This document shows positions 1-49,419 of a stretch of DNA of 49,419 bases, one piece after another. The position numbers and the translations under genes were made by a program. The stretch is taken from positions 124,001 through 173,419 of the forward strand of contig MFPR01000030.1 in the NCBI GenBank assembly GCA_001784175.1, written 5' to 3'. Source of the stretch: Candidatus Lindowbacteria bacterium RIFCSPLOWO2_12_FULL_62_27. GTDB taxonomy: Bacteria; Lindowbacteria; 2-12-FULL-62-27. Each line of letters begins with the position of its first letter. Position 1 is the stretch's first letter. The notes beneath the pieces were generated by a model. It made no database searches. It had not been told where the DNA came from and saw only the letters and a list, made by a program, of their open reading frames with translations.

Positions 1-692
1 AACGGCGTGCGGTCGTTCGCCGCCGCGTCCTCATTGACGGGATGGTTGTAGAAGTTCGTCCCGTCGTTCAGAGACCTGAACTCGTCCTTGATGTCCGTCG
101 CCGCCGGCGCGCCGTCGTGGCATTCATAGCAGAGATACTCCTCCTGGCGGATCGTGAGGTCGCTCGTGGGCTGGGTATTGGAGGTGTAAGGCCCCCCCGT
201 GAGATTGTCGGCGTCGACGATTCTCACGCCGTGCGGATCATGGCAATTGACGCATTCGCCGGTGTTGTTGCCCGAGGCCGGATAGACGACGTTGGCGCTC
301 GTCCAGTGCGAGGACAGTTCGAACTTGGCCTGGCCCGGCCAGCCCGGAAGATTGGCGTTGGTGTCGGTGTGGCAGACGAAACAGGTCGAATTGACCCACG
401 GAGACGCGGCGGAGGGGGCCGGCAGCATTTTCGGATAGCCGGCGCCGGCGTTGGGCGTGTCGGTCGAATCCAACGACGCATGCTGAATGTGGCAGTTGCC
501 GCAAAGTCCCGTGTCCCTGACGTCCGACGCGTAGCCTCCGATCCATCGAATCTGCGCGCCGGTGTCGGGATCGCCATGCGCGACGTTTTTGATGATGTTC
601 GCCGCCCAAATATCCCGTACGGTCAGAAAGCAAACCGCCAAAGAGATCAAGGCCGCCGCCGGGAGGGCGAATTTTTCCCACGACGAATTCAT
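1..692 (-). CDS. Secreted multiheme c-type cytochrome, 3' end outside the window (at least 4 hemes)
   Basis: Translated by hand; absent from the ORF track because it has no stop in the window. ATG at 692, 2 nt after the radical SAM stop, with GAGG upstream. Signal peptide MNSSWEKFALPAAALISLAVCFLTVRDIWA. Motifs CGNCH, CFVCH, CVNCHDPH, CYECH. Frame open to position 1. Confidence 0.9.
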   Translation of the reverse strand, partial: MNSSWEKFALPAAALISLAVCFLTVRDIWAANIIKNVAHGDPDTGAQIRWIGGYASDVRDTGLCGNCHIQHASLDSTDTPNAGAGYPKMLPAPSAASPWVNSTCFVCHTDTNANLPGWPGQAKFELSSHWTSANVVYPASGNNTGECVNCHDPHGVRIVDADNLTGGPYTSNTQPTSDLTIRQEEYLCYECHDGAPAATDIKDEFRSLNDGTNFYNHPVNEDAAANDRTP

Positions 693-694
693 CG

Positions 695-2155
695 TCAGAC
701 GGCCTCATGGACACTGTGCGCGGAAATGTGACGCGGAAGTTCCCCAAGCCGCAGGAGGTGCGATTTCAGGAATGAATTGTGCATCATGACCTTCATGGAA
801 CGCATCATGTACTCGCGTTTGAAATCGTTTTTCAACGCCCGGACCTCTGACAACTTGTCCATGTAAAAATCCCGGTAACAGCGCAGGACCGCCGTGAAAA
901 TTTCATCCCGGGACATGTTCTTCGGCCGGATGACCGGCTCGACCAGATTGTATTTGCTGAAATCCCATTCCTCGATATGGGGTTTGACCTGCGCGTAGAT
1001 GTCGCTGTAGGGCCAGGGCGTAAGAAGCAAAAAATGCGCGAAGTCCGGATTGAACCGTTTGGCCTGCTTGAGTGTGAAGGCGATGGACTGCGGGGTTTCG
1101 TCCGGCGTGCCGAGGACGAATGAGGTTTCGCTCACGATGTCGGCGGCGTTGATCAGCCGCAGGGCCTCCTTGGACTCTTCGACGGACAATTTCTTGTTGT
1201 AATCGTCGAGCCGGTCCTGTCCGGCCGCCTCCACGCCGACGTAGATGTGGATGATCCCGGCTTTGCGGTATTTCCAAAGGATGTCCGCGTCGCGAAGGAT
1301 GTCGACGACGGTCGTCTCCATGAGGAACATCACGTCTTTTTTCAGGCCGATCATCCGGTCGATGATTTCCTCCCATCGGCCGCGGTCGGTGGTGGGTCTT
1401 TCGTCGGGGATGAGAATGACGTTCACACCGTGCCTCTCGATCAACTCGCGCGCCAACTGCTCGAATTTGTCCGGTGAGATCGCCCGCCATGTCCGGTTCC
1501 AGAATTTTTGCTGGGAACAGAACGAACAGCCTTCCGAACAGCCGCGCGAGGTGCTGATGGAGCCGAGGGTGGAGTTCGGGATGACGTGATATTTGTAGAT
1601 GCTCCAATCGAGAAGACCGTAATCCGGCGAAAGCGTGTCCAGATCGCGGACGAATTCCCGGCGTCCGCCGGAAACGATCCGGCCGTCAACCCGGGCCCCC
1701 ACGCCGCGGGGCAGGCCGCCGTTCATTCCACCATCAAAAATCTGATTGAGCATGTCGCGAAACGGCAGTTCGCCCTCGCCGACGATGACATAATCGACGA
1801 AGGGATTTTCCGCGAGGATGTCCCGCCACATGAACGTCGCGTGGACGCCGCCGCATACGGTCACGACGCGCGGCGACATCTGTTTGACCCGGCGGAGCAT
1901 GTCGAGAGCGGCGGGAAAACTGGCGGTGTAGCCCCCGACGGCGATGAGGTCGGGATTGATTTCGGCGATCCTGCGGACCGCGCCGTCCAAATCCGCGCCT
2001 TCCGACATGGCGTCGTACAAAACGACGTCGAACTTGCTCCGGTCCAGCGCGCCGCCTAAAAACGTGAGGGCCAGCGGCATCCAGTTCCCGGCGCACTCGA
2101 GCACGCCGCAGTGGTAGGTGGGCGTCGCGAGCAGAATCCGCGGTTTACGAGGCAT
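695..2155 (-). CDS. Cobalamin-binding (class B) radical SAM enzyme, BchE-like/methyltransferase type
   Basis: CSEGCSFC (CxxxCxxC), N-terminal B12-binding motifs (PDLIAVGGYT...VCGGVHATF), YVGVEA, FVLGTPDET. Start moved to ATG 2155 (MPRKPRILL), overlapping the upstream stop. Confidence 0.9.
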   Translation of the reverse strand: MPRKPRILLATPTYHCGVLECAGNWMPLALTFLGGALDRSKFDVVLYDAMSEGADLDGAVRRIAEINPDLIAVGGYTASFPAALDMLRRVKQMSPRVVTVCGGVHATFMWRDILAENPFVDYVIVGEGELPFRDMLNQIFDGGMNGGLPRGVGARVDGRIVSGGRREFVRDLDTLSPDYGLLDWSIYKYHVIPNSTLGSISTSRGCSEGCSFCSQQKFWNRTWRAISPDKFEQLARELIERHGVNVILIPDERPTTDRGRWEEIIDRMIGLKKDVMFLMETTVVDILRDADILWKYRKAGIIHIYVGVEAAGQDRLDDYNKKLSVEESKEALRLINAADIVSETSFVLGTPDETPQSIAFTLKQAKRFNPDFAHFLLLTPWPYSDIYAQVKPHIEEWDFSKYNLVEPVIRPKNMSRDEIFTAVLRCYRDFYMDKLSEVRALKNDFKREYMMRSMKVMMHNSFLKSHLLRLGELPRHISAHSVHEAV

Positions 2156-2474
2156 GGCGTCTCCGCTTGCGCCACAGATGAACGGCAAACCAGACGGCGA
2201 TGACGCCGAAGATGGCATGTTTCCCCACGATCAACGCCATGTGCTCCCGCTCCGCCGTCTGGGTCGTGAAAATCCGCAGGACGCCCCCGACGCCGATCAG
2301 GACGAGCGTGGCCAGAAACGATTTGAACGTGCAGTCCGTGATTTGCTTTCGGAGTTCCGGGTTGTCTCCCAACTTTTTAATCAAAACGAAATGATAGACA
2401 ATGACGGCCACAAACAGCCCGGCGGAAAATTCGTGAAGGTAATGGACGGCGAGCGTATAAGCATCCATGGTCAT
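2145..2474 (-). CDS. Small integral membrane protein (3 TM, His-containing helices)
   Basis: Three hydrophobic segments with His residues (HYLHEF, YHF, GKH, VHL); overlaps both neighbours. Confidence 0.75.
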   Translation of the reverse strand: MTMDAYTLAVHYLHEFSAGLFVAVIVYHFVLIKKLGDNPELRKQITDCTFKSFLATLVLIGVGGVLRIFTTQTAEREHMALIVGKHAIFGVIAVWFAVHLWRKRRRHAS

Positions 2475-3103
2475 TCCCTCCGGTTGAAATGATTTTCCAT
2501 CGACGCCACGCTCGCGTCGATGATTCTCTTGCCCAGTTTCAACATCGTGTCGGCCCGGCCGACGCCGAAGACCGTCTCGTCGTCCCGTTCGGTCAGCGAA
2601 TGGGTCACGCTGACGAGGATGTCGCCGGTCCGGCCGTCCAGAAGCCGAATGGATATGCCCAGGGCCATCGGACTTTCGCGCCGTATCTCCGTCACGGCGC
2701 CGGCCACGACGAAATCCGCGCCGTATTTCTTCACGATGTCCTTGACCGTTTCAGGATCGATTTTGTGGAACCATCTGGCCCGACGTCCCTCCAGAACCTT
2801 GGCGGCGTCGCCCTGCGGAATCGCCTCGAAAATGCTCCCGGACGTGATCCGGTTGAACAGGATGTCATCCATGAAGGTGAAGTCGTCCTGCCGGCCCGTC
2901 AAATTCTGCAGGGGGAGAACGACGGTCTTGACGGACGTGACGATCATCCCGTTCAGTTTGGATTGCGCGACATAAACCGACGGGGGCATTTTGTTGCAGG
3001 CCATGAGGAGGACGCACAACCCGAGCAGACAACGGCCAACACGCAACTGGCAACGGCTTGGATTCCCGCGGGAAGGACGGAGGGGGCGGAATAACCCTGT
3101 CAT
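2471..3103 (-). CDS. Lipoprotein, CsgG/PelC/LpoB-like alpha/beta fold
   Basis: Lipobox LMAC; VVLPLQNLTG ... GADFVVAGAVTE ... ISIRLLDGRTGDIL pattern. Confidence 0.75.
   Translation of the reverse strand: MTGLFRPLRPSRGNPSRCQLRVGRCLLGLCVLLMACNKMPPSVYVAQSKLNGMIVTSVKTVVLPLQNLTGRQDDFTFMDDILFNRITSGSIFEAIPQGDAAKVLEGRRARWFHKIDPETVKDIVKKYGADFVVAGAVTEIRRESPMALGISIRLLDGRTGDILVSVTHSLTERDDETVFGVGRADTMLKLGKRIIDASVASMENHFNRRE
3059..3079. repeat. REP-like palindrome TGGATTCCCGCGGGAA(G/T)GACG, second copy at 22562-22582
   Basis: 20/21 identity between the two copies; core TTCCCGCGGGAA is a perfect palindrome. Confidence 0.6.
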
Positions 3104-3693
3104 GGCGTTTTGGGCCTCGCCTTTGAGCGGGCCGCCGCGGCGACGAATGGCCTCAGAATTTCCCGCACGGCGGTTTCAAGATTGGCCGCGCGGGTCCGCT
3201 CCGCCCCCGCGCTCAGCATGCGCGGGCGATCGGAGGCAGAAATGATTTTTTCGTTGTAAAACAGCATTTCCTCGCGCTCGACGTCGTAGATCGTCAGGCC
3301 GATGTAGACTTCGTTCCCCTCCCCCTCCTCGAATTTGCGCAGAACGGGAGCGATGACGATCCGATCGCCGAGCTTCCGGCCGGCCCTGCAGAGGCGGTCT
3401 TTATCGATGGTGCCGATCCATTCGACGTCCACTTCATCCAGCGCCCGTTCGACCGCGGACGGATTTTCCAGAACGAACAGACCGGATTGCCCCACCAGGG
3501 TAAACAGGATCTCATCCGTTTTGACGCCCGCCATGGGATCGGGGACAAAGTTCAGGACCGGCAAAATCATCGCCGAGGCCGGCCACGCCACGAATTTGAC
3601 GGACGGACTGACATACAGGTGGGGCTTGGGAGGCGCCGCGACGGTGCAGGATAGAATAATCGCGCAGGCCGGCAGAGCGAGCCGCCCGTTCAT
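3100..3693 (-). CDS. Lipoprotein, CsgG/PelC-like fold
   Basis: Lipobox ILSC; MILPVLNF ... IGLTIYDVEREEMLF pattern, paralogous to neighbours; ATGA overlaps. Confidence 0.7.
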   Translation of the reverse strand: MNGRLALPACAIILSCTVAAPPKPHLYVSPSVKFVAWPASAMILPVLNFVPDPMAGVKTDEILFTLVGQSGLFVLENPSAVERALDEVDVEWIGTIDKDRLCRAGRKLGDRIVIAPVLRKFEEGEGNEVYIGLTIYDVEREEMLFYNEKIISASDRPRMLSAGAERTRAANLETAVREILRPFVAAAARSKARPKTP

Positions 3694-4541
3694 GGCTTTT
3701 TCACCATCTCGATGATTTTCGCCTTCACTTTGTAATCCAAGATCATCGAGTGAAGTTTGTTTTCAATTTGGAAAATCGTCCGCACATCCCGCAATTTGGC
3801 GCCGTCGGCGCCCGCGGCGCCGTCCAGAAGAGAGCGGCTCTCCTTGATCCATCGGGCGTCGGGGTCATTCAGTCCCAGCGCTTCGCTCTCTTTCAGCATC
3901 CTCCGCACCTTCTCGACTTTTCTCCCCTTGATGGACTTCAAATGAGGCTCTATATTTTCGGCGAATTTTTCGATCAGCCGCTCGCATATTTCGACGGTCA
4001 ATTCCATCCGGGTTTTTTTCCGCCGGCCCGGGACATTGTACTGATTCGCGGACGCCGCCGCCGTGGATTCGTCGTAATACAGGATCCGGCCATCCCGGAC
4101 CCTGTAGATTCGGAGCCCGATGGTGATCTGCGGATAATCGTCCACCACCGCAACATCTTCAACGGACACCACGATGAGATAGCCGAGCTTGGCGGCCCGG
4201 GCGACGGTGAGAAGCGTTTCGAGGGCGGGCACATCGTTCCAGCGAAGATACCGCCGGTTGAGCTCGCGAAAAACGTCGTCCGCCGTCGAATAGGGTTCGA
4301 TCAGACCCTCCCGGATCAGCACATTTTTGATGATGTCGGTATACTTCCAGTTCTCCTGCGCCATCCGACCCGTTCGGTCGAGAAGCGGAGAAAATCCAAT
4401 CGTGTTTTCCTCGGAAATCAGATTCTGGATGTCGTCTTCGAGGTCCAGATAATGTCGGCCGGCTGAATCCTGCCGGCATCCGGCGAAAAGCAGGGCCAGC
4501 GCCAGAACGACCGCCTTATTCCCAGCGGACAATTTTATCAC
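3690..4541 (-). CDS. Lipoprotein, CsgG/PelC-like fold with C-terminal helical extension
   Basis: Lipobox FAGC; IGFSPLLDRTG ... ITIGLRIYRVRDGRILY pattern. Confidence 0.7.
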   Translation of the reverse strand: MIKLSAGNKAVVLALALLFAGCRQDSAGRHYLDLEDDIQNLISEENTIGFSPLLDRTGRMAQENWKYTDIIKNVLIREGLIEPYSTADDVFRELNRRYLRWNDVPALETLLTVARAAKLGYLIVVSVEDVAVVDDYPQITIGLRIYRVRDGRILYYDESTAAASANQYNVPGRRKKTRMELTVEICERLIEKFAENIEPHLKSIKGRKVEKVRRMLKESEALGLNDPDARWIKESRSLLDGAAGADGAKLRDVRTIFQIENKLHSMILDYKVKAKIIEMVKKP

Positions 4542-5991
4542 CCCGCAGTTCCACGAGCTTCGGCTCGATCGTCCATTCCTCCGTGCCGCCGACCGCGGAC
4601 GTGACGTTCGTTTTTCTTCGGAAGACGATTTTGAAGAGTTTCCTGCCGTCCGGGGCGCTGACCACCCGGACGCCGGACATGGGTTTGACGCTCACGGCCT
4701 CCGGCTCCATTTTTGTCACGACGCCATTTTTTAATGGATCCGCCCGGGCGCCCTTGAAAAGGGCGATCAGTTTGACAAGGTCCGGAAAGTCGTCTGTGAA
4801 GATGTCCCGGATTCTCTCAACGTCGCCTTCCGCCAGCGCCGCCACGGCGTTGTCCATGACCATCAGGGCGTCCCGGTTCTCTTTTTTGGCGGCCAGCCGC
4901 TCTTCAAAGGGCGTTTCAGTCAGATCGCGCTTGGAAATCCTCTCCCGCGTCGACATCCATCCGTCCGTATCAGGCTCAACCGGGATCGACACCAGGGAAT
5001 CCCGAACCCTTCCCATGCGCGAGGCAATCCAGACGGCGCCCTGATGAAATTCAACGGCCGACACGGTCGGCGAGATGTCGGTCGATTCAATTTCAAAAAA
5101 CGCCTCCCGCCTGTTGTCATAGCCCACCAGTCCCCGCTCCTCCGTGCCGACCAGGGTAAACGACGCCAGCGGGAAAATTTTCGTCACCGCATAGTCGTAT
5201 TCGCCGCCCAGCTTGATTCGGACGGCTTCCCCGGTCTCCGGCTGAAACTCCCAGATTCTTCCCGGGGCGCCGCACCAGAGCCTGCCGCCGACGAATTTGA
5301 TTCTTCGGATGTCCTCGTCACGGAACCCCTTTTCATAGGAGGCCCGGGTAAAGCGCTCCACGTCCGGCTCGAATTTCGTGAGTCCAAGATCCGTGGCCAG
5401 CCAGACAACCCCTCCCTCGATTTCGATGTCGTTCAGGCCGTTTGACCCCAGTCCATCCTCGGCCGTGTAGAGAGTCCAGGTGTGAAATCCCCTGTCGTAA
5501 CGGATCAGGCCCCCCGGCGTGTCGACTCCGAACGGATTGTCATGGGCAAGGGCCAGAAAGAGGTACCGGTCCGTCCATTCGATGTCCAGCAGGGGATAAC
5601 CCTTCCAGTTCGCCTGCCCGGGCCGCTGGGAGAAATTCTCCGTGAACAGGTCAAAAACGCACATTCCCGTGTCCGTCGCCAGATACAGGTAACGGTCGAT
5701 GATTTTCATGTCGTTGATTTTGTATTGGCCGAACCCCTCGGGGAGATCATAGTGTGTCCATCGGTCCGATGGGACTTCGTAGCGGTCCATTTTGCCGTTG
5801 GCGTATCCGATCCATAACGACTCTTTGCCGGATGCCATCGCCGTGATGACTTCCTGGACCCGTCTCGATGACAGATTGTACGTTCGCCATTCCGCGCCAT
5901 ACCCGGCGCCCGCGAGCGCGGCCACGGCCGCCACGCAAAGCACGACGGCCGCCAAAGACGCCGGCCGGCCTCCGGAAAACCGCGCGGTCAT
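4516..5991 (-). CDS. Secreted beta-propeller protein (regulator-propeller-like repeats)
   Basis: Signal peptide; repeated LW(I/L)(G/A)T..G blades, e.g. WTLYTAEDGLGSNGLNDI..VWLATDLGL. Confidence 0.75.
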   Translation of the reverse strand: MTARFSGGRPASLAAVVLCVAAVAALAGAGYGAEWRTYNLSSRRVQEVITAMASGKESLWIGYANGKMDRYEVPSDRWTHYDLPEGFGQYKINDMKIIDRYLYLATDTGMCVFDLFTENFSQRPGQANWKGYPLLDIEWTDRYLFLALAHDNPFGVDTPGGLIRYDRGFHTWTLYTAEDGLGSNGLNDIEIEGGVVWLATDLGLTKFEPDVERFTRASYEKGFRDEDIRRIKFVGGRLWCGAPGRIWEFQPETGEAVRIKLGGEYDYAVTKIFPLASFTLVGTEERGLVGYDNRREAFFEIESTDISPTVSAVEFHQGAVWIASRMGRVRDSLVSIPVEPDTDGWMSTRERISKRDLTETPFEERLAAKKENRDALMVMDNAVAALAEGDVERIRDIFTDDFPDLVKLIALFKGARADPLKNGVVTKMEPEAVSVKPMSGVRVVSAPDGRKLFKIVFRRKTNVTSAVGGTEEWTIEPKLVELRGDKIVRWE

Positions 5992-6581
5992 TTCCCGCCT
6001 CCGTCGCCGCCGTATCCGCGTCTGGCAGCCCGGCCTCGTTTGAACATGGCGCGGACGGTCTTCGCCGTGAGCTTCTGCACGAGCCGTTTCATCGACGTCG
6101 TTTCGCCGATGCCGAACGTCGGCAGGTCGCTTGTGCCGACCACGCCGATGTCGGCGGTCCAGATGGTGACGCCGGATTCGATGTCGATGATTTTCGAGAC
6201 TACATTGATTTCGGGCTTGCCCTCGTCGTACACTTGAATCGTACCGTACACGATGATGTCGGCCCCGAATTGCTCCTGAATCTTCTTCATCTCCTCGCCG
6301 GTAAGAAACCGGCCGGCCTCGATCCTCTTCTCCCGCAAGAAAGCCTCAATCTGGCTCTCCGGCACGACGTCGAAAATCCGGCTGTTTAGAATCTCGACGA
6401 CCAGGGACTCCTTGATGATGACCGGCGCCTTGGCGTTGCCGGCCAGGTTGTAGAACGGCAGTACGACCGCTTTCTTCGCTGCCGTCATATCCGCCAGCGG
6501 ATGCACGTAGACGTGATTGGTCGTCCCACAGCCGCACAGGAGGGCCGCCAGACACACCCAGGGCAGAATTCCAGATCGCAC
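5988..6581 (-). CDS. Lipoprotein, CsgG/PelC/GNA1162-like fold
   Basis: Lipobox LCGC; KKAVVLPFYNLAG ... GADIIVYGTI ... KIIDIESGVTIW. Start set to GTG 6581 downstream of GGAGG (track start 6611). Confidence 0.8.
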   Translation of the reverse strand: MRSGILPWVCLAALLCGCGTTNHVYVHPLADMTAAKKAVVLPFYNLAGNAKAPVIIKESLVVEILNSRIFDVVPESQIEAFLREKRIEAGRFLTGEEMKKIQEQFGADIIVYGTIQVYDEGKPEINVVSKIIDIESGVTIWTADIGVVGTSDLPTFGIGETTSMKRLVQKLTAKTVRAMFKRGRAARRGYGGDGGGK

Positions 6582-6601
6582 GGCGCCCCATCCTCCCTTG
6601 A

Positions 6602-8308
6602 TCAGAACCATAGATTGTACGCGCTGCTCAGTTGGTTCGAATCCCGGACGCCCGGCAGGTGGTTCAATCCGTAGCTGAGCGTGAGGCGCGATTTCTCGAC
6701 ATCCCGGGACCGGACTTCGATTTTCAGCGTGCCCGCGTTATTTTTCGCGATGTCGATCAAGTTCAGCGTGGAGGCGAGCGTCAGCTTGTGGGTGAGGGCA
6801 AACGAGAGCGAATGGACGACGCCGACCCTCACCGAGGTCGTGCTGGATTTGCCGGCGGCGGCGCGCGCCCTCGTATGGTCGAGGTAGGAGGTCACGGAGA
6901 GGAATCGGCCAAGGTTCAGTCGGACCTCGGCGGACTGGTTGAAGGATTTCCGGCCGGCGTCTTTCGAGTGGTTCAGATAGCCGCTGATCGTCAGAGGCGC
7001 CTTGCTGACGGAGAACGTCCCCCCCATCAGGTAGTCGCGGGTCAGATTCGCGCCCGACCCGCTCCGCTCCTTCCGGATTCGGTTGCCCAGATCGAACGCG
7101 GTCCGCTTGCTGAAGACATAACGCAGTTTATTCTCCATCAGGTTGCTGCGTCCGGAACTGCGCTCCTCGAAATTCCGCGACACGGATTCGACGTACTTGA
7201 CGGAAAGCGTCGCAATGTCCCGGTAGAGGCCGGCCGTCAAGAGATGGCTGAATCCGCCGGACTCCAGCGTCTTTATTTTCCCGTTTGCGCCGTTGTATCG
7301 CGCGTCCCGGTTCGCGTCGAGCCGGACACTGACGGACGGCAGGGGGTCCAGGGCGAGGCTGATGCCGGCGGCGTTGTTTTTCTGCGCCGTGGGCAATCCC
7401 ATGCCGATGCGGACCTGATTGAAGCTTCCGGACCACCGGGCGTTCTCGACGACGGTTCCCTGGAGAGAAACGGCATTCTCGATCTGGCGGGATTTGCCGC
7501 CGGCGTGGGCGTCCGATAGGGCGTAGCCCATCGTGTTCGATAACGACAGTTTCGGCAGGAGCGCGGCGTTGAAGAGGAGATTGACGAAATGCCTCGTGGA
7601 CCGCGAGGTGGTCCGCGAGGATTGTGTGGCGTTCGACAGATTGTATTTGATGTTCAGGCTCGAGTTGGGCATCAACAGAAATCCGCGGTTGTAGCCGTAA
7701 TCGAACATCAATCCTCGCGTGGTTTCATGGGTCGCGCGGCCGGCGGCAAGATTGTCGAAGATCCGGTTCTGGAAGGTATACCGGAGCGTAACGGCTTTGA
7801 TCTGGTAAGCCGAATTCATCAGGAGTTCCTTCGATTCCGAGGATTTCCGGCTGAGATTGAAATTCTGCGCCATGCGGGTGCTGAAATCCAGGGAGGGCAG
7901 GTATCGCGGCATGGCCAGTCCCAGGGTCGATGTGAAATTCCGGTCCAGGCGCTGGTTGCCTTCGTCCGTGGCCGACTGAAACTGCCGGATGCCCAGGGCC
8001 CATTTGTACTTTGATTTGGCCTCCGTCGCGTCCAGAAAAGGAGAGATGCGGTAGGTGGACGCGGTTTTCTGATTTGCGCCGCTGGCCACGAATTGCGCCG
8101 CGGCGCCGATGTTGATCTTCTTGTTCAGCCTCCGGTCGGCGCTGAGATTGTAAGTCCGCAAAAATCCCTCCGACATCCGCTCTTCGGCCCACGACTTGTC
8201 GTATCTCCAGTTGACGCTGCCGGTCAGCGGACGCGCGGATGCGCCGAGAATCAAGGTTCCCAGAAGGAACAGGACGGACAGAGACACGCCCAAAAGAGCC
8301 GAATTCAT
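6602..8308 (-). CDS. Outer-membrane beta-barrel protein
   Basis: Signal peptide, long run of amphipathic alternating beta-strands, C-terminal beta-signal AYNLWF. Confidence 0.8.
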   Translation of the reverse strand: MNSALLGVSLSVLFLLGTLILGASARPLTGSVNWRYDKSWAEERMSEGFLRTYNLSADRRLNKKINIGAAAQFVASGANQKTASTYRISPFLDATEAKSKYKWALGIRQFQSATDEGNQRLDRNFTSTLGLAMPRYLPSLDFSTRMAQNFNLSRKSSESKELLMNSAYQIKAVTLRYTFQNRIFDNLAAGRATHETTRGLMFDYGYNRGFLLMPNSSLNIKYNLSNATQSSRTTSRSTRHFVNLLFNAALLPKLSLSNTMGYALSDAHAGGKSRQIENAVSLQGTVVENARWSGSFNQVRIGMGLPTAQKNNAAGISLALDPLPSVSVRLDANRDARYNGANGKIKTLESGGFSHLLTAGLYRDIATLSVKYVESVSRNFEERSSGRSNLMENKLRYVFSKRTAFDLGNRIRKERSGSGANLTRDYLMGGTFSVSKAPLTISGYLNHSKDAGRKSFNQSAEVRLNLGRFLSVTSYLDHTRARAAAGKSSTTSVRVGVVHSLSFALTHKLTLASTLNLIDIAKNNAGTLKIEVRSRDVEKSRLTLSYGLNHLPGVRDSNQLSSAYNLWF

Positions 8309-8760
8309 TTGAGCGCGCCCGTATCCGGCAATTGGATTCGCCGAAGGTAAAAGGCGATGGGCAGCTTGTTGTCATTGCCGAATCGGGGATATCTCTGAAA
8401 AATCCATTGCCGGTATTTCAGATCTGCGCCGACAAAACAGGACAGATAGGCCGCCGGATTGTCCGGCTTCTCCGAACGCGCTTGAACCGCCCGCGTTTTG
8501 TCCGAAAAGGAGAAACTCGGCAGAAATTCGGTGATGAGCAGGGTGAGATCTGTGCCGGGGATTTTTACTTTTTTACCGAAGGGCAGGGCATACACATTTT
8601 GAATCGACGGGTCCTGCTTGCTGACAACGGCAATTTCATAGGAGGCCTTTTTGTAAAGGGGCGGAGTTGCCCCGGGCTTGTCGCAACCCCAGGCGACAAA
8701 CAGCGCGAAGCACCCGACGATTCGTATGGACGTATCCCCAAACCACACACGTTCCTCCAT
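8305..8760 (-). CDS. Lipoprotein of unknown function (DUF2155-like; shares a motif with the ResB insert)
   Basis: RBS AAGGAG, lipobox AWGC; EFLPSF...SEKPDNPAA...QWIFQRYPRF. Confidence 0.7.
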   Translation of the reverse strand: MEERVWFGDTSIRIVGCFALFVAWGCDKPGATPPLYKKASYEIAVVSKQDPSIQNVYALPFGKKVKIPGTDLTLLITEFLPSFSFSDKTRAVQARSEKPDNPAAYLSCFVGADLKYRQWIFQRYPRFGNDNKLPIAFYLRRIQLPDTGALK

Positions 8761-8825
8761 AGCGGTCTCCTTTGGCGCAGTCCGTTTCCGCCTCGCTCAA
8801 CCGATACCCATCCCCTCTGGATACA

Positions 8826-8848
8826 CCGGGAGGGCATACCCTCCCCGG
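8826..8848 (-). other. Stem-loop downstream of omcS-like gene (no U-tract; stabiliser or partial terminator)
   Basis: CCGGGAGGG-cata-CCCTCCCCGG inverted repeat in the 186-bp intergenic gap. Confidence 0.55.
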
Positions 8849-8946
8849 GCTCCCTGTTTACAAACACGAACCGCCTTCAGGACGGGTTAATCTCCGTCGT
8901 CTACACTGACGACCTCCGCGAATCCGCCAGCCGATCCCGCGCAAAC

Positions 8947-9987
8947 CTACTTGTTGTGACACACCTCGCACGCCTCCGGCGCGCCGGCCAGTGTGCCCGT
9001 ATCGGGTCTGAAACGAAGGCTGGCGACGTTGAAGCTTCCATGAGCGCGATGGCAGGTCAGACAGAAAACGGCCTTGTTCCCCGAGCTGGTCGTCAGAAGG
9101 GGATAGGTGTCCGACCCGCCGTAGTTCGTGTAGTTGGTCTGAACGGCCGCCGTCAGCTGAAAGTCCACGGGGTGGTGCGTATTGGCGCCGGCGGAATTGT
9201 CAACCAGTCCGTCGGCGTCATAATTGCCCGTCACCGCCCCTTGGATGTTCTGGGTCGATGGATCAAAGGTGTTGCTCGGCCCGAACTTCTCGTGGCAGTC
9301 CTGACAGTACAGCGTGAAATCGGCCGTGTACTGGCCGGTGTCTTCCCAAACGCTGGTGTCCGTATAGCCGTTGGACTGCGCGAGGACGGTGCATCCAGAA
9401 ATCCCGGCGTTGACGCTGTTTGGATCGGGCAGGAGATTTCGGTAATTCGTGTTTCCGTGCTGGTTGTGGCAAGTGGCGCAGGTCATGTAGTTCGTGCCGT
9501 TGTCCCAGTTGCCGCCGCCTGAACCCGGGGGACTGGGCTGGGCGGCCGCGGCCACATGCAGATTATGCCCGCGCGTGTCTATCCAGTCGTTGCCTCCGCT
9601 GACGCGGTCATAGACGCCGACGCCCGCGCCGTAATAGCCGTAGCCTTCAAATCCGAATCCTCCGGCGGCCGGCGTGTCTCCGCCCGTCGTTTTGTCCGCA
9701 ACGCATGGCGCGCCGCTCGACGCGTAGTTCGGCCCGTCGGCGGAATGGCAGTTCAGGCAGAGGGTGTTGGTGTTCGTGGCTTTGAGCAGATTCGTAAATC
9801 CGGCGCCCCCATTGTAGGTCGTGACCCCGCCGCTGTCGCTGGCATGCATCACATGACAGTCGGAGCAGATGAGCGGATCGCTGTGGTAGTTGGCCGACGC
9901 CCGGCCTCCTTCGTCCTCGAAGGACACGGCGGCGACGAAGCCCGCGACAACAATCGCCACCAAGGCGAATTTCAAACATCTCCTCAT
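8947..9987 (-). CDS. omcS: Hexaheme OmcS-like extracellular (nanowire) cytochrome c
   Basis: Six CxxCH (CSDCH, CLNCH, CATCH, CQDCH, CLTCH, CEVCH) in OmcS-like order and context: mature N-terminus NYHS, CHVMH, AGGFG, RGHN, CHNQHG..YRNL, HHPV, CLTCHRAHGS..LRF, terminal CxxCHxK. Start ATG 9987 with AAGGAG RBS and signal peptide. Confidence 0.8.
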   Translation of the reverse strand: MRRCLKFALVAIVVAGFVAAVSFEDEGGRASANYHSDPLICSDCHVMHASDSGGVTTYNGGAGFTNLLKATNTNTLCLNCHSADGPNYASSGAPCVADKTTGGDTPAAGGFGFEGYGYYGAGVGVYDRVSGGNDWIDTRGHNLHVAAAAQPSPPGSGGGNWDNGTNYMTCATCHNQHGNTNYRNLLPDPNSVNAGISGCTVLAQSNGYTDTSVWEDTGQYTADFTLYCQDCHEKFGPSNTFDPSTQNIQGAVTGNYDADGLVDNSAGANTHHPVDFQLTAAVQTNYTNYGGSDTYPLLTTSSGNKAVFCLTCHRAHGSFNVASLRFRPDTGTLAGAPEACEVCHNK

Positions 9988-10029
9988 GGTCAATGCTCCT
10001 TTCACTTGATGAAGTTCCATCTATGCCCA

Positions 10030-10050
10030 GATCCCCCTGCGCGGGAGATC
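10030..10050 (-). other. Stem-loop between NHL gene and omcS-like gene
   Basis: Minus strand GATCTCCC-gcgca-GGGGGATC (one G-U pair). Confidence 0.45.
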
Positions 10051-10051
10051 G

Positions 10052-10933
10052 TTACTTGATCCGGTAAACGGTGACGGCTTTGAGAACATTGGATGACACG
10101 TACATGATGTTGTTCACAAACGCGGCCGAGCGGAATCCCGGCAGAAAAAGCTCCGTCTCGAATTCGCCCGTCGGATTGAACACCTCAAGCGTCCTTTTGC
10201 CGACGTCGGAAACCCATACGTTTCCGTCGGCGGAGACATACACGCGATTGATGAGCGAAAACGTCCCCGGTTTGCCGCCCGCCCGGCCGAATCTGTGAAT
10301 CAGGACGCCTTGATCGGCGTCATAGATCATCACGGAATAACCGCCCTGATCCGCGACGTAGACCTTGCCGCCCTGATAGACGCAGTCGCTGATGCGCCGG
10401 AATCCCTCCTTCATAAAGACGACGTCGCCGTTCAAGGTGACGCCGTAGGCGGCCTGCGAATGGTAGTCGGCAAAGAAGACCGCTTTGCGATCGGGGCTGT
10501 AATGTCCGCCCGTCACCGCCGTCCCGGACCCATTTCGAAGATGTTTCTTTTCAATGAAATTCCCGCGGTAATCATAGAGGGACAATTCCCCGGCCCGGGA
10601 CACGAGGCCGATATCGCCGTTCGGCGCCGCAAAAAGTACGGCCGGATCGGCCACATCGACTTTGAAGTAATACTTGAGGCGGCCGGACGGGCTGAGAATG
10701 TAAACCATCGAGGTGGAACTCTCATAGACGAGCAATTCCCACACGCTCGTGTCCAGATAGACGAGCGAGGGATCCTCGTAATCGGCGCCGAGTGAAAAAT
10801 TGTGAATGACGCTGACGACCGCCGGCGCAAACGCGGAGGCCGGCGACGGCGACAGGGCAAGCGCCAGGAACGCGATCATGACAGCGCGGACGGGGATCAG
10901 GCGATCAGCCCTTGTGGCATTGCTGACAGACAT
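10052..10933 (-). CDS. Secreted NHL-repeat / 6-bladed beta-propeller protein
   Basis: Signal peptide; VYVADQGGYSVMIYD...FGRAGGKPGTFS..VYVSADGNVWVSD..LEVF NHL blades. Confidence 0.85.
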   Translation of the reverse strand: MSVSNATRADRLIPVRAVMIAFLALALSPSPASAFAPAVVSVIHNFSLGADYEDPSLVYLDTSVWELLVYESSTSMVYILSPSGRLKYYFKVDVADPAVLFAAPNGDIGLVSRAGELSLYDYRGNFIEKKHLRNGSGTAVTGGHYSPDRKAVFFADYHSQAAYGVTLNGDVVFMKEGFRRISDCVYQGGKVYVADQGGYSVMIYDADQGVLIHRFGRAGGKPGTFSLINRVYVSADGNVWVSDVGKRTLEVFNPTGEFETELFLPGFRSAAFVNNIMYVSSNVLKAVTVYRIK

Positions 10934-13900
10934 CCGGCTGCCCCCTTTTCAAAATGCCTTTGAGGTCGGACCCGTGAGGAGAATGGCAGGACACGCATTC
11001 GACCGCCCGACCATCCGGGGTCTTGATGTCTACCGGGTGGACGTGCTCTCCCTCGAATTTGTGGCAGGACTCGCATACCTTCGTGACCGTCGGGGCTTTC
11101 AGGAGCGGTCTGGCCTCGGCGTAATGGGGCGTGTGACATTTCACGCAGTCGCCCTTTTTCGCCGGCGGATGCCCGATTTTGGCCGCCGCAATGTCGCGGC
11201 GCTGGGCGGTATGACAGGTAAAACAGAGTTCGGGCGGGCGGGCGCGAAGGTTATGCTCGATGTCCGACCCATGCGGCGCGTGGCATTCGACGCACCCATT
11301 CTTCTCGATCGCTCCGTGCGCGGCTTTGCCCGCGTTCGCCGCCGGAGATTTTTGCTCGTGGCAGACGAAGCAGGCATTCTTGTTGATCGTGACGGCCTTG
11401 CCCTTGACGACCGGCTCCTCATGACAGTTGGTGCACAGGCCTTTTTTGACCGGATAATGGGCCGTGGGTTTCAGGAGTTTCTTCTCGGCGCCGCCGTGAG
11501 GGGTGTGGCACATGGAACAGCGCGCGCCGGTGACATCGTTGTTGACATGCGCCAGTTTGAATTTGGCTTCGGTCGCATCGTGGCACGTCAGGCACAGTTC
11601 GGCCACGGCGGCGTTGAGAAGCGGCTTCTGGCCGGAGCCGTGAACCGCATGACAGGTCAGACACGCGCCCTCGGCCGCCGGCGGATGGGGCACCGGGGAC
11701 TGCGAAACGATTTTCGCGATGCCGGCGTGACAGCTCAAGCATAATTTCCCGTCGTCCGCCGACAGCTTCAATCGGTTCTTCGTGTCGCCGGCGTGAGGTT
11801 CGTGACAGGACAGGCATTCGCCCTTCTTCACCGGCGGATGTTCGGAGGCGAGGGAGGACGCGAGTCGAATTTTCTCGTGACAAGACAGGCAGAGTTTTGT
11901 CCTGGGGGCCGCCAGATACGGCTGGTCATTCGAAGCATGCGGGTTGTGGCATTTCGCGCAGTCTTCCTTGACGGGCGCATGCACGAATTTTTTCTTGAGC
12001 CAGTCGGCTTGCTGGTCGTGGCAGGTGGCGCAGACCTCCGTCCGCCGCTCCGGCAGGCCGAGCGCCGATGAATCGGTCACCTCGCCGTGGCAATTTTCGC
12101 AGCCACGCTCCTCGAAGGGCGGATGACGATGTTTCTTCAGAAGGCCCTTGTCCCCGGAGTAATGCGGCGTATGGCAGTAGGCGCAGCGCGTATTTTTGGT
12201 GAGCATATTCTTGTGTTTGTCCTGAAGATCGCCGGCGTCGAGCTTGTGGCAATCGGCGCAGAGTTCTCCCTCGGGTTTGACCAGCATCCATTTGCGGCCC
12301 GATGCGTGGGTGGCGTGGCAGGTCACGCACATCTGCTTTTTCACAGGGAAATGGGTGACGCCTGTGTCGGGGAAATTGAACTTATCCTGATGGCAATCCT
12401 GGCACGGCACGGAAGACTTCAACGTCAGCAATTTCGCTTTTTCGGAGCTGTGCGGCGCGTGGCATCGAGAGCATTGGCCCTCCTTAAACGGCGGATGGCC
12501 ATCCGGGTCTTTCAACTGTTCCTTCACTTTGGCGTGACAGGTCGCACAGACCTCCACAGGCTTCGTCCGGAACATCTTGTCTTCGGAACTTTGATGCGGG
12601 TCGTGGCAGCGCGCGCACTGGCCCTCGGACACCGGGCGATGCACGACGGAAAGCTGAAAGGGCCCCTGCTTGTGGCAGGTGAAACAGAGCGCCGGAGTCG
12701 GCCTGGCGAGGAGGGACGCCTGGTTCGAAGTATGGGATGCATGGCATTTGATACACTCGCCGTTCTTGAAGGGCTGATGGGGCGTCTTGTTGGGATCCGG
12801 TTTCTTGTCGTCATGGCAGTTCTGGCACAGCGCCGGCGGCGGCTGGACGAGCAGCTTTGGATTGTTGGAGGTGTGGGACTGATGACAGTTCATGCAGTTG
12901 TCCTCCATCGGCGGATGGACGACGCGGCCGGTAAAGTTTTCCTTTTTGTGGCATCGCAGACACAGTTCGGACGCGGGCGCGCGCAGAAGATGGTCCGTCG
13001 AACTGCCGTGCCCGAGGTGACAGAGGATGCAGTCGCGATTCTGATAAGGCCGGTGGGTCGATTTCTCTCCGGAAGCATATTTGTGGCAGTCCACGCAGAC
13101 TCCGCCGCTCTCTTTAGCCAGAAACCAGCTCTGATTCGATCCATGAGGCGCGTGGCATTTCACGCACTGGCCCCGCTTCGCCGGATCGTGCGCGCTTTTG
13201 CCTTTCGCCGTGTTCTCTTTGATTTTGGCGTGGCAGGAAAGGCAAATCTCCCCGCCATCCGCCGGCACGGAAAATTTCGCCGCGCCTTCCGACAGTTTGT
13301 GGCAGGCCGCGCATTTGCCCTCCTTGACCGGAGCGTGGAGATTGACGAGGAGGTTTTCATTTTTGGAGGCGTGCGGGCTGTGGCAGGTCAGACAATTCCC
13401 GCTTTCGATCTTCTGCCCGCTATGTTTTCCGACAAGGTCGTCGTTGAAGGTGTGACATTTGAGACACAGATCGGGCATGGGTTTGTTCAGCATGCCGGCC
13501 GACTGCTCGCCATGGGGATTGTGGCAGACCACGCACTGGCCGTCCGAAAGATGGGGATGAACGTGCGGCAGCTCCATGTCCTTGCTTGTGTTGTCATGGC
13601 AGTCGACGCATTTCTTGCCGGGATCGACGAGACGCTTGTCGTCCGAGACGTGCGCATCGTGGCAGGCAAGGCATTTGCCGAGGGCCACGGGACTGTGGAC
13701 GTTTGGACCGCGGGGAATATTGTTGTGGCAGGTAGAACAGAGTTCGGCGGGCGGGAATTTGAGGGAAAGGCGGGGCAGAAGCCCGTGCTGTTTATGGCAG
13801 GCCAGGCAATCATTTTTCAGGACTGGGTCATGCTTGAAAGCGGACTCCTTAAAACGTGTTTTCGTTTTTCTGTGGCATTCAAAACAAAGCGCCCCGCCGG

Positions 13901-14084
13901 ATTCACCTCTATTGACGTTCGTGGCGGTCGGCGTGCAGGACACAAGAAGCACCGAACACACGAGGAAGCAGGCAAGGGCCATTCGCCGCAAATGCGATGG
14001 ATGAAGGCATAGAGTTCCACCCTCCGTCTTTTTCCCGTCAGAGAACTCATGCCGATCGGATCGGCGGAAGAAACAGAAACGCAT
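10905..14084 (-). CDS. Giant multiheme c-type cytochrome lipoprotein (42 CxxCH, doubled-CXXCH repeats)
   Basis: 42 CxxCH motifs counted by hand in HxP..G.CxxCHxPH.S...LL....LCxxCH units; lipobox LVSC; GGAGG RBS 10 nt before ATG 14084. Confidence 0.95.
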   Translation of the reverse strand: MRFCFFRRSDRHEFSDGKKTEGGTLCLHPSHLRRMALACFLVCSVLLVSCTPTATNVNRGESGGALCFECHRKTKTRFKESAFKHDPVLKNDCLACHKQHGLLPRLSLKFPPAELCSTCHNNIPRGPNVHSPVALGKCLACHDAHVSDDKRLVDPGKKCVDCHDNTSKDMELPHVHPHLSDGQCVVCHNPHGEQSAGMLNKPMPDLCLKCHTFNDDLVGKHSGQKIESGNCLTCHSPHASKNENLLVNLHAPVKEGKCAACHKLSEGAAKFSVPADGGEICLSCHAKIKENTAKGKSAHDPAKRGQCVKCHAPHGSNQSWFLAKESGGVCVDCHKYASGEKSTHRPYQNRDCILCHLGHGSSTDHLLRAPASELCLRCHKKENFTGRVVHPPMEDNCMNCHQSHTSNNPKLLVQPPPALCQNCHDDKKPDPNKTPHQPFKNGECIKCHASHTSNQASLLARPTPALCFTCHKQGPFQLSVVHRPVSEGQCARCHDPHQSSEDKMFRTKPVEVCATCHAKVKEQLKDPDGHPPFKEGQCSRCHAPHSSEKAKLLTLKSSVPCQDCHQDKFNFPDTGVTHFPVKKQMCVTCHATHASGRKWMLVKPEGELCADCHKLDAGDLQDKHKNMLTKNTRCAYCHTPHYSGDKGLLKKHRHPPFEERGCENCHGEVTDSSALGLPERRTEVCATCHDQQADWLKKKFVHAPVKEDCAKCHNPHASNDQPYLAAPRTKLCLSCHEKIRLASSLASEHPPVKKGECLSCHEPHAGDTKNRLKLSADDGKLCLSCHAGIAKIVSQSPVPHPPAAEGACLTCHAVHGSGQKPLLNAAVAELCLTCHDATEAKFKLAHVNNDVTGARCSMCHTPHGGAEKKLLKPTAHYPVKKGLCTNCHEEPVVKGKAVTINKNACFVCHEQKSPAANAGKAAHGAIEKNGCVECHAPHGSDIEHNLRARPPELCFTCHTAQRRDIAAAKIGHPPAKKGDCVKCHTPHYAEARPLLKAPTVTKVCESCHKFEGEHVHPVDIKTPDGRAVECVSCHSPHGSDLKGILKRGQPDVCQQCHKG

Positions 14085-14162
14085 CGCGGCGATTCCTCCC
14101 TTCCTGGTCGGGTCCTCGAATTACTCCGGAGTCCCTACAAACCGCTTGGTATGTAGTCAGTT

Positions 14163-14180
14163 ATGCAAAATACGTACCGG
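14163..14180 (-). promoter_or_regulatory. Sigma54 (-24/-12) promoter of the nanowire operon
   Basis: Minus strand CCGGTACGTATTTTGCAT = GG-N10-GC with TTGCA, about 80 nt upstream of ATG 14084. Confidence 0.7.
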
Positions 14181-14237
14181 CTTGGGAAATGCCTGGGAAG
14201 TAGTCTGTAACCTTTTTATTTGACAGGGATTGGCCAC

Positions 14238-14316
14238 TTTGTCCGAAGGAAATGGACAAATATGTCACAATATCACATATGTATTATATTATGACACATG
14301 TCCGCCGAAGGACATG
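14238..14316. promoter_or_regulatory. Cluster of TGT...ACA dyads, candidate enhancer-binding-protein sites
   Basis: TTTGTCC-N9-GGACAAA (14238-14260), TGT-N9-ACA (14263-14277), TGT-N11-ACA (14280-14296), CATGTCC-N6-GGACATG (14297-14316), separated from the -24 element by an AT-rich spacer. Confidence 0.5.
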
Positions 14317-14355
14317 CTACGCGTCCTCGTACATAAGTCCATCGAGGCCCGACGG

Positions 14356-14994
14356 TTATTTGGTTTCGGGTTCAGGCGCCGACTCTGGTTTGTATTCCGG
14401 GGCGGCACCGGGTGCGGCCGGCAGTTCGCCTTCGTGTCCCGGCTGATAGTGCGCGATCTTCTTCCACGCCGCTTGGGCCTCAAATCCGACTGCCGTATCC
14501 CACGTTGGCGCCTTTTCGTTGTGGCATCCGGCACAGACCGCCGCCGTCGGATGGACCAGACCGTTCGCCACCGCCGCCTGAGAATCCTTCATAACGCTCA
14601 TCTTCGCGTAATCCGCGCCGGCCCCGTGACAGTGTTCGCACTGGACGCCGTCCTCCATCCTGAACTTCTCTCCCAGCAGCGACGTGTCCGCTTTGAAGGC
14701 GGTCACATGACAGACCAGGCACTCGTCCGATTTCTGGGGGTCGCCCTCCAGTCCGGCCTTCTTCGCAATCTCTTTGGCCGTGTCCGTGCCGAGCGTCTCG
14801 TAAGCCCGCGCGTGGCCGCTCTCTTTCCAGATCTTATACTGCGCCCCTTTGGCATCGGACTTGTGACACATTCCGCATTTGTCCGCGCCGACAAACCCGT
14901 GTTCGACGTTGGCCGGCGCCGTCTCCTCCGCGTTCGCCTTCAAGGACCCCATGAACCCAACCATCACCAGCGATACAAACAGAAATCTTTTCAT
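14356..14994 (-). CDS. Periplasmic tetraheme cytochrome c, c554-like family
   Basis: Signal peptide; FVGADKCGMCH..QYKIWKESGHA, CLVCH, GVQCEHCHGAG, CAGCH; RBS AAGGAG. Confidence 0.85.
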   Translation of the reverse strand: MKRFLFVSLVMVGFMGSLKANAEETAPANVEHGFVGADKCGMCHKSDAKGAQYKIWKESGHARAYETLGTDTAKEIAKKAGLEGDPQKSDECLVCHVTAFKADTSLLGEKFRMEDGVQCEHCHGAGADYAKMSVMKDSQAAVANGLVHPTAAVCAGCHNEKAPTWDTAVGFEAQAAWKKIAHYQPGHEGELPAAPGAAPEYKPESAPEPETK

Positions 14995-15095
14995 CCTTCG
15001 ATTCTCCTTCTGTTTCTCATGGATGATCTCCGCTCCGTACGGGGGAGAACCTTCATGCGCAGATCACATTCATTTATGCCGAACGCCGCGCCTCG

Positions 15096-15869
15096 TTACG
15101 CGTAGCTGTGCAGCCCGGACAGCAGATAATTCACGCCGAAATAGGTGAAGAGCACGCAGGCGAATCCGCCGATGGCCAGCCACGCGAACCGGGCGCCTTC
15201 CCATTTTCGGACGCGGCGCAGGTGGATGGCGAGGGCGTAGATGATCCACGTGATGAGCGACCAGGTTTCCTTCGGATCCCACGACCAGTACGTGCCCCAG
15301 GCTTCGTTCGCCCACACGGCGCCGAGGACAATACCGACTGTCAGGAGAATGAATCCGAGGATGATGGCGCGAAAGGTGAAGGCATCGAGGGCTTTTTCAA
15401 GGCCGTTTTTTTGGATGAGAAACACGATGGATGAAAGCGTGGCCAGGCCGAGCGCCGCGTAGGCCATGAGCGTGGTGGAGACATGAAAGAGCAGCCAATT
15501 CGATTGGAGCGCCGGAACGAGCGGGCGGATGGATTTGTCGAGGAGCGCGGCGATGCCGAGAAAGAGGAGCGCCAGGATCGCGGTCCAGAATCCGAGGCCG
15601 GGGATGGACCACTTGATGGAAAAAATAAAATGAAAGAGCAGGATCGACCACGTGAGGCTCACCAGGGATTCGAACTGGTTGGACAGCGGAGCGAACCCGC
15701 CGACGTTCCACCGCGTTGCCAGAAAAACGGTCAGGAGAATCCAGCTCACTCCCAGCGAGAGGACAGCCAAAAAATCAAAAACAGGCCGGGCGACCAGGCG
15801 GCGAATGGCGCCGAAAAGCAGAGTCGCGAGGAGACACCCAAAGGCCGCGTTCAGAAGGAGGGGGCTCAC
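15096..15869 (-). CDS. ccsA: Cytochrome c synthase, system II WWD-domain subunit (CcsA/ResC)
   Basis: LVPALQSNWLLFHV, GAVWANEAWGTYWSWDPKETW, terminal GLHSYA. Start set to GTG 15869, overlapping the resB stop. Confidence 0.95.
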   Translation of the reverse strand: MSPLLLNAAFGCLLATLLFGAIRRLVARPVFDFLAVLSLGVSWILLTVFLATRWNVGGFAPLSNQFESLVSLTWSILLFHFIFSIKWSIPGLGFWTAILALLFLGIAALLDKSIRPLVPALQSNWLLFHVSTTLMAYAALGLATLSSIVFLIQKNGLEKALDAFTFRAIILGFILLTVGIVLGAVWANEAWGTYWSWDPKETWSLITWIIYALAIHLRRVRKWEGARFAWLAIGGFACVLFTYFGVNYLLSGLHSYA

Positions 15870-16960
15870 CGGGATTTTGGATTTTGGATATTGGATTTCG
15901 GATTGCCGGCAAAAGACCAGACGAGGCCGAGCGGAAGGAGCGCAAACCCGGCGTAGACCATCGGCACGCTGGGGTCTTTGGCCACCTGGATGGAACTGAA
16001 CGCCGGATCGTTCGGATCGTAGCCGGACTGGTAGAAGGCATAGCCTTTGTAACGGAACGGCTCGTTGACATGAATGGTTTTCTGGGCCGCGACCCGGCCA
16101 TTTTCCAGAATGCTCAGATGGCTGCGGAATTGCCGGATGTCGCCGGGCCGGAATTCGTAAACGGCTTGCAAAGTCGCGCAACAGGACATTTCCTTTTCCG
16201 GTCCGTGGGAAGAGGCGTCGGTGGCGTTGTGCCGGCCGAAATCCGGGAATTTGGCGAACAGCCAGCGCCTGGCGGCGTGGCCGCTTTTCACGATTTCGAG
16301 TTGCACAGCGGGATTGACCGGCTGGTCGGAAACGTTTGCCGGGCCGTTTTCGCCCATCATGAAATGGGAAAAGACCGCCAGAACGCGAACGTCGGCGTCG
16401 AGCGGATTTAATCGATACGTTCCGGGTCCGGCGACTTGCAGAGACTCGGATTTCCCGGAGGCGTGATCCGAAAAATGCAGGAGATGAACGCCGCCGGCGC
16501 GGTCAATCGTGAAATGATCGAGCCTGATTTGGAATGGAATATTCTTTGTTCGGGTTTCGTCCAGATGAAAACTGCCCCTGACCTGGCCCGCCCGCATGGG
16601 CAGGATGCCATGATCCGCCCACATCCACCGGACGGCGGCGCCGAGGAGAATCAGGAGCACCGCCGCATGAGTCACAAAAACTCCCGGACGCGACCGGATG
16701 GTCCGGATGCGCATGAGGGAACAGGCGGCGAGGTTGACGGCGAGCGCGGCAAGGAGAAGATTGAACCACGCGGTGGAAAAGAGCCGGTCGAGGCCGAGAC
16801 CGAGAACGAGTCGCGATCCTGTGGGGCCCAGCATTTTTGGATAGACCTCCGGCGACTCGCCCTGCGGAATCGCTGCGCCGATGACGCAGGCCAAAACGAT
16901 CAAGCCCAGGAGCCAGAAGAGCAGCCGGATGGAAGCCAGTTTCGAAAGGATCGAATTCAT
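15866..16960 (-). CDS. resB: Cytochrome c biogenesis protein ResB/Ccs1
   Basis: LASIRL...GAAIPQ, LFSTAWF..LL..LAVNLAACS, FVTHAAVLLILLG, IHVNEPFRYKGYAFYQSGY, AKDPS. Start ATG 16960. Confidence 0.9.
   Translation of the reverse strand: MNSILSKLASIRLLFWLLGLIVLACVIGAAIPQGESPEVYPKMLGPTGSRLVLGLGLDRLFSTAWFNLLLAALAVNLAACSLMRIRTIRSRPGVFVTHAAVLLILLGAAVRWMWADHGILPMRAGQVRGSFHLDETRTKNIPFQIRLDHFTIDRAGGVHLLHFSDHASGKSESLQVAGPGTYRLNPLDADVRVLAVFSHFMMGENGPANVSDQPVNPAVQLEIVKSGHAARRWLFAKFPDFGRHNATDASSHGPEKEMSCCATLQAVYEFRPGDIRQFRSHLSILENGRVAAQKTIHVNEPFRYKGYAFYQSGYDPNDPAFSSIQVAKDPSVPMVYAGFALLPLGLVWSFAGNPKSNIQNPKSR
15872..15904. repeat. Heptamer tandem repeat (GGATTTT-like, about 4.7 copies) at the resB/ccsA junction
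   Basis: GGATTTT GGATTTT GGATATT GGATTTC GGATT; encodes the NPKSNIQNPKS tail of ResB. Confidence 0.75.
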
Positions 16961-16971
16961 GAGCCAACCTA

Positions 16972-16989
16972 CTGCAAAAGCTGTTCCGG
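16972..16989 (-). promoter_or_regulatory. Sigma54 (-24/-12) promoter for resB-ccsA-c554
   Basis: Minus strand CCGGAACAGCTTTTGCAG = GG-N10-GC; the GC is 13 nt before the resB ATG. Confidence 0.6.
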
Positions 16990-17121
16990 ACAATCAGGAG
17001 AAGGGCGGGAAATGCGTAATCTCTCGGAATGCAGGTGGATGGCGTTTCGGGCCGATGGCGGGGATCGTCCTGGGATGTAATGAATCAGGGCAAACAATAT
17101 TCCGGTTTAAAACAATTCAGC

Positions 17122-17150
17122 TTGAAGCCGATTTTCCACGCTGATAAAAT
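17122..17150 (+). promoter_or_regulatory. Sigma70-type promoter of bat operon
   Basis: TTGAAG-N17-TAAAAT with extended -10 TG; 10 nt before the batA ATG. Confidence 0.55.
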
Positions 17151-17160
17151 CCCGGCGATC

Positions 17161-18159
17161 ATGAGCTGGACGTTCCGGCATCCGCATTTTTTGTGGCTCT
17201 TGGCGCTCGCTGCGGTCCCGCTCGTCCGCGAGTTCGTGTGGAAACCGGCGGCCGCCGCGCTCGGATTCTCCGCCACGGCCCGCGCCGCGCGGCGCGGGCC
17301 GACCGCTCGCGCGATGGGCCTCCGGTCCCTCGCTGTTTTCCGTTCGATCGCGATCGTCCTCGCGGTCGGCGCCCTTGCCCGGCCGCAGGCCGGCGACGAG
17401 CAGTCGAAGGTGTGCGTCGAGGGGATCGCCATCGAGCTGGTGGTCGACGTTTCCGGAAGCATGGCGCAGGAGGACATGGTCTACGAGGGCGCCCGGAGGT
17501 CGCGGCTCGAAACGGCCAAACACGTCATCGACGGGTTTGTCCGCGGCCGCGCCGACGACCTGATCGGCCTGACAACGTTCAGCGCCTATCCGAACGAAGT
17601 CTGTCCCCTGACGCTCGACTACGGCATGCTGTCGAAATTTTTTGAACACGTGCAGCCGGACAAATTTTTCGGATACACCGCCATCGGCGACGGGATCGTC
17701 CAGGGGGCGGCGCTTCTCAAGGAGTCGACCGCCCAGAGCAAGGTCATGGTGCTCCTCACCGACGGGCTGAACAATTTCGGCGCGACGCACCCCGTCGAGG
17801 CGGCCCGGATGGCCGCCCAGCTCGGGATCCGGATTTATGCGATCGGGATCGTGCCGGACCAGGCGGCGCAGTCGTCCGTCGATTTTTTCGGCCGCAAAAT
17901 TTTCATGCGCGGACAGGAAGTCGACGAGGAAACTCTTCGGCAGGTCGCAACGGAAGCTCGCGGGCGGTACTTCGCGGCCGCCGACGGGGGAAAACTTAAA
18001 AAAATATATGAGGAAATCAACAAGCTGGAAAAAACAGAGCACTTCACGGAAAAATATCTCCAGTACCGCGAGCTGTATCACGTTCCCCTCGCCGCTTCCC
18101 TCGGACTGGTTTTCACCGAGTCGATCCTCGGACTGACGCTTTTTCGGAAAAAACCCTGA
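17161..18159 (+). CDS. batA: BatA-like vWA domain membrane protein
   Basis: N-terminal F.HP.FLWLL BatA motif, ALARPQ, MIDAS DVSGS, TAIGDG, LLTDG, C-terminal TM. Start ATG 17161. Confidence 0.9.
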   Translation: MSWTFRHPHFLWLLALAAVPLVREFVWKPAAAALGFSATARAARRGPTARAMGLRSLAVFRSIAIVLAVGALARPQAGDEQSKVCVEGIAIELVVDVSGSMAQEDMVYEGARRSRLETAKHVIDGFVRGRADDLIGLTTFSAYPNEVCPLTLDYGMLSKFFEHVQPDKFFGYTAIGDGIVQGAALLKESTAQSKVMVLLTDGLNNFGATHPVEAARMAAQLGIRIYAIGIVPDQAAQSSVDFFGRKIFMRGQEVDEETLRQVATEARGRYFAAADGGKLKKIYEEINKLEKTEHFTEKYLQYRELYHVPLAASLGLVFTESILGLTLFRKKP

Positions 18160-19859
18160 TGGCCACCGAGTCCTCTTTCCTCATCGCCCACCCAGCCGCG
18201 CTGTGGCTCGTTTGGGCGCTGCCGGCCGTGGCTGCTGCGTTCTGGCTCACCTGGCGCTGGAACCGGCAGGCGCTGGCGCGGTATTTTTCGGCGGACCAGT
18301 TGTCGCGGCTGGCCGGGTCGGTCAGCCCGGCGCGGCGGCGGGCGAAACTCGCGCTGCTTCTCCTTGCTCTGCTGTTCTCGATCCTGGCCTTGGCCGAGCC
18401 GAAGTGGGGCGTGGAGGAACAGACGGTCCATACCTCCGGCCGCGACATCCTGGTCCTTCTGGACGTTTCGAAAAGCATGCTGGCGACGGACGTCGCGCCG
18501 TCGCGTCTTGAGCGGGTCAAACTCGACATTCAGGACATGGTCGGCGTCCTCAAGGGCGACCGGATCGGCCTGATCGTGTTCGCCGGCCATCCGGTGTTGA
18601 AATGTCCCCTCACGATCGATTACGCCTTTTTCCGCCGCGCGCTGGACCGGGCCGGCGTTCAGTCCGTGACGCGCGGCGGCACGTTGATCGGCGACGCCAT
18701 CCGGCTCGGCATCGACGCCTTCACCGATCAGATCCCTAACAACAAGACGATGCTGCTGATCAGCGACGGCGAGGATCAGGGAAGTTACCCGATCGAGGCC
18801 GCGCGGCAGGCGGCGGAACGCGGGATCCGCATTTTCACGGTGGGCGTCGGTGACCGCGACTTCGGCAGCCGCATCCGGGTCGACGGAGACTTCGTCCGGG
18901 ATGAAGGCAAAGAGGTCTGGACGAAACTCAATCCGGATGAACTCCGGAGAATCGCCCAGGAAACCGCCGGCGGATACATCCCCGCCGGGACGCGGTCTCT
19001 CGATCTGGACCGGATCTACCGGCAGAAAATATCGGCCGCGGGCGGGGGCGCGCTGGAGGAAACGAAGAAAACGTTTGTCGAGAGCCGGTATCAACTGTTT
19101 TTGTTCTTCGGCGTCCTGTTTCTCGCGGCGGAGTGCCTGATGTCCGACCGGGTGAGGACGCGGCGCATCGCGGCGATGCTTGTGTTCCTGTGCTTTTGCG
19201 CTCCTTCGTTCGGCGCCGGGCCGGACTTGCCGGACGTGTTCGATTTGTATAACGAAGGCCGCGCGCTCTACGAGAATGGCGCCTACGACTCCGCGGCCGA
19301 GTATTTTTCCAGGGCGTCGACAGGCCCTTCCGCGGATTTTGAATGTGACGCGTTTTATAATCTCGGAAACGCGAATGTCCAAAAAGCCGGCCGACAAAAA
19401 GACGCCGACCTGCCTGGCGCCATCCAGTCGCTCCGCCTGGCAGTCTCAGCCTACCGCGAATCCCTCGACCGGCGGCCCGGCAAAAAAGACGCGCAGCACA
19501 ATCTTGAGCTGGCCCGGCGGCTGTTGAAACAATTGGTCGAACTTCAGAGAAAGAAAGAACAGGAAGACAGGAAACGGCAGGATCAGAAAAAGGATCAGAC
19601 CGATACGCAGGCCGGCCAGAACGCGGGCGATACGTCCCAAGGGCAGCCCAACCCGCAGTCGTCGCCGAACCAGGGGCCGCAGGATCAGGGTAAATCCTTC
19701 AACCAAAAAGAGGCGGAGAGACAAATGAAGGATCGCCTCAAAGAGATGCAGGACCTCCGGCAGCAGCTCATGCAGGCCGCGCGGCAGAGGGGCGTCGACC
19801 CGGAAAAAAATCAGGAACAGGCCGTGGGCGTGGTCGGCGGCGCGGTCAAGGACTGGTAG
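18159..19859 (+). CDS. batB: BatB (vWA) fused to BatC-like TPR and Q/K-rich tail
   Basis: DVSKSMLATDVAPSRL, LISDGED, TPR (AFYNLGNA...DAQHNLELA), Q-rich linker, terminal KDW. Confidence 0.85.
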   Translation: MATESSFLIAHPAALWLVWALPAVAAAFWLTWRWNRQALARYFSADQLSRLAGSVSPARRRAKLALLLLALLFSILALAEPKWGVEEQTVHTSGRDILVLLDVSKSMLATDVAPSRLERVKLDIQDMVGVLKGDRIGLIVFAGHPVLKCPLTIDYAFFRRALDRAGVQSVTRGGTLIGDAIRLGIDAFTDQIPNNKTMLLISDGEDQGSYPIEAARQAAERGIRIFTVGVGDRDFGSRIRVDGDFVRDEGKEVWTKLNPDELRRIAQETAGGYIPAGTRSLDLDRIYRQKISAAGGGALEETKKTFVESRYQLFLFFGVLFLAAECLMSDRVRTRRIAAMLVFLCFCAPSFGAGPDLPDVFDLYNEGRALYENGAYDSAAEYFSRASTGPSADFECDAFYNLGNANVQKAGRQKDADLPGAIQSLRLAVSAYRESLDRRPGKKDAQHNLELARRLLKQLVELQRKKEQEDRKRQDQKKDQTDTQAGQNAGDTSQGQPNPQSSPNQGPQDQGKSFNQKEAERQMKDRLKEMQDLRQQLMQAARQRGVDPEKNQEQAVGVVGGAVKDW

Positions 19860-19860
19860 G

Positions 19861-21729
19861 ATGCTTAACCTTCTTGCGTGCGTTGGCCTCCTGATCGCGG
19901 CGGCGCTTGCGCGTCCGGCGTCGGCCGACATTGCGGCGTCGGCGTCCATCTCGGTTGGATCAATCTATCTGGGCGAATCGGCCCACTTTCAGATCACGGT
20001 CACCGGCGCCGCGACACAGCCGGCGGCGCAGTTTCCGGACGTGGACGGCCTGAACGTAACGTTTACGGGCGTCACCCATTCCACCAGCCAGAGCATCTCG
20101 ATCGTCGGCAATCAAATGACGCAGTCCTCCAGCACGACCTTCCACATGAATTACGTCCTTTCTCCCAAACGCGGCGGAACGTTTTCGATCCCGGAAATAG
20201 CTGTGACTGCCGATGGGCAAACGGCCCGCACGCAACCGGTGACGCTCACGGCGATCGAGCCTAATGCGGACGAACGCGCATGGATCGAGGTGGACGTTGC
20301 ACCGAACCCGGTCACGATCGGGGAGGAGTTCAAGGTCGTGTTCAAACTGTTTCTTCGAAAACTTGTGTACCAGAACCAGGCGCTGGAAAACGATCCCTAC
20401 CACCCGCGCAACCCGCCGGCGCTGGAAATTCCGTGGTTCGAGAGCCTGCCGAATACGGAAACGAAGGAGTTCCGGGCGTTCATCTCCGGGTATGTCGGCA
20501 GCCCGGGATTCACGATCAACCAGTACGCACGGGACGAATTTTTCTCGCGCCGGCTGATTACCTTCAAACTGCCGCGGCAAAGCGTGGTGAAAAACGGCAA
20601 GCCCTATTTTGTGTACAGCATCGAAAAAACATTCAAGGCGGTCAAAACGGGGCCGGTCGATGTCGGGGCCTGCACGCTGAAGGGATCGATCCTCGACCAG
20701 GTCGTCAGCCCCAACGAAGCGACGCAGCAAAGCGTCTACCAGGTATCGAAGCCCGTCGCCCTTCGGATCAGCGACCCGCCGGAGTCCAACCGGCCGGCCG
20801 AGTGGACCGGCGCGATCGGGAGGTACGACATCCGCGCGGCGGCGGACCCGACCCGGTTGAATCTCGGCGATCCGGTCACCCTCACCGTCACGCTTCGCGG
20901 CGACGGCCTCTGGTCGACGGTCGACGCGCCGGACCTCACGAGGCAGGAGGAGTTCCGCGCTTTCAAAATACACGACCGCGACGTCCCCGGAGAACAGACG
21001 GCCGAGGGCAAAATTTTCCGGCTGACGGTCCGGCCGGCCCAGCCGGACTTGAAGGCGATCCCGCCCGTCCGATACGCGTTTTATGATCCAGCGCGGAAGT
21101 CCTACATCGTGGTCAAAACGCAGGCGATCCCGATCGAGATCCGGGCCACCGAGACCGTCCGGCTGGATGAAGTCATCGAAGCGCGGCCCGACGCGCCGCC
21201 GGCCGAGATTCGGGAAGTGATCGAAGGATTGTACGCGAACCAGACCGATCCCGAAATCGTGCTGTCGACTCAGGACGCGGGATCGGGACTGGGCGCGGGC
21301 GCCGCGCTGTTGACGACGCCGGCGATCTTCCTGCTCGCCGCATCCGTCTCCGCCGCCCGGGCGCGCCGGGATCCCGCGCGGCGCCGGGCGGCCAAGGCCA
21401 TCGGGCGGCTCGAAAAGGCTCTCCGCGCGCTGGCGGACGCCGCGGCGCCCGAGCGGTTGCCTTCCGATTTCATGGACGCAGTCGCCGCCTATGTCAAGGA
21501 CCGCCTGACGCTCGCCGAGACGGCGCTCACGCCGGCCGATATCGATCACCACCTGGAGCGGCAAGGCGTGCCGCTGCCATTGAGACTGGAACTCCGGCAG
21601 ACGCTCGACCATTTCGAACGGGCCAAATTTTCAAGCATGGCGATTTCGGTCGACCGAAAGGAGATATGTGAGAGGATGATCGCCCTAGCACGCGAGATCG
21701 ATCAGCACTTGCGTAATCACAAAACATGA
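19861..21729 (+). CDS. batD: BatD-like protein
   Basis: Signal peptide, SQSISIVGNQMTQS, PKRGGTFSIP, WTGAIGRY, YAFYDP..KSY; position in bat operon. Confidence 0.85.
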   Translation: MLNLLACVGLLIAAALARPASADIAASASISVGSIYLGESAHFQITVTGAATQPAAQFPDVDGLNVTFTGVTHSTSQSISIVGNQMTQSSSTTFHMNYVLSPKRGGTFSIPEIAVTADGQTARTQPVTLTAIEPNADERAWIEVDVAPNPVTIGEEFKVVFKLFLRKLVYQNQALENDPYHPRNPPALEIPWFESLPNTETKEFRAFISGYVGSPGFTINQYARDEFFSRRLITFKLPRQSVVKNGKPYFVYSIEKTFKAVKTGPVDVGACTLKGSILDQVVSPNEATQQSVYQVSKPVALRISDPPESNRPAEWTGAIGRYDIRAAADPTRLNLGDPVTLTVTLRGDGLWSTVDAPDLTRQEEFRAFKIHDRDVPGEQTAEGKIFRLTVRPAQPDLKAIPPVRYAFYDPARKSYIVVKTQAIPIEIRATETVRLDEVIEARPDAPPAEIREVIEGLYANQTDPEIVLSTQDAGSGLGAGAALLTTPAIFLLAASVSAARARRDPARRRAAKAIGRLEKALRALADAAAPERLPSDFMDAVAAYVKDRLTLAETALTPADIDHHLERQGVPLPLRLELRQTLDHFERAKFSSMAISVDRKEICERMIALAREIDQHLRNHKT

Positions 21730-22541
21730 AGGCCGTTCTTTTCGCCGCATGGGCGCTGACCCTGTGGGCCATCGAGGCGGCGGCGCAAATTCCGCGTCTG
21801 GAGGCCGAGAAGATCCTGGCGGCGGCCGGCAGCGAGATGGAAAAAGCCGCCGGCGTGCGCCGCTACGAGGAGAGCGAGCGGCACCTGCGCGCAGCCATCG
21901 AAGAATACCGGAAACTGCTTCTCGGCGGATACCGCAGCGGCCCTCTGTATTACAACCTCGGCAATTGCCACCTCCGCACGCACGACGTCGGCGAGGCGGT
22001 CTACTGGCTCCGCATGGCCGAGCGCCGGATTCCCAACGACGGGCGGCTCCGGGCCAACCTTCGGTTCGCCCGCAGTCAGGTGCGGACCAAATTCCCGCCG
22101 CCGCCCTCCTACGAACTGCTTCGAACGCTCCTCTTTTTCCATTTCCTCATCCCGCTCGGCGCCCGCTGGTGGACGTTCATCGCGTTCTGGAATCTTTTCT
22201 GGATCGTTGTCTGTGTCCGAGTGATTCGCTCCAAGAGCCCGATGGGAAGATGGCCGATCGCCGCCGTATTTCTGATCGCCGCCGTTTTTGGCCTGTCCTC
22301 CGGCTGGGATCTGTACCGGGAGAAAATCATCCGCGAGGCCGTGATCGTCCGGGACGAGATCGTCCGAAAAGGCGCCGCGTCCACCTACGAGCCGGTCTAT
22401 GCCGACCCCGTCAGCCCGGGCGTGGAGGTCGAGGTTTTGCAGAAGCTGGAAAGATACGCCGAAGTCCGCTTCACCAGCGGCGCCACCGGCTGGGTCCCGC
22501 TCGCCTCCTTGCGAATTCTCGACCGCGAACCTCTGGGGTGA
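21726..22541 (+). CDS. batE: BatE-like TPR/SH3 membrane protein
   Basis: LYYNLGNC..GEAVYW..A..P.D..ANL TPR, 2 TM, C-terminal SH3-like GWVP. Confidence 0.85.
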   Translation: MKAVLFAAWALTLWAIEAAAQIPRLEAEKILAAAGSEMEKAAGVRRYEESERHLRAAIEEYRKLLLGGYRSGPLYYNLGNCHLRTHDVGEAVYWLRMAERRIPNDGRLRANLRFARSQVRTKFPPPPSYELLRTLLFFHFLIPLGARWWTFIAFWNLFWIVVCVRVIRSKSPMGRWPIAAVFLIAAVFGLSSGWDLYREKIIREAVIVRDEIVRKGAASTYEPVYADPVSPGVEVEVLQKLERYAEVRFTSGATGWVPLASLRILDREPLG

Positions 22542-22887
22542 ATTCTTAAGAGGAAGGCCTCTGGATTCCCGCGGGAATGACGACCAAAAAGGTACGCGGA
22601 TTCATACCGCTAAAGTCTTACCAGAACTCTACTGCTACGATTTGCCGGTTTTTTGTTCGGTTTTATGCCCCCGCCACGTTTACTATATTAGAGGCAATAT
22701 ACGGTTAAGGTGCCGCACATAGACTTATAGACTTATTCACAGCGCGATGGCGCGAAACAACGCGAACCGCATAACAACTCCCTGTGAAATTTTTCGCGCT
22801 CATTCGCGTTAAATTCGTAGTAAATGACTTCGTCTTTACTCATGCTGGGTCCCGCTCGCCTCCTTGCGGATTCTCGACCGCGAACCT
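22489..22887 (+). repeat. 44-bp direct repeat (3' end of batE) flanking a 311-bp non-coding insert
   Basis: 22489-22532 and 22844-22887 are identical except for one A/G. Confidence 0.9.
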
Positions 22888-22898
22888 AGTCTGGGTTC

Positions 22899-23384
22899 AT
22901 GAAACTGAAAGCAGGAACCAAGGCGCCGGATTTTTCGTTGCAGGACCAGTCAGGAAAGAGTCACAGTCTTTCAGGCTACAGGGGCAAATGGGTTCTCCTC
23001 TACTTCTATCCGCGCGACCATACGCCGGGCTGCACGCGGGAAGCCTGCGAGTTCCGGGATGCGTTTGCCCGGTTCAAGACGCGAAAGGCCATCGTGCTGG
23101 GCGTCAGCGCCGATTCGGTCAAAAGCCACGACAAATTCGCAGCCGAGTTCCGGCTGCCCTTTCCGATCCTGGCCGACGTCGAAAAGGATGTTCTGAAAGC
23201 CTATGGCACGTGGGCGAAGAAAAAATTCATGGGCCGTGAATACATGGGAATCCTCCGCATGTCGTTCCTGATTGATCCGAAGGGAAAAATCGCAAAGATA
23301 TACGGCAAGGTCAAACCGGACGTGCATGCGGAGGAAGTTCTGCAGGATCTGGACGAGGGTTTGTTGCTGAAAAGAGGGGTTTGA
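22899..23384 (+). CDS. bcp: Peroxiredoxin Bcp/PrxQ
   Basis: APDFSL.DQ.G, LYFYPRDHTPGCTREAC. Confidence 0.95.
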   Translation: MKLKAGTKAPDFSLQDQSGKSHSLSGYRGKWVLLYFYPRDHTPGCTREACEFRDAFARFKTRKAIVLGVSADSVKSHDKFAAEFRLPFPILADVEKDVLKAYGTWAKKKFMGREYMGILRMSFLIDPKGKIAKIYGKVKPDVHAEEVLQDLDEGLLLKRGV

Positions 23385-23404
23385 GAAGGCTCAATATTCA
23401 ACAC

Positions 23405-23875
23405 TCATTCACCCATCAGTCCCGCCGCCGCAAGTTTCTCCCTGATTCGGTCCGTGTGCGATCCCTCCCAGTACAGTTTTCCGCATGACGGACACTGCCG
23501 GAACTTGTCCAGCGTCCCCCGCACGTGCTCGGGCAACTCGTCAAACACCGCCGATTTTTCCACCGGTTCCAGCGTGCCGTTGCATGCCGTGCAGCGCGTG
23601 AAAAACAGGTCCGGCTGGAGCGTCAACTGTTTTTCCGCCGCAACCTGTTTCAATTGATCCATCACATCGTCATGGGCGATCAAAACGAAATCGGCCGGCT
23701 TGCCGTCCCGCACGAGTTTCACGTGCCGCGTCAGCAGCGTCCGCCCTGCCGACTGCCTCAGGATCTCGCGGTCGGAAATCGGATTCTTCCACAGCGTGTC
23801 ATATCCGACGGCCCTGAGCAGCCTCGCCAGCCGGGCCAGGTGGTCGTCGGCGACAAATTTCGGCCGGTCCGTCAT
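23405..23875 (-). CDS. Mut7-C RNase domain protein (DUF82)
   Basis: FVADDHLARLARLLRAVGYDT, FTRCTACNG, CPSCGKLYWEGSH. Confidence 0.9.
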   Translation of the reverse strand: MTDRPKFVADDHLARLARLLRAVGYDTLWKNPISDREILRQSAGRTLLTRHVKLVRDGKPADFVLIAHDDVMDQLKQVAAEKQLTLQPDLFFTRCTACNGTLEPVEKSAVFDELPEHVRGTLDKFRQCPSCGKLYWEGSHTDRIREKLAAAGLMGE

Positions 23876-23893
23876 GACTCTGTGACGGGCAAG

Positions 23894-24394
23894 TCAGGTC
23901 AACCGATCGATGACGTGCCGTAGCGCGGGGAACGTTCGAACCAGATCGGCACGGGAGGCCATTTCGAAATCCTGGAAATCGAATCCCGGAGAAACCGTGC
24001 AGCCTGCCAGCGCGAATCCGGTCGGGACCGCCAGAGACGCCCCCATCCAGCAGCCGGCGGGAACGACCGCCTGCGGTTGCTCTGAACCGTCCCCCGTGCG
24101 GCCGAGTTTGATCTCGGAATGGGCGCCGGCGGGGTCGATGAGATGGAGCGTCAGGGGATGGCCGTCGTAAAAGTGCCAGAGTTCGTCCGATTGGATTCGA
24201 TGAAATTTGGAGACTTGCCGGCCTTCGAGCAAAAAATAAATGGCCGTTGAAAAGACGCGATCCCCCGCAAACCGCGAGGGGAGACATCCGGCGCGGATTT
24301 TCTCCGACGAAGCGTAGGTTTCCCGATAAAATCCTCCTTCCGGATGCGGCGCCAGACCCAGCCGCTCGATCCAGAATTTCGCCTGCTCGTTCAT
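23894..24394 (-). CDS. Cupin_5 (DUF985) protein
   Basis: LGLAPHPEGGFYRET, TAIYFLL, FHRIQSDELWHFY, GCTVSPGFDFQDFE. Start ATG 24394. Confidence 0.9.
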   Translation of the reverse strand: MNEQAKFWIERLGLAPHPEGGFYRETYASSEKIRAGCLPSRFAGDRVFSTAIYFLLEGRQVSKFHRIQSDELWHFYDGHPLTLHLIDPAGAHSEIKLGRTGDGSEQPQAVVPAGCWMGASLAVPTGFALAGCTVSPGFDFQDFEMASRADLVRTFPALRHVIDRLT

Positions 24395-24414
24395 TATGGT
24401 ACGTTCCTTGTAAC

Positions 24415-25137
24415 ATGGCTGCGACATTAACGGCGAGGGTCATCTCCAGGGTCGTCAAGACGCCCGATGTGGTTCAAGTCGATTTCGAAATGGTCGACCC
24501 GGCCGAAATCCGCTACGAGTCCGGCCAGTTCATCATTCTTCACACCGTGGAGCAGAACGGAAAGACCGTCAAGCGCTCTTATTCCATCGCCTCCCCGCCC
24601 GATCCCCGGCGGTTTTCTCTCTGTGTGAAGATCGTGGGGCCGGCGTCCCGGTTTATCGCAAACCTCAACCTCCAGGATCAGGTCAAGTTCTCCGGGCCGT
24701 GGGGCATGGGCAAGTTCACGTTCCCGGAGATGACCGAAAACGAGATCGTTCTCCTGGCTTCCGGCACCGGTCTTTCTCCCGTCATGAGCATTCTGCAAAG
24801 CAAACTGCCCCTTCATCCGGAAAAAAAATTCCGGTTCCTCTGGGGTCTCAAACGGGAGGGGGACATCTATAATCGCCCGGAGCTGGACGGGCTGGCCGCA
24901 CGCCACCCCTGTTTTTCATATCAAATCGTTCTCTCCGACGCGCCGCCCGAATGGAGGGGCAAACGGGGGATGTTGAGCGAGGTTCTGCCCTCCGAGATTG
25001 ACTCCCCGGCCGGGAAGGAATTCTTCATGGCAGGGAACGGGGCCATGATCGCCGCCGTGGAGACGTATCTGAGAGCGCACGGCGCCCTGCCGGAAAAAAT
25101 CCACAAGGAAATATTTTTCTGCCCTCCCCCGGACTGA
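24415..25137 (+). CDS. FAD/NAD(P)-binding oxidoreductase (ferredoxin reductase-like)
   Basis: GQF, RSYSIAS, GPWG, ASGTGLSP, MAGNGAM. Start ATG 24415. Confidence 0.9.
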   Translation: MAATLTARVISRVVKTPDVVQVDFEMVDPAEIRYESGQFIILHTVEQNGKTVKRSYSIASPPDPRRFSLCVKIVGPASRFIANLNLQDQVKFSGPWGMGKFTFPEMTENEIVLLASGTGLSPVMSILQSKLPLHPEKKFRFLWGLKREGDIYNRPELDGLAARHPCFSYQIVLSDAPPEWRGKRGMLSEVLPSEIDSPAGKEFFMAGNGAMIAAVETYLRAHGALPEKIHKEIFFCPPPD

Positions 25138-25194
25138 GAATGCTCCGCATGGCCTCGCTTGATCGACAGCCTGCGATGTGACATAAGGAGGATC

Positions 25195-26166
25195 ATGAAC
25201 TATCGAAAGTTCGGCGACACGGGTGCGCAGGTTTCCGAAATCGGGTTCGGCTGCTGGGGCATCGGCGGCGGCTGGTGGGGGAAACGAAACGATGGCGAAT
25301 CCCGCGCGGCGCTGGATACCGCCGTCGATCTCGGGTACAATTTTTTCGACACGGCCCTGGTCTACGGCGAAAACGACAACCACAGCGAAAAACTCGTCGG
25401 CGAGATGGTCCGCCGTCACCGCGGCAAGGAGTTGCTGATCGCCACCAAAATCCCGCCCAAAAACTTCGTGTGGCCTGCGCGGCGCGATGTGCCGCTCGAC
25501 GAGGCGTTCCCGCCCGCTTATATCCGCGAATGCACGGAACTGTCCCTCCGGAACATGGGCATCGACTGCCTGTTTCTCCAGCAGTTCCACGTCTTCGCCG
25601 AATGCTGGGTCGAGCAGGACGCGTGGGTCGAGGAATTCGAAAAACTTCGCAAGGAAGGAAAGATCCGGCACTGGGGCGTGTCGATCAACAATCACGAGCC
25701 GGCTTCCGTCCTCGAGCTCACGCGCCGCAAGATGGTCCATAGCCTGCAGGTGATTTACAATATCTTCGATCAGAGCCCTGAAGACGATCTGCTCCCGCTC
25801 TGCCTGAAACACGGCGTGGCCTTCATCGTGCGTGTCCCGTTCGACGAGGGCGGACTGACGGGAACGCTGACGCCGGACACGGAATTCGCCGAGGGCGAGT
25901 TTCGCGCTCGGTACTTTCGCGAAGGACGGCTCAAGGAAACCGTGGACCGCGCGGAAAAAATCCAGAACGACCTTCCGGCCGGCACGGCCGTCTGGCAGGC
26001 AGCGCTTCAGTACGTCCTCGCCGATCCCGCCGTCTCGACCGTCATCCCGGGCATGCGACGCGTCGAGAATGTCCGTAAGAATGCATCGGTCAGCGGCCGC
26101 CTTCTGCCGCCGGACACCATCCGAAACCTGAAAAAACACCGCTGGGTGAGAGACTTCTACCTGTAA
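25195..26166 (+). CDS. Aldo/keto reductase
   Basis: VSEIGFGCW, FFDTALVYG, IATK, GKIRHWGVS, VIPG; RBS TAAGGAGG before ATG 25195. Confidence 0.95.
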   Translation: MNYRKFGDTGAQVSEIGFGCWGIGGGWWGKRNDGESRAALDTAVDLGYNFFDTALVYGENDNHSEKLVGEMVRRHRGKELLIATKIPPKNFVWPARRDVPLDEAFPPAYIRECTELSLRNMGIDCLFLQQFHVFAECWVEQDAWVEEFEKLRKEGKIRHWGVSINNHEPASVLELTRRKMVHSLQVIYNIFDQSPEDDLLPLCLKHGVAFIVRVPFDEGGLTGTLTPDTEFAEGEFRARYFREGRLKETVDRAEKIQNDLPAGTAVWQAALQYVLADPAVSTVIPGMRRVENVRKNASVSGRLLPPDTIRNLKKHRWVRDFYL

Positions 26167-26174
26167 GTTCGTAT

Positions 26175-27155
26175 ATGCTGAAGATCAAATCGCTCTGTCT
26201 TCCGTCCGCGGTCATACAGTCGCCGATGTCCGGGTGGACCGACCTGCCGTTCCGGCGGGTGGCCAGGGAAAAAGGCCTGTCGTTCGCGTTCGTGGAGATG
26301 ATCCTGGCCGACGCGGTGGTCGCCGGATCCGAACGGACGCTGGAGATGATGAGGTCATCGCCGGCGGACAGGCCGCTGGGGGTGCAGATGGTCGGATACA
26401 CGCCCGAATCGTTGAGCCGGGCGGCGGGCATGATGGAGGCGGCGGGATTCGATTTGATCGACCTGAATTTGGGGTGTCCGGTTAAAAAAGTGACGTGCAA
26501 GGGCGGCGGGTCCGCGATACTCAAGGAACCGGACAAGGCGCGCGCGATTTTCTCCGGCATGGTTTCCTCCGTTAATAAGGTTCCGATCACGGTCAAAATG
26601 CGGCTGGGATACGACGACCCAAGCGGGCAGGAGGCGCTTCGGATCGCAGGGATCGCCGAGGAGTGCGGCATATCGGCGCTGACGGTTCACGGAAGAACCC
26701 GCCGGCAGGGGTACAGCGGCATGGCGGATTACGAAGCCATCGGCCGGATCAAGAAGGCGGTCCGCATTCCGGTGATCGGCAACGGCGATGTGACCGATGG
26801 GCGGAGCGCCCAACGGCTGATGGAGGTGAGCGGCTGTGACGGAATCATGATCGGCCGCGGCGGGGTCGGGTATCCCTGGATATACCGGGAAGCCGCCGCC
26901 GTGCTGGAAGGCCGTCCCGCGCCGGCCGCGCCGGGCTTTCAGGAAATAAAATCAACGCTTCTTCGACATCTGGAGCTTCAGCTTTTTCACACACCGGTCC
27001 AGGCCCATTTTCTGATGCGCCGAATCGCGTGCAGCTATTTCAAGCGGATGGCGGGCGCGGGCGAATTCAGAGACCGGATCAACGATGCCGGGAGCATTGA
27101 AGAGATTCGCGACATCATCGAGCTGTTTGAGCCGGCGGTCTGCCGGACGCCATGA
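26175..27155 (+). CDS. dusB: tRNA-dihydrouridine synthase B
   Basis: SPMSGWTD, IDLNLGCP, TVHGRT, IGNGDV, MIGRG. Confidence 0.9.
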   Translation: MLKIKSLCLPSAVIQSPMSGWTDLPFRRVAREKGLSFAFVEMILADAVVAGSERTLEMMRSSPADRPLGVQMVGYTPESLSRAAGMMEAAGFDLIDLNLGCPVKKVTCKGGGSAILKEPDKARAIFSGMVSSVNKVPITVKMRLGYDDPSGQEALRIAGIAEECGISALTVHGRTRRQGYSGMADYEAIGRIKKAVRIPVIGNGDVTDGRSAQRLMEVSGCDGIMIGRGGVGYPWIYREAAAVLEGRPAPAAPGFQEIKSTLLRHLELQLFHTPVQAHFLMRRIACSYFKRMAGAGEFRDRINDAGSIEEIRDIIELFEPAVCRTP

Positions 27156-27733
27156 TATTCCTGGCGTCCACGTCGCCCAGAAGAAGACACTTGCTTTGGA
27201 AAATGAACATCCCGGTCCGGGTCGTGCCCACGCGCTATCGCGAGCGACCCGGCCGGCCCGGCCGGCCGGCCGCAACGGCCATGCGGCACGCGCGGGGCAA
27301 GGCCGAAGGTGCCGTGGTTCCGCGCAGAGCCGGACTCGTTCTGGGCGTCGACACGCTGATTTATTTTCGCAAGCGGATTTTCGGGAAACCTCGAAGCCGC
27401 GCGCACGCCTTTCGAATGCTCAAATCCTTTTCCGGCCGGTCCCATGACGTCTATTCGGCGATTGCGCTCGTTGATCTCAAAACACGCCGAACGTCCGTTC
27501 GATGGACCAAAACGCGTGTGACCTTCAATCGTCTCGACGATAAAACCATCGGCCGATACCTTGCGCGAGTCAATCCGCTCGACAAGGCGGGCGGGTATGC
27601 CATCCAGCATGGACAAGAACTGATCCGGGACATTCGGGGGTCCTACACCAACGTGATGGGATTGCCGGCCGAACTGCTCAAAAGAGAGTTGCGAAAATTT
27701 AACGTTACAGTAGCGGGCGAAAAACGGAGTTGA
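27152..27733 (+). CDS. maf: Maf nucleotide pyrophosphatase
   Basis: LASTSPRR..LL, GVDT, FGKP, DKAGGYAIQ, GSYTNVMGLP. Confidence 0.95.
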   Translation: MIFLASTSPRRRHLLWKMNIPVRVVPTRYRERPGRPGRPAATAMRHARGKAEGAVVPRRAGLVLGVDTLIYFRKRIFGKPRSRAHAFRMLKSFSGRSHDVYSAIALVDLKTRRTSVRWTKTRVTFNRLDDKTIGRYLARVNPLDKAGGYAIQHGQELIRDIRGSYTNVMGLPAELLKRELRKFNVTVAGEKRS

Positions 27734-27734
27734 A

Positions 27735-28076
27735 TCATGCCGCGTTTAAGAGGGCGAGGACCGGCTTGGGATTTCGCCAGAGCATTTCCATGAGCCGCCG
27801 GGCGGCGCCATTCGGACGGCGGCGGGGGTCGTTGGATTCCCAACCCTGAACGGTCCGGACCGATTCGCCCAGCGCGGATGCAAGCTGGGATTGGGTGAAT
27901 CCGAGTTTCGTTCGCACGCGTCTGACGTCTTGGGCGATCATTGGCTCGGGCATTCTGAAATCGCCGGGACCCTCAATTATCACTTTGGCCGTCGGATCCC
28001 CCTTGATGTATTTTAGAGCTTCTTTGAGGTTCCGGGTCAGATTGGACCGATGCGCCTTATTTTTGTTGCTGTTCAT
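27735..28076 (-). CDS. XRE-family HTH antitoxin (HigA-like)
   Basis: VRRVRTKLGFTQSQLASALGESVRTVQGWE...P.GAARRL; follows a RelE-like toxin. Confidence 0.85.
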   Translation of the reverse strand: MNSNKNKAHRSNLTRNLKEALKYIKGDPTAKVIIEGPGDFRMPEPMIAQDVRRVRTKLGFTQSQLASALGESVRTVQGWESNDPRRRPNGAARRLMEMLWRNPKPVLALLNAA

Positions 28077-28401
28077 TTTGCCGTTTAAGCTCCTTTGCAA
28101 TCTCGCGCATGACTTTTTTGTCGCCCGCGCTTATATCGTCTTTCTCCTCGTGCGTGTAGGCGTCGAATACGTGGAACGCCGTTTTCGTCACCAGGAAGAG
28201 GTAGATGACTCTTGCACCCTTGCGCGCCCCGATATTGCGCTTCCGGATCGGATAGCGGACTTTTCGAAATCCACCGGTATCCCGGATCACGTCGCCCCTT
28301 TGCGGATATAACTCAAGATCGAACTTGAACCGGATAAATTCCGGTTCACCCAGCATGTCGATCAGATCATTCTCGGCGGTTCCGTAGAAAATCCAATCCA
28401 T
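28057..28401 (-). CDS. RelE/HigB2-like toxin
   Basis: P.RGDVIRDTGGFRKVRY...GARVIYL..AYTHEEKDDIS; toxin-first order. Start ATG 28401. Confidence 0.85.
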   Translation of the reverse strand: MDWIFYGTAENDLIDMLGEPEFIRFKFDLELYPQRGDVIRDTGGFRKVRYPIRKRNIGARKGARVIYLFLVTKTAFHVFDAYTHEEKDDISAGDKKVMREIAKELKRQNEQQQK

Positions 28402-28405
28402 GTCA

Positions 28406-28433
28406 ATTATACGCCATTTGCGTACTGCGTCAA
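28406..28433 (-). promoter_or_regulatory. Sigma70 promoter with overlapping palindromic operator (TA autoregulation)
   Basis: TTGACG-N16-TATAAT, 4 nt before the toxin ATG; TACGC-N5-GCGTA at 28410-28424. Confidence 0.7.
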
Positions 28434-28701
28434 GAGGAGATTTCCGATGGAGCGAATGAGATGGATGGGGAGCTGGTTGACGTGCTTTGAGTCCTTTCAA
28501 TCATAGGGTGTGTGTATCATACCCTCGATCATTCCAAAAAATAATTCTTGACATCCACCCGAATGTCACGTGTCAGGTGCCTAGTGTATCCCTGTAGAAA
28601 GAATCAAAAAATTGAAACGCTCCTGATAAATCATCTTACACCACAAATCGTGCGATTCCGCCAATTGTGGTGTAACCACAGGCTGTTTGCCAATCCAAAA
28701 T

Positions 28702-28733
28702 ATGTCAAGTTTTTAATATATAATACTTGACAT
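28702..28733 (+). promoter_or_regulatory. Inverted-repeat operator containing TTGACA upstream of AbiEi-like gene
   Basis: ATGTCAAGT-N14-ACTTGACAT. Confidence 0.65.
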
Positions 28734-28774
28734 TCTTCCTAGATTAGACGATCCTATTTGCAGGAGGCGATATC

Positions 28775-29497
28775 ATGCGAACCGCACAAGCCATTCGGAG
28801 ACGTATACAAGCTCGGGGGCCAGACTCGCTTTGGACCTTCAATGACTTTGGGGGATTCCCGGGTTATGCGGTGGCGCAGGCTTTGAGCCGACTGGCCAAG
28901 GAGGGATTCATCAGGCGGATCAGAAGGGGCCTCTACTACTACCCCAAGATGACAGCCATGGGTCCATCAAAGCCGAGCACCGCGTTGCTTCTGGCCAAGA
29001 CGATCAGGCGCTCGAAGGGTGGGACAATCTTTGCCGGCGGAACGGCGTCTTTTCAAAATCTGGGCATCACGACACAGGTTCCGGCTCAATATACAATTCT
29101 GGGAAACCTGGCGCCGAGAACGATACAGATCGGGGAGGTGACGGTACGGATTCGCCAGCGCTCGTTCGGTCACCTGAAAGGAGCCAGCCAGGAGGACTTC
29201 TGGGTTTTGGATTCCATCCGAAATTTAAAACATGTCCCGGACTCCACGCCGACGAATGCGGTGGCGAAGATCGTCGCCAATCTTCGAACCTCAGGTCGAT
29301 CCGTGCAACGGAGACTGCTGCAGTTTGCGCGAGGCGAGCCGCCGCGAGTCAGGGCGGTTCTAGGCGCGATCGCGGAGAGAATCGGGTATCGCGGACCGGA
29401 GACCGAGATGCTGAAGAAATCGCTGAATCCCCTTACCAAGTATCATCTGGATGTTGCTTCGGCGTTGCCAAACGCGTCGGCTTGGAATATCGTGTAG
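28775..29497 (+). CDS. AbiEi-like (DUF6088-type) type IV antitoxin/regulator
   Basis: wHTH AVAQALSRLAKEG.IRRIRRGLYY.PK, NLGITTQVP, LKKSLNPLTKY; RBS AGGAGG. Confidence 0.8.
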   Translation: MRTAQAIRRRIQARGPDSLWTFNDFGGFPGYAVAQALSRLAKEGFIRRIRRGLYYYPKMTAMGPSKPSTALLLAKTIRRSKGGTIFAGGTASFQNLGITTQVPAQYTILGNLAPRTIQIGEVTVRIRQRSFGHLKGASQEDFWVLDSIRNLKHVPDSTPTNAVAKIVANLRTSGRSVQRRLLQFARGEPPRVRAVLGAIAERIGYRGPETEMLKKSLNPLTKYHLDVASALPNASAWNIV

Positions 29498-29508
29498 GCT
29501 ATGTTGCT

Positions 29509-29715
29509 TTAGGCTTTGACTGCAGGTTCGGACTTTAGAGCCTCATCAACTGAAACATAGCCGTCCTTTATGGCCATGCATGCACGGAGCAAATGCAACT
29601 CATACATCATGTCGTCTGTCGGAAACTCGGCACGAATAGACTGGCGGAGTTTGTCGAGTTTACTCGCCGGGATCCTTGCCTCACGTGCCACTTTTCTGTA
29701 GTTGAATATTTTCAT
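29509..29715 (-). CDS. Small protein, candidate antitoxin of PIN toxin
   Basis: RBS GAGGAGG; IRAEFPTDDMMYELHLLRA; immediately downstream of the PIN gene. Confidence 0.6.
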   Translation of the reverse strand: MKIFNYRKVAREARIPASKLDKLRQSIRAEFPTDDMMYELHLLRACMAIKDGYVSVDEALKSEPAVKA

Positions 29716-29726
29716 TGTCAGCCTCC

Positions 29727-30176
29727 TCAAATTTCTGGCGGTGACAATATTTCAATGGTTGGCAGACCCAATGAAATATTGACATCATTGACCTTTGCCC
29801 TCCGGCGGCGATTGACAAGGTGCTTGAAATTCCAAGACAGCAGAATATCCTGCCTCGTCAATACGGATGCCGCCACATGCAAGGCGTCGTTGCGCATGAC
29901 CGGCGTAAAGACGCCCGAATCAACATATCGCTGTGCCAACCCCTGCATTTCTTCCGTCAGCGAGTGGATTGAAAATCCTTCGATCAATCCCTCCATTTTA
30001 CTCTTCAAATTTCCATCGGTCGTTTGCAATATCTCTTGACGAGTAATTTCGGCGGTCGAGACATCGAAATCACCGATACGTTTCCAAAAGCGTCGCGTCT
30101 CCGTTTGTCTTTCTTTCAAGCGTTCATCAAAGTACGCGCTGATTATCGACGTATCGAGATAGACATGCAATTTCAT
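29727..30176 (-). CDS. PIN-domain (VapC-like) ribonuclease
   Basis: VYLDTSIIS, E.T..EI, NDALHVA, LLSWNFKHLVN, ILSPPE. Confidence 0.9.
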   Translation of the reverse strand: MKLHVYLDTSIISAYFDERLKERQTETRRFWKRIGDFDVSTAEITRQEILQTTDGNLKSKMEGLIEGFSIHSLTEEMQGLAQRYVDSGVFTPVMRNDALHVAASVLTRQDILLSWNFKHLVNRRRRAKVNDVNISLGLPTIEILSPPEI

Positions 30177-30273
30177 CAGGCCACCCTCGTTTCACTGTGT
30201 AATTCTACCACATTATAAATCAAAGTCAGAATTTTAATAGAGTCGGTCGTGCGGTGTAAAGGCCGATCAGACG

Positions 30274-30483
30274 TCAATCGCCCTGTTGTGCGCGACGGAG
30301 TTGACGGTTATCCAATTCTTCGGAGATGAGCGCCTCATTTTCACCGAGGAAATCACGGATATCATCCACGTTGTCAAGAACAATCCTGGCGATGGCAGGC
30401 GTGATAATGCGGCTGATGTTCATGGTGCGGTCGAAGATGACGAGCGCCGGGACGCCGGCGTAGGTGGTGCTACGGGAAGCCAT
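30274..30483 (-). CDS. Small hypothetical protein
   Basis: RBS AAGGAG; overlaps upstream gene in a small-gene operon. Confidence 0.6.
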   Translation of the reverse strand: MASRSTTYAGVPALVIFDRTMNISRIITPAIARIVLDNVDDIRDFLGENEALISEELDNRQLRRAQQGD

Positions 30484-30718
30484 GGGAATTCTCCTTCTCC
30501 GCCGGGGGCGGGAGGAAGTTGCCCATCTCGGTCAGGAGATGGGGCGCGTGTTTGCGTGTGTAGGCGATAGCAACCGCCCGGGCGTGGGACAAGGCGACGG
30601 CGAAGATGACTTTGCGCGGGTCGGATTCCGTGAGGCGGAAATTGTCAAGCGCGGAGTCCCGGCCATCACAAAAGACCGGGATGCCGCTTTTGCCTATGCG
30701 CTGAATGGCTGTGGACAT
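30470..30718 (-). CDS. Small hypothetical protein (MSTAIQRIG...)
   Basis: RBS AAGGAGG before ATG 30718. Confidence 0.6.
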   Translation of the reverse strand: MSTAIQRIGKSGIPVFCDGRDSALDNFRLTESDPRKVIFAVALSHARAVAIAYTRKHAPHLLTEMGNFLPPPAEKENSHGFP

Positions 30719-30731
30719 GATGTGCCTCCTT

Positions 30732-31016
30732 TCAATATTCGTCCGGCAGCATGGCGGTGAAGCCGCCGGTTTCGTTTTGGCCGAACCACGCACGGATTGA
30801 ACCCTCCGGCGCGTTGCGGTTGTGGCCGAGTTCCTCGGCGCGGCCGTCTTTGAAAAAACAGCAATACAAGTGGTCTTCACGGTCGAGACTGGCCTTGGCG
30901 GCGGCCTCGATCATGGCCGTGGCTTCGTCGTTGTGGGTTTCCAAGAGTTTGATGAAACCCGGCGTTACATGGGAAACGTAGAACATCGTCAGCGGGCGAG
31001 AAGTGGGGCTGGACAT
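30732..31016 (-). CDS. Small plasmid/ICE-type hypothetical protein
   Basis: HVTPG near the N-terminus and C-terminal TAMLPDEY, a pattern I associate with plasmid-related small proteins. Confidence 0.65.
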   Translation of the reverse strand: MSSPTSRPLTMFYVSHVTPGFIKLLETHNDEATAMIEAAAKASLDREDHLYCCFFKDGRAEELGHNRNAPEGSIRAWFGQNETGGFTAMLPDEY

Positions 31017-31158
31017 GGGGATGCACCTGCCTTTGTGAGATCCCCTTCGCTACCGTGTGTTGTGCTCACCATCCATGGTTGCGCGCGACACAGCTCCGGG
31101 GATTATCCATCCGTGGATAAAGATGCGGCCGTCTCCGCAACGCAGAGACAGCCATGAA

Positions 31159-31335
31159 TTACGCGAGCGGGTTGTCGTGGATTTGGGCGGCGGGACCTTT
31201 GAGACGGCGGATCACCTCCAGACCGCCTTTTTTATAGACGGTCAGTGTCACGAGGTTCCCATCCGGATCGTAGACTGCCCAAAATCGGTCGTACTTTTCG
31301 AGGATAAAGTCTCGCGTGGCGATTGCTGTGCTCAT
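31159..31335 (-). CDS. 58-aa hypothetical protein (below ORF-track cut-off)
   Basis: Hand translation MSTAIATRDFILEKYDRFWAVYDPDGNLVTLTVYKKGGLEVIRRLKGPAAQIHDNPLA; ATGA overlap with the nuclease stop. Confidence 0.65.
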   Translation of the reverse strand: MSTAIATRDFILEKYDRFWAVYDPDGNLVTLTVYKKGGLEVIRRLKGPAAQIHDNPLA

Positions 31336-32111
31336 TCTGAATCACCCCCGTTCTCCGTGTAGTTGGGCAGCGTGCCGCCAAGGCAGAGCCGTCGAAATTC
31401 ACACCAGCCGCAGGCCGGCGTGACGTTGCGGGGAAAGATGCCGGCGCTGACGGCTTTGCCGACCTGGTTGATCGTCGCGATCAGGTGGTCGAAATGCTCC
31501 TTTGTTCGGATCGTGCGAAGTTCCATGAGCTGGCCTTTCGGGAACTTCTTGGTCGGCTTCACGATCACGCGGTAGATGACCTCGATCGGGCCGGGGAGTT
31601 TTTTCTCGAAGGCCAGCCCGAAGGCATATACGCTCGGCTGGATCTGCAGGTCCGCTTGGGGCTGGGACCACGCACGTTTGGAGGTCTTTATCTCGAGGAC
31701 GGTCTTGCCTTCGACCATCGCGTCAACCGTGCCGGTCAGGATCACGTTGTTGCCGTCGATCTGGAAGGGCGTTTCGACGGCGGTGATTTTGAGCGGGACG
31801 GCCTGCTCGTGATAGGTCGTGACAAGCGTTCGGACCAGGTCGTTGATTTCGGCAGGTAACAGCGCGTTGTCATATTCGTTGCTGGTTGCGGCGTCGACCG
31901 AGAGAGAGGCTTCGGTCAGGGCGTCCTGCAGGGATTTGCCGATGTGGATGGCCTCGACGCCGGCGTGGGTGGCGGTGCCGACGATGAAAAACGTCTGGTT
32001 CGGCGTTGGCACCTGGTCGATGTAGCGCAGGCGAAATTTGTGCGGGCAGGATAGGTAGGCGGTTATCTTGCTCGCGGAAAGATAGACCTTGCCATTGTTC
32101 AAGTCGATCAC
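31332..32111 (-). CDS. PD-(D/E)xK exonuclease, RecB/Cas4-like with Fe-S cysteines
   Basis: LSASKI..Y..CP, GTATH, E, LTGTVD, EIKT, Q.SVY, CGWCEFRRLC. Confidence 0.85.
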   Translation of the reverse strand: MIDLNNGKVYLSASKITAYLSCPHKFRLRYIDQVPTPNQTFFIVGTATHAGVEAIHIGKSLQDALTEASLSVDAATSNEYDNALLPAEINDLVRTLVTTYHEQAVPLKITAVETPFQIDGNNVILTGTVDAMVEGKTVLEIKTSKRAWSQPQADLQIQPSVYAFGLAFEKKLPGPIEVIYRVIVKPTKKFPKGQLMELRTIRTKEHFDHLIATINQVGKAVSAGIFPRNVTPACGWCEFRRLCLGGTLPNYTENGGDSE

Positions 32112-32229
32112 TCCTTTCCTCCTTCGCCGGACATCGCCTTCGGCTTCTGCGGGCTACGGAGGACGGGTTCAAACAACCATGCGAGGGGTGGAACCTCGCC
32201 GGCTGCGTGGTGTACCCCGCAACGCGGGG

Positions 32230-33153
32230 TTAGAACGGGACGTTGTCGTCGTGGGCGACGCCCGCGTGGGCAAGCTCGCCGTTTTTGGATTCGACGACTT
32301 TCTTCTTGAGCGCGTCGATGAGCTTGGAGATTTTGAAACTGGAGAGCTGCGGCAGGGGGTAAACCCGGCCTTTGCAAAGTTCCTTGATCGTCGACTCCAC
32401 GAAGTCGTGGGTGTTGGTCTCGCCAACGAGGCGGCCGAGCTGATTGATCAGCGACTCGGCGTAGGAGAGCTGGCGAGGCTGGGCGAGGACGAAGGCTTTC
32501 TTGCCGGACGTGGAGTTGGGCGATTCGGCCTTGGATGTGCGGTCGGTCTTCGCGACGAGTTCGAGGGCCTTGTCGATAATCTCGGACGCATGGCCTTTAT
32601 TCAGGTCGGCGAAGTACGCGCCGTCGAGCCCGACAGCGTTGTCGAGATGTTGGCCTGTGGACTTTTCGTAACGTCGCGAGAGTTTTTCGTAGAGGCTGAC
32701 TTGTGCGGGACTCGCGGGATCGTCCGGGCGTTTGACGGACTTTTTGCCGTTGCCGTTACCATTGCCGTTGCCGTTGGGCTTGGTGGCCGGAGTCGCTGCT
32801 TTCGGAGCGGGGGACGGTGCTGACGACGCCGGGACAACGGGAGCGGTTTTGGTTTCAGCTACCGCTACCGTTTTCGTCTCTGTCTGAACCGGCGCGGCTT
32901 TCGACTGCGCAGCGAGATCATCCAGTTGCGTCTGTACTTCAAGCGGCGGTGTACCGACCTGCGACGAGGGTTCGTTCCGATGGATTGCATGAACGACGGC
33001 CTTTTCGCATTCGGCCATGAGTTCGTGCGCGATCTTCGTGGCGTCCGAGAGCACGGCGCCTTCGAACATCTTGTCGATCGACACGCTGTAAAATGCGTGC
33101 TCGCCGTAGTCACCGAGGTTGACGCGGCGGGCGTAGGTGGTGTGGACCTTCAT
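32230..33153 (-). CDS. Phage/ICE-type recombination-associated protein with SSB-like acidic tail
   Basis: RBS AGGAGG before ATG 33153; two A..(A/R)Q...L....S..ID.L repeats; C-terminus DDNVPF. Confidence 0.6.
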   Translation of the reverse strand: MKVHTTYARRVNLGDYGEHAFYSVSIDKMFEGAVLSDATKIAHELMAECEKAVVHAIHRNEPSSQVGTPPLEVQTQLDDLAAQSKAAPVQTETKTVAVAETKTAPVVPASSAPSPAPKAATPATKPNGNGNGNGNGKKSVKRPDDPASPAQVSLYEKLSRRYEKSTGQHLDNAVGLDGAYFADLNKGHASEIIDKALELVAKTDRTSKAESPNSTSGKKAFVLAQPRQLSYAESLINQLGRLVGETNTHDFVESTIKELCKGRVYPLPQLSSFKISKLIDALKKKVVESKNGELAHAGVAHDDNVPF

Positions 33154-33278
33154 GGGTCTCAAACCTCCTGTTTTTGTGGGTTTTTCGCGCCATGCGCGAT
33201 TTGTGGAAACGAGTGGTTGATCTATGTCGAGGGATTTCAGGGCGTTAGTTGGGACTTGCCACACGCCCCCCTGAAGAC

Positions 33279-33311
33279 AAAAAATCCGGTGGCGTGGAGG
33301 GACGCCACCGG
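33279..33311 (-). terminator. Intrinsic terminator
   Basis: 10-bp stem CCGGTGGCGT/ACGCCACCGG followed on the minus strand by ATTTTTT. Confidence 0.7.
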
Positions 33312-34049
33312 GATGAGTGATATGAGTCAGTGCCCCGCGCCTGTGAGGCGCGCCAATCCGGAGAAATGCAAGCGCGGGGTCGTATATGTTCCGGAGGGCC
33401 GCACGGGTGGGATGTGTGCGGAGTGCCCACCCTCCGGGTTGAGGCATTTACGGGGAGCTGTGAGCGAGGGCTCGCTCGGGATGGATATGTGTTCAGAGGT
33501 TACGCGCTCTGTAACGACGTGGACTTTCGACCACGCTCACCGCTCGGCCGGGCCAAGCAAGCCCCGACCGTCACAGCGGTGTTTTTACAAGTCCTGTCCG
33601 TCGGACTGTGTTATTTGCACGACCCGTGTGGGGATGAAGCGCGGTAATCAACGCCGGCGAGTCACGCCTTGTTGCCGCACCCTCCGTCAAACGGCACATC
33701 GTGTGCCGCTTCGGGTACGGCGCCGTCCATGGCGCCGTGATCTTCCGGGGTCGCCGTCCCTGGTAGGACGTTTTTGACCTGCTTGTTTTTGAACTGAATG
33801 TTTGCCGCGAATGAAAAGCGGCTGATCACAAAGTGACAGCCGCTTTCGCGGCGATGTTTTCACATCGCCGGTGGTCGGGTGTGGTCTGGCTGGGGTCGGC
33901 GGTCACGATGACCGCCGCAAAACTGCCATGGATGGCCATCTGGCGGTTGGGCGCGCACAGATACGTCCGCCGGCTAGCGCGCAAGAATGCTTTTCGCGCT
34001 TCTCACCTCTCGCTACCGCCTTGGCATCATGTTGTTACAACATTCATGC
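33279..34049. ncRNA. Candidate large structured RNA or ssDNA structural element
   Basis: More than 12 inverted repeats in about 770 nt with no credible ORF; ends in a minus-strand terminator. Family not recognised. Confidence 0.4.
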
Positions 34050-34057
34050 AACAAAAT

Positions 34058-34084
34058 TTAAAAAGGGGTGGAAACTGCCGTTTA
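34058..34084 (+). promoter_or_regulatory. ECF-like promoter motif copy 1
   Basis: TTAAAAA-N14-CGTTTA upstream of the 34141 operon. Confidence 0.5.
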
Positions 34085-34140
34085 GATTAACCAGAAAGGC
34101 GAAGTTCTTTTAAAACAAAATCCTGTGGAGGTGAGGAGCC

Positions 34141-35046
34141 GTGCGGTACTTTCCTATTCATGTGGTTCGGCGCACGCAAACAATCGCGGTCTCAATTCTG
34201 TCATTCCTGTTTCTTCTTGGTATTTCTGTTTATGAAGCTGATGCGGGGTTGAGAAAACGCGTTCTCATCTCCGTCCACGCCCCCGACGCCGTTACCCGGG
34301 ACATCGTTGCCGGCGCCCTCGCGCGGGAGCTTGATCGGTACCGCGACATCCTCGTCATCGACGAGCGGTTCGAGCAGACGTTTCTTCCATATATGAAATA
34401 CAAAAGCCACGTGATCGTTCAGGTCGATGTGCTTCAGATGTATGCGTCCGAATCGGTCGATCATTCATGGAAAAAATGGAAAAAAGTCCCCGCGCTGGCG
34501 GCCGCCACGGTGATGTACCCCGTGATGGCCATTTCCCTGATCGCGCTTCCATCAGTCAGATCCGATGAATACGCTACCGTCCACACTGACGGCTATTTTT
34601 TGGCCAATGTCGCCCTCTTCGATATGACAACCGAACGATCCTTCGCCCGCACCCAGACCGGATTGTCGTTCCAGTTGGGCGTTCCGCAGGTTGGCAAAAA
34701 AGTCGACTACTCCGATCTCATCCTGACAAATGTCTCGGATAACAAGTTTCGATCTCTGGCGAAATGGATCGTCCGGGAAACTCACCGGCGGCCGGGCCAG
34801 ACATGGGTCTTCGGCCAGTCCTCCGAGCGCGCGTTCGTCAACGCCGGAAGCCTCGACGGAATCAAACCCGGCAAAAAACTCAAAATATACCGGCCCTGCG
34901 ACATCCATGCGCCCGGTACGGCAAACGTCGTAGTCCGGGCCGCCGAATATGCCGGGACCGTCAGGATCGTCCACGTGGACGAACTGTTTTCCATCGCAGA
35001 GCCGATCGGATTCTCCCTTTCGGGAGAATACATCACCAAAGAGTGA
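34141..35046 (+). CDS. Exported protein with FlgT C-terminal-like domain
   Basis: Signal peptide; AFVNAGSLDGIKPGKKLKIYR...AGTVRIVHVDELFSIA. Confidence 0.6.
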   Translation: MRYFPIHVVRRTQTIAVSILSFLFLLGISVYEADAGLRKRVLISVHAPDAVTRDIVAGALARELDRYRDILVIDERFEQTFLPYMKYKSHVIVQVDVLQMYASESVDHSWKKWKKVPALAAATVMYPVMAISLIALPSVRSDEYATVHTDGYFLANVALFDMTTERSFARTQTGLSFQLGVPQVGKKVDYSDLILTNVSDNKFRSLAKWIVRETHRRPGQTWVFGQSSERAFVNAGSLDGIKPGKKLKIYRPCDIHAPGTANVVVRAAEYAGTVRIVHVDELFSIAEPIGFSLSGEYITKE

Positions 35047-35056
35047 GGTGATTTGA

Positions 35057-35689
35057 GTGAACGCGAAACCCGTTTTTTCAATCCTTGCCGTCATCTTGGC
35101 GTTTGTCGTATCGACAGGGTGCGATGACCGGCCGAACACCAGGGTAAAAACGAATCCGAACGAGAAGGTCATTTACAACTCGTATGACGCCCGCCATCCG
35201 GAAAACCGGCCGGACTGGACATTGATCGATCGTCCCGCCGAACACGGCGCCTTTTTCTATTTCACCGGCGTCTCAGATCGGTTCACGACAGAGCTTGACG
35301 CCCGCGATCACGCCCTCTTCATGGCCCGCAAGGAAATCGCCGATCGAGTTCTAAACCTTGTCGAAACGTCCCGCAAGGAATCCCGCGACCGCGCAGGTTC
35401 TGCCGGCGACGGATCCGACATCCAGGTCGGGAGCAAGAGCCGGGTGGACGCCATCGCCCGTGTCGCCGTCTCGCAGGTACAACCCAAGGAGTGGTTTCTT
35501 CGGAAAATCCAGGCCGAAAGCGGCAAAGTCTACTGGGAAGCCATGGTCCTTGCCGAAATTCCCAGGGATGCGATCCAGCGCGAAATCAACCGCGTCTCCC
35601 GCGCCCTGAACGCCCTTGAGAAGGACGACAAAACGTTCCCGCTCAAAAGCACTCGGCTAACGGCCGGCAAATTGGACGAGGTGGAATAA
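35057..35689 (+). CDS. LPP20-like lipoprotein
   Basis: Lipobox STGC; RPDW, FYFTGVS, ARDHALFMARKEIA. Confidence 0.65.
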   Translation: MNAKPVFSILAVILAFVVSTGCDDRPNTRVKTNPNEKVIYNSYDARHPENRPDWTLIDRPAEHGAFFYFTGVSDRFTTELDARDHALFMARKEIADRVLNLVETSRKESRDRAGSAGDGSDIQVGSKSRVDAIARVAVSQVQPKEWFLRKIQAESGKVYWEAMVLAEIPRDAIQREINRVSRALNALEKDDKTFPLKSTRLTAGKLDEVE

Positions 35690-36583
35690 GTGATCTCCAC
35701 GCTTGCGGCGTTGATCCTGGCCTGTTCGGCGGCCTTTGAAGCCAATGCCGGGATGATCGAACCGTCGCCGGCCCCAAGACCCGCGTGGATCGATGCCGCG
35801 CCCATGCCCACGGCCGAATATCAATTCTTTGTCGGCCAGTCGGAACCCATGTTATCCGAGATCGAAGCCCGGACGGCCGCGGCGCGGAATGCCGTCCATC
35901 AGATTGCCGATTACGTCGGCGTCCAGATCAACCTCGTCACCAGAGAAACAAGAAACAGAAATTCGCCGGCGGAAATCGGACATGTGCACGTCGAAGGCGC
36001 CAGTGTCGCGGTCACGCTCTCGGACGCGTTCATCAGCAAGCTCAGATACCGCAATTGGCGTTCGGAACAGGCCAGGGACGAAAAAAGCGGACGGACGGTC
36101 TGGACCGCGTGGGTCCTGACGGAAGTCCCACGCGCCGAATTGGAGCGCGCCATTCAAACGATCCAGGCCCGCCGGGAACACGCCCGGTCACGCTTTGGCC
36201 TATACGGAAATGGCGCCATCGTCTATCAGGCGGATCCGTCCATGCCGTACTTCACGGCTGTCCGGAACCACCTGGAGCGCCATCTGTCGAAATTCGAGAT
36301 CGTGATTTTAAGCCGCCAACCCGATTCAGGCCCGGCCATCCCCGTTCTGAACGTGTCCGGACGAGTCACTGTCGAGAAGACGATCTACGACAATCAATTC
36401 ATCGCCGCTCAGCTCGTTCTGCGAATCCAGCACAATCTGCCCGACGGGACAACCGTGACGGATCACGTCATCTCCGGAACGCGGCGCGCTTACGCGAATA
36501 CGATCGAAACCGCCCTTGAAACGGCGATTGACTTGTTTCTGCAGGATTTCGGCCCCGAACTCCTGTCAGCCATTCGGGGATAA
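35690..36583 (+). CDS. LPP20-like exported protein
   Basis: Signal peptide; RPAWI, FFVGQS, ARTAAARNAVHQIA, paralogous to the upstream gene. Confidence 0.6.
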   Translation: MISTLAALILACSAAFEANAGMIEPSPAPRPAWIDAAPMPTAEYQFFVGQSEPMLSEIEARTAAARNAVHQIADYVGVQINLVTRETRNRNSPAEIGHVHVEGASVAVTLSDAFISKLRYRNWRSEQARDEKSGRTVWTAWVLTEVPRAELERAIQTIQARREHARSRFGLYGNGAIVYQADPSMPYFTAVRNHLERHLSKFEIVILSRQPDSGPAIPVLNVSGRVTVEKTIYDNQFIAAQLVLRIQHNLPDGTTVTDHVISGTRRAYANTIETALETAIDLFLQDFGPELLSAIRG

Positions 36584-36604
36584 ATCAGCAAGGGAGGTCA
36601 TCCA

Positions 36605-36868
36605 ATGTTCAGCCTGATGAAAATCGTTTTCTGGCCTGTCAAAGAGGCCGGCAAATTCTTTCTGATCCTCTTTCTGCTTTTCCGGTTTACATCGCTGTCC
36701 GATTACGTCGCCCCACGGACGATGACTGCCGGTCTCGTGTCCGTCGCCAAGAACGGCTGGAACCGATGCCGGTATCTGGTTGCCGAAAGCGCCGACTACA
36801 TCCGATCGGCATCGGCGGCAGTGGGTCGGTCGGCCGGTCAAAGCCATGAAGAACCGTCAAAACAGTAG
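36605..36868 (+). CDS. Small membrane protein
   Basis: RBS GGAGG; one hydrophobic segment. Confidence 0.5.
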   Translation: MFSLMKIVFWPVKEAGKFFLILFLLFRFTSLSDYVAPRTMTAGLVSVAKNGWNRCRYLVAESADYIRSASAAVGRSAGQSHEEPSKQ

Positions 36869-36916
36869 CTCCATGCTGTCCAAGCCGCATCTTAATAGAT
36901 AGAGGAGGTGGTTTAG

Positions 36917-37285
36917 ATGTTAGTACTAGCGTTCAAGATTATGGTAGGGATTTTCATGTTCAGAGTATTGTTGTCGTTTGTTCAAGCCATGAATAAGAAG
37001 CCCGAAACCATGAGCGCAGAATTGCCGTGTATGATTGAGATAGGCAAGTTTGGTGCTGATGAAGTAGATTTTAAAGGTTTGGAAAAAGGTGTAGGGAAAA
37101 TCGCCAGTCTTCGAGTATTGAAGAACCGTATTAAGGAACTTCAAATTCAGATCACTAAAGTGGAGAATTCTGGAGTACGTTTCAAGCTGGAGAAGATATT
37201 AGAGAGGTACGTTCAGGAACAGAAGAGAATCCGGCGAGAGGTACTTACAGAAGAGTATATCTACTGGGAAGAGCTTCAAAAGTAA
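36917..37285 (+). CDS. Hypothetical protein, N-terminal TM and coiled coil (AT-rich)
   Basis: RBS GAGGAGG; codon composition differs from neighbours. Confidence 0.6.
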   Translation: MLVLAFKIMVGIFMFRVLLSFVQAMNKKPETMSAELPCMIEIGKFGADEVDFKGLEKGVGKIASLRVLKNRIKELQIQITKVENSGVRFKLEKILERYVQEQKRIRREVLTEEYIYWEELQK

Positions 37286-37332
37286 AGGATGGGAACCTTG
37301 GAGGAATTCATGGATGTGGACGAATCCTCCCA

Positions 37333-37587
37333 ATGAGCACGATCTCCCCGGACGACGCACGTGATCTGCTGAAAGTTCTGATCATGAATCTGCCGAAGCG
37401 CCACAGACAAATCATCTATTTGATCGATTACGAAAAACTGACCCATGCCGATGTCGCGGATGTCCTGAACTTGGACGATGGCCACAAACCCTTGATGAGC
37501 GCACAGCGTGTCGAACGGATTTACGATAGAATCCGCGTCCGCCTCCAAAGGCGGATGGAGAACGAGGGGTATTACGGGTTTTTATGA
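37333..37587 (+). CDS. Stand-alone sigma70 region 4-like HTH protein
   Basis: LPKRHRQIIYL.DYEKLTHADVADVLNL...SAQRVERI..RIRVRL. Confidence 0.7.
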   Translation: MSTISPDDARDLLKVLIMNLPKRHRQIIYLIDYEKLTHADVADVLNLDDGHKPLMSAQRVERIYDRIRVRLQRRMENEGYYGFL

Positions 37588-37667
37588 CGTTGGAGACTGC
37601 AACGGAAAAATCTCGGTATCGTCCTGACGTTGTCCGCTGACCGCCGTTCATGCTATGAATAATCGTC

Positions 37668-38996
37668 ATGGCTCGAAACGCGTCTGGAGGAAATTCGCCT
37701 GACCCCAAGGGGTTTGTGGTTCCGCATCTCATCGATTGGCTGAAAAAATGCAAACAGGGTCCGCTACGGCCGCCAGAAATGCCCAACGATGTAAAGGCGG
37801 AACTTCTTAATTGGGTTATCCAGCGTCTAAGATCGGCGATCTATCATTCTACCGGCGAATCCCATCCGCCGCGGCCTACGACTGAATCGAAAGTTGAGAA
37901 ACCGGAGACTCGCCATCCGATCAACATCTTTGACCACATCACTGACACCGATCCGGGACTCCCAGCGAAGCAACTGACGGCGGCTGAAAAAGGGGAATTT
38001 TATGCCCGATTTTATCAATCCTTCTACGAAAACGTCGCGTGGGTGTTTTTCGAGGAGAAAATCCTGCCGACCGAGGAGGACATACAGCAGGGTCTGCCCC
38101 TGAATGAATCCTTTTTGAAACAGGCGCTGGGCGCCAAAATAATCGGCGACGCGGCGCTTCATGCAAGCCTCAATCAGCGTGTCAACTGGTGGATTCTTGA
38201 CCAATGCCGTAAACGAAACAAGGAATCAGATTACGGCCTGCTCGGTCTAAAGATCGACGACATCCTCAAACATGGGGAACAGCATTTTTTGAATGTGCAG
38301 GATTCGGACAACTGGCGAGCCGGTCTTTGGATCCTCATGGGGTTGCCGAAAGAAGCGCAGGCAGATATGAACCGCATCGGCGAATTCCAGGGCCGCTGCC
38401 GAACGATCGCCGCTGTGGCCTGCGAGTATGATGAGGACAACAATAACCTGAGCATCAAATCCCGTGTAATCAAACCGCTTCTCATTCAAATTTTTCAGGC
38501 GGTTGGCGAGCCAATGTCGGTCGATGAACTGCGGCAAATCGTTGCGGGCAAAATGAGCATTTCAAAGATGGATGGGGAACTCAGTCTCGACGTGACCAAC
38601 AAGGACGGGGATCCGTGTTTGGTTCCGGAAAGCGATCTGCAAGCCGATGCGCCGCCGGCGGACGAATTTGCGGTTGAGCCGTGCGCGGCCGAATTCATCC
38701 GTCTGACAGGTCTTGATCAGGATCTCGGATTTTATCTGGCAGCCCTCCGTGAGTATCGCGCCGGCGCCTTCACCTCCGCGCGTCTGGCGCCGATACTGAC
38801 CCGCACGTTGAACGTCTCGCTTACTACTGTCTACAATAAAATCAAGCGCGTCGACAGTCTATTTGATTTTTTTAAAGGCAATGACAACCCGAATCGGAAT
38901 TTATTCGCGGACGAGTTGATCCGCTGGCTTGAAAAGTGCGCCGATTCCGCGTTCAACAAGAAAGCGAGGGTGGTTGGGAATAAATCAAATGCGTAA
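37668..38996 (+). CDS. Divergent ECF-like sigma factor with large insertion
   Basis: Sigma2-like VNWWILDQCRKR, LSLD linker, C-terminal HTH (TSARLAPIL..TLNVSLTTVYNKIKRV). Confidence 0.55.
   Translation: MARNASGGNSPDPKGFVVPHLIDWLKKCKQGPLRPPEMPNDVKAELLNWVIQRLRSAIYHSTGESHPPRPTTESKVEKPETRHPINIFDHITDTDPGLPAKQLTAAEKGEFYARFYQSFYENVAWVFFEEKILPTEEDIQQGLPLNESFLKQALGAKIIGDAALHASLNQRVNWWILDQCRKRNKESDYGLLGLKIDDILKHGEQHFLNVQDSDNWRAGLWILMGLPKEAQADMNRIGEFQGRCRTIAAVACEYDEDNNNLSIKSRVIKPLLIQIFQAVGEPMSVDELRQIVAGKMSISKMDGELSLDVTNKDGDPCLVPESDLQADAPPADEFAVEPCAAEFIRLTGLDQDLGFYLAALREYRAGAFTSARLAPILTRTLNVSLTTVYNKIKRVDSLFDFFKGNDNPNRNLFADELIRWLEKCADSAFNKKARVVGNKSNA
38929..38955 (+). promoter_or_regulatory. ECF-like promoter motif copy 2 (inside the 3' end of the sigma-like gene)
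   Basis: TTGAAAA-N14-CGTTCA, 33 nt before ATG 38989. Confidence 0.45.
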
Positions 38997-40218
38997 GGAC
39001 GTGGTCAGTATGTTATTGGATGAAGACGCCCGGCCGGGCTTTCGGGCCGGCCAAATCTGGGCATTAACGGAGGCTGCCGGATTGCCGAATCCTGTCGTGT
39101 GTCTGCTCGGCAAGTCTGAAAGTGGGAGCTGGTCGGTCTTGAACGTCGCAGACAGGGACGTGTTACGAATGGCGTCGGACCGCGACCTCGTCCTGACGCC
39201 GGACGAATCGGGTTTGTCGTTCACGGCGATGATGGAAACCTGGAACCGCGCGGAAATTCCGCAATCGTTTTTGTCCCATTGCATGGGTACCGTTTCCGAC
39301 ACCATATTATTTACGCTCAAAAAAATGGCCAATCTCCCCTCCGATGCCGTCTACTCCGGCTCGCCAGTCGGTCGTGTCGGCCCGCCGATCCGCTATCCCG
39401 GCGACCCGAGAATCGAATTTCAGAAAAAGGAACGGTTATTCCCTCAGCAGGATCAGGTGCTGGAACTTGCAGCGACAACAGATTCGCCGGCCGTCATGGA
39501 AATATCCAGGGAGGAGTCCGATGAAATCAGCCGGAAGGTCGGCGGCGGCATTCTGACGTCAGTCTTCGAATTTATCAGCGACCTTCTTTGCACGCCGGCT
39601 GTCCAGCCGTTCCCTGTATATCAGGAATACAGTGTAGCGGCGGCGACCCGACCCGAACGGAGAGTCAGAGGGATTGACCATCGCATGGTGTCGGACGACC
39701 ATGAGCTTGCGATCGGTCTTGTCCTGTGGGACGACGGGGGTCTTTCCGTCATCGTTTCCGGTAAGGATGTTGACTTTGACAGAGCCGAGTTCTTCAGCGA
39801 ACGCGAGACCATCAAATGGTCGTTCAAATATGAGGGAGAATCCGCAGCCATGTATGACTTTTCCTCGGCTCTGCTTCGCGCCACAGGCAAGTTCCATATC
39901 GCGCTTCAGGTCGCCGGAGGCAAAATCACAGTCGACTGCCGACCGGCAGATGGAGGAAAAGAATGCAAAGTCCCCGCTGAACCGGTCTTGGTGTTTGAGG
40001 GGTTTCTCACGAAGTTCCGAAAATCCGGTAGCGATCTTGCCGCCGTAATAGGCATGATCGAGAAGGAAACTGATCCCGTTCTGCATTTTTTCATGGAGCA
40101 GATGCTGCTTAACGTCCTCAACAGCGCCGCCGACAAATCCATTTACAGGTCGTATGCCGGCGAACTCAAAAGGTCAACCACGAGGTTGGCGACATGGGTG
40201 GAAACCCATCTTGGCTGA
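38989..40218 (+). CDS. Putative anti-sigma factor with N-terminal PemK/MazF-like fold (CalpT-like)
   Basis: FRAGQIW..VVCLL..V..V.D...ASDRDLVL..METWN..L..CMGTV; GPPI...DPR..FQ..E; internal ELAA and VAAA motifs; overlaps the sigma-like gene. Confidence 0.5.
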   Translation: MRKDVVSMLLDEDARPGFRAGQIWALTEAAGLPNPVVCLLGKSESGSWSVLNVADRDVLRMASDRDLVLTPDESGLSFTAMMETWNRAEIPQSFLSHCMGTVSDTILFTLKKMANLPSDAVYSGSPVGRVGPPIRYPGDPRIEFQKKERLFPQQDQVLELAATTDSPAVMEISREESDEISRKVGGGILTSVFEFISDLLCTPAVQPFPVYQEYSVAAATRPERRVRGIDHRMVSDDHELAIGLVLWDDGGLSVIVSGKDVDFDRAEFFSERETIKWSFKYEGESAAMYDFSSALLRATGKFHIALQVAGGKITVDCRPADGGKECKVPAEPVLVFEGFLTKFRKSGSDLAAVIGMIEKETDPVLHFFMEQMLLNVLNSAADKSIYRSYAGELKRSTTRLATWVETHLG

Positions 40219-40261
40219 TGAGTTTGACGGGGGCGTGCCGTTGGAGGCGCTTCAGAAGACG

Positions 40262-40858
40262 ATGAAGTCAATCGCCGTTGTGGGCGAGATTGGCATCCTC
40301 ACCGTCGATGCCGACAACGATATGCACGTGTATTACCTCGTCTATGACCCCGGCGGCGAAAGTTGCACGCGATGGGAGAATGAATGTCTGACAGTCTTTC
40401 CGGACATCCGCACCCATTTTAGGCGCGTATCATGGCCTAGGCGTGACAGCCATTTCGTCAACATATCCCAGAAGAATTTCTATCTCCGTGATTTTCACAC
40501 GAAAAACACGCAAGTGGCGTCATGTAAGAGCCGTTCAATAGCGCTCGGCGTTGCGCTCTGTGCCTTGTCTGTTGATTTCGATATCCAAATGAACAAGGTC
40601 GCTTGCACGGGTGATTTGAACATCGACGGTGACATCGGCCCCGCGCCGGACGTCGCCAATAAGCTCCGGGATTTCGGGTATTCGAGATCGTTCGAGATGA
40701 TTCTCATGCCCGCACAGCATAAGAATCACGTGGAACGGATGGACTTCAGCAATGAGATTGCGGCCAAAATTTATTTCGTTTCCAATCTTCAGGAGGGTCT
40801 GGTCGCCGTCCATCAGAAGGTCAAGCCGAAACATTACCTGGGAATAGCCAAGCCGTGA
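40262..40858 (+). CDS. Stand-alone Lon-type (S16) serine protease domain
   Basis: SRSIALGVAL...VACTGDLNIDGDIGP...ANKL...ILMP: Ser and Lys 42 residues apart. Start uncertain (ATG 40262 aligns with the paralog; TTG 40211 possible). Confidence 0.7.
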   Translation: MKSIAVVGEIGILTVDADNDMHVYYLVYDPGGESCTRWENECLTVFPDIRTHFRRVSWPRRDSHFVNISQKNFYLRDFHTKNTQVASCKSRSIALGVALCALSVDFDIQMNKVACTGDLNIDGDIGPAPDVANKLRDFGYSRSFEMILMPAQHKNHVERMDFSNEIAAKIYFVSNLQEGLVAVHQKVKPKHYLGIAKP

Positions 40859-42201
40859 CAACCGGCCAGATCGGCATCCTGGCGTTGGACAAGGATGACA
40901 CGGTGTCAGTGCTTATGCTGGCCTACAATCCCGATGGAGACAGCAGTACGAAGTGGGAGTCCGACAACCATGGCGCGTTTGACGACGTGCGTAAGGCCCT
41001 TTCGGGTTCCTCCCGATCTACCGGGATGCGGGTGAAGATCACACGCGAGCACTTCTATCTACAAGATTTCTGTAGCCGTCAGACTCGAGCGCTGGCCTGT
41101 AGAGGCCGGTCGTTCGCCCTCGGCCTTGGTCTGTGCGCGCGGGCCGTTCAACTTGGAGTGGACATGTCACGCGTCATCTGCACGGGCAACGTGAACGCCG
41201 ACGGCAATGTTCTGAGAGTCGACGGCCTTGAAAGCAAGTTGCGTTCATTTGGTCTGCATGATTCGTTCGACATGGTGTTGGTCCCAGCCGAACAGAAACC
41301 TGAGACTGAGGATTTGGTCCGAAGGAATGGCATTACGGAGGCGCTTTTTAACAAGATCAAGTATGTCAATACCCTTGGCGAAGCATTCGCCGAATGCGGG
41401 CTTCCGACTCCCACCACACGATCTCCACGGGTTCTGGCGACATTGCTGGTGACGATCATTCTGTCTTTGTTCTTGGCCACCGCACTTTACAGGTGGTTTC
41501 AACACAACAAGCGAGGGAGCGCTAATGAAATCCGCTCGGTGCAAAAAACCAGTGATACGTCGGCACGGGCATCTACCGAGTCAAATTGGTTAAAGCCGGC
41601 ATCAACAAAATTAATTGATCTTGGAAACATACCTGAATTTGCCGGTCAGCAGATAACGCCTGAACCACTCAATCTAAAAGATGGAAAAGTCATTGAATGG
41701 CGTGAACAGAAAATGTCCTTTACTCTACCAAAAACTTGGGAACAAGTACTTTTTGCTGACGATGAGATGCGCTGGGAAGACAGACGTGCACCCGTCATCG
41801 GGAGCGGCGACGGCATATATTTACAGGTTGTTACTCACAGAGGTGAAATTGACATACAAAAACATATTGGAGTAAAAGCAAAAGAACTCTTCGAACAATT
41901 TCTTAACGGTGATATACGGAGTTACACGCTACTTCCCATAGATGGTGTTGTAGGGATTTTATGGATAGACCCCAACATATCAGACGGCACCCCGATATAT
42001 TTATCAACCGACACTTACAATTATGGATCGGTGAGTTTGTATGACCACGAATACTGTTCAATATATTGGGTAGGTGTTAAACCTTTTCAAGGCGGCGCGA
42101 GAACTATGGCGATAACATGTCAGGCTGTTTACACCAGATATCCGCTTGCTTCGCCGACTCTATTGGCTATCATTCGATCTGTAAAATTTCAGTCTAAGTG
42201 A
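40855..42201 (+). CDS. Lon-type protease domain + TM + extracytoplasmic PsbP-like domain
   Basis: GRSFALGLGL...ICTGNVNADGNVLRVDGLESKL...VLVP (Ser-Lys spacing 42); TM VLATLLVTIILSLFLATAL; MSFTLPKTW ... IIRSVKF. Confidence 0.75.
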   Translation: MTTGQIGILALDKDDTVSVLMLAYNPDGDSSTKWESDNHGAFDDVRKALSGSSRSTGMRVKITREHFYLQDFCSRQTRALACRGRSFALGLGLCARAVQLGVDMSRVICTGNVNADGNVLRVDGLESKLRSFGLHDSFDMVLVPAEQKPETEDLVRRNGITEALFNKIKYVNTLGEAFAECGLPTPTTRSPRVLATLLVTIILSLFLATALYRWFQHNKRGSANEIRSVQKTSDTSARASTESNWLKPASTKLIDLGNIPEFAGQQITPEPLNLKDGKVIEWREQKMSFTLPKTWEQVLFADDEMRWEDRRAPVIGSGDGIYLQVVTHRGEIDIQKHIGVKAKELFEQFLNGDIRSYTLLPIDGVVGILWIDPNISDGTPIYLSTDTYNYGSVSLYDHEYCSIYWVGVKPFQGGARTMAITCQAVYTRYPLASPTLLAIIRSVKFQSK

Positions 42202-42263
42202 ATGCTCATGGGAATTCTCTTTTTAACCTGACGTGGGGTGTGAATAAAAATAGGGAGAGTTCA

Positions 42264-42893
42264 TTGAACCTCGACGCGAACCTTCGAACGTATCTTGACG
42301 GCCGCAAGCCCGACGCGCGGTACGCATCGTTCGACTACTGCTTCAATTACTTCCAGTCGTTTCGCGACGGAAACATCAGCACGTTGTGTAGTCCGGCCAA
42401 CGTACAGCTAAGCTGCCTTCAGCTCGGTTTCTATCTCGCGAGTTGGGGCATGCTCCGGGGCTCCGCCGAGTTGTTGCAAAAGAGTGCCATGCATCTCATT
42501 CCCGTCATAGAGGTAATCGCACGTACTGACGCGTCCTTGTGGGAACTTGATGCCCACTGCTACACCGAAACCAACATTCACCGCCTCTTGGATGTGGCGA
42601 GCCATTTACGCCAAGCTAATTCTGGGATGTCCGACATTCTCGTCACGAAGATCATGCTCGGGGTGTTCGGCAATGTTCCCGCCTTTGACACGAATTTCAA
42701 GAGAGGCTGCCAAGTCGCCACGTTCGGCCCCAAGGCCTTGAGGAAGATCGGCGCCTTTTATCAAGATCATTCTGCGATCATCGACGCATTTCGGGTGCCG
42801 ACGCTCGACTTCGTAAACGGTGTCCCCACTCAGCGCAAGTACACTCGCGCGAAGGTCATCGACATGGCCTTTTTTATAGAGGGTATGGCGTGA
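42264..42893 (+). CDS. Hypothetical protein, possibly HhH-glycosylase-like
   Basis: RYASFDYCFNYF, LGFYLASWGMLRGS, LVTKIMLGVFGNVPAFD; TTG start after AGGGAG. Confidence 0.6.
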   Translation: MNLDANLRTYLDGRKPDARYASFDYCFNYFQSFRDGNISTLCSPANVQLSCLQLGFYLASWGMLRGSAELLQKSAMHLIPVIEVIARTDASLWELDAHCYTETNIHRLLDVASHLRQANSGMSDILVTKIMLGVFGNVPAFDTNFKRGCQVATFGPKALRKIGAFYQDHSAIIDAFRVPTLDFVNGVPTQRKYTRAKVIDMAFFIEGMA

Positions 42894-42902
42894 ACGAAGA
42901 TC

Positions 42903-42959
42903 GCATAACTAGCCGCTCAACCCGCCGCCGTTCTGGCGTGGGTTCGTAGGGCGTTAGGC
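42903..42959 (+). other. Solitary attC-like site
   Basis: GCATAAC ... GTTAGGC core sites 57 bp end to end, internal imperfect palindrome AACCC..CGCC/GGCG.GGGTT, 9 nt after a stop codon. Confidence 0.5.
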
Positions 42960-43089
42960 TGACAAAGTTCGTCAAGCAGGGGATGCTCGACCTTCACAGA
43001 AGTCAATCCTTTTTTAGACTTAGCTATCGGAGATTCGCCGAAGGTAATGTGGGTGGCTCCCACATCGAAAAGGCATGGAGGTGATAGTC

Positions 43090-43266
43090 ATGGGACAAAC
43101 TTGCGGCGATTGCCACGGAAACGGCCGGTGCAGTCACTGTCACGGATCAGGTAAGCAAGACTATCCAGGATACGGAACACCAAGCGACAACCCCTGTTCG
43201 TGGTGTCGGGGATCTGGAGTTTGCCAAATTTGCCAGGGGAAAGGTGGGTGGAATTTTCCACGGTGA
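43090..43266 (+). CDS. Small DnaJ-type CxxCxGxG zinc-finger protein
   Basis: Four CxxCxGxG repeats; RBS GGAGGTG before ATG 43090. Confidence 0.75.
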   Translation: MGQTCGDCHGNGRCSHCHGSGKQDYPGYGTPSDNPCSWCRGSGVCQICQGKGGWNFPR

Positions 43267-43358
43267 CGTGGCTATTAATTGTGGATATGTACCAGATATA
43301 GGACATTCTTGCGTGTCGACGAACGACTACGCACAATAAGTATACTGCGGAGGTGGTA

Positions 43359-43814
43359 ATGATGGATGATGAGGCTGCCAGCAAAATGATCAAAGAAACG
43401 GAGGCCGAGGTTGACCATCTGGTAGACAACTATCCGAGGCAGCCACGGGCCACGCAAGTAAAACAAGCAATCGATGAATTGAACGCTCTGATGGCCAGTT
43501 GGGAAAAAAGTACGGAGGAAGAAGTTTCCGAGCTTGCTGAGACGACAGGAAGGTCGTTAGTCATGGAGGCAGGCTACCATCGTGCCATGCCAGCGGTGTT
43601 GGCAACCGCTGAGCGTTTTATGGATGTCGATGATGATGAGATAGTCCGACTATTCGCTTCCAGCAAATCTCCTGCACCGAACGGTGGAACATGGCCGGAT
43701 TTCTTCAAACAAAAAGGCAAGACAATCGCCATGAAGGCTGCAATATTTGCGAATGCGATAGAATCAAAGAGCCGTAAGATAAAGAAAAATGAAGTGGGAA
43801 ACGGCCTACCGTGA
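43359..43814 (+). CDS. Hypothetical protein
   Basis: RBS GGAGGTG; helical acidic protein. Confidence 0.6.
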   Translation: MMDDEAASKMIKETEAEVDHLVDNYPRQPRATQVKQAIDELNALMASWEKSTEEEVSELAETTGRSLVMEAGYHRAMPAVLATAERFMDVDDDEIVRLFASSKSPAPNGGTWPDFFKQKGKTIAMKAAIFANAIESKSRKIKKNEVGNGLP

Positions 43815-44131
43815 CACCAGATGACGAATTTGATTCATTACTGGCGCGACTTAAGGCCACTCGGACTATGGTGTCGTCTGCCCTCGCAGGTAGGCCCTTG
43901 CTCAAGACCATTGATCCAATCTTTCTAGTGACCGAAATCTGGATTAAGTCTGTGAAAGGCCTGAGGATGGTGGTTCACAAGCACGGGAATCGTGAAACGA
44001 TCGCTGAAGTGGATGGAGTGGCCGATGGAATGATCCCAATTATGCGTCAGTATGTGAGTGCCTTGGAAGAGCTTGCGATCCAATACCGAAATGAAACAGA
44101 TGCTGCCGATGCCCAAAAGGAAGAAGTATGA
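43811..44131 (+). CDS. Hypothetical protein
   Basis: GTGA overlap with the upstream gene. Confidence 0.55.
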   Translation: MTPDDEFDSLLARLKATRTMVSSALAGRPLLKTIDPIFLVTEIWIKSVKGLRMVVHKHGNRETIAEVDGVADGMIPIMRQYVSALEELAIQYRNETDAADAQKEEV

Positions 44132-44395
44132 ACCTGAGGCCATAGTGGCTATTTTTGCGAGCCGCAGAAAAAAGACCACTTATTCCAGTTTAGAATTAAT
44201 ATGAGACTTACCCGAGCTGAACTTGAAGCGCTGTCGATCGTGTGGCATACAGACAGAAAGATGGAGCATCTGCAACGATCGCCCATATCGACACAATCAT
44301 AGGGCGACGGAGCGGAGGTGCCCCACCCGACCGCGGGGATGGGTCAGGGCGGCCTTCTGATAGACCCCGGTGAATTTAAAATTCACTCCTGATTC

Positions 44396-44422
44396 TTGAA
44401 AAATCTCGCTTTTGCCCGTTTA
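44396..44422 (+). promoter_or_regulatory. ECF-like promoter motif copy 3
   Basis: TTGAAAA-N14-CGTTTA, 12 nt before ATG 44435. Confidence 0.55.
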
Positions 44423-44434
44423 TACATTACAGAC

Positions 44435-44809
44435 ATGAATGGAAAAAGATCGAATAGGGGGGTGGCTGGAATGTCGGGGGAAAGGCTGAAAGATATTGCC
44501 TGGTTTATGGCGGAGGCGAGAAAATGGCAAGGTTGGGCAGAGCGGTCGCGGCAGGTTGGGGACGTCGATCAGTTTCATTATTTTGCTTCCAGGGCGTATG
44601 GGATCAACGACAGGCATCCGGGCGCCTGTCGGCTGTATGAGAAAGCCTTGGCCATGAAATCGAAAACCGAACAACGATACCGGGGATGGAGCGCGGCATT
44701 TCCCAGGATGCTGTACGGCGGCGGGGGCGGACTGTTCTGGTACAACGGAAACAGTCGTCTGTTGCATGGATTTTCCAAGCAGCCCGATTTCGCCGGATAC
44801 GTGCGCTGA
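44435..44809 (+). CDS. Hypothetical protein
   Basis: Open frame directly after the promoter motif. Confidence 0.5.
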   Translation: MNGKRSNRGVAGMSGERLKDIAWFMAEARKWQGWAERSRQVGDVDQFHYFASRAYGINDRHPGACRLYEKALAMKSKTEQRYRGWSAAFPRMLYGGGGGLFWYNGNSRLLHGFSKQPDFAGYVR

Positions 44810-45082
44810 GTTGGCCGCCGATTGAATGATCAGCCGTTCAAGGCGTCCGCGCATCTGGAGCAGGACGCTGACTGGTAGTGTTTTTTGCACACCGGGACGG
44901 CGGACATGAAGGCGACGCCGTGAGGCCAAAATAGCGCCCAGTAATCGGTGTCAGACTTGCAGTTTTGCAGTAATGGCCATCGGTTATTTCTGCCACGATT
45001 TCCAGTACCCCGGCGCGCGCTTCAAATGCGCCACTGCCAAGATTAGAATAGCATCGTCCGTTTAGAAATTTCTTTCTGAATT

Positions 45083-45109
45083 TTAAAAAATCCCCATTTC
45101 CCTCGTTTA
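45083..45109 (+). promoter_or_regulatory. ECF-like promoter motif copy 4
   Basis: TTAAAAA-N14-CGTTTA followed by CATATCAGGGAGG (shared with copy 5). Confidence 0.6.
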
Positions 45110-45285
45110 TCCATATCAGGGAGGTGAGAAAATGAAACATCTGGCTCACATTCAAACAGGGGGAGGCCTCCCTACGACTACCTGAAGAGAAGCCCGACGC
45201 GCTGGGTCCAACCCGGCTTCGTGGATTGCACGCCCGGCTTTGTCCGGTCGTGTCAATAAAGGACGCTTTCGAAAAGGAGGAGAAA

Positions 45286-46440
45286 ATGGACACATCACGC
45301 CGTGGGTTTTTCCAACTCTGCGCATACTATGCCTCATTGACTGCAATTCCCTCGGTCCTGCCGTCAGTAGAGGAACTTCGGAGATGCGGGACCATCGCGA
45401 AGGCGATATCAACTCCGCCGCTTGAACTGCCGGAGGAAATCGAGATGCGCATCGGCCTGAAATTAATTCCTCTGCTACACTCGCCTGACGGAAAGGATGT
45501 CGGCGAGGGCATGGCCAGAACGCGCCGTGTGATTTTTTGCGACTACGGGCTGATCGTGCCGCCAGTTCGAATTCGCGATCAACGCACTATCGATGATAAC
45601 GGGTATCTCTTCCTAATCCGGGGCAACATCGTTGCCGCCGGCAGCGTACATACGGACAAACAGCTTGTGCTGAATTACGACGAAAAGGCCGGTGGACTGC
45701 CGGGGGTTGTGCCCACCCCGCATGAATGTCCGTCCCTGCGTCCGTGCATTTGGACTGACGGCGGTTCCGCAGCCTTTGCAAAAAACCGCGGTTATACCGT
45801 GGTTGACGCCGTCACCGTGATCGTACACCATTTTTACGATGTCATTCTTCGGAACGCCGCAGACCTTCTGACGAGACAAGCAACCGTCAACTTGCTTGAG
45901 ACTGTTCGATCCACTAACCCCTCGCTGGCCGAGAGCGCGACAGAACGAATCGGCATCGGGCGTATCCAGAGGATTTTGCAAACGCTTTTGCGCGAGCGTC
46001 AGTCGATCCGGGATATAGTTGCCATTTTGGAGGCGTTGACAGGTGACTTGTGCGGAAGTGCGGATTTCGAACAGCAGGTCAATGTCGTTCGCTCGGCCCT
46101 TGATAATCGCAATTTGCCGTTGCTTCATGTTGTGATTACGGACACCGACATTCAACCTGATTATTTCGTCGGTCTCTCTTATTATCCTCAATTATACCCT
46201 GCCCCCCTTGTCGCTCTTAGCGGACAGGGCGAACGGGCGCGCGAATATTTTGAGCAAGTGCGATCCAAACACTTTGTCCATCCCGACGCAAAATTGGCTG
46301 AAACATTGTACCGAAACTGCCGCCGTTGCGACGAAATCAGCCCAAAATTTTATGACCCCGTGGCGGCGGCGCTGGCCTCCTCCTACCGGCAGACTGAACG
46401 ATCTCCCTGGTTATGGACTTTTCATACAGATGTGGTGTGA
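45286..46440 (+). CDS. FlhA C-terminal (FHIPEP) domain fused to FlhB C-terminal-like domain, no TM bundle
   Basis: IGLKLIPLL..GLIVPPVRIRD..GYTVVDAVTVI.HH..LLTRQ..LLRERQSIRD..ILEAL..VRSAL, then VVIT..YFVGLSY..APLVALSG..LAETLY..EI...YDPVAAAL; RBS AAGGAGG; N-terminal SRRGFF. Confidence 0.75.
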   Translation: MDTSRRGFFQLCAYYASLTAIPSVLPSVEELRRCGTIAKAISTPPLELPEEIEMRIGLKLIPLLHSPDGKDVGEGMARTRRVIFCDYGLIVPPVRIRDQRTIDDNGYLFLIRGNIVAAGSVHTDKQLVLNYDEKAGGLPGVVPTPHECPSLRPCIWTDGGSAAFAKNRGYTVVDAVTVIVHHFYDVILRNAADLLTRQATVNLLETVRSTNPSLAESATERIGIGRIQRILQTLLRERQSIRDIVAILEALTGDLCGSADFEQQVNVVRSALDNRNLPLLHVVITDTDIQPDYFVGLSYYPQLYPAPLVALSGQGERAREYFEQVRSKHFVHPDAKLAETLYRNCRRCDEISPKFYDPVAAALASSYRQTERSPWLWTFHTDVV

Positions 46441-46654
46441 CAGGCAGGTGGATGAGCGAGGTGAAGTGGCCGAGCGTGTTGGATAGATATCTTTTCCGGC
46501 GCGACGTGCTCAAGCTCGCCGGATCTGGATTGGGGACGGAGGGTGACATATTGTGCGTCCACGAAAGGCACGTGAATCCAGCGGGTAAGAGTCCCGGTGG
46601 CAGTCGGCGAGTTGGTTATTTCCGGCGTGATTTCCAGAATCCCCCCGTTTAAAT

Positions 46655-47095
46655 ATGAAGATGGACAAATCAAAACTTCAGAAAATCGGAGCCAAAATAC
46701 CGAGGGACAAGCTCGCGCTTTGCAGAGTGCCGTGGTGGATCGATCCGGAAGGCGCGGCTGTCCGATTGCCCGAGCCGGGGCACGCGGCGTCGGCCATCGA
46801 GATGCTCAGGAAACGGGGCATCGAGGCCGGACCGGACAAGGCGGTGGGGGCGATGATTGGCGAGGGCTGGATCCGGGTTCAGGTTTATCCCGACGACACC
46901 GCCTTCATTCAAGGCACGTTCGAGTCCATTTTGAAACGCGGCCGAACTATTTTGAAAATAGTTCCGAATCTGAAATCCGTGGAACTATCCTTCGTTCCGG
47001 CCGGAGACGATGCGCCGCCCACCTTGGGCGCGGAGGAAATCAACCGCACGGGCTGGGAGGAATCCGTCCGGCGCGCCAGGCTGGCCGGGTCCTGA
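46655..47095 (+). CDS. Hypothetical protein
   Basis: Natural-looking composition (PWWIDPEG...GWIRV); CGTTTA just upstream. Confidence 0.55.
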   Translation: MKMDKSKLQKIGAKIPRDKLALCRVPWWIDPEGAAVRLPEPGHAASAIEMLRKRGIEAGPDKAVGAMIGEGWIRVQVYPDDTAFIQGTFESILKRGRTILKIVPNLKSVELSFVPAGDDAPPTLGAEEINRTGWEESVRRARLAGS

Positions 47096-47139
47096 GGGAA
47101 GGCCAACGCAGAGGCGGGCATAAAAACTTTCTCCATTTT

Positions 47140-47166
47140 CTAAAAAATCCCCGTTACCACCGTTTA
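47140..47166 (+). promoter_or_regulatory. ECF-like promoter motif copy 5
   Basis: CTAAAAA-N14-CGTTTA followed by CATATCAGGGAGG. Confidence 0.6.
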
Positions 47167-47220
47167 TACATATCAGGGAGGCGAAGAGGCTTCCTGAAAA
47201 ATGTATGGAGGAGGCGGAGG

Positions 47221-48105
47221 GTGGTGACTGAAACTCAAAAAGCTGTATGCAAATCGAAATGGCAGTTACGGCCCAACAATCAATACGTTCCATGCCGGTC
47301 AACGGAATCCCGCCTGCCTACGGGCATATATTCCGTGTGGGTCGATTTTCCAAATATGGAAACCCTTTTCAGGCGCATCGAGCAGAAGACCGACAATTTG
47401 ATCGACAGCCGGGAGCCGATCGCCCAAAAGGTCATGGAGGAAATGAAACAGTTCTGGGACGTTTCCGACCAATATAGAAAATTCGGCTACCTTCACAAGA
47501 GGGGGTATCTCTTTTATGGCCCTCACGGGAGCGGCAAGACATCCATCGTCCAGCAGATTGTCCAATTTGTCATTCAAAACGACGGCGTGATTTTCACCGT
47601 CGACGACCCGCACGCCCTGATCTGGGGACTGAGAGAATACAGGTCCATAGAGCCGGACCGGAAGACGGTCTGTATCTTTGAGGACATCGATACGATCGTG
47701 GAAAAAAGAGAAAAAGAGGGCGCACTTCTCCAGCTGATCGACGGCGAAACCCAGATCGACAACATTCTGTATCTTGCCACCACAAATTACCCCGAAAAAT
47801 TGGACAAACGGATTCTCTCGCGGCCCCGGCGTTTCGATCGGGTCCTGAAAGTCGAGATGCCGTCCGCGGTGACTCGCCAGGCCTATTTTGACGCCAAACT
47901 GACTCCGACCAACGGAACGAACATTGATGAATGGGTGGAAGCCACGGAGGGGTTCTCCTTTGGTGCCATGGCGGAACTGGTGATCAATGTCAAGTGTCTG
48001 GGCATTCCGTATGAAATTGCGATCGCCGATCTCAAACATCGTCAGGAGAAGAAACCCTCCAGTGACGAATTTTCACGAGGATGCCTTGGCTTCCGGGACA
48101 GATAA
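47221..48105 (+). CDS. AAA+ ATPase (classical clade, single domain)
   Basis: YLFYGPHGSGKT, CIFEDID, ATTNYPEKLD.RI..RPRRFD; GTG start after GGAGG. Confidence 0.9.
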   Translation: MVTETQKAVCKSKWQLRPNNQYVPCRSTESRLPTGIYSVWVDFPNMETLFRRIEQKTDNLIDSREPIAQKVMEEMKQFWDVSDQYRKFGYLHKRGYLFYGPHGSGKTSIVQQIVQFVIQNDGVIFTVDDPHALIWGLREYRSIEPDRKTVCIFEDIDTIVEKREKEGALLQLIDGETQIDNILYLATTNYPEKLDKRILSRPRRFDRVLKVEMPSAVTRQAYFDAKLTPTNGTNIDEWVEATEGFSFGAMAELVINVKCLGIPYEIAIADLKHRQEKKPSSDEFSRGCLGFRDR

Positions 48106-48307
48106 GGCCGTCGTCGTGATCGACGGCAAGAAATACTGGGCGCATGTGGTTGAAACGGCCAAATTTATCCGACAAATGCAGAAAGAGGCCAAAACTCAGG
48201 GTGAGAAGGACAGGGTTACCGCCTGGATCAAGCGGGGCTGTGCGATGTTTGAATCACTTGAGGAAGTCATGTCCTACGGCGACCGCCTAGACGATCTACA
48301 CTTGTGA
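48062..48307 (+). CDS. Small hypothetical protein
   Basis: Open frame overlapping the ATPase end; start uncertain. Confidence 0.35.
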   Translation: MTNFHEDALASGTDKAVVVIDGKKYWAHVVETAKFIRQMQKEAKTQGEKDRVTAWIKRGCAMFESLEEVMSYGDRLDDLHL

Positions 48308-48354
48308 CGCTTCCACACAAAATTTCAAACGTGGTCATACCGCTCAACGGCTGA

Positions 48355-49419
48355 CTACGCGGCGAGCCACTCCATGTAACGGCGTTGGCGAAGGAATCGC
48401 ACAACCGGAGTCAGGTCGAAGTGGCCATATTTCAATTCACGGGCTGGATCCGCGTCGACTTGAAACTCGTGGGGGTCGATGCTCTCCCCTCTGGCAACGG
48501 CCGGGAACGGCGAAGGCTCGCCAGCGCCGGGCATCAAATCAGGATAGGGCGCGCAAATTTCATCCTCTGTCAATCGCTGTACGCTCGGCATGTCGGCCGG
48601 ATCGGGAAACATCGACGCGGACGCGCGGCAATCCGGCGGGACGTAATGCGTCATCGGGTCGTAGTGCCACTGCATCCGCGCGGCGCGGGATCTGTCCTCG
48701 GGCGTCTCGTGTTTGGGGTCGGCGTGATTACGAGCCGTCTGGCGAATGTCCAGCAGAACATCATGAAGGGTGCGGTCAATCCCCATCGCGTCAATCAGAA
48801 CCATGCGAGAGCCGAGGTCAACCGTTTTGCCGTTGGCCTTGCGAAGTCCCCCTTTGGCGCGAAGAACTGAATAGCGGCGCGTCTCAATGTCGAGCGTCCC
48901 GAACATCCGTTTGACTTTTGTCGTGACCAGCACGTCGGCCACGGTCAACGCGGTCTGGCCCTGTGAGAGATAGGCCAGGTCGTTCAAATTCGCAAGGCGG
49001 CGTTTGCCGTCAAGACCTCGTGAAAAGCTCTCGTCAATCAGAACGTGCGCGACCCTGTGGCCATCCTCCGTTTCGATCACGGGCAACAGGTGGAACGTCT
49101 GCGCGTCGATCGGGAGACCCGCGGCGCGGGCGGCGCGGATGGTGTAGGCCGTCCCCCGCGAGTGTCCGTCCCAGAAAGCAAGGAGCCGGTCCGCCGAGGC
49201 CACGATCTGATCGTCCCGAAGCAAAGCGGCGCGTTTGCCGTGGGCGTCCCAGTCCGGGCGAATGACACGCGACGGAATCCGGCGCCAGTGTGCCCACAAG
49301 TCGGCGAAGGTGTCAGGGCCGGCAGCCCCGCCGGAGATAACCTCTGTAATGGGCGTAACGCTGTGGATGGCGTCCAGAGCGGCGAAGACGACGGCGCGGT
49401 AATGATCGCCCGTCAAACA
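48355..49419 (-). CDS. SLOG-superfamily (DUF2493/YspA-like) domain fused to unknown C-terminal domain; 5' end probably outside window
   Basis: EVISGGAAGPD..A..WA, PDWDAHGKRAALLR, LLAFWDGHSRGTAYTI..A; frame open to the window edge. Confidence 0.75.
   Translation of the reverse strand, partial: CLTGDHYRAVVFAALDAIHSVTPITEVISGGAAGPDTFADLWAHWRRIPSRVIRPDWDAHGKRAALLRDDQIVASADRLLAFWDGHSRGTAYTIRAARAAGLPIDAQTFHLLPVIETEDGHRVAHVLIDESFSRGLDGKRRLANLNDLAYLSQGQTALTVADVLVTTKVKRMFGTLDIETRRYSVLRAKGGLRKANGKTVDLGSRMVLIDAMGIDRTLHDVLLDIRQTARNHADPKHETPEDRSRAARMQWHYDPMTHYVPPDCRASASMFPDPADMPSVQRLTEDEICAPYPDLMPGAGEPSPFPAVARGESIDPHEFQVDADPARELKYGHFDLTPVVRFLRQRRYMEWLAA

Follow-up and report, generated by a model that had tools for sequence, protein, structure and literature searches.

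The window analyzed here is a stretch of 49,419 nucleotides from Candidatus Lindowbacteria bacterium RIFCSPLOWO2_12_FULL_62_27 (contig MFPR01000030.1), and its minus strand encodes, at positions 8947..9987, a compact hexaheme c-type cytochrome of the OmcS family. The ORF runs from an ATG at 9987 to a stop codon at 8947-8949, giving a precursor of 346 aa and a mature protein of ~314 aa. We preferred this ATG to the upstream one at 10020 because a Shine-Dalgarno-like aaaggag lies 8 nt 5' of it. Residues 1-32 (9892..9987, minus strand) were recognized by eye as a predicted Sec signal peptide, with a basic n-region, a hydrophobic core and an AxA site, and the sequence suggests cleavage at A-S-A, immediately preceding N-Y-H. 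An AxA-type site stands 1-3 residues ahead of the first distal His in most relatives, and likewise in OmcS (AFA then FH). A lipobox is absent from the window protein.

Six CxxCH motifs, the number given in an earlier note on this DNA, start at residues 41, 77, 170, 228, 309, and 340. That note had also pointed out six candidate distal His, and these stood up as well: His35 (YH), His48 (CHVMH), His141 (GHN), His177 (NQH), His272 (HHP), and His316 (RAH). Together with the six proximal His of the CxxCH motifs and with His144 and His271, they make up the 14 His of the 346-aa protein. We aligned 66 sequences, namely 47 compact relatives and 19 OmcS-type proteins of Desulfuromonadia genomes. Every Cys and His column of the CxxCH motifs was 100% conserved, and so were five of the six distal-His columns; the His48 column reached 98% (65/66, the exception being P0051). 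The position of His48 was also occupied by His in all 103 six-heme relatives tested (70 named genome loci). Judged on these sequences, conservation of the ligand pattern is far beyond chance. The conserved His number exactly 12, two per heme, and one heme would therefore be short of a ligand if His48 were unused.

Kinship with OmcS (GSU2504; PDB 6ef8, 6nef) was then a matter of search sensitivity. A single-sequence phmmer search against the PDB did not find OmcS and matched nonaheme cytochromes only (E 0.03-0.04), and Pfam and NCBIfam searches of the window cytochrome returned generic multiheme domains only. A family profile of 47 sequences searched against the PDB retrieved OmcS 6ef8 as the sole strong match (E 2e-23). 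With hhalign, the compact family matched the 19 Desulfuromonadia OmcS-type proteins at 99.95% (E 6.2e-38, 274 columns), and BLASTP matched the window protein to OmcT with E 2.7e-13 in a 12-protein database. Pairwise identity with OmcS was 25.3% across 285 columns. On this sequence evidence, the window protein is a true but distant homolog of OmcS.

The alignment accounts for all ligands. The CxxCH motifs pair one to one with those at Cys9, 47, 140, 239, 328, and 400 of mature OmcS, and His35, 48, 141, 177, 272, and 316 align with mature OmcS His2, 16, 110, 147, 257, and 335, which bears out the OmcS order proposed earlier for the distal His. By this mapping, the codon of His48 (9844..9846, minus strand) is the counterpart of that of OmcS His16, and the heme-5 motif, Cys309-His313 (9049..9063, minus strand), aligns with Cys328-His332. 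In the window protein as in OmcS, the first distal His lies 2-4 residues from the predicted mature N-terminus.

The earlier note had ascribed the small size of the protein to loop deletions, and the heme spacings agree with this. The distance between hemes 1 and 2 is 36 residues versus 38 in OmcS, and that between hemes 2 and 3 is 93 in both. In contrast, hemes 3 and 4 are 58 residues apart versus 99, and hemes 5 and 6 are 31 apart versus 72, that is, a loop deletion of 41 residues in each case. These two deletions, plus smaller ones, bring the mature length to ~314 aa versus 407 in OmcS, even though the window protein has ~25 additional residues behind heme 4. The protein-to-heme ratio is 52 aa per heme, compared with 68 in OmcS.

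We also examined the predicted structure. The AF2 model was of low confidence (mean pLDDT 54.8, pTM 0.58), and residues 26-67, which include both His35 and His48, had pLDDT <50. Foldseek ranked OmcE and then OmcS at the top, with non-significant scores (E 0.06 and E 0.07). The predicted subunit fold is OmcS-like, as the earlier note had anticipated, within a model of this quality. OmcE (PDB 7tfs) is a tetraheme nanowire; membership of its family calls for four hemes and the OmcE fold, whereas the window protein has six hemes. Similarity to OmcE was far below that to OmcS and on a par with generic multiheme matches such as octaheme nitrite reductases (E 1e-4).

The genes around the cytochrome resemble the Geobacter cluster that accompanies omcS (osc). 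PMC13194489 and PMC12977616 cite Shen et al. 2025 for a reported role of the osc operon in OmcS folding, secretion, and morphology; PMC13748539 also cites this work. As a reference, we used a Geobacter-type omcS locus (L202). In addition, 78 related loci were compared by an all-against-all BLAST of ORFs that did not overlap and measured 130 aa or more, picked greedily by length, with heme-rich ORFs excluded. Incidentally, we discarded one ORF "family" of 36 loci from this analysis, because it was the antisense shadow ORF of the OmcS-like gene. All genes described below lie on the minus strand.

Directly upstream of the cytochrome gene, 10052..10933 encodes a secreted NHL-type beta-propeller of 293 aa with weak Pfam matches to NHL, SGL, and DUF5128. 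By hhalign, it matched (98.2%, E 5.8e-14) a family that contains Geobacter proteins of 327 aa, at the GSU2505 position, and of 498 aa, at the OscD position, and NHL-type Pfam matches occur both in the window propeller and in its Geobacter counterpart. The propeller family neighbors the compact gene in 45 of the 78 related loci, in other phyla. Next comes an OscI-like giant multiheme cytochrome of 1059 aa with 42 CxxCH (10905..14084; Pfam Paired_CXXCH_1 in 22 stretches). In the Geobacter locus, BLASTP matched it to a 26-heme protein with E 1.6e-94 (32% identity) and to a 10-heme protein with E 1.8e-36, E-values that are inflated because the sequences are repetitive. Further upstream lie a tetraheme cytochrome of 212 aa with 4 CxxCH (14356..14994; Pfam Cytochrome_C554, E 2.8e-21) and the System II cytochrome c maturation genes (15096..16993), that is, CcsA (15096-16181; Pfam Cytochrom_C_asm, E 1.6e-49) and ResB (15866-16993; Pfam ResB, E 1.1e-36); the two ORF calls overlap, and the starts are uncertain.

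Downstream, 8305..8760 encodes a predicted lipoprotein of 151 aa with a lipobox-like A-W-G-C at its N-terminus; it had no match in Pfam or NCBIfam, and its relatives adjoin the OmcS-like gene in 10 of the 78 loci. It is followed by an outer-membrane beta-barrel of 568 aa (6602..8308), a candidate OscE-like export channel with a signal peptide and a C-terminal aromatic ending (...NLWF). The Atlas structure of the barrel had TM 0.76-0.78 to outer-membrane proteins of 683-689 aa, commonest in Thermodesulfobacteriota, and these matches carry TIGR03016-like automatic names. Compared with the Geobacter 729-aa barrel, BLASTP gave E 5e-7 over 131 aa in the 12-protein database, hhalign against the family of that barrel gave only 50% (E 1.6e-4), and phmmer found no match to the window barrel in the 78 related loci.

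The next gene, 5988..6611, encodes an OscF/G-type (GNA1162/CsgG-like) lipoprotein of 207 aa, with Pfam GNA1162-like and CsgG matches and an hhalign score of 99.7% (E 6.7e-26) to a family that holds Geobacter proteins of 199 aa and 392 aa; the 199-aa protein has the Pfam GNA1162-like match, too. Three more OscF/G-type lipoproteins with lipobox-like N-termini follow, of 283 aa (3690-4541; hhalign 93.0%, E 3.3e-7), 197 aa (3100-3693; 96.9%, E 1.5e-10), and 210 aa (2471-3103; 99.1%, E 6.5e-19). This family accompanies the compact gene in 31 of the 78 loci. Between the 207-aa and 283-aa lipoproteins, 4516..5991 encodes a secreted protein of 491 aa with a signal peptide and a sub-threshold PorZ propeller match only; hhalign found no match to it among the Osc families tested. 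At the edge of the window are a B12-binding radical SAM enzyme (695..2218; Pfam B12-binding E 2e-24, Radical_SAM E 3.8e-19), whose membership of the module is uncertain and which has a relative in only 1 of the 78 loci, and the first 230 aa of another multiheme cytochrome, which is cut at the window boundary (3..692) and forms in the genome a 549-aa open frame with 9 CxxCH. A terminator scan gave 2 sites, no excess over the shuffled-sequence mean of 1.8.

Thus, relatives of OscI, of OscF/G (four of them), and of the propeller are present, and the barrel may be a relative of OscE; for GSU2500-2496, we assigned the Osc letters by gene order. As at Geobacter omcS, the cytochrome gene has an NHL propeller gene as its direct upstream neighbor and is followed downstream by genes for a barrel and lipoproteins. 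The two clusters differ in several respects. Neither an OscH-type PPIase (OscH family, rotamase Pfam) nor the spermidine-synthase-like membrane protein of the osc cluster was found among the window ORFs, and the window has four separate single-domain lipoproteins, whereas Geobacter has one single-domain and one double-domain protein. The 151-aa lipoprotein, the 491-aa secreted protein, and the radical SAM enzyme are extra.

Geobacter carries three members of the family, omcS, omcT, and oscC, and we asked how the window protein relates to each. Like OscC (GSU2501) and OmcT (GSU2503), it is a hexaheme protein with the shared ligand pattern. A 48-row tree placed OmcS, OmcT, and OscC-type proteins on one side and compact proteins on the other, with 100% support for the split. 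Consequently, OmcS, OmcT, and OscC are all co-orthologs of the window protein, and OscC is not its specific ortholog. Within the compact side, it forms a subclade with P0003-P0011 (100% support). In contrast to the Geobacter trio, the gene is present as a single copy, the sole OmcS-family gene, and the one candidate cargo, in a host genome that is 94% complete.

Does the window protein polymerize? We take the inter-subunit ligand of OmcS to be His16 and the proximal His of its heme 5 to be residue 332; the latter number agrees with the heme-5 CxxCH His in the profile-PDB alignment. The first reading of the locus held that the polymerization His is kept, which is correct insofar as His48 aligns with OmcS His16. 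By analogy, heme 5 (Cys309-His313) is the expected recipient of the His48 of a neighboring subunit. In OmcS, as described in PMC7096707 and PMC9473688, one axial His of heme 5 is supplied by the adjacent monomer, and the latter paper reports that OmcE, too, takes a His from the adjacent subunit. His48 alone is not diagnostic, because the OmcT and OscC types keep the same His without known filaments (it is present in 19/19 Desulfuromonadia OmcS-type proteins, OmcT and OscC-type paralogs included) and because CxxCHxxH is a generic multiheme motif, found at 19 of the 42 hemes of the neighboring giant cytochrome. Stronger backing for a filament role comes from the osc-like gene neighborhood, a point that the earlier note does not raise.

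Two further observations touch on the subunit contact. A mean-field coevolution analysis (272 sequences, Meff 251, underpowered) ranked pair 43-317, which joins the heme-1 motif to the residue following His316, 32nd of 41,041. We also considered relatives of 675-711 aa with 12-14 hemes as tandem OmcS-OmcS fusions and rejected this, since a multiheme domain of another kind makes up their C-terminal half; they therefore give no Rosetta-stone support for a head-to-tail contact.

By analogy with OmcS, the window protein probably forms conductive filaments. The sequence of events would be as follows. Hemes would be attached first, with a ResB/CcsA pair encoded just upstream, and the protein would pass the outer membrane through the osc-like apparatus, made up of the 568-aa beta-barrel, the four OscF/G-type lipoproteins, and the NHL beta-propeller. 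Outside the cell, subunits would polymerize head to tail in the OmcS manner: His48, three residues past the heme-1 proximal His and close to the free mature N-terminus, would be the sixth ligand for heme 5 of the neighboring subunit, giving a continuous chain of bis-His hemes. The cytochromes with 42, 9, and 4 hemes encoded in the cluster would probably deliver the electrons, and the filament would be used for extracellular electron transfer by a groundwater or soil bacterium. The data show homology to OmcS, conserved ligands, an OmcS-like predicted fold, and kinship of the neighboring genes with osc genes; we infer export route, polymerization, conductivity, and physiological role. Taken as a whole, the scheme of a soluble compact OmcS-superfamily hexaheme, osc-like export, a His48-linked filament, and extracellular electron transfer is the reading we lean towards, with somewhat better than even confidence.

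A competing view is that the protein belongs to the OmcS family without polymerizing, either as a monomer or small oligomer in a conduit of the porin-cytochrome type or as an OscC-like accessory such as a cap, primer, or anchor. We consider this rather unlikely. OmcS is given in PMC12977616 as the only Geobacter paralog known to form wires. The same paper assigns no function to OscC or OmcT and describes OscC, the GSU2501 type, as the hexaheme gene that lies immediately 5' of, and always accompanies, the eight-gene secretion block. The window gene occupies this oscC-like position, immediately upstream of its barrel and lipoprotein genes. Moreover, the 41 residues deleted from the heme 5-6 loop lie near the interface-forming end of OmcS, and the shorter loop may shrink the interface; the barrel and the large periplasmic-type multiheme cytochromes of the cluster are also what is seen in porin-cytochrome conduits. 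Yet the genome holds no other OmcS-family subunit for the protein to cap or assist, and the tree makes it as much a co-ortholog of OmcS as of OscC. The count of 12 His and the position of His48 beside heme 1 fit cross-ligation of the OmcS type, and a lipobox is lacking, unlike in typical surface-anchored conduit cytochromes.

We find it improbable that the protein is a periplasmic carrier which stays in the cell and shuttles electrons between the inner membrane and the 42-heme cytochrome. Its sole targeting signal is of the Sec type, and OscC is listed as periplasmic in a table of PMC13194489; but an OmcS-like fold with 52 aa per heme is unlike small periplasmic carriers, and genes for an outer-membrane barrel and for OscF/G-type lipoproteins are tightly linked to it across phyla. 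That the gene is a silent or decaying horizontal acquisition without present function, as its absence from other genera of the host family (0/3 genomes, 81-91% complete) and the lack of clear RNA evidence might suggest, is highly improbable, given an intact ORF with a good ribosome-binding site, 18/18 heme-binding residues and 6/6 distal His intact, a cluster GC of 0.592 that lies <1 sd from that of the genome (0.613, sd 0.033), and a 78%-identical ortholog elsewhere. As to RNA, a 217-base contig spanning 9089-9305 with one mismatch came from a run labeled metatranscriptomic but flagged "probably DNA"; it is not evidence of expression.

We also looked at the host and at the distribution of the family. 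The host lineage is very sparsely sampled: in a protein search, its RpoB had best matches of 87, 86, and 79%, then 55% to Spirochaetota MAGs, and a pattern scan of genome contigs for RpoB gave matches of 42-58% in many phyla among the matches listed. The host genome contains only 16 multiheme cytochrome ORFs. The compact-type family comprises 368 clusters (50% identity) at E<=1e-30, and its large clade includes loci labeled with at least 19 named phyla. The literature that we searched, which leaves aside Shen et al. 2025 and Wang et al. 2019, yielded no description of a compact OmcS and no solved filament of one. OmcS homologs as such are on record: OmcS-like genes with six hemes that lie amid genes for periplasmic cytochromes and beta-barrels in marine Acidobacteriota MAGs (bioRxiv 10.1101/2020.10.01.322446), a homolog induced >100-fold on iron oxide in Desulfurivibrio alkaliphilus (PMC12545173), and one of 28% identity in a Coriobacteriales MAG (PMC7399161). 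OmcS-like genes having already been noted in Acidobacteriota and Desulfurivibrio, the present case extends known biology and overturns nothing. Where compact proteins have names in public databases or the Atlas, these are generic ("cytochrome c3 family," "doubled CXXCH"), so that the proteins would escape surveys of metagenomes for extracellular electron transfer. The OmcS machinery is reportedly called "widespread and ancient" in the title of the 2025 Cell Chem Biol paper by Shen et al.

If compact proteins do polymerize, OmcS-type nanowires would be much more widespread than the Geobacter-centered literature shows. We tentatively propose, as a possibility that we do not favor over its contrary, that the compact clade of ~310 residues represents the common and possibly ancestral OmcS nanowire, that filaments exported by Osc-like systems are general in at least 19 diderm phyla, and that the host acquired the whole module. 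Were this true, the Geobacter OmcS would be a loop-expanded derivative, recently triplicated, and the acquired module would be the main route of extracellular electron transfer in the host. The single-copy gene with its trimmed osc-like cluster would offer a simpler system for studying filament export. A subunit without the two 41-residue loops would reveal which parts of OmcS are required for assembly and conduction, and the window protein would be a near-minimal OmcS scaffold, of use in structural work and engineering. Under this proposal, uncultured diderm bacteria of soil and groundwater would quite generally make use of filaments of hexahemes cross-linked by His.

The protein encoded at 8947-9987 on the minus strand is a compact homologue of OmcS that keeps the full set of heme ligands, and its gene lies in a neighbourhood resembling the omcS-companion (osc) cluster of Geobacter. 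The coordinates put forward in the earlier note were correct: the interval is an uninterrupted ORF of 346 codons, with aaaggag situated 8 nt 5' of the ATG at 9987. Because of this upstream aaaggag, we preferred the start at 9987 to an in-frame ATG at 10020. The N-terminus exhibits a basic n-region, a hydrophobic core and an A-S-A site ahead of N-Y-H, and reading it revealed no lipobox. We read it as a predicted Sec signal peptide, with cleavage after residue 32 yielding a mature protein of 314 residues. In the 186-nt gap between the stop codon and the next gene, we noticed a weak terminator-like hairpin at 8885-8871 (minus strand) and, judged by eye, a GC-rich stem-loop at ~8826-8850; a terminator scan returned sites no more numerous than in shuffled sequence. 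Incidentally, positions 9089-9305, within the gene, are matched with a single mismatch by a contig of 217 bases that comes from a groundwater run whose label is metatranscriptomic but which carries the flag 'probably DNA'.

When the single sequence was run with phmmer against all PDB chains, OmcS was not retrieved, and Pfam and NCBIfam returned generic multiheme domains only. We then gathered 53 relatives from a large protein collection and aligned 46 of them with the window protein (alignment A1, 47 rows). The A1 profile matched OmcS in the PDB at E 2e-23 (6ef8/6nef, the sole OmcS-family entries matched), and the next chains came at E 5e-6 or weaker. As a comparison set, 151 genomes of the class holding a Malonomonas MAG were searched, of which 88 matched at E<=1e-5, and 19 six-heme proteins were taken out of 29 fetched loci. 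One of them has a mature length of 407 residues and agrees in sequence with the OmcS residues of the PDB alignment. Profile-profile comparison of the compact family with the 19 proteins gave 99.95% probability and E 6.2e-38 over 274 columns; identity between the window protein and OmcS is 25.3% over 285 columns. The A1 profile also reached the OmcE nanowire (PDB 7tfs, E 8.4e-6), with A1 hemes 3-6 aligned onto OmcE hemes 1-4, and PDB 9yuq (E 4.7e-6), a 218-aa 'putative multiheme cytochrome c' whose structure has 16 chains. OmcS and OmcE are stated in papers to be without sequence similarity. The OmcE/9yuq signal was no more than ~10-fold better than the generic octaheme nitrite-reductase matches of the same profile, and so we take a possible similarity of the compact family to OmcE as a lead, not a finding.

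The window protein contains six CxxCH motifs and 14 histidines. In a joint 66-row alignment, the Cys and His residues of all six motifs were invariant, as were five of the distal-His columns, and the His48 column held His in 65 of 66 rows. The six non-motif histidines picked out in the earlier note turned out to be exactly those conserved across relatives, both in A1 and in the joint alignment. Aligned with mature OmcS, the pairs are His35/2, His48/16, His141/110, His177/147, His272/257 and His316/335. In OmcS, the inter-subunit pairing is that of His16 with His332, the latter being, by alignment to the PDB chain, the histidine of the heme-5 CxxCH. The heme 1-2, 2-3 and 4-5 intervals span 36, 93 and 81 residues in the window protein and 38, 93 and 89 in OmcS, and the heme 3-4 and 5-6 intervals 58 and 31 versus 99 and 72. 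The loop deletions invoked earlier to account for the small size are thus real, and amount essentially to two of 41 residues. The heme-free AlphaFold2 model was of poor quality (mean pLDDT 54.8, pTM 0.58, N-terminal heme-1 region <50). Foldseek ranked OmcE and OmcS at the top for this model, so that the prediction did not speak against the OmcS fold, as the earlier note had allowed it might; the ranks were non-significant, and the predicted fold is OmcS-like at the low confidence of the model.

The gene sits in a long minus-strand array. At the upstream end lie ResB and CcsA, followed by a tetraheme cytochrome, a 1059-aa cytochrome (10905-14084) with 42 CxxCH and 22 'doubled CXXCH' repeats, an NHL-type propeller and the OmcS-like gene. 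Downstream come a 151-aa lipoprotein, a 568-aa protein that carries a signal peptide and an aromatic residue at its C-terminus and, within 2471-6611, four OscF/G-type (GNA1162/CsgG/LpoB-like) lipoproteins of 207, 283, 197 and 210 aa, interleaved, after the 207-aa gene, with a 491-aa secreted protein that belongs to no known family. Next in the array is a B12-binding radical SAM enzyme (695-2218), and after it a 9-heme cytochrome, which runs off the window at the downstream end. On the plus strand, a BatA-BatD-type operon (two VWA proteins, BatD and a TPR protein; 17029-22541) adjoins the cytochrome maturation genes. The stretch from 28000 to the contig end at 49419 has a GC content of 0.51-0.57, lower than the genome average (0.613), and is possibly a mobile or defence island. 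It carries an AbiEi/DUF6088 gene, a PD-(D/E)XK nuclease, an AAA ATPase, a SLOG-domain protein and an odd 404-aa ORF with an FHIPEP (FlhA) segment and an FlhB C-terminal segment, as well as nine successive ORFs (34141-43814) without significant Pfam family, one of them with a sub-threshold match only.

We compared this array with the region surrounding the OmcS gene in a Desulfuromonadia genome, G036. The order there is an NHL protein, OmcS, OmcT, a spermidine-synthase-like membrane protein, a third hexaheme, a 498-aa propeller, a 729-aa barrel-like protein, a 199-aa GNA1162-like lipoprotein, a 392-aa protein, a 578-aa PPIase protein, and 26-heme and 10-heme cytochromes, in agreement with published gene lists. 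One of these covers GSU2505-2501 (PMC10599522); two further papers give oscC, oscI and oscJ as GSU2501, GSU2495 and GSU2494 (PMC13194489) and tie the eight-gene block GSU2500-GSU2493 to OmcS nanowire maturation and secretion (PMC12977616); we assigned the letters OscD-OscH to the intervening genes from gene order. The reported roles are OmcS folding for OscH, secretion for OscE, F and G, and morphology for OscD (PMC13194489, citing Shen et al. 2025). The 42-heme cytochrome matched the G036 26-heme protein at E 1.6e-94, a value inflated by the repetitive sequences. It is far larger than the Geobacter OscI-like protein (660 aa, 26 hemes). By hhalign, the 207-, 210-, 197- and 283-aa lipoproteins matched the family of the 199- and 392-aa proteins at 99.7, 99.1, 96.9 and 93.0%, and the NHL protein matched the propeller family at 98.2%. 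Whereas Geobacter has one single-domain and one double-domain OscF/G-type protein, the window has four separate genes. The match of the 568-aa protein to the 729-aa barrel was weak (BLASTP E 5e-7 over 131 aa in a 12-protein database, hhalign 50%); its predicted structure had a TM of 0.76-0.78 to outer-membrane proteins of 683-689 aa, commonest in Thermodesulfobacteriota. No PPIase relative was found among the ORFs of the window.

Scanning one genome per species returned at least 345 encoding stretches, from which 78 loci were kept. Their record titles name 19 phyla, most frequently Eiseniibacteriota (11), Acidobacteriota (10) and Planctomycetota (10), with 13 unclassified; a small number of these labels, Nonomuraea and Saccharimonadales among them, seem to reflect misbinning. 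Six-heme proteins 280-460 aa long are encoded in 70 of these loci, with two to four tandem copies in 28 of the 70, and the His48 position is kept in all 103 such proteins. Within a reduced ORF set, and with flanks incomplete at many loci, the propeller family was found beside the compact gene in 45 of the 78 loci and the lipoprotein family in 31, and relatives of the Geobacter barrel, the PPIase protein and the 151-aa protein in 10 each. Among the 78 loci, just one held a relative of the radical SAM enzyme. Against 1.84 billion cluster representatives, the profile gave 5045 matches at E<=0.001, 2121 at E<=1e-10 and 368 at E<=1e-30, and the nearest Atlas clusters bore generic names only. Relatives of 752-4180 aa were also among these matches. 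In four loci from Poribacteria and Gemmatimonadota MAGs (L005, L016, L017 and L036), the compact module is part of fusion proteins of 675-711 aa (12-14 CxxCH), in which the C-terminal domain is a different one with 6-8 hemes.

A 48-row tree (IQ-TREE quick, LG+G4) was built from the 19 Desulfuromonadia proteins and 29 compact rows, namely the window protein, its nine closest relatives and every second remaining row. Desulfuromonadia rows, including OmcS, OmcT and an OscC-type protein, were split from the compact rows at 100% SH-aLRT. OmcS, OmcT and OscC grouped inside one 12-row clade across that split, and therefore the window protein is equally related to all three. A subclade of the window protein with relatives P0003-P0011 has 100% support. 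No second OmcS-family member occurs in the 94%-complete genome of the host. The closest RpoB sequences are 87, 86 and 79% identical, after which identity falls to 55%, with Spirochaetota MAGs. Three other genera of the host family are represented in the species collection, which otherwise contains nothing nearer than 'same domain'; the compact gene was absent from the genomes of these three genera (81-91% complete). With a GC content of 0.592, the cluster deviates from the genome mean of 0.613 by less than one sd (0.033). Near-identical DNA was also present in runs with groundwater and soil metagenome labels, but most of these runs may themselves be the source.

The earlier note had proposed polymerisation into conductive filaments, and we consider filament formation by the window protein somewhat probable. 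We infer it because exactly twelve conserved histidines are available for six hemes, because the companion genes are homologous to machinery reported as dedicated to OmcS filaments, and because the genome has no other family member to be the cargo of osc-like machinery. Moreover, His48 is the third residue after the heme-1 proximal histidine and, on geometric grounds, should be out of reach of its own-subunit heme 5 in an OmcS-like linear heme chain. Against a filament, the His48 counterpart is also conserved in OmcT and in OscC-type proteins, none of which is known as a wire former (PMC12977616). Likewise, CxxCHxxH is a common multiheme motif, present at 19 of the 42 hemes of the adjoining cytochrome, and, relative to OmcS, 41 residues are missing from the heme 5-6 loop, which lies close to the interface end of OmcS. 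Weighing both sides, we still lean towards a filament.

OmcS homologues beyond Geobacter, often near beta-barrel and cytochrome genes, have been described from Acidobacteriota (bioRxiv 10.1101/2020.10.01.322446), Desulfurivibrio (PMC12545173) and Coriobacteriales (PMC7399161), and in a survey tree (PMC10954620); Shen et al. 2025, in their title, present the machinery as 'widespread' and 'ancient'. Our literature search, which covered Shen et al. 2025 through its title and citations, turned up neither an account of a compact OmcS nor a solved filament of one. Since homologues outside Geobacter are published and the compact form was not found described, the window protein is arguably a new size variant of the OmcS family.

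Follow-up and report, generated by a model that had tools for sequence, protein, structure and literature searches.

A cassette of five co-directional plus-strand genes, here termed A to E (37668–42893, from the ORF list), encodes a sigma-like protein, a partner with a MazF-like domain and two ATPase-less Lon-type proteases, one of which continues into a membrane helix and an outer domain. We put at about even the chance that this cassette works as a transcription switch gated by proteolysis, restricted to one lineage and following the logic of CalpL–CalpT–CalpS, the type III CRISPR-associated set of a SAVED-Lon protease, a MazF-like anti-sigma factor plus a sigma factor of ECF-like type, but without CRISPR or a nucleotide sensor. 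The domain identities of A, B and the Lon proteins are supported at profile level only, the fold assignments being comparisons of shallow alignments (5–14 sequences) together with low-confidence ESM Atlas models (pLDDT 0.59 and 0.61).

Gene layout of the cassette

The window, by which we mean the whole 49,419-nucleotide stretch analysed, comes from an uncultured groundwater bacterium in a family of Candidatus Lindowbacteria. Most of the cassette genes overlap (Table 1). Read from the sequence, A and B share 8 nt, and the C/D and D/E junctions are each 4-nt overlaps reading GTGA. The B/C junction depends on the start of C, with a 65-nt overlap from 40154 or a 43-nt gap from 40262. A GGAGG lies 15 nt upstream of the latter, and we consider 40262 the more likely start because the paralogues begin near it. 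The earlier note had described four adjacent same-strand genes with two of three junctions overlapping, and this holds (A/B and C/D). Gene E, a fifth coupled gene, lies beyond the range of that note. No promoter or terminator signals above chance were found by which the operon could be delimited.

E is an accessory of the window copy only and is missing from the relatives' cassettes. It has no family match in Pfam, PADLOC and further family libraries; homologues occur in two of 200 other genomes, one of them adjoining an HTH_3 and Peptidase_M78 pair. The only direct Pfam sigma match of the region falls in a separate 84-aa ORF upstream of A, unlisted in the earlier note, which carries sigma-70 region 4 only. 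No sigma-2 remnant lies upstream of this ORF in any frame, and no such ORF stands beside the other four cassettes. We regard it as a neighbour, whose position does not imply membership of the cassette.

Table 1 Features of the cassette and its upstream neighbour (positions in the window)
Feature	Position	Strand	Details
84-aa ORF, sigma-70 region 4 only	37333–37587	+	Pfam Sigma70_r4 1.5e-7, r4_2 2.5e-6
A, sigma-like transcription-factor candidate	37668–38996	+	442 aa
A, weak sigma-2-like stretch	38016–38225	+	residues 117–186; hhalign E 0.0034
A, sigma-4/LuxR-type HTH	38682–38882	+	~residues 339–405; profile comparison
B, candidate anti-sigma factor and Lon substrate	38989–40218	+	409 aa from ATG; longest frame from 38929
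B, MazF/PemK-like N-domain	39022–39339	+	residues 12–117; hhalign, ESM Atlas
B, Leu-Ala-Ala, candidate cleavage/degron site	39466–39474	+	residues 160–162; alignment
C, soluble ATPase-less Lon/S16 domain	40262 (or 40154)–40858	+	198 aa (234 aa from 40154)
C, catalytic codons	Ser 40535–40537, Lys 40661–40663	+	alignment
D, Lon/S16 domain protein	40855–42201	+	448 aa; Lon/S16 domain at residues 1–185
D, catalytic codons	Ser 41110–41112, Lys 41236–41238	+	alignment
D, membrane helix	41419–41499	+	residues 189–215; Kyte-Doolittle mean 2.59
D, orphan outer domain	41500–42198	+	~230 residues; no family match
E, coupled downstream gene	42198–42893	+	231 aa

Conservation in the Lindowbacteria family

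A gene-neighbourhood check, as the earlier note had suggested, showed that the order sigma-like, MazF-like, Lon recurs. It is present in five cassettes across all four genomes of the family, at 21–49% identity, with A and B overlapping or nearly abutting in every cassette. In one relative (G001), the N-domain and linker of B are joined in frame to Lon, giving a MazF-like::Lon fusion. The shared order, the start–stop overlaps and this fusion contradict the reading that the genes are chance neighbours or mis-called ORFs with no joint function. That reading draws on the missing family annotation of most cassette genes and on single-sequence searches that return almost nothing; we give it hardly any credence.

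The C-terminal part of the Lon proteins varies between the cassettes. A membrane helix and outer domain occupy this position in the window copy; two cassettes have a TPR there together with a membrane hairpin at the C-terminus, one has DUF7664, and the remaining one carries no such module. The input from the envelope put forward in the earlier note is therefore plausible for the window copy, but does not extend to the relatives that bear TPR or DUF7664 modules instead.

Twin Lon proteases without an ATPase

C and D are paralogous (E 8.6e-34 to 7.8e-39, with 37–39% identity). All six aligned Lon-like domains share an invariant Arg-Ser pair and an invariant Lys. The spacing from Ser to Lys is 42 residues, and the two form the dyads S128/K170 in C and S86/K128 in D. 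Against the PDB, the six-sequence family profile reached 6.2e-8 at best; its Ser and Lys align with the Ser and Lys of Lon chain 1xhk, and 45 of the 48 PDB matches listed are named Lon, La or TTC1975. Single proteins gave fainter signals: C matched Pfam Lon_C at 0.059 and PADLOC BrxL at 3.6e-4, and D matched PADLOC CARF_LON (2.4e-4) and CRISPR-Lon (0.0046) through its Lon part only. Three of the six Lon-like domains touched PADLOC CRISPR-Lon models (best 0.0012). Unlike the ATP-dependent LonA and LonB proteases, C and D carry no N-terminal AAA+ module, with neither a match nor room for one in C (198–234 aa) or in D, which starts at the Lon domain. The pair of paralogous Lon/S16 domains without AAA+ claimed earlier is thus borne out by the family profile (6e-8) and by the dyad in every domain aligned.

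BrxL of BREX systems offers a partial likeness, as it has an ATPase-less-looking Lon-like domain at its C-terminus. The BrxL Lon-like domain has been described as lacking the Ser-Lys dyad (PMC12839542). In the cassette Lons, by contrast, the dyad is invariant, and no BREX genes lie near the cassette.

The second Lon is membrane-anchored, as had been proposed: D has one strongly hydrophobic segment, followed by an outer domain of ~233 residues. This domain has no family match and no relative in genomes G000–G003, and the whole of D recovers only itself among 5.8 billion proteins.

No CRISPR or SAVED among the scanned ORFs

The claim that the locus has no CRISPR or SAVED agrees with the ORFs scanned (10.9–49.4 kb of the window), among which no cas, SAVED or CARF families were found. 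Nor did any Cas10 in this genome pass its cut-off. In C and D, no Pfam match to SAVED appeared at E up to 1, and the PADLOC SAVED_LON models cover the Lon stretch only. PF18145 was found in none of the four family genomes, in a search whose control likewise matched nowhere. In G000, the Csm1 model gave only sub-threshold matches, at 23 bits where the cut-off is 170, and Cas10 is present in G002 on a contig other than that of its cassette.

A MazF-like partner with a conserved linker

B consists of a MazF/PemK-like N-domain, a conserved linker and a C-terminal domain of ~200 residues without known family. In hhalign, the N-domain matched a profile of 29 PemK proteins along 108 columns, nearly the full length of that profile, with probability 65–82 and E between 1.1e-5 and 6.1e-5. 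None of 60 shuffles attained this score, and cross-controls scored 11–14. Residues 16–120 also match a PemK_toxin cluster structurally in an ESM Atlas row (TM 0.75). The MazF-like fold that the earlier note had assigned to this protein is thus upheld at profile level and by the Atlas match. B has no Pfam, NCBIfam, PADLOC or PHROG match, and no chain in the PDB, not even CalpT, resembles it in sequence. DUF2080 (PF09853) is absent from B and from G000–G003, with one borderline match among 401 genomes.

A MazF-like domain could also point to a toxin–antitoxin or abortive-infection module, whereby the MazF-like domain of B would be an active RNase, silenced either by A or by the C-terminal part of B itself, and cleavage by Lon would free it and stop growth. 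The N-domain of B matches the profile of the MazF/PemK toxins of type II toxin–antitoxin systems over its full length, and RelE-like, AbiEi-like and PIN genes share an island with the window copy. The conserved Arg of the PemK Arg-Pro pair is needed for MazF catalysis. In the hhalign alignment, this column is Pro in the B of the window, and only one of the five B proteins, that of G003, retains Arg there; the Arg of G003 counts for the toxin reading, its absence from the other four against it. B further differs from MazF/PemK toxins in that it has no Pfam-level match, that its MazF-like domain is fused to a 290-residue extension, and that its linked genes encode Lon and an HTH protein in place of a small antitoxin. 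All five cassettes keep this HTH protein, A, and three of them lie beside ordinary-looking genes, with the other two among toxin–antitoxin or nuclease genes. We therefore consider a toxin module improbable.

The reading of B as an anti-sigma factor and Lon substrate draws attention to its linker. Four of the five B proteins have Leu-Ala-Ala at the linker position after the MazF-like domain; the B of G003 lacks it. The motif recalls CCaCalpT, for which a preprint reports that cleavage within 202-LAAA exposes an LAA degron (bioRxiv 10.1101/2024.05.08.593097). By analogy, we infer that the Leu-Ala-Ala site of B would be cut in the same way.

A long sigma-like factor

A alone gave a single Pfam match, HTH_22 at 0.082. 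A 14-sequence alignment of the A family compared with 13 ECF sigma factors (hhalign) matched sigma-4 with probability 82.6 and E 9.7e-6, and the C-terminal part alone with E 1.3e-6. The sigma-2 match is weak (E 0.0034, probability 9.6%), yet colinear with that of sigma-4; a second A subfamily gave E 5.5e-4 and probability 30% against sigma-2, over ECF positions 10–63. None of 60 shuffles attained the family score for sigma-4 or sigma-2. The subfamily of the window's A, taken alone, gave nothing significant against ECF sigma factors (sigma-4 E 0.059). It matched a distant subgroup carrying Pfam Sigma70_r4_2 with probability 98.9 and E 1e-17, and the distant relatives matched sigma-4 at E 8.8e-8. 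At the one locus of a distant relative that could be viewed, the neighbour is a membrane protein, neither B-like nor Lon-like.

Against the PDB, the best match of the A family profile was the LuxR-type HTH of RhlR (5.1e-5), ahead of FliA (3.1e-4), so the HTH of A is not distinguishable from the LuxR type. Hence A may be an ordinary LuxR/GerE-type repressor or activator and no sigma factor, with B and Lon controlling its stability or activity without RNA polymerase exchange. The low sigma-2 probability is in keeping with this, as are the length of A, more than twice that of the 13 aligned ECF sigma factors (149–215 aa), and the Pfam sigma-2 scan, negative for A itself and for all ten relatives scanned. 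The colinear sigma-2-like matches, which beat all 60 shuffles, and the ECF positions covered by the second subfamily argue for a sigma factor instead, as does the one of ten A relatives that passes the Pfam Sigma70_r4_2 cut-off. Moreover, the known MazF-fold partner CalpT holds a sigma factor (10.1101/2024.05.08.593097). On balance, we think an ordinary HTH regulator unlikely, if somewhat less so than a toxin module. Of the ECF-like sigma factor put forward in the earlier note, the sigma-4/LuxR-type HTH stands (E 1e-5 to 1e-6), while the ECF-like character is weakened by the faint sigma-2 match and the excess length.

Proposed mechanism and known systems

If the cassette is a protease-gated switch, the MazF-fold N-domain of B would, at rest, bind the long sigma-like A and hold it inactive. 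A signal would then switch on one or both of the ATPase-less Ser-Lys proteases. In the window copy, the orphan C-terminal domain of D may sense a signal outside the cytoplasmic membrane, possibly in cooperation with C, the soluble paralogue. B would then be cut by the protease in its linker, past the MazF-like domain and probably within or close to the conserved Leu-Ala-Ala, and housekeeping proteases would clear the remnant of B. The freed A would alter transcription of a regulon, and the switch as a whole might serve phage defence or a general stress response.

The cassette shares with CalpL–CalpT–CalpS an ATPase-less Ser-Lys Lon, a partner with a MazF-like N-domain and linker and a sigma-4-type HTH protein, all tightly linked. 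It differs in that neither SAVED nor DUF2080 was found, that no Cas10 in this genome passes its cut-off and that no CRISPR was found in the scanned part of the window. Where a sensor would sit on Lon, the cassettes have a membrane helix and outer domain, a TPR with membrane hairpin, or DUF7664. The Lon gene is doubled in the window, A has 442 residues with long insertions, and neither A nor B has detectable sequence similarity to the PDB chains of that system.

In the RseA/sigma-E pathway, the anti-sigma factor is a membrane protein, and the site-1 and site-2 proteases are DegS and RseP. As proposed, the cassette would resemble this pathway in that an envelope-side signal causes the anti-sigma factor to be cleaved and frees a sigma factor, and in that an exposed Ala-Ala-type C-terminus leads to removal by cytoplasmic proteases. 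Here, by contrast, it is the protease, of Lon type, that sits in the membrane, and the candidate anti-sigma factor is soluble and MazF-fold. RseA/sigma-E is named as regulated anti-sigma proteolysis in the preprint on CCaCalpT (10.1101/2024.05.08.593097). The proposed logic of a protease-released transcription factor is common to CalpL–CalpT–CalpS and the cassette.

Implications

Ecologically, the cassette carries little weight because it is very rare: we found five cassettes, all within a single candidate family, and a search of 1.84 billion representatives gave 11 A-like proteins. The MazF-like–Lon fusion of one relative and the twin Lons of the window provide direct experimental handles. 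A wider reading is possible, albeit rather doubtful: CalpL–CalpT–CalpS may be the CRISPR-tethered branch of an undescribed class in which sensor-swappable ATPase-less Lons cut a MazF-fold anti-sigma factor at a site of the LAA type, thereby releasing an atypical sigma factor of unusual length, with the membrane Lon and its soluble twin carrying an outside signal to transcription in the window copy. If true, this would be a new transmembrane signalling route, in which the protease is the sensor and not the anti-sigma factor. Should the mechanism hold, the logic of protease, MazF-fold anti-sigma factor and sigma factor would be portable rather than CRISPR-specific, wired to an outer domain, a TPR or DUF7664. 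Synthetic biology would gain protease-gated switches with exchangeable sensors, and the known routes from signal to RNA polymerase in bacteria would be widened.

Organization and genomic setting of the cassette

Five consecutive plus-strand genes in the window, A to E, comprise a sigma-like gene (A), a MazF-like partner (B), two Lon paralogues (C and D) and an accessory gene (E231). Genes A and B overlap by 8 nt, and C/D and D/E by 4 nt each, with GTGA at both of these junctions; B and C share 65 nt or are separated by a 43-nt gap, depending on the start chosen for C. These ORFs and junctions bear out the earlier note's description of adjacent, co-directional and overlapping genes, which ended one coupled gene (E) early.

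The window corresponds to G000:C30:124001-173419 in its own genome, and its G+C content drops from about 0.60 to 0.49–0.56 at ~28 kb onward. This low-G+C stretch carries toxin–antitoxin-type genes and a nuclease, and the five-gene cassette lies inside it. The start of the island spans 27735–32111, with no integrase among the ORFs scanned. Three successive genes between the nuclease and the cassette encode hydrophobic N-termini and have no Pfam, NCBIfam or PHROGs match. Downstream of the cassette are a CxxC-rich ORF (DUF7895, 5.8e-5) and genes for an AAA protein and a YspA/SLOG-type protein, company like that of a defence island.

Scanning the cassette region for sigma-70 promoters and terminators gave no more than chance. 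Ahead of gene A lies a 14-mer that also occurs upstream of the cassette in G001, another genome of the same family. We rejected it as a cassette-private promoter motif because it occurs, with at most one mismatch, in 17 copies across the four family genomes (G000–G003) versus 2 for the reversed control; it appears to be a motif that these genomes use generally.

Features of the window in and around the cassette (window coordinates)
Feature	Position	Strand	Length	Setting
HTH_3 gene and RelE-like gene	27.7–28.5 kb			low-G+C stretch
DUF6088/AbiEi-like gene	28775–29497			low-G+C stretch
Weak PIN gene	29727–30176			low-G+C stretch
PD-(D/E)XK nuclease	31332–32111			low-G+C stretch
Three successive genes	34141–36583	+	301, 210, 297 aa	
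p122	36917–37285		122 aa	upstream of A
p84	37333–37587	+	84 aa	upstream of A
14-mer	37601–37614			upstream of A
Gene A	37668–38996	+	442 aa	cassette
Gene B	38989–40218	+	409 aa	cassette
Gene C	40154 or 40262 to 40858	+	234 or 198 aa	cassette
Gene D	40855–42201	+	448 aa	cassette
Gene E	42198–42893	+	231 aa	cassette
CxxC-rich ORF (DUF7895)	43075–43266		63 aa	downstream
FHIPEP/Bac_export_2 protein	45226–46440	+		downstream
AAA protein and YspA/SLOG-type protein	46597–49416		502 aa (AAA)	downstream

Twin Lon domains and the predicted topology of D

Taken singly, C and D matched Lon models weakly (Pfam Lon_C, 0.059; PDB Lon chains, 0.26–1), with PADLOC matches to BrxL (3.6e-4), CARF_LON (2.4e-4) and CRISPR-Lon (0.0046). 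The two are paralogues, with 37–39% identity and E-values down to 7.8e-39. A six-sequence profile, comprising C, D and four related domains of the same bacterial family, was run against the PDB. Among the sequences listed, 45 of 48 were named Lon, La or TTC1975, with a best E of 6.2e-8. The Ser and Lys of the profile align with those of the Lon chain 1xhk; an Arg–Ser pair and the Lys occur without exception in the six domains, with a Ser–Lys spacing of 42 residues. Neither C nor D contains an AAA+ module. The profile match and the invariant dyad support, at profile level and from a shallow alignment, the twin Lon domains with a Ser–Lys dyad and no AAA+ module that had been proposed for this locus.

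D continues beyond its Lon domain into one strong hydrophobic helix (residues 189–215) and a 233-residue tail that has no family match and no relative in the sister genomes; a homologue search with D returned D alone. As no signal peptide precedes the Lon domain, we infer a cytoplasmic Lon part and a C-terminal tail beyond the membrane. Of the transmembrane helix and extracytoplasmic domain previously assigned to the second Lon, the helix is seen as this hydrophobic segment, and the location of the tail follows from the predicted topology.

Another locus, L012 7585–9449, contains a Lon-like copy in decay, with two TGA stops (8258–8647), which is oriented divergently to a genuine PemK_toxin gene (1e-8) and adjoins a RES-domain gene.

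A candidate MazF/PemK-like domain in protein B

B was named by none of the family libraries searched and matched no PDB chain. The ESM Atlas model of B itself (pLDDT 0.59) matched PemK_toxin clusters over residues 16–120, with a TM of 0.75 measured on a 115-aa PemK row. Using hhalign, we compared a five-sequence B alignment with 29 PemK proteins from the sampled genomes. Residues 12–117 of B paired with PemK columns 2–117 of 127 (probability 65–82%, E 1.1e-5 to 6.1e-5), scoring 35.7 versus 11.8 for the reversed template. None of 60 column shuffles reached this score (maximum 19.5), and the cross-controls, which paired B with sigma and A with PemK, scored 11–14. These two independent leads agree on a predicted MazF/PemK-like N-terminal domain, at profile level and from shallow alignments, and at that level the MazF fold claimed earlier for the product of the gene starting at 38989 holds.

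The conserved PemK Arg column is Pro in the window's B and is Arg only in the B of G003. The lack of this Arg in the window's B, together with the constant presence of A across cassettes, speaks against a module that releases a MazF toxin, which we regard as improbable beside a protease-gated release of A.

After the MazF-like domain, B has a conserved stretch followed by 'LAA' (residues 160–162), which is found in four of the five B proteins. Passages of a CalpL/T/S study describe CCaCalpT as a MazF-like domain plus DUF2080, which CalpL cuts inside 202-LAAA, exposing an LAA degron (bioRxiv 10.1101/2024.05.08.593097). The 'LAA' of B may be a suggestive parallel to that cut site. The C-terminal 200 residues of B are conserved within the bacterial family and contain no DUF2080; we rejected this domain as a dead Lon domain (hhalign E 0.36). 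Homologue searching with the B alignment was nearly empty, yielding two proteins.

Protein A and a neighbouring sigma-type ORF

PDB sequence searches with A returned nothing relevant, and Pfam gave a faint HTH (0.082). Searching 1.84 billion representatives exhaustively with an HMM identified 11 A-like proteins at E ≤ 1e-3, and a search with the A alignment two. Among ten relatives scanned, one exceeded the Pfam Sigma70_r4_2 cut-off (8.5e-6; 25.8 bits versus 25.7), one had Sigma70_r4 at 1.2e-3 and none had a sigma-2 match. Against the PDB, a 14-sequence A profile matched RhlR (5.1e-5), FliA (3.1e-4), SigF (2.5e-3) and an ECF sigma (0.025).

We then turned to hhalign with 13 ECF sigmas from the sampled genomes. 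Residues 339–405 of A aligned with sigma-4 (probability 82.6%, E 9.7e-6), and residues 117–186 aligned colinearly and weakly with ECF positions 42–89, the sigma-2 core (E 0.0034, probability 9.6%); none of 60 shuffles reached either score. The window's A subfamily alone gave no significant match to ECF sigmas (sigma-4 E 0.059). This subfamily is homologous to a distant subgroup over 323 columns (probability 98.9%, E 1e-17), and that subgroup matches sigma-4 at 8.8e-8; a second subfamily matches ECF positions 10–63 at 5.5e-4. At the level of these profiles, built on shallow alignments, a sigma-4/LuxR-type HTH in A is established and a sigma-2 domain is possible. The ECF-like sigma of the earlier note is half borne out, by a sigma-4/LuxR-type HTH; its sigma-2 part is a weak match, and A greatly exceeds the aligned ECF sigmas in size, which counts against it. 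Because sigma-4 and LuxR HTHs are indistinguishable in these comparisons, A may instead be a plain HTH regulator; we consider this unlikely, though less so than toxin release.

The sole direct Pfam sigma match in the region is p84, just upstream of the cassette, which matches sigma-70 region 4 only (1.5e-7) and has no counterpart at the other cassettes. It is preceded by p122, an AT-rich ORF with an N-terminal hydrophobic segment. A split sigma made of p122 and p84 was rejected, as no sigma-2 remnant lies upstream; p84 could be a remnant, or else a small regulator of HTH type.

Conservation of the cassette and variation of its modules

The comparison set was the three other genomes of the organism's family, further relatives sharing domain rank only. 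The gene-neighbourhood check proposed earlier found the A–B–Lon order in five cassettes across all four family genomes, with identities of 21–49%. Comparing the five shows that the Lon C-termini vary while the core is constant. Chance adjacency of the genes is contradicted by this synteny and by the B–Lon fusion in G001, and we give it hardly any weight.

Composition of the five A–B–Lon cassettes
Cassette	A	B	Lon
This window	present	present	twin genes C and D
G000:C41	present	present	Lon-TPR plus two hydrophobic segments at the C-terminus
G001:C84	present	limited to N-domain plus linker	in-frame fusion with B, followed by DUF7664
G002:C92	truncated at contig end	present	short Lon, then polytopic membrane protein gene
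G003:C133	present	present	Lon-TPR-hairpin

In the G001 fusion, Lon takes the place of the B C-terminal domain, which would be in keeping with that domain serving to dock B to the protease. DUF7664 forms the C-terminus of this MazF-like::Lon fusion (L013 5893–7452, in the G001 cassette locus) and the N-terminus of the next gene (L013 7449–9494; 41% identity, 94 residues), which continues into GIY-YIG and a DEAD-type helicase. DUF7664 could serve in homotypic coupling.

None of the other four cassettes contains E231, which has homologues in 2 of 200 other genomes and matched nothing in plasmids. One homologue, in an unrelated genome (L080 1390–2076, 34% identical), adjoins an HTH_3 and Peptidase_M78 (ImmR/ImmA-like) pair, another protease-and-regulator setting.

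The cassette may or may not serve phage defence: of the five, two lie among toxin–antitoxin or nuclease–helicase genes, and three have genes for aldo-keto reductase, pilus/response-regulator or RtcB proteins next to them. Two cassettes, in the window and at L013 1207–3147 (−), have within a few kb soluble proteins of odd architecture that combine FlhA-type (FHIPEP) and FlhB-type (Bac_export_2) cytoplasmic domains, in opposite order at the two loci (22% identity, E 2.7e-7).

A search for loci related to the cassette returned only two contigs already in the set and, in metagenomes, the window's own contig; one for loci related to the distant A group returned none. For distant A relatives a single locus was visible; there, the gene that follows encodes a protein whose C-terminus carries a membrane helix and which resembles neither B nor Lon. 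This neighbour is in keeping with a sigma/anti-sigma habit across the wider family and does not extend the link to Lon.

Relation to CalpL/T/S and proposed mechanism

The CRISPR and SAVED parts said earlier to be lacking were not found: the ORFs scanned at 10.9–49.4 kb of the window yielded no member of the SAVED, CARF, cas or cyclase families. A SAVED search gave no match in the four family genomes, though its control was equally silent. DUF2080 had no match in these genomes, and a DUF2080 search of 401 genomes for CalpT sequences gave one borderline match. The Csm1 model had only sub-threshold matches in the window's genome, and the Cas10 of G002 is on a different contig from its cassette. 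Lacking SAVED, DUF2080 and a CRISPR link, three of the features that define CalpL/T/S, the cassette is not a member of that system; the likeness lies in the proposed logic of a protease-released factor and is drawn from published descriptions of CalpL, CalpT and CalpS.

The titles, abstract openings and passages searched gave no account of Lon, a MazF-like partner and a sigma forming a cassette free of CRISPR. Passages of a survey (bioRxiv 10.1101/2025.11.14.688446) count CalpT among ten protease-associated modules and stress their wiring to many sensors, so that, on this account, the principle of sensor swapping is already known. Judging from sequence comparisons, we see about an even chance that the cassette mediates a CalpL/T/S-like, protease-gated release of the sigma-like factor A, in which other modules would replace the nucleotide sensor. 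In the window's copy, this module would be the outer domain on the membrane-anchored Lon (D), paired with its soluble twin (C).
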